DNA of 35,768 nt, counting the filler, from Candidatus Woesearchaeota archaeon (lineage in GTDB: Archaea; Nanobdellota; Nanobdellia; Woesearchaeales; WAPY01), in the NCBI GenBank assembly GCA_049700835.1. It is 3 parts of 3 records of this genome, joined end to end, with 100 filler letters (N's around TTAATTAATTAA, not from the genome) between each part and the next. Parts side by side here need not be neighbours in the genome. Positions count along the whole stretch, not along the records: positions 2,247 to 12,020 come from JBNAUL010000003.1; 2 more parts are not named here. One strand, given 5' to 3'. The notes beneath the pieces were generated by a model. That model was not told where the DNA came from, did no database searches, and was given only the letters and a program-made list of their open reading frames with translations. The stretch's first letter is position 1. Each line of letters opens with the position of its first letter. The position numbers were made by a program, and so were the translations under genes. Positions 1 to 35,768 of this stretch are shown here, piece after piece.

Positions 1-805
1 CTTCCTTTCCCCTGAAATAGTATTTATCTCCTATGTATCTTATAACACCTTTGTTTCTAACCAGATTTGATTCAACATTCTTTAGAATTGTTGCTGCCAT
101 CTTTTTGCTAACAACATTGTATGGATATATTAAGCTTAAAAGAGCCATATCAACTTCCTTTGTTTCTGATTCTCTTGGAAGAATTTTTTTAAGTGAAAGT
201 TCTCCGTTCTTTATGAGATATTTTGGAACATAAACAATCTTTGAAATCTTCTTTAGCCCAGCGACACAAGCACCAATTGAACTTGCATGCAGTTCTTCAT
301 GCTCTTCCCAAATCCCGTTGTCAGTATCCTTCCAGTATTCTATGCTCGCAAGATAATAAACAAGTTTTTGCATTATTTGCCTATCTTTTTTGCTTCTCAA
401 AATTCTTTTGCCTTTGAGTTCTAAATCACCTATCTTGAAGAGCAAAGCACCTATTGCATCGTTCTGCTTAAAGCCCCATTCTTGGTTTATTTCAGACATT
501 TCAGGAGTGTATATTGGATGTATGTAATCCTGTTTTGTCTTTGGCTTTGAAATGATTGCCTTATCAATCTTCCACTCGTACTTTTTCAATATTTTAAGGA
601 TTGCCCTATAGGTTTTTACTGCTTCCTTCATATTTATCTTCTCCAAACCCAATGCCTGATAAATATTGTCCCTAAGCCATATCCTGTTATAACCTGTTTC
701 CTTTGTAGGAGAAGCGCATCTGAGCCCGTTGCTGTACTTAAGGCTCTGCAATTTCTGATAGGAATTCATAATAAGCTTATTTTTCAAAACAACTGCTGCT
801 TCCAT
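1..805 (-). CDS. Glycoside hydrolase family 15 / phosphorylase-kinase-like glucoamylase-fold protein (3' end runs off the window)
   Basis: Hand translation from ATG at 805 is open to position 1: MEAAVVLKNK...GYNRIWLRDNIY...KQNDAIG...DNGIWEEHEELHASSIGACVAGLK...LPRESETKEVDMALLSLIYPY...GVIRYIGDKY. WxRD, D-GIWEE and LPRES..K.VD..LL are typical GH15-like motifs. Not in the ORF track. Confidence 0.88.
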   Translation of the reverse strand, partial: MEAAVVLKNKLIMNSYQKLQSLKYSNGLRCASPTKETGYNRIWLRDNIYQALGLEKINMKEAVKTYRAILKILKKYEWKIDKAIISKPKTKQDYIHPIYTPEMSEINQEWGFKQNDAIGALLFKIGDLELKGKRILRSKKDRQIMQKLVYYLASIEYWKDTDNGIWEEHEELHASSIGACVAGLKKISKIVYVPKYLIKNGELSLKKILPRESETKEVDMALLSLIYPYNVVSKKMAATILKNVESNLVRNKGVIRYIGDKYYFRGKE

Positions 806-812
806 AACTACT

Positions 813-836
813 TATTAGTAATTACTAATATATAAA
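813..836 (-). promoter_or_regulatory. TATA box (TTTATATA on minus strand) overlapping a perfect 18-bp palindrome upstream of the GH15 gene
   Basis: TATTAGTAATTACTAATA at 813-830 is its own reverse complement. The TATA box at 829-836 lies about 25-30 nt upstream of the ATG at 805, implying a near-leaderless transcript. Confidence 0.6.
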
Positions 837-847
837 TCTTTCTATAT

Positions 848-1831
848 TTGTCACTACATAATAACAAAATCATTAAGAATGTTGTTTTTATTTGCGAAAT
901 GCTTAAAAATATGATGAACAAAACAAACAGCATGGCTTCGCTAATATTAAAGATTAACAAATCAGAACATAAAGAGTATAATGAAGTTATGAGTTATTTT
1001 AGGAGCGACATCGCTGAAAGGCGCTCAAAGGATTATTTGGAGAAAATCGAAAAAGAACTAAAATTCAAGGATTTAGTAACAGATTATAATTCATACTTAA
1101 AAAAAAGAACAGCGAACAAAGACAAATTTTTATTCAAGGGACTGCCAGAAAGAATTTCTTGCTTGGTAACAAATCAGGAAAAAGATATCCTGCTTTCTGT
1201 AACAGAAAACGCTGAGAAGAGGATTGAAGAAATCTTTGATTATTATAAAAATGAAATTTTGCCTAATTTGCTTAATCCGCATAATCTGAGAGACGCCAAA
1301 AAAGTAAATTATGAGTATTTAGAACAAAAGATAAAACAAATCATAAGAACATTATCTTTTTTAAATAAGGAAAACTTTAATGCAAAAATATGCGTTGAAA
1401 CAAAAAATGAGTTTAAACATTTAGAACAAAGAGAACAAACATTCAATTTGATAATCAACATGAGATATCACCCGATAAGTTATGCTGTGGAAAATCTCCA
1501 CGAAACCATCAAATCGATTTATCTGTGCTTGAAAGCAGATTTGGAAGAGAGCATAAATAAAGGGAAGACAATCGAGGCGATAGTTAAGGAAAACGAGATT
1601 GGAGAGTTTGAAGCAGAGTTTTTAAGAATAAAAGAGCCAATAATAAGAAACTCTGATTTGCTAATAGATGAAGAAAATAAAAATGAGTGCAAAAAATTAT
1701 TCTACAGAATTTATCTCTTTGATTATTCAAAAACAAGAAAAGATGAAAAGGAAAAAGAAATCGTTACAAAAAAAAGAAAACAAATAAAAGACAAAAAATC
1801 AAATAAAAGTATAGAAGAACAACTCTTTTGA
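848..1831 (+). CDS. Hypothetical soluble, charged, probably helical protein (true start probably an ATG at 899-932)
   Basis: 327-codon ORF, K/E/N-rich, no recognisable motif; divergent from the GH15 gene. Confidence 0.7.
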   Translation: MSLHNNKIIKNVVFICEMLKNMMNKTNSMASLILKINKSEHKEYNEVMSYFRSDIAERRSKDYLEKIEKELKFKDLVTDYNSYLKKRTANKDKFLFKGLPERISCLVTNQEKDILLSVTENAEKRIEEIFDYYKNEILPNLLNPHNLRDAKKVNYEYLEQKIKQIIRTLSFLNKENFNAKICVETKNEFKHLEQREQTFNLIINMRYHPISYAVENLHETIKSIYLCLKADLEESINKGKTIEAIVKENEIGEFEAEFLRIKEPIIRNSDLLIDEENKNECKKLFYRIYLFDYSKTRKDEKEKEIVTKKRKQIKDKKSNKSIEEQLF

Positions 1832-1934
1832 CTAATTATTCTATTTAAATTATATTGAATAAAATGCAGTTCTTTTTTTCCATTTAATAGCAGAATAAAA
1901 AAGAGAATAAAAAGAGAAAACCATACATAGGTAA

Positions 1935-2146
1935 AACTTTGGACGATTGGAAACAGCATGCTGAGCGCATCGCGTTAGCTTTACGCGTACACACCTGTTC
2001 CATCAACCCCATGTTCTATGGGAATCCAAGGATGTCTCTTTTCGAGGAGGGTTTCAGGCTTAGATGCTTTCAGCCTTTATCCCTGCAGCGCGTAGCTGCC
2101 CGGCCTACCCTGTCGGATAACCGGTGGACCAGAGGCGCCGGACCCT
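1935..2146 (-). rRNA. rrl: 23S rRNA, 3'-terminal fragment (archaeal type), cut by the contig edge
   Basis: GC-rich block within AT-rich DNA. The plus strand reads GGTTTCAGGCTTAGATGCTTTCAGC, GCGTAGCTGCCCGGC, CCCTGTCGGATAACCGG and GCGTACACACCTG..CATCAACC, the reverse complement of conserved domain VI of archaeal 23S. The 3' boundary is approximate. Confidence 0.93.
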
Positions 2147-2246
2147 NNNNNNNNNNNNNNNNNNNNNNNNNNNNNNNNNNNNNNNNNNNNTTAATTAATT
2201 AANNNNNNNNNNNNNNNNNNNNNNNNNNNNNNNNNNNNNNNNNNNN
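2147..2246. other. Artificial contig linker N44-TTAATTAATTAA-N44
   Basis: 12-mer with stop codons in all six frames flanked symmetrically by 44 N; identical structure at 12021-12120. Confidence 0.97.
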
Positions 2247-2247
2247 C

Positions 2248-4173
2248 GATAATGTTCATAATTTTGTTAGTTACAGCAATGAAAGCATTGTTAAAGTTGA
2301 TACCCAAGCTCCAAATGCTCCTCCAAATCTTACTGTTAATGACACTTCTTGGTCTCGATACAGAGAACATAATTTTTCTTGGGATACAAGCACTGATTCA
2401 GAATCAGGAATTAATGGTTATTATTATGATTTTGACAACTCAAATCCTGAAGAAACCTCTAATTTTACAACTAATCTGTTTGTTGTTTTGAATTGTTCTG
2501 AGGGAAATCATACTCTCTATGTTAAAGCAAAGGACAATGCTGGCAACATTGGACCTGTATCAACAGTTTCTTGCTTGGTTTATTCTGAAAAAGGAATCAT
2601 CTCTACTGAGATTGGAGCAACTCCTTTCTACACAACAAGCGCCAATCCTCAAACCAAAAGCAGTATTTCTTGTTTGGCTAACTTGCAACAAGGCCAAAGC
2701 TGCAATGTTTCTTGGATTGTCAATGCTACTGGAACTGAAAACACCAATTATGTTTTCTTTGTTTTTGTTAATTCCAGCTATTCAGAAATAACTCCAAGTT
2801 TCAGTAATGAAACTTATATTAAGATTGTTTCAGGAACAAATACTGCTCCTCATTTTATTGGTGATGTTGATGATAACTCCACAATTTCAAACCCAACAAG
2901 ACAGGGTTATAATGTTGTTTTCACAGCAAACGCCAGTGATGATGAAGGAGACATGTATAGGTTGATTGTTTGTACAACCAATTCTACAACTAACGGAGAT
3001 TGTTCTTCTCAAGAAATCTGCAGTTCTAATTTTGTGAGTTCTGGAACTTCAGCAAGTTGTTATCATAATACTAGTTTAGAAACAAACTATAATTATTCTT
3101 GGTATGCTTTTGTTTGCGATGTTTTCTCTGCTTGTTCGGAATCTAACTATGCTAATAGTCCTTATTACATTAACAGGAAGCCAATTGCTTTTGGTGTTGA
3201 TATTTCTCCTAGACCAGCAACCACTAGTGATGACTTAACAGGAAATTATTCTTACTTTGATGCTGATGATGATGTAGAAGGAAACTCTGTTTTTGCTTGG
3301 TACATTAACGGAACAAAAGTAAAGGAAGGTTATGTGGGCGAGGGAATTTATCTTAACAAAACAGAGTTTGGTTTAGGTGATAGAATAATCTTAGAAATAA
3401 CTCCTTGCGATGCTTCTGGTTTTTGCGGAGATGCTAATTCAAGCAGGGTTTTGTTCATTGGAAATTCTCCTCCTGAAAAGATTAATTTGACTTCTCCTGC
3501 TAATGGCGATACAACAGTTCATGACAGAAACACAACATTTGTTTGGGAGCAAGGATTTGATGCTGATGATGACCCATTAACCTATCACTTGCAACTCAGC
3601 AATTCTTCTGATTTTAATTATTTGATTGTTAATGCTTCTGAGATTTCAGGCACAAGTTATACAATACCAATTTATCTTGAACTCAACAAGGTTTATTATT
3701 GGCGTGTTAGAGCATTTGACAGCCAAGATTATGGAGAGTTTTCTGATGTTTGGAATTTTAGCATAGAACCAATTTTGAATATTACTTTGATAAGCAATGC
3801 AACAGAGTTTTACACTCTTTCCAATAATCAGGAGAATGATACTACTGATGATAATCCTGAACCATTTGTTGTTAGGAATTATGGAAACTATGAAGTTAAT
3901 ATTAGCATTAATGCAACTCCTCTGTGGCAATCAGTTGGTTTAGGAACAGAATACTTTAAGTTTAAGGCAGGAATTTATCAAGGAGTTTTGTCCTTTGATT
4001 ATGAATCCTCTCAGGTTGATTGGGCTTACTTTGCTCAAGAACCCCAAAGCATTATTAGAAATTTAAATTACAAGTTTGGAAACAACTCTGCAAGGATCGA
4101 TATTTATGTCAAAGTTCCTGCTCAAGAAGGCGCTGGTTATAGGAGCTCAATAATAGAGGTTAGCAATACTTAA
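2248..4173 (+). CDS. C-terminal part of a large secreted/surface protein with Ig-like and fibronectin type III-like domains (5' truncated)
   Basis: The frame is open from the gap edge (DNVHNFVSYS...VDTQAPNAPP...DSESGINGYYY), 80 codons upstream of the track's TTG start. Later motifs include HTLYVKAKDNAGN, DADDDPLTYHLQLS and YYWRVRAFD. Many N-x-S/T sequons. Confidence 0.85.
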   Translation, partial: DNVHNFVSYSNESIVKVDTQAPNAPPNLTVNDTSWSRYREHNFSWDTSTDSESGINGYYYDFDNSNPEETSNFTTNLFVVLNCSEGNHTLYVKAKDNAGNIGPVSTVSCLVYSEKGIISTEIGATPFYTTSANPQTKSSISCLANLQQGQSCNVSWIVNATGTENTNYVFFVFVNSSYSEITPSFSNETYIKIVSGTNTAPHFIGDVDDNSTISNPTRQGYNVVFTANASDDEGDMYRLIVCTTNSTTNGDCSSQEICSSNFVSSGTSASCYHNTSLETNYNYSWYAFVCDVFSACSESNYANSPYYINRKPIAFGVDISPRPATTSDDLTGNYSYFDADDDVEGNSVFAWYINGTKVKEGYVGEGIYLNKTEFGLGDRIILEITPCDASGFCGDANSSRVLFIGNSPPEKINLTSPANGDTTVHDRNTTFVWEQGFDADDDPLTYHLQLSNSSDFNYLIVNASEISGTSYTIPIYLELNKVYYWRVRAFDSQDYGEFSDVWNFSIEPILNITLISNATEFYTLSNNQENDTTDDNPEPFVVRNYGNYEVNISINATPLWQSVGLGTEYFKFKAGIYQGVLSFDYESSQVDWAYFAQEPQSIIRNLNYKFGNNSARIDIYVKVPAQEGAGYRSSIIEVSNT

Positions 4174-4320
4174 AAACAACAAGGTTTAAAGAGTAGTTAA
4201 AAAAAGAATAAAAACGAGAAAAAATAAAAGATGCATTAAATTAAATTCAAATTAAATTTAAATCAAAAAATTATTTTAAGAAAGAATAAAAAGAGTAAGA
4301 ACAAATAAAATCAATTGAAA

Positions 4321-5682
4321 ATGATCATGTTTTTTTTAAAGGAAAAGAGAAACTCTAATGATTTAAAATCAAAATCAGAAATTTCTTCTTTATTATTTAT
4401 TTTTATTTCAACAATCATGTTTTTTTTGTTTCAGTCAAAAATTGTTTTTGGAATCGGTTTTGCAATTGCTCCTGCTTTCAAGAATGCTGATTTTGTTCCT
4501 TTTTTTAATGACACTGTTAGCATCAGAGTTTACAACAACATAAACTCAACATTGAATGTTTCTGTTTCTATGATTGGAGATTTAAAGGACTATGCTGTTT
4601 TAGAAAAGAATCAGCTTTTAATAAAACCATTTTCTTATGAAACTCTCAGTTTAAAAATTTCTCTGCCTGAAAAAATTGATTTTGGAGAGCACATCTTAAG
4701 AGTTCTTTTTTCAAGCTATGAAACTTCAGGAACAATTGGAAGCGCTCTAACCTTGAACTTTGATTACAAGGTTTTTTTTAAAGAGCAAGAAACCTTAACT
4801 CAAGAGTTTTTTTTATATAAAAATTACCTTGTTCTAAAATTAAAAAACAGCGCTGACAAAGAGATAAGCGGTTTTTCAGAGGTTTATTTTTATGATTTTG
4901 AAAAACAGGTTGGATTTTTGAATAAAACTTTTGTTTTACAACCAAATGCAGAGCTTGTCATTAAGGAAAGGTTGGAAGAAGTTTTGCCTTCAATAGGAGA
5001 ATACTCTGTTTTTATTAAAACTTATTCTCCAAACTTGAATGAGTTGGAAAAGAACTTTACAATTGGAACTCCAGAAATAATTTTAAAAAACATTAATATT
5101 GGCAATGAAACAGGAAGCGTAAGAACTCTTAGTTTTGATTTAGGGCTGAATTGGAATAAACCATTGGATGTTTTTGCAGAGGTTTTCATCATTAACGATT
5201 CAAGAATAATCAGTAGTTTCAAGAGCGCTGCAATAAAAATTTATCCAAACAAAACAGAAAACTTAAAAATGTTCTTAGATTTATCTGGTTTAGAAAATGA
5301 AAAATTTTTGAATTTGAGAATTGCGGTTAATTGCCAAGGCAAAGTATACGAAAACAATGTTAATCTAATAAAAAACAAAAGAGGGGTTTACGAGGTGAAT
5401 AGAATGAACGCTTATTATTTCCTGATAATTTTATTGGCTATGCTAAACTTGTTTTTATTGCTGAGACTAATCTTTTTCAGCAAGAACAAACTTAAGAGAG
5501 TTAAAGAATTAATTAAGGAAACAGAAAATCTTGTTGAGCAGGGAAAACTTAATGAAGCGCTTAAATCATACAAAAAAATAAAAGAACTTTATGACAATTC
5601 TTTGAGTAAAAAAGAAAAGAAAGAAGTTTATGATGATGTTATGAAAGCATATCATAAAATTCACGAACGCTTAAAGAGGTAA
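4321..5682 (+). CDS. Hypothetical membrane-anchored exported protein (signal peptide, Ig-like ectodomain, C-terminal TM, basic helical tail)
   Basis: Hydrophobic N-terminus (LLFIFISTIMFFLF), beta-rich middle, TM YYFLIILLAMLNLFLLLRLIFF, then a K/E-rich tail. Confidence 0.75.
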   Translation: MIMFFLKEKRNSNDLKSKSEISSLLFIFISTIMFFLFQSKIVFGIGFAIAPAFKNADFVPFFNDTVSIRVYNNINSTLNVSVSMIGDLKDYAVLEKNQLLIKPFSYETLSLKISLPEKIDFGEHILRVLFSSYETSGTIGSALTLNFDYKVFFKEQETLTQEFFLYKNYLVLKLKNSADKEISGFSEVYFYDFEKQVGFLNKTFVLQPNAELVIKERLEEVLPSIGEYSVFIKTYSPNLNELEKNFTIGTPEIILKNINIGNETGSVRTLSFDLGLNWNKPLDVFAEVFIINDSRIISSFKSAAIKIYPNKTENLKMFLDLSGLENEKFLNLRIAVNCQGKVYENNVNLIKNKRGVYEVNRMNAYYFLIILLAMLNLFLLLRLIFFSKNKLKRVKELIKETENLVEQGKLNEALKSYKKIKELYDNSLSKKEKKEVYDDVMKAYHKIHERLKR

Positions 5683-5906
5683 TAATTTTTAATCTTATCT
5701 TCATTAATCTTTTTTATTTTGATTTTAGTTTTTTCTTATAAACTTTTTTGGATTTATTTTGAGATTTTTAAGACTGTTTAAAGAGAATAAATTAAAGATT
5801 TAAAGAAGTATACGAAAATGAATGCAAAAAATATTTTTAAAAACAAATTTTGTTGACTGGTCTTATTTTTGGCTTCTAATTTTTTCTGATTTTTTATTTT
5901 TAATAT

Positions 5907-6731
5907 TTATTTTGTTTTCGCTGTTTCCTTAACAACAGGCTTCATTTCCTTCCATGCAAGTTCAAACATTTCCTCTAATGCAGAAGCAAAGAATGGAGTG
6001 TTAACCCAAATTCCGATATCGTATGTTGGATGGACTTCTTTGTCGTCCATAACCATAAACATCATTTCCTTTCCGTCAATTACTATGAACCTTGCCTTTA
6101 GTTTTGCATTTCTTATCTCAGCAATATTCTTTAAGTCCTCAACAGCTTTCATGTTCTCTTTTGTTATAGGAGCAGCAATTCTTATTTTAACACCCCTCTT
6201 TTTTACTGACTCAAGAACCGGCTTTAATCCTTCAACCTTTCTTATCAAGCCATCTGCAGTTGTGATTATAGTGACTGTTTTTTCAGCATTCTTAATCATA
6301 GTTTCCATGTGGTTGTATAAATTGTGCCTTCCTCTCAAACTTCCTGACAAATCAGTAGGCTCAACAAGTTCGATTCCCTGCTTGTGCAGGTTCTTTAGTT
6401 CATCAATAATCTCTGTCTTTCCAACCTCATCTAATTTCTTTATCCTGTTCTCTGACTCCTCTTTCATGTACTTCTTTACTCTTTCAATGACTTCCTCTGG
6501 TTTTACAGCGATGTACTTTATTGGTTTTCCAAACTTCATCACCACAAAACCCTTTTTTTCAAGGCTTTCTAGAACATCATAACTTCTTGATCTTGGCACA
6601 TTTGCAATGTCAGAAAGTTCTCCTGCGGTTGCAACCCCTCTTGACAACAGTGCTGTCCAAATCTTGACTTCGTATAAGTTTAGTGAGAAAAAGTGTCTTA
6701 ACCTGTTCAGAAATTCGTCTTTAACTATCAT
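5907..6731 (-). CDS. trmB: TrmB-family transcriptional regulator
   Basis: N-terminal LNLYEVKIWTALL..ATAGELSDIANVPRSRSYDVLESLEKKGFV...KPIKY winged HTH; C-terminal effector domain (GVKIRI...ARFIVIDGKE); GGAGGG RBS upstream. Confidence 0.92.
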   Translation of the reverse strand: MIVKDEFLNRLRHFFSLNLYEVKIWTALLSRGVATAGELSDIANVPRSRSYDVLESLEKKGFVVMKFGKPIKYIAVKPEEVIERVKKYMKEESENRIKKLDEVGKTEIIDELKNLHKQGIELVEPTDLSGSLRGRHNLYNHMETMIKNAEKTVTIITTADGLIRKVEGLKPVLESVKKRGVKIRIAAPITKENMKAVEDLKNIAEIRNAKLKARFIVIDGKEMMFMVMDDKEVHPTYDIGIWVNTPFFASALEEMFELAWKEMKPVVKETAKTK

Positions 6732-6850
6732 TTTTAGACCCTCCGCGCTTTTTTATTTTTTATAAATCGTGATTTTTTGTGGAAAAAACAAAAACCACAA
6801 ATTTTTATTTTAAAATTTTATTCTGTTTTTATTATTCATTCTTCCTTTTT

Positions 6851-6980
6851 TTACTCTTATTCTGTTATTAATCTCTCTCGTAACCTTTATTGAATTACAA
6901 AGTTTAGTGCTTACTCAGTTGTTTATTTACCCGTTTACTTTACTGATTAATAAGAACATATATTTAAATCTTGCTTTTTG
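6851..6980 (-). promoter_or_regulatory. Putative trmB promoter (purine-rich BRE + TTTAAATA) with repeated AGTAA motifs downstream
   Basis: Minus strand AAAAGCAAGA-TTTAAATA, TATA at 6961-6968; TTACT on the plus strand at 6851, 6911, 6935 and 6940. Confidence 0.45.
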
Positions 6981-7063
6981 CAAACCCTTTTTTAATCAAA
7001 AACTCAAAAAATTGTAACTAATTGATAGTAATTTACCTTGTTTTTTGACAAATTTTTTTACTC

Positions 7064-8104
7064 TTAAGAAACCTTGAATCTCGTTAAAGCAGCAATTCCT
7101 CCAAGCCCCTTGAGTTTTTTTCCTGGCTCAAATTCAGAGTCAATTATGATTATTTTTCCGCCAAAATCCTCTGTTTTGTTAAGTATTGAAGCAAGTTTCT
7201 CGTTGTTGCTTATCTCCTGCATCTTGGAATCCAAAATTAGCAAGGACTTTACAGCCCCATAATCAACAGCTTTTTCAACTTCTTCAAAACCATAAACTGC
7301 TAATCCGTCTTTTGATATTTCAGCCAAAACCTCCTCAACAATTTGAGTTTCCTCTGCAATCCTGCTCTGCTTTAACGCCTGTTTTATTTCAGGCCTTTTC
7401 ATTATTTCATTTATAGAACTTTCGTCAACATAGGCGCAGCTGCTTATTATGCTTTTTTTCTCAATGCTTTCCTTTAATTTTTTTGTTAGGTATTCGCTCC
7501 AAAACCCAGGGCTTGCTATTATTATTGAAGAAGGGTTGTACATTCTGTCGTAATCCTCCAAATTTTTGTTTATCTCTTCATAAAAGTCGCTCGTTTTTTC
7601 ATTGCTTCTATTGACAGCATACTTCTTGTCAACAATTCCTTTTATGTTTGACAGCACCTTGTAGCCCTGTTTGTTTATTACAGCAAACAACGCTTCTTCT
7701 CTGTCAAAAATGCATATCAAAAATTTGTATTCAGGCTTTGAGGCCTCTTTGAGAATATCTAAAACATAATTAGAAATCTTATTCTTGAAAAGAGTTATCT
7801 TTGTTCTAGGAGTTATTGTTAAACTGTGGTAACTGCCTTTTGGAACATCCTCATCGTTGCATTCCAAAATCTTGCCAGAAATCCTGAGGTCCTTTGAGTA
7901 TCTCTGAAAACCTGTTTTTTCAACCTCAATCTTGACTAAAATCTTTGTTCTTACCTTATCGTTACCCTTTTCTATTTTCCTGCTGGAGCTTCCACTGACC
8001 AAATCTCCTTTCATTACAATCTGCGATAGATACCACAAGTCATCATAATTTTCAACCAACAATCCAACAGTTCCTTTTTTCAAATTTTTGCTTAGTATTC
8101 TCAT
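7064..8104 (-). CDS. pelA: Pelota/Dom34 mRNA surveillance (ribosome rescue) protein
   Basis: DDLWYLSQIV..GDLV, LRISGKI, GSYHSL, ASPGF, AVYGFEEV..A...GAV, EPGKKLKGLGGIAALTRF. Confidence 0.96.
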   Translation of the reverse strand: MRILSKNLKKGTVGLLVENYDDLWYLSQIVMKGDLVSGSSSRKIEKGNDKVRTKILVKIEVEKTGFQRYSKDLRISGKILECNDEDVPKGSYHSLTITPRTKITLFKNKISNYVLDILKEASKPEYKFLICIFDREEALFAVINKQGYKVLSNIKGIVDKKYAVNRSNEKTSDFYEEINKNLEDYDRMYNPSSIIIASPGFWSEYLTKKLKESIEKKSIISSCAYVDESSINEIMKRPEIKQALKQSRIAEETQIVEEVLAEISKDGLAVYGFEEVEKAVDYGAVKSLLILDSKMQEISNNEKLASILNKTEDFGGKIIIIDSEFEPGKKLKGLGGIAALTRFKVS

Positions 8105-8297
8105 TTCAAAAACAGAAAAACATATATACTTATTTAAAATTATTCATTAAACTATAGTAAAATATAAAACATTAAAAATATTAGAATTAATAAAACAAAT
8201 AAAGCATTAAAATAGATTGAATTTGTTTGTTTTAAAAATTATAGCAATTAGCTTTAATTCAAAAAAAATCACAAAAAATCAATCTGCAGGTGGTAAT

Positions 8298-9485
8298 ATG
8301 AGAAAAAAAGCCCAGACCATAAGCGCTAGTTATGCAGGAGGTTTGATAATAGCAATCGCTGTTTTAATATTCTTTTATGTTCTGCTAATCCCACCTGAAG
8401 CAAGGAGGGAATTGCTTAACCAAACAAGCAAAAACGAGTCCAAATCAGAGAATCCAGTAGAAGGAGAATATGTTCTGCTCTTGGAAAACCCTGGAAGAAT
8501 AATGCCAAAAACAATAACAGAGAAGTATTCTGAAGGGCACAACCTGAACGATGTAAGGGTTTATTCAATAACGCAGTCAGTCACCATAAAGAGAATAAAT
8601 CCATTTTATATAGGAGCAACATTTTTTTCTCAAGACAAAAAGTCATTTGTTTTCAAGATTGAGGATTTGAAAACGATAAAGAATGTGATTTTGAGTTTCA
8701 ATGCAGAATCAATGAAGGGGAGGTTAATAATAAAACTCAACGGAGTTGAAATATTCAATTCTGAAATAAAAACTCAAAACCCAGAGCCAATCGTTCTTGA
8801 TCAGGATTTGTTAGGAGAAGAAAACACTCTTGAATTTTCTGTTTCAAAGCCGTCTTTGTTTTCAAAGAATTACTATGATTTGAAGGATATTAGGATATTA
8901 GGCTATAAAACAGATTTGACCAGAGTAAAGAGCACCCAAACATTTCAAATTGTTCCTTCAGAATACCAAAGTTTGGAAAGCATGAGATTAAAATTTTTCA
9001 TTGATTGCTACTCAAGGGAAACAGGAAAAGTAAAAATAAACCTGAATGGCTACGAACTTAGTTACTTCACCCCTGATTGCGGCTCAGCAATGGTTTTTGA
9101 TTTTCCAGCATACTATTTGATTTCAGGACAGAACACCATTTATTTTGAGATAGAGAATGGCGACTACTTGATATACCAACTTAGATTAGAGCCTGTTTTT
9201 AAGGAGATAACAAATCCGACATACTACTTCCAAGTGCCTGAAGACGAGTATAAAAAAATAATAAACGAGAGCAAAAAGGTTGTTCTAAGAATGAGGTTCG
9301 CTGACGCTTCTGAAAAAGAAGCGAAGATTTACATCAATGGCTATGTCATGGGACTGACAACTTCGGATCTGATTTTCAACAGAACAATAGACAAGAATTA
9401 TATCTACAAAAACCTGAACTCTCTGAAGATAGAACCTGAAAAGATACTTGACATCACAGAATTGAAGGTTTATATTGAATCATAA
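8298..9485 (+). CDS. Exported protein with class III (prepilin-like) leader and repeated beta-sandwich modules
   Basis: GGTGG RBS then ATG at 8298: MRKKA/QTISASYAGGLIIAIAVLIFFYVLL. Three internal repeats of I.LNG/ING....GENTL/GQNTI/NLNSL. Confidence 0.8.
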   Translation: MRKKAQTISASYAGGLIIAIAVLIFFYVLLIPPEARRELLNQTSKNESKSENPVEGEYVLLLENPGRIMPKTITEKYSEGHNLNDVRVYSITQSVTIKRINPFYIGATFFSQDKKSFVFKIEDLKTIKNVILSFNAESMKGRLIIKLNGVEIFNSEIKTQNPEPIVLDQDLLGEENTLEFSVSKPSLFSKNYYDLKDIRILGYKTDLTRVKSTQTFQIVPSEYQSLESMRLKFFIDCYSRETGKVKINLNGYELSYFTPDCGSAMVFDFPAYYLISGQNTIYFEIENGDYLIYQLRLEPVFKEITNPTYYFQVPEDEYKKIINESKKVVLRMRFADASEKEAKIYINGYVMGLTTSDLIFNRTIDKNYIYKNLNSLKIEPEKILDITELKVYIES

Positions 9486-9541
9486 TTTCTTTTTTAACCC
9501 TTTTTATTATTTTGTAAAAATAAACAGACTGCATAAACCGA

Positions 9542-11719
9542 ATGAAAAAAGAGGTGTTAGATTTAATGACTGGAGAAAAGGGAGGAGGCAATGAAGAAAA
9601 AACAAACTTGTTTGCAAATTTTACAAACAGCATTTCTTCAACATTAAAGAATTTTGGAGAGAAAATAAAAGGTTTTTTCAGCTCAGTTTTCAGTAAGAAG
9701 AATAGGTCTGAAAAATCTGATGACAAAAAACCAAGAAATCTGATTCATGACACGCACACCTCTGATTTAGTCCATAAGATAGACAGCAAATTATTGCTTG
9801 AAGTATCGCTGATTGCAGGAATATTGGCAGTATTGTATTGGATTGGGATTTTGAGGTTCAACATATTAGGAATTTTCACTGCAGTCATCGTTGTGCTTAT
9901 TGTCTTAATAAGTCTTGGAAATCCTGAAAAAAGAAGAACAAGGTTCATTTGGCTTTTGGTTTTTGGGATATTGTTCTTGCTTGCTCCTTATTACCTGCCA
10001 TTTATTACCACTTTGCTTCCAAGAGAGCTCGCAATCTTTTTTAAGGGAGGCCCTGTTGGGCAAAAAGAGATTTACGGAGCTTCTTTTCAAACAAGAACAA
10101 GCAGAGGATTTAAAGAATTGAGTGCTGAATGGGTTGATAGACTTAAGAAGAGCCAAGAGATGATTAATGAAAGGATAAATTGCGCGATGGGAGAGTGCCC
10201 TGAAGGAGAAGCAGAGGGTCCAAAGATAGGAATTAATCTTTACGAACCAAAGCCGTTTGTTGAGAAAAAATATGTTGTTGGAGACGATATCTCATTTTCA
10301 TCTGTAATTGAGGGAGTTAACCTTGACATTTACCCTGAAAAAAAATTGAAGGTTGAGTGTTCTATTGACAAAAAAGAGTTAACGCCTACGCCAAATGAAA
10401 TTCCTTTTTCTGATTTAAGCAACAATCAAAGAATAATAACCTGCAATGGTAGAATAAGGGATAATGATGATTTTATTAACGAATTGAATGTCAGCGTTGT
10501 CTTTGACTTCACAACAGAATCAGAGTTAAAAATGTACATAATGAAGAGAGAAATAAGAGATAGTTTATACCAAATTTTTGGTCCTGATTTTATGTACTCT
10601 GTTTTTGGAATCAATGTTGAAGGAATTGCAAAGTTCAATGACGGCCCAATAAATCTTGGAATAGCAACCCCTCAAAAGATTATTGCATTATCAGAAGATG
10701 AGAAAACAACAGAACTTTACATTGCTCTTACAAACCAATGGTATGGGTTCAACGGCTTTATTACAAAGATAAAGAACATAGAAATATTTCTACCAGAGGG
10801 GGTTGAAATAACAAATTATGATGATCAAGCATGCCCTTTTGTAAAGAGCGGAGACCATTATGTTATAAGTTCAACAAAATCAGAAGAGCCGCCTGTTCAT
10901 CTGTTGAGAAACTTTGTTTGCAGTTTGCAATTCAACAAGAAGGATTTTACAGAGCATCCTCTATGGATGCCTTCAATAAAAGTTGTTTCTGAGTACGAAT
11001 ACAGAATATCGAAGTCAACAACAATAAACATTTACAAAACAAAGGAGCAGCTTGAACAGCAGCTTGAGCAACATACAGGGAAAACTTCAGATTCAACAAC
11101 AACTTCTAATGATGGAACTACAACTTCTAGTGAAGGAACAAAAACTGCAAGTTCTGAGTGGAGTTGGCCTGCTGGAAAGTATAATGGAGAGTATTCAATT
11201 TACAATTGTTATGGCATTGGTTGGGGTTATAGTTCTGATTTTCATCATGGTTTTGACATAGAAGCAGATGGAGATGAAAGCTATAAGGCAGACATCTTTG
11301 CTGTTTCTGATGGAAGTGTTGAAACAGTTGTTGACGGCTGTCCTGAATGCAAGTGCATAAATGGAAACGAGGCATGTTGTTCCTGCAATGGGCAGAGTTA
11401 TGGAAACTATGTTATAATAAATCATGGAAATGTTAATGGAAAAAATGTTAAAACGCTCTATGCTCATTTGAAAAGCGGAAGCATAAAAGTCAGCAAAGGA
11501 GATGATGTTTCTAAAGGGCAGATTATTGCAACCATGGGTTCCTCAGGATACTCTACTGATGTTCACCTGCATTTTGAGGTTTTTGAAGACGGTTCAAGGG
11601 TGAATCCAATAAACTATTTTGATAAGAACAGCGTAACTTTAAAAATGATTAATCCTGACTGCAAGGGCAAGGATGCTTTTGATGTTTGCACAAAACCAAA
11701 ACCCGAGAGTTGTCCGTAA
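9542..11719 (+). CDS. Multi-TM membrane-anchored protein with large ectodomain, Ser/Thr linker and C-terminal peptidase M23 domain
   Basis: About three N-terminal TM helices; linker TSDSTTTSNDGTTTSSEGTKT; M23 motifs WP, HHGFD (HxxxD, 11243-11257), YGNYVIINH, TLYAHL, V.KGD.V.KGQ.I..MGSSG.ST..HLHFEV (HxH, 11564-11572), VNP. Confidence 0.93.
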   Translation: MKKEVLDLMTGEKGGGNEEKTNLFANFTNSISSTLKNFGEKIKGFFSSVFSKKNRSEKSDDKKPRNLIHDTHTSDLVHKIDSKLLLEVSLIAGILAVLYWIGILRFNILGIFTAVIVVLIVLISLGNPEKRRTRFIWLLVFGILFLLAPYYLPFITTLLPRELAIFFKGGPVGQKEIYGASFQTRTSRGFKELSAEWVDRLKKSQEMINERINCAMGECPEGEAEGPKIGINLYEPKPFVEKKYVVGDDISFSSVIEGVNLDIYPEKKLKVECSIDKKELTPTPNEIPFSDLSNNQRIITCNGRIRDNDDFINELNVSVVFDFTTESELKMYIMKREIRDSLYQIFGPDFMYSVFGINVEGIAKFNDGPINLGIATPQKIIALSEDEKTTELYIALTNQWYGFNGFITKIKNIEIFLPEGVEITNYDDQACPFVKSGDHYVISSTKSEEPPVHLLRNFVCSLQFNKKDFTEHPLWMPSIKVVSEYEYRISKSTTINIYKTKEQLEQQLEQHTGKTSDSTTTSNDGTTTSSEGTKTASSEWSWPAGKYNGEYSIYNCYGIGWGYSSDFHHGFDIEADGDESYKADIFAVSDGSVETVVDGCPECKCINGNEACCSCNGQSYGNYVIINHGNVNGKNVKTLYAHLKSGSIKVSKGDDVSKGQIIATMGSSGYSTDVHLHFEVFEDGSRVNPINYFDKNSVTLKMINPDCKGKDAFDVCTKPKPESCP

Positions 11720-11929
11720 TATTGACTTAATACAAAATAAATTAATGTAAAATAAGTAAAAATAAATGTAAAAGATTTTAAAGATAAATTTTGATAAAGG
11801 ACAGGATTTGCAATGGAATTTAACAAACAATAAAAAATCAAGTAAAAAATCAAGAATAATAAAGAAATAATTAAAAATAATGAACAAAAATGAAAAAAAT
11901 TTTAACAAAGTTTAACAATTTGTTTTAAA

Positions 11930-12020
11930 ATGATTAAATCAAGAAAAGATTTTTTGAAAAAGGAAAAAGCAAGGTTTGTTTCAGCGAATTCATTGCTATT
12001 GATTGTATTGATTTTATTGA
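11930..12020 (+). CDS. N-terminus of an exported protein, truncated by the contig end
   Basis: MIKSRKDFLKKEKARFVSANSLLLIVLILL..., a basic region followed by a hydrophobic stretch, running into the N linker. Confidence 0.5.
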
Positions 12021-12120
12021 NNNNNNNNNNNNNNNNNNNNNNNNNNNNNNNNNNNNNNNNNNNNTTAATTAATTAANNNNNNNNNNNNNNNNNNNNNNNN
12101 NNNNNNNNNNNNNNNNNNNN
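12021..12120. other. Artificial contig linker N44-TTAATTAATTAA-N44
   Basis: Same design as 2147-2246. Confidence 0.97.
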
Positions 12121-12321
12121 TTTTATGAAGCTACTCCTTATTATAATGGTTATTGTCCTGATGGAGGAGTTTGTTATTATATAAAATCAACTACGGAGTG
12201 TTATAGTCCTTATCCAACTACTTATCCAACTCCAACTCATAGTTCAAGTGTAACAACCTCTCAAAGGTATGCTGCTTATTTTTATGATGAAAATGGAAAC
12301 CTGGTAATAGATGCAGAGTAA
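12121..12321 (+). CDS. C-terminal fragment of a Cys/Tyr-rich, Pro/Thr-linker surface protein (5' truncated)
   Basis: FYEATPYYNGYCPDGGVCYYIKSTTECYSPYPTTYPTPTHSSSVTTSQRYAAYFYDENGNLVIDAE-stop. Confidence 0.6.
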   Translation, partial: FYEATPYYNGYCPDGGVCYYIKSTTECYSPYPTTYPTPTHSSSVTTSQRYAAYFYDENGNLVIDAE

Positions 12322-12327
12322 AATTAA

Positions 12328-13164
12328 AAACAGAAAACTTTTTATTTTTCTGATATTACTGTTGGGGATTTTGTTTTGGGTTTTGATTTTGAAAATAACA
12401 AATTTATTAATGCTAGTGTTTTGAAGGTATTTCATGTTTTGAAAGAGAGCGTTGTTTATAACTTCAGCTTATTTAATGGTTTTAATTTATTTGTAACTCA
12501 AGAACATCCAATTTATATTTTGAACTATAGTAATTTTGGTGTTTTTTTTGGCTAAGAACTTGAATGTTGGAGATCCTATTGCTTTTTATGATGCAGATTC
12601 CAAATCATTTAAGGAAATAAAAATAGTTAAAAAAGATAGTTTTGTTATTAATTCGACTTATTATAATTTTGAAACAACTTCAGGCAATTATTTTGCTAAT
12701 GGTGTTTTGGTTCATAATGGAGCTGCTCCATCGCCTGCTACTACAAATCCTGATTTAGGAGATCTTCTTGTTTTTCAGGTGAGGAGCTTGTTTTAACTTC
12801 AAATGGTTATGTAAGATTGGATTCTTTAAAAGTCGGTGATGTTGTATTTACTTCTAATGGTTGGGATGTTATTAGCGCTTTGGATGTGCATAATAATGTT
12901 TTTGGGATTTATGAGTTGGTTTTGGAAAATGCTGATAAAATTTTTGTAACAGGAAACCATCCTGTTTTAACTCATTCTGGTTGGAAAAGAGTTGAAGATT
13001 TAAGAGCAAATGATTCTCTTTATTTTTATGATAACTTATTTGGAAAATTTAAAAATATTAGGATTGTTGGTAAAAATTGGCATCTTATCAATTTAACTGT
13101 TTATTCTTTAAGAACGAATTTTGGTTCTGATTTTTTGGTTGAAGGAATTGTTTTTAAGCAATAA
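12328..13164 (+). pseudogene. Two tandem Hint (intein/hedgehog-like) domains, frame-disrupted
   Basis: Hint 1: SDITVGDFVLGFD...FVTQEHPIY, then a frameshift at the T8 run 12542-12549, then LAKNLNVGD...YNFETTSGNYFANGVLVHN. After a linker and a second frameshift near 12755-12768, Hint 2: CFSGEELVLTSNG...LKVGD...VTGNHPVLTHSGWKRVEDL...VYSL...FLVEGIVFKQ-stop. Confidence 0.85.
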
Positions 13165-13356
13165 AGCTTTATGAATTACTTTTTGCTTTTCTTTTCTTAT
13201 TTTGTATAGTTATCTAAAGTTATCTAAATAGAAAAATTTAAATATCATATTGTTATAAGTTGTTTCTGATTAATAGGAATCATTAATATTAAAAAATATT
13301 CAAAATTAATAAATGAAAAGATAATAAAAATAATCAAGAATAAAAAAATAAAAAGA

Positions 13357-13456
13357 NNNNNNNNNNNNNNNNNNNNNNNNNNNNNNNNNNNNNNNNNNNN
13401 NNNNNNNNNNNNNNNNNNNNNNNNNNNNNNNNNNNNNNNNNNNNNNNNNNNNNNNN
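13357..13456. other. 100-N scaffold gap, probably a false gap with overlapping flanks
   Basis: ATAAAAAAATAAAAAGA ends the left flank (13340-13356) and begins the right flank (13457-13473). Confidence 0.75.
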
Positions 13457-13482
13457 ATAAAAAAATAAAAAGAGGTTTTAAA

Positions 13483-16400
13483 ATGAAGACAAGCAAACAA
13501 ATGTTGTTTTTAACACTTTTCTTTGTAGTTTTTTGCTCTGAGATTGTTTTTTCTTTTGGATCACCATCTCCGAATCAATTTAGCGATATAGGTTGCTGCG
13601 TTAGTCCTGATTACAGCATAAATTTTGATAGAAGTAGGGTTGAGTGTGAAAATTTAGGAGGAATTTATTTTGATCAACTTTGTGAAGATCTTCCATATCT
13701 TAATATTATGGGTTGTTGTGTAGATAATAGTTCTGTGACAGGAAATAAGTGCGCTTATTCAACTCAAGCATGGTGTCAAAATCAAGGAGCAAATTTTATA
13801 ACTGGCATGCAAAAAGAGGAGTGTAGTGATTATGAGTATTCATTTTCTAATTGTAAGCAAGAAAACATATTACCTGAGAACTGTACTGAAAAATTTGGAG
13901 CGGATGAAAAATGCATAAACAACACTATTTTTTATTGTGATAAAACAACCGGAGAATTAACTCCAAATTGTATTTTATGCAATAATTGCGCTCCATTTGT
14001 TTGTGACAAATCAACAGGAAAGTGTGATTTAAATAAAATTGAATCAGAACTTACAGGCGAAACTCGTAATTGTTGTTATTTTGAAGAACAGTGTCCTCAA
14101 GAGCAAAGAAATGCGAGCTTGCAATGTCCTACTAATAAACCAATTGGTTGCAATGTTGAGTGCACTATTTTTCCTTGCAAGCTTGGTTTTAAAATAAATT
14201 CTAATGATAATAAACAAAAGCCATTGTGTTGGTGCGGAAATAAACCTTATAATACTTCAACTGAAGAGGGTTATTGCTGCGGGGAAAGTTTTGAGGATTC
14301 TTATTATTTAACCCAAATGTGTGGTTCTGCTATTGGAATAATTTATGGGTATATAAAGAATTCAAGCGGAAATGGCATAAAAAATGCAAGGGTAATAGTA
14401 ACATCACAACTATCTCAAAGATTAAGCCCACCTTCAAATACAAGTGGTTTTTATGAAATTAAGGATTTAATACCAGGAGATTATTCTTTAATAGCAATTG
14501 CTTTTGATTATAATCCATCACAACAAAGCATTAATTTAATAGATTCTTCAGAAGTTAATTTTACTCTTTACAAGCCAGGAGAACAGCAATGCATTCCTAA
14601 AAGCGTTAACTTGACTTATTTTGCTGCACAGCATGTTAAGGGAAAACCATTTGTAAAATTGGAATGGAATTTAAATCAGCTTGGTTGCGAAAATATAATA
14701 TCAAGCTTTATCATTAAAAGAAATGATTGGGGTATCGCAAAATATGTTTCAGGAAATGAAAGATCATTTATTGATGAAGAAACTTCATGGGGCACTACTT
14801 ATAATTATTCAATTCAAATCCTATTTAAGGTAGGAAGTTTAAGCAACATTTTATATGCAGAAATAACAACAGGAGATTCTATTTGCGAGAATGTTTTTGA
14901 AGGGCAAGAATTCTGCTATAACCCAGAAACAGGTCAGAAAAAAGGAAATGCTAATTACAGGAGAACATGCGACGAAAATAATAAAATATCAGAATATGTT
15001 AGTAATGCGCCTAATGCAGGAACAAATACAGATTGCGAAAACTATAATCAAATATGCGTTGTTCTAAAAAACAAAAAAACAGATTGCAAGCCAAAATCTA
15101 ATTGCTTAATAAAGGGTTTGCCTCTGGGTTTGTTCTTTAGCATTCCTTCTTGCATTCAAGATTTCTGCGTTTATGATTATTCAACCACCAATGTGGATGC
15201 TTGCTATGATTGCACAAAGTTTGAATCAGGACAAATGTTTTTAAAGACATGCTATGATTTTAATTCAGAATTTGCTTGCAAGAATAATAATTGCAATTTA
15301 GACTGCACTTGGAAATACACAAATTTAGAATTCAACAGAGGAATATGCTATCCTATAGAGCAAGTTGAGAATGAAAGTGCTTGCGATGTTTGCAATCAAT
15401 TGTTTATGCACTGCACTTCAGAAGATTGTTCCTTATTAGGAAATTGTTATAAAAACAAGGATTCTTTGTGCATTAATTGCGATGGAGTAAGATGCGAAGA
15501 CTTTAGTGACAGGTTTAGTTGCGAAGGAAATTCTTTAACTCAATCAGTTTGTGGTTTTAATTTCAGCAATGATGCTTGCAACTTAAGAATTTGCAGGTGG
15601 AATTATACAACAAATTCTTGCTTTAAAGACGGGAATTATGACGGCATTCCAGATTGTGGTAACAAAGAGGGAGAATTTCGTGATTTATGCATCAGTGACA
15701 CGCAACCACCTAGATTTACAATAAATGCACAACAACCGCTTGATTCTTTAGTTATAAGTAAGGATACAGATGAGATCAAACTAACTGCAAAAGAAGATAT
15801 AATTGATTTTAGTTATTGTTTTGACACAACAAACACTTGCTGCCCTGAAAAACAATTAAATATTTTCCAAAATAGAAATGTTGTGTTTAAACCAAAAGTA
15901 GATGAAAAAGATTACATTCAATATAATAGCAACAACATTTACTACTTTAGGTATAAAGCAATAGATACAAACTTTAACATTGCTCCAATAGAAAGCATTA
16001 AGATGTTTGTTATAGCGCAGCCTTTTAACTTTAATTTAACATACGGCTTTTATCCAAAAGAAGATGGTTATGATCTTATGATTATGGCACAAACATCAAG
16101 ACCAGCTAAATGCTCTTATGAATTGACTCCTAACGTTGATACCAGTCTTAATTATACAAACTTTGGAACTTATACTGATTCGTTTGTAGCATTGTTTAGT
16201 GGAATCGCAGAAACAAGCTTTAACGCAAAGTTTACTTGCTATGATGAAGTTGGAAATGAAATAATATTCACTCCAAACTCATTTAAAATATCATATTTTA
16301 AGGATGGGCTTATTAATATAACAATAACAACTCCTTATTATCAAAGTTCAACGCCTATAGTGAGTTGGGGCGATTACGAAGTTAATATTAAAGTAGTTCC

Positions 16401-16686
16401 AGGAGTAACTATAAACAAGGTGCGTGTTGATATAAAGAAAGAAGGAAATATAATTTACTTTAAGGACTTGAATCTTAAAAATTTTGACAGCGAGAATGGC
16501 ATTTACTATTATACATTAACTTTGGATAAGAATTCAGATGATTTGGTTAAGAATTTAAGAGAGGTAGCAGGTTATTTTGATGTAGATGCTGTTTACAATG
16601 GAGTTAAGGTTAAAACAGAATATATTCTTGGAAAAGAATTTGCAATTTATACAGGGTTGCCAAAACCAACAATAACAATAACTTAA
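13483..16686 (+). CDS. Large secreted cysteine-rich protein with carboxypeptidase-regulatory-like and FN3-like domains
   Basis: AGAGG RBS and signal peptide; GCC...C...GG repeats; GIIYGYIKNSSGNGIKNARV...GFYEIKDLIPGDYSL (CarboxypepD_reg-like); VKLEWN...SFIDEETSWGTTYNYSI (FN3-like); second Cys-rich block; Ig-like C-terminus; no C-terminal TM. Confidence 0.85.
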   Translation: MKTSKQMLFLTLFFVVFCSEIVFSFGSPSPNQFSDIGCCVSPDYSINFDRSRVECENLGGIYFDQLCEDLPYLNIMGCCVDNSSVTGNKCAYSTQAWCQNQGANFITGMQKEECSDYEYSFSNCKQENILPENCTEKFGADEKCINNTIFYCDKTTGELTPNCILCNNCAPFVCDKSTGKCDLNKIESELTGETRNCCYFEEQCPQEQRNASLQCPTNKPIGCNVECTIFPCKLGFKINSNDNKQKPLCWCGNKPYNTSTEEGYCCGESFEDSYYLTQMCGSAIGIIYGYIKNSSGNGIKNARVIVTSQLSQRLSPPSNTSGFYEIKDLIPGDYSLIAIAFDYNPSQQSINLIDSSEVNFTLYKPGEQQCIPKSVNLTYFAAQHVKGKPFVKLEWNLNQLGCENIISSFIIKRNDWGIAKYVSGNERSFIDEETSWGTTYNYSIQILFKVGSLSNILYAEITTGDSICENVFEGQEFCYNPETGQKKGNANYRRTCDENNKISEYVSNAPNAGTNTDCENYNQICVVLKNKKTDCKPKSNCLIKGLPLGLFFSIPSCIQDFCVYDYSTTNVDACYDCTKFESGQMFLKTCYDFNSEFACKNNNCNLDCTWKYTNLEFNRGICYPIEQVENESACDVCNQLFMHCTSEDCSLLGNCYKNKDSLCINCDGVRCEDFSDRFSCEGNSLTQSVCGFNFSNDACNLRICRWNYTTNSCFKDGNYDGIPDCGNKEGEFRDLCISDTQPPRFTINAQQPLDSLVISKDTDEIKLTAKEDIIDFSYCFDTTNTCCPEKQLNIFQNRNVVFKPKVDEKDYIQYNSNNIYYFRYKAIDTNFNIAPIESIKMFVIAQPFNFNLTYGFYPKEDGYDLMIMAQTSRPAKCSYELTPNVDTSLNYTNFGTYTDSFVALFSGIAETSFNAKFTCYDEVGNEIIFTPNSFKISYFKDGLINITITTPYYQSSTPIVSWGDYEVNIKVVPGVTINKVRVDIKKEGNIIYFKDLNLKNFDSENGIYYYTLTLDKNSDDLVKNLREVAGYFDVDAVYNGVKVKTEYILGKEFAIYTGLPKPTITIT

Positions 16687-16766
16687 TTTTATTTTTTTAT
16701 AATTTGTTATGTTTTATTTTTAATTTTTGTTATTGCATTTTTATTTTTTATTTGAGAGGATGCAGA

Positions 16767-19700
16767 ATGATTTTTTCAAAGGATAAAAAAAGATGTGATA
16801 TGCACAAAGAGTTAGGTTTATTTATGTTTTTCTTCTTAATAATTTTAATCCTTTTTGTTTTAACAGAGAATTCTCTTGCAATCGATCTTGCAATATCGCA
16901 AACATCCAATCCTTTGCCTCTTATAAGAGTTGATTTTACAGAACCGGTAAATGTTACAAATGCAGTTTTGTTAAATATGGATGCAAAAAAACAAATCGGT
17001 ATAGAACTTCAAGAAAATATTAATAATCAAACTTTGAAATACTTACCAAAAGAGAATTTAATAGAAGGTCTTTACAACTTTACGATATTCTATTCTGATT
17101 TAAAAATCGAAGGGCTTAATGATTTTAAAACTTATCTTTTCAGAGTTAATTTTTCAATTCCAAGAAAACCAGTTAATCTAACAATCAATACTGTTGATAG
17201 TTTAGAAGCAGGAGAAACAGTAGATTATTTGATAGAAGCAAATTATGAAGATGGTTCAAGTTTAACAATAACTCACAACAGTGAATTAGAGAATTATTTA
17301 AGTGTTACTTCTAATGATACAAGAATTTTAACTGTTTCAAAGAACCCTGCAAAAATAACAGGTATTAATCCAGGATTAGCTGAGATAATGGCATATTATC
17401 TTCAAGCGAACGGTTCAAAAGCAATAGAAGTTAAAGAACCGCCTTTTATAAAAATGCTAACTCCTTGGAATAATGGAACTCATGCTTATGCAAGTTCTGA
17501 TAAATTTGATATAATTATTTATACATTCAGAGATTCTGAATGCAATTGGTCAACTGCAACAAATAACAAAGAGTACATGCAATCTTTTAATGAAGAAAGC
17601 AATGAAAACATTTTTAATTATCATATTTTAAGAGATTTTTCTTTTATTGGAAGTTCAACAAACTTTTATGTCTATTGCATAGCAAATGATAATAGCAGAG
17701 AAGAGTTAAAAACTTATTTGATACGAAAAGAAACAAACGTTCCAAAGATAACATTGCAAGTTAATAATGTTTATAATCCAATTTATGGAACAAGATTATT
17801 TATAAATAATATAAACGCATATACTGATAAACCAGCGGTTTGCAAATATGCATATGATCTTGAAGATATGTTTGATTATAACTACCAGGAGTTAAATTTT
17901 GATGCCTTGCCTTATTATTTTAAAACTTATCAGGATAAATTAGAGTCAGAAATAGATTTTTCAACTTATGTAACCTCTCACAAAATAACGCTTCAAAATT
18001 TAGAGGATAAAAATAGTTACAAGGTTGTTGTTATTTGCAAAGGGCTTTCTAATCTAACTTCTGAGCAAGCAACAGCAACATTTGTTGTGGATAGTGGAGC
18101 AGAACCAAAAATGGAGATTTTAAGCCCTCCAAGGTATATCTCAACAACAGGAACAAGTAAAAGCATTAGTTTTAATGTTTGGACAAACAGATTTGCTCTT
18201 TGCGAGTATTCAAATGTTTCAAACTTTGAACCTAAAGAAGGAATGAGTTCAACAGATAGTTTAAATCATAGACTTCACAAGACATTTCAAGTAGGAACAT
18301 ACACTGTTTACTTCCTCTGCACTTTTTATACTACAAACGATGAAATTTCAAAGGATTATACTTTTACTATAGATAATTCTGCTCCAATTCTTTACTATGT
18401 TAATGATTCCACAGAATACGCAAATCCAGAACAATCAGGCACTAATAATAGTTTAAGGTTTAAAGTTATTGCAGAGGATAACGAGTCGGGTTTGGTTAAA
18501 ATTAACTTTTCTTTGTGGCAGAAAGGTTCAAATGAAAGCAATAAAAAAATCCTTGATTGGAGATTGATAAATTATGATAACTCTTGGATTAGAGTTGAGA
18601 ATTTAAATCTTGAGAACATGACAACATATTACTTTAATGTTAGCGTTATTAATGATGTAGGAATTTCTTCTAACTTTAGCGTTAGCGATGGGGTGACAAT
18701 AAACACTTCTCTATTGCCTCCAATGAATTTATGTAGCAATTATGTTTTCAACCCAGAAATTAATGAAACAGATGTTGATTGCGGCGGAAATATTTGCAAT
18801 AAATGTACTTATGGAAAAAATTGCACTCTTGATTCTGATTGTTTGACTGGTTTTTGTAACAAGATTAAAAAGAAGTGCGGTTTTGCAAATGAAACGAATG
18901 AAACCTGTAATAACAACAAAAAGGATGGAGATGAAACAGATGTTGATTGCGGTGGCTCTTGTGATCCTTGCGCTAAGGGAGAATCTTGCAAAAAGAATTC
19001 TGATTGCAAGTCAGGATTAGAATGTTCATCTGGAAAATGCTCTGAAAAGAAAGAATGCAATAGAGAGATAGACGAAGATTGCGATGGAGTAGAAGATGAT
19101 TTTGATTTATGCCCACAAACTCCTGCTGGAGAGGGCGTGGATGAAGATGGTTGTTCTGATTCTCAAAAGAAGTCTGAAGAGGAAAAAGATACAGATGGAG
19201 ATGGAATGCCTGATTGGTGGGAGAAAAAGTATGGTTTGGATCCTAATGACCCAAGCGATGCTAACGAAGATTTGGATAAGGATGGTTACACTAATTTAGA
19301 GGAATATAATAATAAAACAGACCCAACTGTTAAAAACAAAAAAACTACAGAAGAAACAACAACAAGAGAAAAGAAAGGTTTTCCTATTTTATTATTGATT
19401 TTATTATTGATTCTTATTGGAGGTTTGATTGGATTTTTGGTTTACACTCAATTTGTTAAGCCTAAAGGAAAAACCAAGGTTAAAAAACAAGAGAAAACTC
19501 GAGAGATAAAATTGTCTGAAATAAAACAACCAACATCTCAATCTCTAAGCGCAACCCAACAGAAATTACCAGGTATTCCAAAAGTTGAATTTAAGCAGGA
19601 ACCAATGTTCAAGAAGCCAGAACAAGTCGCTCCATTAACTCCAGAACAACTTGCTGCAATAAGGAGAAAAGCAAGGGTTGAGGAGAAGAAGAGAATATTT

Positions 19701-20087
19701 GAGCAGTTTGAAGAAAAACCATCAATTAAAAAATCAGAAGAGGAAACCTCAAAACTTAAGAGCAAAGAAGAATCAAAAGAATCAAAAGCAGAAACATCTA
19801 AAAAAACAGAAGAAAAGACAAGTGAAGGGCTAAAAGAAAAAATAGAAAAAGAAGAAAAATTAGAAAAGAGGATAAATCCAGAATTAGGGATTTTGGAGTT
19901 TGAACTTCCTGAAAAAGAGCGCAAGAAACTGATGGACTTGGAAGGAAAAGATGTTTTTGAAAGATTAGAAAAACTTGGAAAGAGAGTTGAAGGAAAAAAT
20001 ATTGATGAGGAACTAAAGAAACTTACAAAAGGAAAAAAGGATGTTTACAAGGAATTATCAAAACTCGCAGAAAAGAAGAAGAAATAA
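16767..20087 (+). CDS. Large single-pass surface protein: Ig-like repeats, ETDVDCGG Cys repeats, thrombospondin type 3-like Ca-binding motifs, TM, charged cytoplasmic tail
   Basis: GAGAGGA precedes ATG 16767; signal peptide; ETDVDCGG twice; DEDCDGVEDDFDLCPQTP...VDEDGC; DTDGDGMPDWWEKKYGLDP...DLDKDGYTNLEEY; TM ILLLILLLILIGGLIGFLVY; about 200-aa K/E-rich tail. Confidence 0.87.
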   Translation: MIFSKDKKRCDMHKELGLFMFFFLIILILFVLTENSLAIDLAISQTSNPLPLIRVDFTEPVNVTNAVLLNMDAKKQIGIELQENINNQTLKYLPKENLIEGLYNFTIFYSDLKIEGLNDFKTYLFRVNFSIPRKPVNLTINTVDSLEAGETVDYLIEANYEDGSSLTITHNSELENYLSVTSNDTRILTVSKNPAKITGINPGLAEIMAYYLQANGSKAIEVKEPPFIKMLTPWNNGTHAYASSDKFDIIIYTFRDSECNWSTATNNKEYMQSFNEESNENIFNYHILRDFSFIGSSTNFYVYCIANDNSREELKTYLIRKETNVPKITLQVNNVYNPIYGTRLFINNINAYTDKPAVCKYAYDLEDMFDYNYQELNFDALPYYFKTYQDKLESEIDFSTYVTSHKITLQNLEDKNSYKVVVICKGLSNLTSEQATATFVVDSGAEPKMEILSPPRYISTTGTSKSISFNVWTNRFALCEYSNVSNFEPKEGMSSTDSLNHRLHKTFQVGTYTVYFLCTFYTTNDEISKDYTFTIDNSAPILYYVNDSTEYANPEQSGTNNSLRFKVIAEDNESGLVKINFSLWQKGSNESNKKILDWRLINYDNSWIRVENLNLENMTTYYFNVSVINDVGISSNFSVSDGVTINTSLLPPMNLCSNYVFNPEINETDVDCGGNICNKCTYGKNCTLDSDCLTGFCNKIKKKCGFANETNETCNNNKKDGDETDVDCGGSCDPCAKGESCKKNSDCKSGLECSSGKCSEKKECNREIDEDCDGVEDDFDLCPQTPAGEGVDEDGCSDSQKKSEEEKDTDGDGMPDWWEKKYGLDPNDPSDANEDLDKDGYTNLEEYNNKTDPTVKNKKTTEETTTREKKGFPILLLILLLILIGGLIGFLVYTQFVKPKGKTKVKKQEKTREIKLSEIKQPTSQSLSATQQKLPGIPKVEFKQEPMFKKPEQVAPLTPEQLAAIRRKARVEEKKRIFEQFEEKPSIKKSEEETSKLKSKEESKESKAETSKKTEEKTSEGLKEKIEKEEKLEKRINPELGILEFELPEKERKKLMDLEGKDVFERLEKLGKRVEGKNIDEELKKLTKGKKDVYKELSKLAEKKKK
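18763..18952 (+). repeat. 22-bp direct repeat encoding the ETDVDCG modules
   Basis: ATGAAACAGATGTTGATTGCGG at 18763-18784 and 18931-18952. Confidence 0.8.
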
Positions 20088-20305
20088 TAAAAGAATAATA
20101 AAAGAAGAAATCATGATTATCTTCTAACAAATCCACCTGATTTTAGAGATCATTAGAGATTATTAACATTTTATATTTAATAAAAATCAACAAAATCAAT
20201 AAAGAATAAATTTCAAAACGCTTTAAAAAAATTAAAAAATCAAAACATTGAAAAATAAAATCTAAAATATTTTTAAGAATGGATTAAACAAATATTTTTT
20301 TAAAA

Positions 20306-21370
20306 ATGCTGAAGAGATTTTTCAAGAGAGGAATCATTGAATCTCAAATGGCTTGGATTTTTATTTTAATCGCAGGAGCATTGATACTCATTGTTTTTTA
20401 TAGAATTGGTTCAACTCAAAAACAGATTTCTGAACTTAGAATTCAGGCAGAAATAAGTTCAAAGATAAGAAGTGCAATAACGAGTTTCTCAACTGGTTAT
20501 GAGACAAAATCAGAAATTGAAACAGTTAATTCATTAATAAAAAACTCCTGCGATGGAATTTCTGTTAAGAATTCAAGGCCAATAAAACTCAATGTTTTTT
20601 CTTTTGAAGAACTTAATCCAAAAACATCAAAGTTAATAGTTTATTCTGTTCCTTGGAGTTATCCATTTGATATTGACAACCTCATATTGCTGATTGAACC
20701 AGAAACAAAATTCATAATCATAGAAAATTCAAAATACAGCAGTGTAATAGAAAAGATAAAAGAGAGTTTTCCTGAAAAAACAAATATTGTTGAAGTTTCA
20801 AGTTTTCAAGATGCTTTGAATGAAGAAACCATAGGAAAGAAAAGGATAATATTGTTTGAACAAGAGCCCAATACAAATTCACAAGTTGATAAAGGAACAT
20901 ACATAATTGTTATAAACAGCATTTCTGGAAAGGATATAAACAATTTTGGAGAGATAAATTTTTACACTTCAGAATTAAGCAGTAATAAAAAATCTTACGA
21001 AATTGTTCAAGAAGGAACATCATACTATCTTGGTTTTCCAATGTTGTTGGCAGCAATAAATTCAAATAAAGAAATCTATGACTGCAACTTTAACGAGAAC
21101 CTTAAAAAGTTATATTACTTTTTATCTGTCTTAGAAGAAAGAACAAATCAAATTTACACTAAACTGCCTTCAGGTTCTGAATGCAAGATTCCGCTTAATA
21201 ATGCAAAAGGAATAATAACAAACTCTAAATCAAAGTTAAGTGAGATTATAAAAAATATTGACAAGAACTCATTGTCTAATTCAGACATTACTGATTTTTA
21301 TGATTTAATTGAAAATTTAAGAAGAGCAAATAGCGAACTTGTATTAAAGACCTGCCCTGAAATATATTAA
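20306..21370 (+). CDS. Prepilin-like (class III leader) protein, large minor-pilin type
   Basis: MLKRFFKRG/IIESQMAWIFILIAGALILIVFY followed by a soluble domain ending CPEIY. Confidence 0.72.
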   Translation: MLKRFFKRGIIESQMAWIFILIAGALILIVFYRIGSTQKQISELRIQAEISSKIRSAITSFSTGYETKSEIETVNSLIKNSCDGISVKNSRPIKLNVFSFEELNPKTSKLIVYSVPWSYPFDIDNLILLIEPETKFIIIENSKYSSVIEKIKESFPEKTNIVEVSSFQDALNEETIGKKRIILFEQEPNTNSQVDKGTYIIVINSISGKDINNFGEINFYTSELSSNKKSYEIVQEGTSYYLGFPMLLAAINSNKEIYDCNFNENLKKLYYFLSVLEERTNQIYTKLPSGSECKIPLNNAKGIITNSKSKLSEIIKNIDKNSLSNSDITDFYDLIENLRRANSELVLKTCPEIY

Positions 21371-21386
21371 AAATTAAAAATAAAAA

Positions 21387-21902
21387 ATGAAAAAAATGAA
21401 GAGAAAAATCTTTTTCAAGGAGTTAAGAAAAAAAGCTGATTTCAAAACAATGGAAACAATGCTTATAATATTTGTTTTCTTTGTTATGCTAATAATCGGC
21501 TTTATATCTTACACTCAATTTCAAAGGCAAGGAATAGAGGAACAAGCAAGGAGAAACCTTGAGTTAAGGGCCGTTGATCTTTCAGAATTGACAAAAAGGC
21601 CTGAATTTAGATGCAATGATTACTCTGCCCAAAATTGTCTTGATCTTTATAAAATAACAAGTTTTTCTAAAATCATAAGCAAAAGCGATGAAATGATGCT
21701 TCACTATTCAGATTTATTTGGTTATTCAAAAATAAATGTGAAAATAATTTATCCTGCTCAATCCCAATCAGAAAATTTGGTTTATGAAAAGAAACCAAAC
21801 AAGGTTAGTGCAATAAGAAAGTATTCCATACCAATAAATCTTTATGACGCTGCCAATCAAAGATATAATTTTGCACTGCTTGAAATAGAATACTACTCTT
21901 AA
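21387..21902 (+). CDS. Prepilin-like (class III leader) protein
   Basis: LRKKA/DFKTMETMLIIFVFFVMLIIGFISY; PEFRC......CLDLYK. Confidence 0.72.
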   Translation: MKKMKRKIFFKELRKKADFKTMETMLIIFVFFVMLIIGFISYTQFQRQGIEEQARRNLELRAVDLSELTKRPEFRCNDYSAQNCLDLYKITSFSKIISKSDEMMLHYSDLFGYSKINVKIIYPAQSQSENLVYEKKPNKVSAIRKYSIPINLYDAANQRYNFALLEIEYYS

Positions 21903-21923
21903 TAAATTTGTTATTCATTAAAA

Positions 21924-22424
21924 ATGGCAATGAGAAAAAAAGCTCAGGTTGAAATTATTGGAATAGCAATTGTTTTAGTAGTTATAATTATAGGAGCTTT
22001 GTTCTTGTTTGGGCTAAACACAAAATCCCAAAAATCGCAGCCAGTAAGCATTTCTGAGGAAATAAGAATCAAGAATCTTGGAAGCAATTTCTTAAATGCA
22101 ATGCTAAAAACAACAACTGATTGTGAAGGTTATTCTGTTCAGGACTTGTTCAAGGACTGCTTTACTGACAAGCTAATAAAATGCGGAAGCATGAGTTCCT
22201 GCGATAAAGTTAAAGATCTTTCTAAAAATTCTTTTTTTAAATTTTTTGATGATATTGAAGAGTATTACAATTTTAAAGTTTATTTCAATGGCGATGAACA
22301 AAAGGATTTAAGCTTAACATCTAAGAATAAGTTAAAGTGCAGGAAAACATACGATTTCACTGCTGTTTTCCAAACATTTAATTTGGATGAAATAAAACTA
22401 AAGCTAACGCTTTGCGCTGAATAA
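21924..22424 (+). CDS. Prepilin-like (class III leader) protein
   Basis: MRKKA/QVEIIGIAIVLVVIIIGALFLF; Cys-containing C-terminal domain. Confidence 0.82.
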   Translation: MAMRKKAQVEIIGIAIVLVVIIIGALFLFGLNTKSQKSQPVSISEEIRIKNLGSNFLNAMLKTTTDCEGYSVQDLFKDCFTDKLIKCGSMSSCDKVKDLSKNSFFKFFDDIEEYYNFKVYFNGDEQKDLSLTSKNKLKCRKTYDFTAVFQTFNLDEIKLKLTLCAE

Positions 22425-22582
22425 GCAAATTAAATCGCAAAGAAGTTTTAAAAACCACAAATTTTTTAAATACAGGAGTGTTAAATTGCTTTTGTTGAGA
22501 ATATTATAAAAAATAATATAAAAAAATAATAGCGAACAATAAAATAACTAATGAATAATTAACAAAAAAATAATAAAAAACA

Positions 22583-23003
22583 AATTAAAAAATAAGAGGT
22601 GTTTTTTTATGAGGAAGTTAAAGGTTGGTGCTGAGCTTTCTGTGAATGTGATTATTATTGCTGTTTTGGCATTATTAGTCTTAGTGGTTTTGTTTGCAGT
22701 ATTTACTGGGAGAATGAACATTTTTAATTTAGGTATTAAAAATTTGGAAACATGTCCTTCAAACACGCAAAAGGTTGAATCAAGAAATGATTGCGACGGA
22801 ACAATAGTTGGTTATATGGTCGAGAAAGATTCAACAACAAATAAGGTTAAAACCTATTATTGCTGTTCAAAGTAAAATTGAATTAAAAAATAAGAGGTGT
22901 TTTTTTATGAGGAAGTTAAAGGTTGGTGCTGAGCTTTCTGTGAATGTGATTATTATTGCTGTTTTGGCATTATTAGTCTTAGTGGTTTTGTTTGCAGTAT
23001 TTA
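22583..23003 (+). repeat. 123-bp perfect direct repeat (22583-22705 and 22881-23003) covering the RBS and N-terminal helix of two pilins
   Basis: AATTAAAAAATAAGAGGTGTTTTTTTATGAGGAAG...TTTGCAGTATTTA is identical in both copies at offset 298. Confidence 0.95.
22609..22875 (+). CDS. Small type IV pilin-like protein, copy 1
   Basis: GAGGTG RBS; MRKLKVG/AELSVNVIIIAVLALLVLVVLFAVF; 4-Cys head ending YYCCSK. Confidence 0.85.
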   Translation: MRKLKVGAELSVNVIIIAVLALLVLVVLFAVFTGRMNIFNLGIKNLETCPSNTQKVESRNDCDGTIVGYMVEKDSTTNKVKTYYCCSK

Positions 23004-23182
23004 GTGGAGAAATGAATAATTTTATATCAGGATTGGTAAAATTGAGAGAGTGTCCAAAAGATTCAAAAGTCGTTGATACCCAAGAAGAATGCATGGCTAT
23101 AGGAGGAAAAATCATTAAACAAACATATGTACAGGGAACTGGAAATAGTAAGGAAGTTAAGTATTGTTGTGCTTCAAAATAA
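22907..23182 (+). CDS. Small type IV pilin-like protein, copy 2 (true start 22907, not 22808)
   Basis: Same RBS and first 32 codons as copy 1; divergent 4-Cys head ending KYCCASK. Confidence 0.85.
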   Translation: MRKLKVGAELSVNVIIIAVLALLVLVVLFAVFSGEMNNFISGLVKLRECPKDSKVVDTQEECMAIGGKIIKQTYVQGTGNSKEVKYCCASK

Positions 23183-23213
23183 ATTTTTACAAAATTTTTC
23201 TTTTTATTTGTGT

Positions 23214-23357
23214 ATGAAAAACAAAAAGGGCTTTGAATTGTCTTTAAGATTGATCGTAATCTTGATTTTAGCCTTGTTCTTTATGATTTTATTCTTGAGC
23301 ATAATAACAGGAAAGATAACCTTCTTGTTTAATGTTTTAGAAAATTCTTTTCATTAG
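23214..23357 (+). CDS. Minimal 47-aa pilin-like peptide
   Basis: MKNKKG/FELSLRLIVILILALFFMILFLSIITGKITFLFNVLENSFH; the ELS motif is shared with the two upstream pilins. Confidence 0.7.
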   Translation: MKNKKGFELSLRLIVILILALFFMILFLSIITGKITFLFNVLENSFH

Positions 23358-23425
23358 TTTATTAGTTTTTGATTTTCAGTTTTTTGATTTTATCTATTCC
23401 TTAATTCTAAAAATTTTTAAATCAA

Positions 23426-23794
23426 ATGGTTTTCTTATTTTTTGTGGGAAGGAAAAAGGAAAAGGGAAAAGAACAAAAGGAATTAGTTCTTTCAAGGATA
23501 AGAAAATTGTTTGAAGAAGCTGAGAATATTTTTAAAGAAGATAAAAAACTTGCAAACAGGTATGTTTATCTTGCAAGAAAATTGTCAATGAAGTACAAAG
23601 TCAAGATTCCGAAAGAACTTAAGAGGAGATTTTGCAAGCATTGTTACTCTTATCTAAAGCCAGGAATTAATTGCAGGGTTAGGTTAAGAAATAAGATGGT
23701 TGTTTATTATTGTCTTGAGTGCAAGCATTATATGAGGTTTCCTTATATTAGGGAAATAAAACTGAAGAGAAAATTAAAAAATCAAGGGAATTAA
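23426..23794 (+). CDS. rnp4: Ribonuclease P protein component 4 (Rpp21/RPR2)
   Basis: RIRKLFEEA...ANRYVYLARKLSMKYKVKIP...KRRFCKHC...PGINCRVRL...YCLECKHYMRFPY zinc ribbon. Confidence 0.96.
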   Translation: MVFLFFVGRKKEKGKEQKELVLSRIRKLFEEAENIFKEDKKLANRYVYLARKLSMKYKVKIPKELKRRFCKHCYSYLKPGINCRVRLRNKMVVYYCLECKHYMRFPYIREIKLKRKLKNQGN

Positions 23795-23891
23795 TAAAAA
23801 ATTCTAAAAAATAAATTCAAAAACCCAATAGACATGCAATAGACATATTCTTACAAAAACTTTTAAAATACCTTTGAATTTTCTCTTGATC

Positions 23892-25115
23892 ATGAATCTG
23901 CCATGGACAGAAAAGCATAGGCCAAAAAGATTGAGTGAATTCCTTGGGGATGAAAAGGCAGCTAAGCTTTTAGAGGACTTTATAAGGAACTATGCGAAAT
24001 CAAAGAAAAAGTCAGTTCTTTTGTTCGGTCCTTCTGGATGCGGAAAAACAACGATTGCATATCTAATGGCTTCTCACTTCAACTATGAAATCTTTGAACT
24101 CAATGCTTCTGATTTCAGGGACAAAGAAAACCTTAACCTTAAGCTCAAAAACGCTTTGCAGCAGAATTCGCTGTTCTCAAAAGGAAAGATAATTCTAATA
24201 GAAGAACTTGAAGGAATTTCAGGAACAGAGGATAAGGGAGGAATTTCAGCTTTATCTTCCTTAATCAAGGAATCAACATACCCTGTAATAATAACTGCAA
24301 ATTTTTTGAGTTTCCCGCAAGAGGAGTACTGGAACTCAAAGTTCAATGCTGTAAAACAGCAGAGCTTGCTGGTAAAGATGAAAAGGATTTCGATAACAAA
24401 CGAAGTTAAAATTTTAAAAAACATTGCAAAAAAAGAATCTGTGGATGTTGATGAGGTTTTTCTTGAAGAACTTGCAATAAAGAGCGATGGAGATGTAAGG
24501 GCAGCGATAAACGATTTTCAAGTTTTGGCAACAGCAAAACTTTTGAAAAGAGAAGATTTGAAAAGCGTTGATTACAGGGACAGGAATTCCACAATAAAGG
24601 ATGCGCTGCTGAAAATACTTAAGCAGAATTCTTTTGAGAATGCGCTAAGGGCATTTGAAAACGCAGACATAGAGCTTGATGAGAAGTTCTTATGGATAGA
24701 CGAAAACCTTCCATTGGAATATGACTATAGAGAACTAGCGAATGCCTACGATGTTCTTTCAAGAGCAGATGTTTTCAGAGGAAGAATAATTAAAAGGCAG
24801 ACATGGCACTTCTTAGCTCCAATAGAAGCGCTGATTACAGCAGGAATATCCTCTTCAAAGGAGAAAATAAAAAACAATCTTGTTGAGTACAAGCAGCCCT
24901 CAAGAAAACTAAAAGCATGGATTTTAAATAATCAAAACTTAAGAAAGAATTCTATTGCATACAAAATTTCTAAAAAGACAGGTATATCCTTAAGGGAAGC
25001 CTACTCCGAGGTTGAGCTGATAAAAATAATGTTTAGGAACAAGAATTTCGCAAAAGAAATTTCTGATTTTTTAGAGTTGGAAACAGAAGAGATTGAATGG
25101 TTGATGAGAAAATAA
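23892..25115 (+). CDS. rfcL: Replication factor C large subunit
   Basis: PWTEKHRPK, Walker A GPSGCGKTT, ELNASDFR, D.GG, GDVRAAIND, WIDENLP, AYDVLSRADVFRGRI. Confidence 0.94.
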   Translation: MNLPWTEKHRPKRLSEFLGDEKAAKLLEDFIRNYAKSKKKSVLLFGPSGCGKTTIAYLMASHFNYEIFELNASDFRDKENLNLKLKNALQQNSLFSKGKIILIEELEGISGTEDKGGISALSSLIKESTYPVIITANFLSFPQEEYWNSKFNAVKQQSLLVKMKRISITNEVKILKNIAKKESVDVDEVFLEELAIKSDGDVRAAINDFQVLATAKLLKREDLKSVDYRDRNSTIKDALLKILKQNSFENALRAFENADIELDEKFLWIDENLPLEYDYRELANAYDVLSRADVFRGRIIKRQTWHFLAPIEALITAGISSSKEKIKNNLVEYKQPSRKLKAWILNNQNLRKNSIAYKISKKTGISLREAYSEVELIKIMFRNKNFAKEISDFLELETEEIEWLMRK

Positions 25116-25336
25116 TTATTAGTTTGCTCTTTATGTAAGATTTGAGTAATTTGAGTAGATTAAAAAATCTGCATGCAAATCTATTTGGCGTTATCATTGC
25201 AGTTCTAATCATTGCCTGTTTTTCATTAAACATAATTTTCTTTCTTATACATGTCTCTCTAACATTCGTTAGCTGCTAAACCAAATTAAATAAATTTTGA
25301 TAAGTTTTATAAATCTTAGAATACTCTACTCCTAAA

Positions 25337-26866
25337 ATGAAAAACCAGAAAAAAATAGGCATTGAAGACATTTATATTTTTTGCAAGAAAAAGGGCTTTG
25401 TATTTCCAAATTCAGAAATATACGGTGGGATATCTGGTTTCTATGATTATGGCCCGTTAGGAGTTGAGATTATTAACAGTATAAAATCAATTTGGTGGCA
25501 GGAGCATGTGCACAGGAGAGATGACATTGTAGGCATATACGGAACAATAATAACAAACCCAAGAGTATGGGTTGCATCAAATCATGTTCAAAAATTCTCT
25601 GACTTGTTAGTCAAATGTCCAAAATGCAAACAAGCTTTTAGAGCAGACCATTTAGTAGAAGAAAAAACAGGAATTAAAACAGAAAATTTGAGTTCAAAAG
25701 AAATTCAAAAAATAATTGAAGAAAAAAATATAAGATGTCCGAATTGTGGTTCAAAACTTTCATCCGTAGAAAACTTTAATTTAATGTTCAAAACATTTAT
25801 AGGAGTTTTAGAATCAGGGGAATCGATTGCATACCTAAGACCAGAGACAGCGCAAGTAATATTTTCTGATTTTAAGCTTGTTCAAGAAACCTCAAGGAAA
25901 AAACTTCCGTTTGGAATAGCACAAATCGGTAAGGCTTTTAGGAATGAAATAAGCCCAAGAAACTTTTTGTTCAGGTGCAGAGAATTTGAGCAGGCAGAGA
26001 TAGAGTATTTCATAAGGGAAAAAGACCTGAATAACTGCCCTTTTTATGAAGAATTTGAGAATTATAAAGTTTTAGTACTAAGCTCAGAAGCTCAAAAAAA
26101 TAATAAAAATCATGAAATGATGAGTCTAGGGAATTGTTTTAAAAAAGGGATAATTAATTCAAAATGGACTGCTTATTGGTTAGGGTTTGAACACAACTTC
26201 TTAGTGAATTTAGGAATAAGTCCTGAAAGATTAAGATTGAGGCAACACCTTCCAGAAGAAAGAGCTCATTACTCGTTGGACACATGGGACATTGAGTATG
26301 AATTTCCTTTTGGTTGGAAGGAAATAGAAGGAATTGCAAACAGGACAACATACGATTTGAACTGCCACATTAAAGAATCAGGAAAGGATTTAAGTTATTA
26401 CGATGAGGATTCAAAAGAAAAGATAATCCCCTATGTTGTTGCAGAACCAAGTTTGGGAATTGAAAGGCTCTTTTTGGCATTGCTCTTTGAAGCCTACAAC
26501 TATGATGCTGAAAGGGAAAACATTGTTCTAAACCTTAAACCAAAGATAGCCCCATACAAGGCAGCGGTTTTTCCCCTGCTGTCAAACAATAAAGAACTTG
26601 TTGTGCTTTCAGAGAAAGTATGCAAGGAACTGAGAGAAAGTTTTAATGTTTTTTATGACAAATCAGGTTCAATCGGAAGGAGATACGCAAGGCAGGATGA
26701 AATAGGAACCCCATACTGCATAACAGTAGATTTTGACAGCTTGAAAAATAAGGATGTTACAATAAGGGATAGAAGAACAACAAAACAAAAGAGAGTAAAA
26801 ATAGAAGAGTTGACTTCCTGTCTTAGAAAACTGATTGACGAAGAGATTGATTTTGAAGAAATATAA
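25337..26866 (+). CDS. glyS: Glycine--tRNA ligase (alpha2 type)
   Basis: EIYGG..GFYDYGPLG, FNLMF, YLRPETAQ, PFGIAQIGKAFRNEISPR, ERAHYS, EPSLGIER, GSIGRRYARQDEIGTP. Confidence 0.98.
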   Translation: MKNQKKIGIEDIYIFCKKKGFVFPNSEIYGGISGFYDYGPLGVEIINSIKSIWWQEHVHRRDDIVGIYGTIITNPRVWVASNHVQKFSDLLVKCPKCKQAFRADHLVEEKTGIKTENLSSKEIQKIIEEKNIRCPNCGSKLSSVENFNLMFKTFIGVLESGESIAYLRPETAQVIFSDFKLVQETSRKKLPFGIAQIGKAFRNEISPRNFLFRCREFEQAEIEYFIREKDLNNCPFYEEFENYKVLVLSSEAQKNNKNHEMMSLGNCFKKGIINSKWTAYWLGFEHNFLVNLGISPERLRLRQHLPEERAHYSLDTWDIEYEFPFGWKEIEGIANRTTYDLNCHIKESGKDLSYYDEDSKEKIIPYVVAEPSLGIERLFLALLFEAYNYDAERENIVLNLKPKIAPYKAAVFPLLSNNKELVVLSEKVCKELRESFNVFYDKSGSIGRRYARQDEIGTPYCITVDFDSLKNKDVTIRDRRTTKQKRVKIEELTSCLRKLIDEEIDFEEI

Positions 26867-26993
26867 AAATACGAATAATTGTATTTAAGCAAAATAAAAA
26901 AAACAAGAATAAAATTTATAAATAATGCAAAACTCCAAAAATATTCGGTTTAAAATATGTTTGGTTTTTAATAGTTTTTAAGAATTTTTAAAA

Positions 26994-27065
26994 GGGTCGG
27001 TAGCTCAGTGGGAGAGCACCACGCTGAAGCCGTGGGTGTCCAGGGTTCAAATCCCTGCCGACCCA
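26994..27065 (+). tRNA. trnF: tRNA-Phe (GAA), no intron, CCA not encoded
   Basis: Acceptor GGGTCGG/CCGACCC + A; D arm GCTC/GAGC; anticodon arm CCACG-CTGAAGC-CGTGG; T arm CAGGG-TTCAAAT-CCCTG. Confidence 0.96.
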
Positions 27066-27219
27066 TTCCAAACATTTTGCAGTTTTTTGCAGTTTTTACA
27101 AGGATTATGAAAATTATAAAATAATCATTCAATAATTGTTCAAGCACAGCGCTTTACATTCTTAAAAAAATCGTAAAAACAGAAATTTTTTAAATAGGCA
27201 AAATTAAACTTTATATGAA

Positions 27220-30200
27220 ATGACTTTAATAAAAAGTATTACTATGGAAGGGTTTAAATCCTTCGCAAAAAGAACAGATTTGTTCTTTGGTGAAAAATTC
27301 AATGTAATCTTAGGTCCTAATGGTTCTGGAAAATCAAACATCACAGACGCCCTTTGCTTTGTTCTCGGAAGATTGGGAAGCAAGAGTTTGAGGGCAGAAA
27401 AGACATCAAACTTGATTTACAACGGCGGAAAGAAAAAAGAGCCTGCAAAAAAAGCACTTGTATCTGTTGTCTTTGACAATTCAAAGAAGGCATTTCCAAT
27501 AGAAGGAGATGAAGTAAAGATAACAAGAATTGTAAGGCAGGACGGACAGAGCATATACAAGATAAACGACAAGAGAGTAACAAGGCAGCAAATCATTGAA
27601 TTATTATCATATGCAAAGATAGATCCCGAGGGCTACAACATCATCCTTCAAGGCGATATTGTTCGGTTTGTCAGCATGTCTTCCATAGAAATGAAGCAGA
27701 TAATTGAGGAGATAGCAGGAATATCTTTGTACGAGGAAAGAAAACAGAAGTCATTGAATGAGTTGCAGAGAGTTGAGGAGAGATTGAAAGAAGCAGAAAT
27801 AATTCTTGCCGAGAGAAAGACATACCTGAAAGAACTTAAAGACGAGAGAGATCAGGCATTAAAGTACAAGGAGCTTAAAGACACTCTTGAGAAGAGCAAA
27901 GCTACATTGGTTTATCTGCAGCTTCAGTCAAAAGAAAAGGAAATTGAAAAGATAAACAAGGAAAGCCAAAAGAGCGAGGAAGAGCTAAAAAAGGTAGGAG
28001 AGGAAATTGAAACGCTTAAAAAGAGCGAGGAAGAGATAAAGAGCAAGGTTTCAGAGATAACAAGAGAGATTGAAGAAAAGAGCGAGAAGGAACAGCTTGA
28101 CATACACAAGAGCGTTGAAGAACTTAAGGTAATCATAGCAACTGCTGAAATAAACCTGAAAAACAAAAAATCAGAAATAGAGAGGTTGAAAGAGAGGAGA
28201 GAACAGTTAAATGTTGAAATCAAGAGCATTGAAGAAGAGATAACCAATCTCAGCAAAGAGATTGAATCTCTAAAATCAGAGAAAGAAGGTGTAAGCAAGG
28301 AAATAGCAGACATTGAAAAGCACGTTAGGGAATTTGAAGAGGAACATAACATTGAAAAGGTTGTTGAACTAGAAAAAGAGGTTGAAAATTTAGATTCCAA
28401 CATCGAGAACTTGCAGAAGGAAGTTCAACAGCTCATAGAAGAAAAACAAAAACTAATGAGGGAAAAAGACAAAACAGAGGTCAGAATAGAGGAAATTGAA
28501 AGGCAGATAGAAAAGGTCAAGATAGTGGAAGAAGAGCACAAAAAAGAAATTGAAGAATTGAAAAGCAAGAAAGAGGAATTCAAGCAGACAATCCTTGAAC
28601 TCAACAAGCTGCTGAACAAGGATTCTGAACTTGCAGCTAAGAACCTTGAAAACAGGAAACTCCTTGGCACGCTGAGGGAAAGTTATGAAAGATTGAAAAT
28701 AAGAAGCATGAGCATGCAGGAAAAACTCAAACAGGATATTGCAATAAGAAAAATACTTGAACAAAAAGACAAACTTGGAAAGATTTATGGGACAGCATTT
28801 CAGCTTGGGAGCGTTGAACCAAAATACAGTTTGGCATTAGAGGTTGCTGCAGGAAATAGAATAAACAGCATAGTTACTGATAATGATGAAACAGCGGCAA
28901 AGTGTATAAAATATCTTAAGGAAAACAAGTTTGGCTATGCAACATTCCTTCCCTTAAACAAGCTGAAAAAGGCAGATTTTGACGATAAGGTAAAAGAACT
29001 CTTGAAAACAAAAGGGGTTGTGGGTTTTGCTGTTGATTTTGTAAAGTGTGATTCAAAATTCAAAAAGGTATTCAATTATGTTTTTTCAGATACAATAATA
29101 GTTGAGGGCATTGATGTTGCAAGGAGAATAGGAATTGGAAGTGCAAGAATGGTCACTCTCGACGGGGATTTGGTTGAGAAGAGCGGAGTTATGCATGGGG
29201 GATTTAAGAAAGCAAAGGCGGTTTTTCAGACAACGGAAGAAGCAAAAGCGCTCAACGAGCTTGAAGATTTGGAAAATAAAATCTCAGTGCTTGAAAAGGA
29301 AATAAGAGACGCAGAAGAGGAAAGAGAGAAAAACGAGAAGGAGATTCAGTCATTGAGGGAGAAAAAGGCAATATTTGAGGGCGAAATACTTAAAGCAGAG
29401 AAGAGCCTTCACCTTGAAGAGTCAGACCTTGATGTAAGCAAAAGGCAAAAAGCTCTTCTGAAGGAAGAACTTGAAAAGACAGAGAAGAGAATATCTGAAC
29501 TGTCAAAGCAGATAGACAGCAAGAATCTTGTTTTGAACGATTGCAAGATAAAAAAGCAAGAGCTAAGAAAGAAAATTTCTGAACTTAGAAATCCAATCTT
29601 GCTTGCAGAACTTGCAGCATTCAACCAAAAAAAATCAGAGCTTCAGAACAACATTGCAAGAATAGAGGAAAAAATAAACAGCAAGGCAGAGAGAATAAAG
29701 AACCTTGAAAATGAGAAGGAAAAGATAATTAAGATACAAAAACAGTTGATAAGGGACGAAAAAACAATAGATGAGGAACTGAAAAATCTCAGCAAGGAAG
29801 TTGAAGACAGCAAGAAAAAACTTTCCGAGAAAGAAAAGCTGCAGAAGGGCTTCTATGAGAAATTCAAAAAACTCTTTGAGGAAAGGAACAAACTTACCGA
29901 CAAAATTCAAGAATTCGAAAACCAAATTGTTCTGAAAGAAGATGCTGTCAGGAGGACAGAACAGAAGATAAACAACCTTTCATTGAAAAGGGCTTCTCTG
30001 CTTGCAGAGCAAGCGGCCCTTGAAAGAGAATTCAAGTTCTACGAAGGAGTTGAAATAATAAAGAACAGGAGTGAATCGGATTTGAAGTTTGAGGTTGAGA
30101 AGTGCGAGAAAATAATAGCAGAGATGGGAAACATAAACCTTAAGGCGCTTGATGTTTATGAAAAGATTGAAAAGGAATACAATTCCATACTCGAAAAGAA

Positions 30201-30714
30201 AGAGAAACTCTCTTCTGAAAAAAATGATGTGCTAAAAATGATAGAAGAGATAGAAGTAAAGAAGAAGGAGTTATTTTTGAAAACATTTGATGTTCTGAAT
30301 GAAAATTTCAAAAAATTCTTTTCAAAACTTAGCGCAAAGGGCGAGGCGTTCCTAAAACTTGAAAACGAGGAAAATCCTCTTGAAGAGGGGGTTGTTATAA
30401 GGGTGAAGATAACGAGCCAAAAATTCCTTGACATAAGGGCTCTCTCAGGAGGAGAAAAGGCCTTGACAGCCCTTGCTTTGATATTTGCAATTCAAGAATT
30501 CCAACCAGCGCCTTTCTACATAATGGACGAAGTGGAAGCAGCACTTGACAAGAAAAACTCTGAACAGCTTGCAAAACTGATAAGGGAATACTCTGAAAGA
30601 GCACAGTACATAGTCATATCGCACAACGATGCAATAATCTCAGAAGCAGACACATTGTTTGGAATTTCAATGGACGAGGACGGAGTAAGCAAGGTTGTTT
30701 CCCTGAAAGTTTAA
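27220..30714 (+). CDS. smc: Chromosome segregation protein SMC
   Basis: GFKSF, Walker A GPNGSGKS, Q-loop ILQGD, coiled coils, hinge (ATFLPL, VTLDGDL..SG...GG), LSGGEK, DEVEAALD, ISHN. Confidence 0.98.
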   Translation: MTLIKSITMEGFKSFAKRTDLFFGEKFNVILGPNGSGKSNITDALCFVLGRLGSKSLRAEKTSNLIYNGGKKKEPAKKALVSVVFDNSKKAFPIEGDEVKITRIVRQDGQSIYKINDKRVTRQQIIELLSYAKIDPEGYNIILQGDIVRFVSMSSIEMKQIIEEIAGISLYEERKQKSLNELQRVEERLKEAEIILAERKTYLKELKDERDQALKYKELKDTLEKSKATLVYLQLQSKEKEIEKINKESQKSEEELKKVGEEIETLKKSEEEIKSKVSEITREIEEKSEKEQLDIHKSVEELKVIIATAEINLKNKKSEIERLKERREQLNVEIKSIEEEITNLSKEIESLKSEKEGVSKEIADIEKHVREFEEEHNIEKVVELEKEVENLDSNIENLQKEVQQLIEEKQKLMREKDKTEVRIEEIERQIEKVKIVEEEHKKEIEELKSKKEEFKQTILELNKLLNKDSELAAKNLENRKLLGTLRESYERLKIRSMSMQEKLKQDIAIRKILEQKDKLGKIYGTAFQLGSVEPKYSLALEVAAGNRINSIVTDNDETAAKCIKYLKENKFGYATFLPLNKLKKADFDDKVKELLKTKGVVGFAVDFVKCDSKFKKVFNYVFSDTIIVEGIDVARRIGIGSARMVTLDGDLVEKSGVMHGGFKKAKAVFQTTEEAKALNELEDLENKISVLEKEIRDAEEEREKNEKEIQSLREKKAIFEGEILKAEKSLHLEESDLDVSKRQKALLKEELEKTEKRISELSKQIDSKNLVLNDCKIKKQELRKKISELRNPILLAELAAFNQKKSELQNNIARIEEKINSKAERIKNLENEKEKIIKIQKQLIRDEKTIDEELKNLSKEVEDSKKKLSEKEKLQKGFYEKFKKLFEERNKLTDKIQEFENQIVLKEDAVRRTEQKINNLSLKRASLLAEQAALEREFKFYEGVEIIKNRSESDLKFEVEKCEKIIAEMGNINLKALDVYEKIEKEYNSILEKKEKLSSEKNDVLKMIEEIEVKKKELFLKTFDVLNENFKKFFSKLSAKGEAFLKLENEENPLEEGVVIRVKITSQKFLDIRALSGGEKALTALALIFAIQEFQPAPFYIMDEVEAALDKKNSEQLAKLIREYSERAQYIVISHNDAIISEADTLFGISMDEDGVSKVVSLKV

Positions 30715-30771
30715 AGGTTTGATTTTGCTTAAAGCTAAAATCCAAATTTGAATAAAGAATTATACAAAATA

Positions 30772-31926
30772 TTATACAAAATCATACAATATCCTTTTGA
30801 GTTCCTGAATTGTTCTTTCAATTGAGTAATTCCTGACAACAGTGTTTCTCGCGTTTTTTGAAATTTTTTTTCTTAAATCTTCGTTTTCCATGATTAGCTT
30901 CATCTTTGAGCACAAATCAATGGGATTCTTCATTTCAAAGAACAAACCATTCTCTCGGTCTTTGATGTAATTCTTTAAATAGCCGACCTTGGTTACTATC
31001 GGAGCAACTCTGCAACTCATAGCTTCCATTGTTGACAATGAACTTGTTTCTGTCAAGGAAGGCAGAACATAAGCATCCATTGCCTGCAGAACAGGAACAA
31101 TGTTGTTTATGCTTCCAAGCCATAGAATCCTGCTTTTGTTCTTTAATTTTTCCTCGATTGACTTAAGCCCTGAACCTGCAACAATAAGTACAGAATTCTT
31201 GTTTTTCAGCATGCTGAAAGCCCTTATCAATGTAATTGGGTCTTTTTCCCTTGCCAACCTTCCAACATAGCCGAAAACAAAACTTTTAGGATTAATGCCA
31301 AGTTTTTTCTTTGCAGCGCTCTTTTTCTTTGCAGGAACAAACTTTTTAGTATCAATTCCCATGTGGACAATAATCTTGTCAGTGAAAATCCTATTGTTTT
31401 CTAATATTCTTGCAATCTCTAATGAAGGAACCAAAAGTAGAGTGCACTTGTTGTACATTTTCCTTGCAAGGAACTTGATAAAAGCAACAGAAGCCTTTCT
31501 GTAATTTCCTTTGAAACCAAGAGCCTTTGAAACCAAATCCCATTCTAAACTATGGACATAGGAAACAACAGACCTATTGTATTTTTTGGCATAATTGACA
31601 GCAAAAAAGCAGATAGGTCCCAAATCATTGCAGAAAACAACATCAGCATTTTTTACAGCAGTCTTAATAATTTTTATTTTTGGCAAGGATATTCTATAAT
31701 CAGCAAAATCAACATTCAGTAAAGGAAATTTTATTATCTTTACCTTACTGCCAGCAAATTTTGGATGCTCTCCAAAATCAGGCGCTAATATGCTTATATC
31801 AAAATCCCTGCTCAAGGAAGGAACAACCTCGTTTAGGAATCTTGCAATTCCATCCCACCTTGGAAGGAAGTTGTCAGTAGCAATCAATACCCTTTTCCTA
31901 AAAGCATACTTTTGGCTCATAATCAC
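30772..31926 (-). CDS. Glycosyltransferase family 4
   Basis: ATDNFLPRWDGI, GIDTKKF, YVGRLAREK, D.YVLPSLTETSSLSTMEAM (ExxxxxxxE), ENGL. Confidence 0.93.
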   Translation of the reverse strand: MIMSQKYAFRKRVLIATDNFLPRWDGIARFLNEVVPSLSRDFDISILAPDFGEHPKFAGSKVKIIKFPLLNVDFADYRISLPKIKIIKTAVKNADVVFCNDLGPICFFAVNYAKKYNRSVVSYVHSLEWDLVSKALGFKGNYRKASVAFIKFLARKMYNKCTLLLVPSLEIARILENNRIFTDKIIVHMGIDTKKFVPAKKKSAAKKKLGINPKSFVFGYVGRLAREKDPITLIRAFSMLKNKNSVLIVAGSGLKSIEEKLKNKSRILWLGSINNIVPVLQAMDAYVLPSLTETSSLSTMEAMSCRVAPIVTKVGYLKNYIKDRENGLFFEMKNPIDLCSKMKLIMENEDLRKKISKNARNTVVRNYSIERTIQELKRILYDFV

Positions 31927-31934
31927 AATTTTTT

Positions 31935-32597
31935 TTATTTCAGTTTGTAAAAAACCTCTGCATACCTTGACTTGCTCTGCATTCCTGAAAAAAATGCCTT
32001 TGTGTAAACGCTCCAGTAAATTGATATGAAAGTCATTACTTGGCTCTTAAAGCACTTTAATGCCTTTATTTTGTCGCCGAATGTATGGCTTACATCAACA
32101 TAAATCTTTGGCAGCCTTGTCTTCTTTATTGAAAAAGGGCTCCAAATGTCAAAGCAATAGACATCAATCTTCTTGCGAATTTCGCCAACAACCTTCAAAA
32201 CAATATTGCTCGTTATAACATGGTCAGCATTCCAGTCGTCAGGAGAATGAGTTATTATCAGAGAAGGTTTTTTCTCAAGAATTAAGCGCTTTAACTTAGA
32301 GTGGATGTCATTTTTCTTAGCGTCATTTAAGAAGTTTCCGTCCTTCAAACCAAAAAAATAATGCTCTCTTGTTCCAAGAATTTTTTGAGCGCAAAGATTT
32401 TCCTTAACCCTAACCTTAACAACCTCTCTTTTCTTTAGCCAAATATGGCTTGCCTCTCCATAAGACATTGTAACAAAAATTATATACCATCCTTCTCTAA
32501 CATGCTTTGCTATCGTTCCTCCTGCTCCAAAAACTCCGTCATCAGGATGGGCTTCTATTACCAACATAACCTTTTTTTTCTTATTTTTATCATTCAT
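31935..32597 (-). CDS. PIG-L/LmbE family N-acetyl-sugar deacetylase
   Basis: VMLVIEAHPDD...GGTIAK, GE, R..E...A..ILG, ITHSPDDWNADH, K..ALKCFKSQ. Confidence 0.9.
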   Translation of the reverse strand: MNDKNKKKKVMLVIEAHPDDGVFGAGGTIAKHVREGWYIIFVTMSYGEASHIWLKKREVVKVRVKENLCAQKILGTREHYFFGLKDGNFLNDAKKNDIHSKLKRLILEKKPSLIITHSPDDWNADHVITSNIVLKVVGEIRKKIDVYCFDIWSPFSIKKTRLPKIYVDVSHTFGDKIKALKCFKSQVMTFISIYWSVYTKAFFSGMQSKSRYAEVFYKLK

Positions 32598-32821
32598 AAA
32601 AACAAAAATAGCAGGAGCATTTTATTAATCTTTTCTTTTTTGATCCAACAACAAAACCTAAAAATTATTTTTTAAGTTAAAGAAAAAAAAGCCAAAAATA
32701 TTTAAAAATAGAGTAAATTTAAAAGCAAGAAAACAAAAAATCAAAATAATAAAATTTAAATATAAAAAGAAATTTAAAGATAATAACTGACAAAAATAAC
32801 AAGCTAACAAGAGGCACAATC

Positions 32822-33109
32822 ATGAAAGCAAACAAAGAAAAAGATGAAAATGAAAAACAAACATCTGAAAATAAGATTAAACAATCAAATAATAAAATAA
32901 AACCAAAAACAAAAAAGGAATTCTTAATTGCGCTTGCAATATTAGCAATAGCACTTATGGTCTATTTTTTATTCTTCTCAAATGCAAGAATTATTGGTAA
33001 TGAGAAAAGAAACCAAGGAACAGAGATTCCTATTGTTAGTTATTCCCAAGAAAAAGCTCAGGAGCAGCAAGAAAATCCTAGTATGAATGAAGTTAATGCT
33101 ATAATTTAG
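32822..33109 (+). CDS. Small single-TM hypothetical protein
   Basis: AGAGG RBS; charged N-terminus; TM FLIALAILAIALMVYFLFF; short polar tail. Confidence 0.6.
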   Translation: MKANKEKDENEKQTSENKIKQSNNKIKPKTKKEFLIALAILAIALMVYFLFFSNARIIGNEKRNQGTEIPIVSYSQEKAQEQQENPSMNEVNAII

Positions 33110-33844
33110 CAAAACAAATAGAATCAGAATTAAAAAATCAAAAATTCAGAAAAAGTTAAAACAAAAGAACAAAAGATTAAAAACTCAAGAACTAAAAATA
33201 AGATTAAAGAAATATAATAAAACCAAAATAATATAAGGGGATTGTTGAAAAATTTTCAAAATCAAACAACGTAAATGAAAACAGGAGCAACAAAAATAAA
33301 AAATTATAGAGAATTATAAGCATCAAATAATAAAGAGCGATTAACAAAAAGCATAAACAAACAAAACAAGTTTTTTAGAATAAAACAAATAATTTTTGCA
33401 GAAATTAATAGAAAAACGGATTGCGTTAAAAAAAGAACAATAAACAGATAATAAAATAAGAAAAGAAGAGCAGAAGATAAAGTTTAAAAAAAAATCAAGA
33501 GCGCGTAAGAAAAAGGCAAATAAAAAATCAAAAAAATCAGATTAAATAAATAAAATAATAAATAAAAGCCAAAAATAGAGAAAATCAAAAAGCATTAAAG
33601 CTCAAAATTTGTTCATAAGAAAATTTAACAGAATATTAAAAAACAAATAAAAAATAAGACAATAATAAAAAATAAAGAAAAATAGAGTGCAAAGCAGGGA
33701 TAAATGGATAAATGAGTGAAAAATAAAATAAATAAAAATATATAAAATAACAAACTAAAAAATTAATGAAAACAAAAATCATAAAAAAATTGTGCAAGAT
33801 AAAACTCAATGAAAAATCATAAAAAAGAGGTTGAAAGATGAATC

Positions 33845-35768
33845 ATGAAAGCAATAAAAATAATTAAAACAAAAATAAAAAGATTAAACCCAATAAGATT
33901 AACAACAAAACAAAAAAACAATTTAAAATAATTTTTAACAAAAAAAGAATAATTCTTGCACTCCTTGTGTTTGCATTGATTGTTACAATCTATGCGAGGT
34001 TTGTGAAAGCATATTTTCCAGATGATTGTAGTGGTGCTTGCAACGGTAATCCTCAGTACAATGTTACAAATTGCGCAAAGAATGGTGACTTGTGCGAATG
34101 CATACCCTTTATAAAAGACGGTTTAAAAGACTACAAATGGATTTCAAAAGAACCTTGCTCTTCTTCTTGTTGTAGAGGAGGAAAAACAGCTTGTAAAGTT
34201 AATAATGTATGCAAATGTGTAGATACAAATAGTGATAGTGATAATTGTGGTTCGTGTGGTNNNNNNNNNNNNNNNNNNNNNNNNNNNNNNNNNNNNNNNN
34301 NNNNNNNNNNNNNNNNNNNNNNNNNNNNNNNNNNNNNNNNNNNNNNNNNNNNNNNNNNNNAATCACCAACATCCTTTTGCGTAAATGGTAGGTGTAAAGA
34401 GTGTATAGAAGATACAAACTGTAATGATAAAAAAAAATGTGTGAACAATGTTTGTGTTGAAGTAAAATGTGAGGATAGTGGTAAAAATTACAATGATGGC
34501 GCTACGTGGTGTGATGGTAGCAATCAAAAAACTTGTAATGTTGATAATCACATAGCAACTATTGAAAAAAAGGACTGCGGGATTTTAGGTTGTAATTCTA
34601 CAACAGGTAAGTGCAACACATGTAGTAATAACAATAATTGTTGTAGTAATAACAATAATTGTCCTTCTAATCAATATTGTGATACATCTTCAAAACAGTG
34701 CAAAGATGTAATGTGTGATTCAACTCATAAAATAGGGGATAAGTGGTGTGAAGATCAAACTTTAAAGCGATGCAATTTAAAATCAGAAGGACATGCTGGT
34801 GAAATAAGTTCAACAAACTGCGAAAATGGTTGTTATAATAATGCTTGTCAAAGTAGCTCAGGCGACATTGCTTTTTTTAGAACAGAATCAGATGTTCAGA
34901 ATTGGAGAGCATCAGGAGTTTTAGATAAGAATAATCTTCCAACATGTACTCTTGCTTATTTAGGAGTAAAGGATTATGCCTTAATGCAATGCGACTCTTC
35001 TTGTAGTTTGAAACTTTACATTAATAATCAACAACAACAACTCAGCGGAAATGCAAGAATTTATAATGACATTATTTATTTACAGGCTTACCTTTCACCT
35101 GAGCCAAATTCACAAGCAACATATAAGGTTGTAATTAAAAAATCAGGTAATACTGTGAAAGAGTTTTCTGATACTTTTAAAAAGGACAATAAGCAATGCT
35201 GTCAAAGTTCTCAATTATGTACTCAAAATGATAATTGTTGTTCTGGTTTAAGTTGCAACAATAATGTTTGCACTTCAGGTCAGACTCCAACACCAACTCC
35301 TACTCCAACTCCAACACCAACTCCAGATTGTCAACAACTTCCTAATAATAACGGAAAATGCACTTATGCTTTGGGTTGTGTTAATAATAAGTGTGCTTAT
35401 AAGGATGCTGTGAATAACTGCTGTGATAATGTTCAAACTGATGATTCATGCAAAGGAAAAAGCTTGAATTCAGCATGCACTCCTCCAAACTGTACTTCTG
35501 TTTCAGGACAAATCTGTAATTCAAGTTGTTCTTCAAATTATGAGCAAGTTAGTGGTTTTTCATGCCCTTCTGAAGAACAGGTTTGTTGCAAGCCAAAACA
35601 AGTTTATACTTGCGAGCAGGACAAAGAACAAAAATGCTTTACTGGAAATTCTTGTCCTTCAGGTTATATTAATGGTTCTGGAACTTGTGCCTCTGGACGA
35701 ACTTGTTGTAAGAATTGTCCTTATTTGAGGGTTGGTTGGGATGGTGTTTCTGTTGGTTGTTGTTTGTC
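33845..35768 (+). CDS. Large secreted cysteine-rich repeat protein (spans a gap, runs off the window; 5' end out of frame)
   Basis: Frame 1 is open from 33868 to the gap and from 34363 to the end. It reads signal-like KKRIILALLVFALIVTIYARFVKA, CVDTNSDSDNCGSCG, many Cys modules and a (TP)7 linker. Missed by the ORF track. The nearby ATGs (33838, 33845) do not read into the signal peptide without a stop or frameshift. Confidence 0.8.
34261..34360. other. 100-N scaffold gap inside the Cys-rich gene
   Basis: N run flanked on both sides by Cys-rich coding sequence. Confidence 0.95.
34621..34662 (+). repeat. Perfect 21-bp tandem duplication (CSNNNNC x2)
   Basis: TGTAGTAATAACAATAATTGT twice, in frame. 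Confidence 0.9.
35284..35325 (+). repeat. (Thr-Pro)7 linker repeat
   Basis: ACW-CCW hexamer repeated seven times. Confidence 0.9.

Follow-up and report, generated by a model that had tools for sequence, protein, structure and literature searches.

We consider it probable that ORF2, a gene of a hot-spring DPANN archaeon (Woesearchaeota; genome 1.07 Mb, 98.66% complete, 0.25% contamination), encodes a membrane-anchored, outward-facing murein endopeptidase built on an ancient scaffold and most likely acting on bacterial peptidoglycan. The window (the whole stretch of DNA analysed, 35,768 nucleotides) consists of three genome pieces with artificial spacers (N44-TTAATTAATTAA-N44) between them, at 2147-2246 and 12021-12120. 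ORF1 and ORF2 lie on the same N-free piece (2247-12020, corresponding to G000:C3:1-9774, that is, an offset of 2246 between window and contig C3), and positions from 12121 onwards belong to a different contig. The features of the locus, in window coordinates unless stated, are as follows:

7064-8104, minus strand: Pelota (eRF1_1/2/3), the divergent upstream neighbour of ORF1 (Pfam eRF1_1 2.9e-26, eRF1_3 9.1e-22, eRF1_2 1.4e-07)
8298-9485, plus strand: ORF1, 395 aa, with a class-III-like N-terminus, one membrane helix, a flexible linker and three CBM-like jelly rolls
8298-8387, plus strand: ORF1 N-terminus, comprising the MRKKAQ motif (8298-8315) and a hydrophobic helix (model residues 10-30, 8325-8387)
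8466-9482, plus strand: ORF1 ectodomain, three tandem beta-sandwich/jelly-roll domains (approximately residues 57-205, 206-303 and 304-395, from the model and structure matches)
9486-9541, plus strand: A+T-rich intergenic spacer of 56 nt between ORF1 and ORF2
9542-11719, plus strand: ORF2, 725 aa, with a predicted cytoplasmic N-terminal tail, three predicted TM helices, a long helix, an Ig-like core ectodomain, a Ser/Thr linker, an M23 domain and a Cys-bearing tail
9785-10018, plus strand: ORF2 membrane region (residues 82-159), three TM helices predicted from hydropathy
10199-11071, plus strand: conserved, family-defining core ectodomain of ORF2 (residues 220-510), with Ig-like/CARDB/arrestin-like beta sandwiches
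11072-11161, plus strand: Ser/Thr-rich linker of ORF2 (residues 511-540, 17 of 30 being S or T; pLDDT <50 at 517-537)
11144-11641, plus strand: Peptidase_M23 domain (fold residues 535-700; Pfam match at 11240-11608) with H568, D572, H642, H675 and H677
11315-11392, plus strand: Cys-rich insertion within the M23 domain (C600, C603, C605, C612, C613, C615)
11930-12020, plus strand: first 91 nt of ORF3 (lipoprotein-like, 316 aa in the genome), cut by the artificial spacer of the window
9684-10634, 10762-11688 and 11950-12882 on G000:C3: the lipoprotein-like paralogs ORF3, ORF4 and ORF5

The C-terminal domain of ORF2 matches Pfam Peptidase_M23 (PF01551) over residues 567-689 (E 1.9e-20; 73.3 bits against a cut-off of 28.7; profile positions 2-96 of 96), and all five catalytic and zinc residues are intact: H568 and D572 form the HxxxD motif, H642 is the histidine of YAHL, and H675 and H677 form HxH. 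The AlphaFold model of residues 535-697 aligns with 4bh5 at Z 17.6 (rmsd 2.4 A, 127 aligned); other solved domains include the zinc peptidase 2gu1 (Z 16.7), 9gy1 (16.0), LytM 2b0p (14.7) and lysostaphin 4lxc (14.1), and comparisons with LytM, lysostaphin, StM23 and 2gu1 give Z of about 14-16. In addition, the C-terminal half of ORF2 aligns with the M23 proteins Csd3, ShyA and NMB0315, including YAHL and GSxGxST..HLHFE. The best structural matches also include the non-catalytic LytM domains of EnvC, DipM and SpoIIQ, so the fold alone is no proof of activity; with its full set of ligands, ORF2 would be a catalytically competent enzyme of the LytM/lysostaphin type.

ORF2 starts exactly 56 nt past the stop codon of ORF1 and on the same strand. 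Its hydrophobic stretches span residues 82-130 (room for two helices) and 133-159; a greedy scan resolves them into three TM segments, and a K/R-rich loop, NPEKRRTR, lies between TM2 and TM3. A home-made positive-inside count – a crude predictor – gives an N-in, C-out topology with a margin of 3; across the ORF2 family the same count gives C-in for 12 of 45 members, all with small margins. The core ectodomain contains four near-invariant cysteines (Cys273, Cys301, Cys431 and Cys460), is modelled mostly at pLDDT >90, and finds generic sandwich matches (Z 8-9.8). Given the predicted topology, the Ser/Thr linker and the Cys pairs of the Ig-like domain, the M23 domain is most likely outside the cell, and the membrane tether suggests that the enzyme would depend on contact with its substrate. 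A scaffold made of an N-terminal TM anchor and an Ig-like ectodomain appears to have had the enzyme domain grafted to its C-terminus by way of the Ser/Thr linker. The original prediction – a multi-TM protein 56 nt downstream of ORF1 on the same contig, with an external M23 domain that retains all zinc ligands (HxxxD, HxH) and follows a Ser/Thr linker – is borne out, with the external location as most likely.

M23 is typically a bacterial domain, and the nearest outside relatives of this one are bacterial or phage-type (CC_PcsB and phage-tail-lysozyme architectures, Firmicutes names; 40-47% identity). This is a pattern that would also arise if bacterial M23 DNA had been fused to archaeal DNA through misassembly or mis-binning; moreover, the independent run X2 yields short pieces only, none of which bridges the junction of linker and M23. 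Nevertheless, an artefact is close to refuted and we give it almost no credence. Contig C3 extends for 116,013 bp without N and at uniform G+C (0.32), archaeal TrmB and Pelota share the N-free piece with ORF1 and ORF2, and the contamination of the genome is low. A single contig of 2,597 nt from run X1 covers 8954-11550, running from the end of ORF1 through ORF2 and into M23. Relatives from other sources, 73-77% identical and one of them named Woesearchaeota, have the same fusion of M23 to the scaffold, M23 is present in seven further ORF2 homologs, and the Cys-rich insertion, in the form CxxC...CxxC, is common to ORF2 and the second M23 protein of the genome (in the ORF2 model, residues 601-617 of the insertion are of low confidence, pLDDT <50). 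Misassembly is therefore unlikely.

The domains found at the C-terminus of the scaffold were counted in 40 ORF2 homologs located next to ORF1 homologs. Seven have M23, six SLT and two GH73; no hydrolase is recognised at E<=0.05 in 24 loci, ten of which have no tail at all. Searching with the core ectodomain gave 108 representatives at E<=1e-3 in 1.84 billion, and a further 106 representatives, retrieved by the core alone, include 13 tails of SLT, one of M23, one of Peptidase_M15_4 and one of Amidase_3 (with SLT); 91 have no recognised hydrolase, and only two carry any other Pfam domain. SLT is the commonest tail over the two samples together (6 of 40 and 13 of 106), and at least five murein-hydrolase families (M23, SLT, GH73, M15_4 and Amidase_3) occur at the same position. 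M23 itself is an accessory C-terminal domain of the scaffold, lineage-specific (7 of 40) and not universal; by Pfam, M23 is present in 89 of the 201 genomes of the order. Since most scaffold homologs are without a recognised hydrolase, the core function of the block to which the scaffold belongs would be something other than wall hydrolysis.

If ORF2 cuts murein, the question is whose. Neither Mur_ligase_M nor transpeptidase (PBP) finds a match in the 98.66%-complete genome, nor does SEDS, which is present in 2 of the 201 genomes of the order. For a DPANN archaeon with no matched murein-synthesis markers, the most likely substrate is a foreign wall, that of bacteria: the enzyme would most likely cleave the peptide cross-links of bacterial peptidoglycan in contact with the surface of the archaeon, be it that of a host, prey or wall debris. 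Of the two targets originally proposed, bacterial or pseudomurein-bearing, the former is therefore retained, while the latter becomes less likely because relatives hold SLT, GH73, M15_4 and Amidase_3 at the position of M23. These alternative tails have only murein as a common substrate, and this bears also on the proposal that M23 is a housekeeping protease and not a murein hydrolase, working on the envelope or proteins of the archaeon itself, such as Gly-rich surface proteins, or in cell separation. Some M23 enzymes do cut non-murein Gly-rich substrates, and the near-universal, single-locus and syntenic conservation of the block suggests a housekeeping role in the envelope; however, the M23 tail is restricted to certain lineages and Mur ligase, PBP and SEDS are unmatched in the genome, and we judge such a role for M23 improbable.

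The scaffold and its neighbours form a block in the order Pelota, ORF1, ORF2 and, usually, three lipoprotein-like paralogs. Of 40 fetched loci, 38 contain a Pelota homolog by blastp; the ORF2-family core lies directly downstream of the ORF1 homolog in all 40, with no match among the other ORFs (623 in total); and lipoprotein-like paralogs occur in 38, with three copies in 29. The distance from ORF1 to the next large (>=200 aa) ORF on the same strand ranges from -25 to 536 nt across the 40 related loci. Within the order, 194 of 201 genomes have the ORF1 family, as do 195 of 201 in the phylum sample: ORF1 belongs to the nearly universal core genes of the class, and ORF1 and ORF2 are the first genes of a deeply conserved envelope block of Woese-/Pacearchaeal-type DPANN. 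A vertically inherited core locus linked to Pelota is unlike patchy weapon genes, and this favors a variant of our reading in which the same enzyme, in the same location, serves to gain amino sugars and peptides from dead bacteria or free wall debris and does not attack a live host or prey. The small genome and the glycan-binding-type (CBM-like) folds modelled for ORF1 are in keeping with scavenging, and it is raised as an open alternative in the parts of Strock et al. (2025, PMC12352652) considered here. On the other hand, the block contains no transporter gene (a Pfam search of ORF3-5 gave no match), a membrane-tethered enzyme is limited to material in contact with the cell, and hydrolase tails are confined to a minority of lineages; we therefore regard scavenging as a secondary possibility, rather unlikely.

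Beyond the enzyme itself, we tentatively suggest – as a conjecture with perhaps less going for it than against it – that the block is a core surface contact machine of Woese-/Pacearchaeal DPANN, and that lineages living on bacteria have repeatedly armed its scaffold with M23, SLT, GH73, M15_4 or Amidase_3. If so, one could tell from the genome, by the type of tail, whether an uncultured DPANN lineage breaches bacterial walls and by what means, and the hosts of DPANN, a long-open question, would become predictable from sequence. For the present archaeon, ORF2 points to bacteria as hosts, prey or food.

Earlier records of murein hydrolases in DPANN concern isolated SLT or M23 genes. Added here is that such enzymes sit on one conserved, membrane-anchored scaffold within an ancient, near-universal envelope block, that the same place on it is taken by members of at least five murein-specific catalytic families, and that the producer genome has no match to the murein-synthesis markers tested. 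One locus and one scaffold with exchangeable tails provide a testable handle on which DPANN lineages touch bacterial walls, and how, and a five-gene surface module, whose core function would be other than wall-cutting, is identified for structural and imaging work. The closest functional parallels are Woldo (M23) and Danwoldo (GH73) of Halogranum salarium, archaeal peptidoglycan hydrolases that kill bacteria; the same work finds peptidoglycan hydrolases prominent in Nanoarchaeota, and its survey, which counted only architectures combining catalytic and wall-binding domains, reports M23 in four Nanoarchaeia genomes (Strock et al. 2025, PMC12352652, in the parts considered here). ORF2 has in common with Woldo that an archaeon making no murein encodes a protein with an M23 domain of bacterial type. 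As described in those parts, however, Woldo and Danwoldo are soluble, Tat-secreted and equipped with PG_binding_1 wall-binding domains, whereas ORF2 is tethered by three predicted TM helices, lies in a core syntenic block and has no known wall-binding domain (LysM, SH3b, PG_binding etc.) in Pfam at E<=0.01: it is not a modular hydrolase of the type surveyed. Among DPANN, fam00969 comprises large extracellular SLT-domain proteins of Pace- and Woesearchaeota (Castelle et al. 2021, PMC8204110), and GH23 genes are reported from Woesearchaeota (Vigneron et al. 2022, PMC9723730). Like ORF2, these are surface proteins bearing a murein-cleaving domain, and they are proposed to bind or degrade bacterial walls; the comparison with fam00969 is by description. 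The portions of the two papers considered here deal with SLT/GH23 only and make no mention of the scaffold, of the block with ORF1 and lipoproteins, or of an interchange among M23, GH73, M15_4 and Amidase_3. With the bacterial endopeptidases LytM, lysostaphin, zoocin A and ShyA, ORF2 shares the M23 fold (Z 14-16) and the HxxxD, H and HxH motifs, at 28-32% identity in structural alignments. Those enzymes are secreted or periplasmic, with SH3b, LysM or coiled-coil partners; ORF2, in contrast, has a six-Cys insertion, a polytopic archaeal anchor and an Ig-like stalk.

ORF1, the constant neighbour of the scaffold, may hold glycan or position the complex, if the two proteins form one. It has a single strongly hydrophobic stretch (KD windows 5-36, maximum 2.89), and a [KR]x?[GAS][QEDVA] motif stands 6-12 residues ahead of the hydrophobic core in 39 of 40 homologs. 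The strict form, [KR]x?[GA]Q plus helix, is rare (9 of 1076 long frames of the genome) and is also carried by small pilin-like proteins; the genome encodes a prepilin peptidase (Peptidase_A24, G000:C1:444331-444633; 61 bits, E 1.1e-16). As the motif is real and conserved and a prepilin peptidase is at hand, class III processing of ORF1 is possible. These observations, along with the co-orientation and close spacing of the two genes, are what would be expected if ORF1 were a pilin and the M23 protein a weapon delivered to the target wall by a pilus-like fibre with which it is functionally coupled, as originally predicted. Of that prediction the KKA/Q leader survives as a motif, and the pilin finds no support: ORF1 matches neither Class_IIIsignal nor any other pilin profile in Pfam at E<=0.01, and small or polar residues separate the putative cleavage site from the hydrophobic core. 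The model (pLDDT 87, >90 across most of 60-395) lacks the pilin fold, in which an N-terminal helix packs on a globular beta head; instead helix 10-30 and a short helix (33-40) are set apart by a low-confidence linker (41-55) from three separate jelly rolls. Moreover, ORF1 accompanies the scaffold, its conserved partner, in all 40 loci, with or without M23, and the evidently pilin-like cluster at 20306-23182 of the window belongs to another contig. Coupling of M23 to a pilus is hence unlikely. The ORF1 model resembles PNGase F (Z 11.8, rmsd 2.1, 108 aligned), BcsB (Z 11.6, rmsd 18.8, 201 aligned) and CBM6/29/35/36 (Z 8.3-9.6), and its sole Pfam match at E<=0.01 is a weak CBM-like one (PF14683, E 0.0023, below the cut-off). 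Class III signal peptides also occur on non-pilin surface proteins such as the sugar-binding proteins of the Sulfolobus bindosome. ORF1 is like these in its K-[GA]-Q type motif before a helix, its large glycan-binding-like ectodomain and the presence of a prepilin peptidase in the genome, and unlike them in that no assembly ATPase or platform gene was noted beside it and in the spacer of small residues between motif and hydrophobic core.

The open reading frames on which this analysis turns are the following:

8298-9485, + strand: ORF1, 395 aa, beginning MRKKAQ and containing one strongly hydrophobic helix
9542-11719, + strand: ORF2, 725 aa, starting 56 nt past the end of ORF1
9684-10634, 10762-11688 and 11950-12882 of contig C3: ORF3, ORF4 and ORF5, lipoprotein-like paralogs; only the first 91 nt of ORF3 lie in the window (11930-12020), followed by a spacer

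The original prediction described a gene with a KKAQ leader and, after a 56-nt gap, a multi-TM protein ending in a Ser/Thr linker and an M23 domain with all zinc ligands. All of this was found again, and the description of both genes is correct because ORF structure, TM stretches, linker, M23 match, motif residues and fold were each recovered. The hydrophobic stretches of ORF2 (residues 82-130 and 133-159) are counted as three TM segments by a greedy scan; the linker (residues 511-540) contains Ser or Thr at 17 of 30 positions; and the Pfam Peptidase_M23 profile matches residues 567-689 with an E value of 1.9e-20, scoring 73.3 bits where the cut-off is 28.7. The motif residues are complete: HxxxD (H568, D572), YAHL (H642) and HxH (H675, H677). 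An AlphaFold model based on 45 family sequences has a mean pLDDT of 74 (above 90 over most of residues 220-510), and residues 535-697 of the model superpose on solved M23/LytM domains with Z scores of 14-17.6.

An M23 enzyme in an archaeon could also arise from a chimeric or bacterial misassembly. The window is composed of three pieces of the genome under study (G000):

1-2146: piece 1, contig C2 from position 206129
2247-12020: piece 2, contig C3, positions 1-9774
12121-35768: piece 3, contig C4, positions 1-23648

The pieces are separated by artificial spacers (N44-TTAATTAATTAA-N44) at 2147-2246 and 12021-12120, and neighbourhood across these is not biological. ORF1 and ORF2 are both in the middle piece, alongside archaeal TrmB and Pelota. 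Contig C3 comprises 116,013 bp with no N; the genome (1.07 Mb in four contigs) is 98.66% complete with 0.25% contamination, and close homologs carry the NCBI name Candidatus Woesearchaeota. The stretch is also present in two hot-spring metagenome runs from different studies, at 0.93 and 0.40 of sampled words; no RNA data set is among the holders listed. In the first of these, which may be the source sample of the genome, a single contig of 2,597 nt covers 8954-11550, that is, the end of ORF1 and ORF2 into the M23 domain; the second contains only short, near-identical pieces, with no contig over 11175-11524, and leaves the linker unbridged. The long metagenome contig, the N-free C3 and the low contamination argue against a chimera: misassembly of the ORF1-ORF2 region is very unlikely, and the finding is genuine and archaeal. 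The same contig also encodes, upstream of TrmB (2488-5682), two unannotated proteins of 561 and 455 aa, the second with an N-terminal hydrophobic segment; neither has a Pfam match.

The two genes belong to a conserved block. Within the order, 194 of the 201 genomes have a member of the ORF1 family (150 of the 153 of high quality); this tally takes in the unpublished genomes G132, G112, G183 and G121, on which no result other than such tallies depends. In a sample drawn across the phylum the family is found in 195 of 201 genomes, and 41 of the 47 that represent other orders of the class have it. Forty loci around ORF1 homologs, none from the four unpublished genomes, were picked for contig room. 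In every one of these, an ORF2 homolog is the first large ORF to follow on the same strand (40 of 40; iterated profile, E<1e-5), and at the same threshold no other ORF among the 623 in these loci matches the ORF2 profile. A Pelota gene adjoins the block in 38 loci; the ORF2 homolog is followed in 38 by lipoprotein-like paralogs of about 310 aa, which have a signal peptide and Cys but match nothing in Pfam, with three copies in 29. ORF3-5 share 28-30% identity, and their signal peptide ends in SGC, resembling a bacterial lipobox, though in an archaeon.

Members of the ORF2 family share a conserved core ectodomain of roughly 190-290 aa (residues 220-510 in ORF2), in which four cysteines are near-invariant; the polytopic N-terminus before it and the C-terminal tail after it are variable. 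The core matches only generic Ig-like/CARDB/arrestin-like sandwiches (Z 8-9.8), and a search of a protein atlas with the ORF2 core and ORF3 returned hypothetical DPANN clusters only. A soluble STT3/AglB domain was considered as the fold of the core and found unconvincing (Foldseek E ~1e-5, TM 0.18, rmsd ~15 Å). Tail lengths at the 40 loci are distributed as follows:

Tail absent (0-9 aa): 10 of 40 loci
Tail short (39-59 aa): 3 of 40 loci
Tail of at least 100 aa: 27 of 40 loci

Among the 27 long tails, Pfam (E<=1e-4) assigns Peptidase_M23 to seven, SLT to six and GH73 glucosaminidase to two; one further tail matches SLT weakly (E 0.002), and the other 11 have no assignment. A search of 1.84 billion representatives, with the core as sole query, gave 108 matches, 106 of them new: 13 with SLT, one with M23, one with Peptidase_M15_4 and one with Amidase_3, the last on a protein that also has SLT. 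Murein hydrolases thus occur on 15 of the 106, a share that is a lower bound because many representatives are fragments; any other Pfam domain occurs on two only (DUF4112; beta/gamma-crystallin with I36). Most family members carry no recognised hydrolase.

In relatives that belong to the same GTDB family as G000 but to another genus (G164; P0006), the scaffold is kept but the tail differs, and the tail has therefore been exchanged among fairly close kin. A Pfam search with tails of this type (also at loci L084, L045 and L046) gave nothing, and no PDB sequence matches them at E<=10. Aligned to SLT tails with hhalign (probability 26.6%, E 7e-4), ME-T falls on QE-S and AYN on AYN, which is no more than suggestive of an SLT-like tail. 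The M23 domain is, then, an accessory tail: the conserved envelope scaffold of these DPANN archaea bears several murein-cutting tails that are interchangeable, and M23 is one of them. Action of the tail on peptidoglycan is argued most strongly by the five unrelated catalytic families, with murein as their sole common substrate, that occupy one scaffold position. The M23 domain of ORF2 most likely works at the cell surface, with bacterial walls as its target.

Searches of G000 gave no match to Mur_ligase_M, to a transpeptidase or to a SEDS polymerase; since the genome is 98.66% complete, these negatives are not proof of absence. An SLT domain was likewise not matched. SEDS (FtsW/RodA) matches occur in two of the 201 genomes of the order, only at G173:C10:17913-19013, G173:C13:60-1088 and G110:C7:27-473, and may represent bacterial contigs in bins (contamination of G173 is 4%). 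Pfam M23 is common in the order, with matches in 89 of the 201 genomes (66 of the 153 of high quality), and G000 itself contains a second M23 protein:

159947-161608 of contig C1 (931-2592 of locus L001): 553 aa, Pfam E 5.2e-27

Its CxxC...CxxC insertion occupies the position in the M23 domain that the Cys-rich insertion has in ORF2, and its N-terminus (MKKRGS, with a hydrophobic helix directly after) is class-III-like. This paralog type gives the best matches to the ORF2 M23 domain outside the family (40% identity); next are many architectures of bacterial or phage type, at 35-55%, with CC_PcsB, phage lysozyme or phage tail lysozyme domains and names from Firmicutes. Trees of the M23 domain were built with FastTree (127 rows) and in quick mode with IQ-TREE (43 rows: all 11 ORF2-family rows, four paralog rows and one in four of the remaining 112). 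ORF2-family domains are on long branches; the M23 domain of the window is nearest to the 553-aa paralog, without strong support, and one origin of the family's tails is not told apart from several.

Hydrolases of this kind have precedents. Modular hydrolases are reported in 175 of 3,706 archaeal genomes, prominently in Nanoarchaeota, with M23 in four Nanoarchaeia genomes, and M23 and GH73 enzymes of Halogranum kill a bacterium (Strock et al. 2025, PMC12352652); the definition used in that study requires a wall-binding domain, however, and ORF2 is without one. Large extracellular SLT-domain proteins (fam00969) belong to a 51-family module typical of Pace-/Woesearchaeota (Castelle et al. 2021, PMC8204110), and GH23 genes occur in five Woesearchaeota MAGs (Vigneron et al. 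2022, PMC9723730). Neither the scaffold nor the block is described in the available portions of these three papers, and nor is the exchange of five hydrolase types; their supplements may list the families.

The original prediction also places the enzyme at the cell surface. A home-made positive-inside count predicts N-in/C-out for ORF2 (margin 3). Of 45 family members it gives C-out for 33, including every prediction with a margin of at least 5; the remaining 12 come out C-in, all with small margins. The count is weak evidence. An external location is in keeping with the Ser/Thr linker, and with the Ig-like fold and conserved cysteines of the core.

The original prediction further links the enzyme to a pilus-like structure. 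In 39 of 40 ORF1 homologs a [KR]x?[GAS][QEDVA] motif stands before the hydrophobic helix, the strict form (K-x-[GA]-Q plus helix) is confined to nine of 1076 long frames of G000, small pilin-like proteins among them, and a Peptidase_A24 prepilin peptidase is present (contig C1, 444331-444633): class III processing of ORF1 is therefore plausible. In the ORF1 model (pLDDT 87), however, a linker of low confidence joins the helix to three jelly rolls resembling PNGase F (Z 11.8) and CBM6/29/35/36 (Z 8.3-9.6); carbohydrate-binding domains of BcsB score Z 11.6, but with an rmsd of 18.8 over two domains. As modelled, ORF1 is a tethered protein of glycan-binding type without the fold of a pilin; the similarities, with their middling Z values, do not demonstrate a function. 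A pilin-like cluster at 20306-23182 was rejected as support because it is on another contig (C4), and the case for a pilus link is weak.

That cluster comprises four small to medium proteins, probably true pilins judging from their canonical class III signal-like N-termini (KRG|IIES..., KKAQ|VEIIG..., KVGA|ELSV...). On C3, about 3.4 kb past the block (16262-23324), a class-III-like protein (KKAQ|ISLFVILG, 282 aa) is followed by one of 2066 aa. Short ORFs at 12376-13164 of the window (C4), adjoining a 100-N gap, resemble Hint/intein-splicing domains at a sub-threshold level (PF14890, E 2.9e-06) and may be a fragmented Hint-domain gene. Beyond them (13483-20087) are two giant Cys-rich secreted proteins of 1067 and 1127 aa, adhesin-like, one with a CarboxypepD_reg domain and the other with a bacterial TSP3 repeat.
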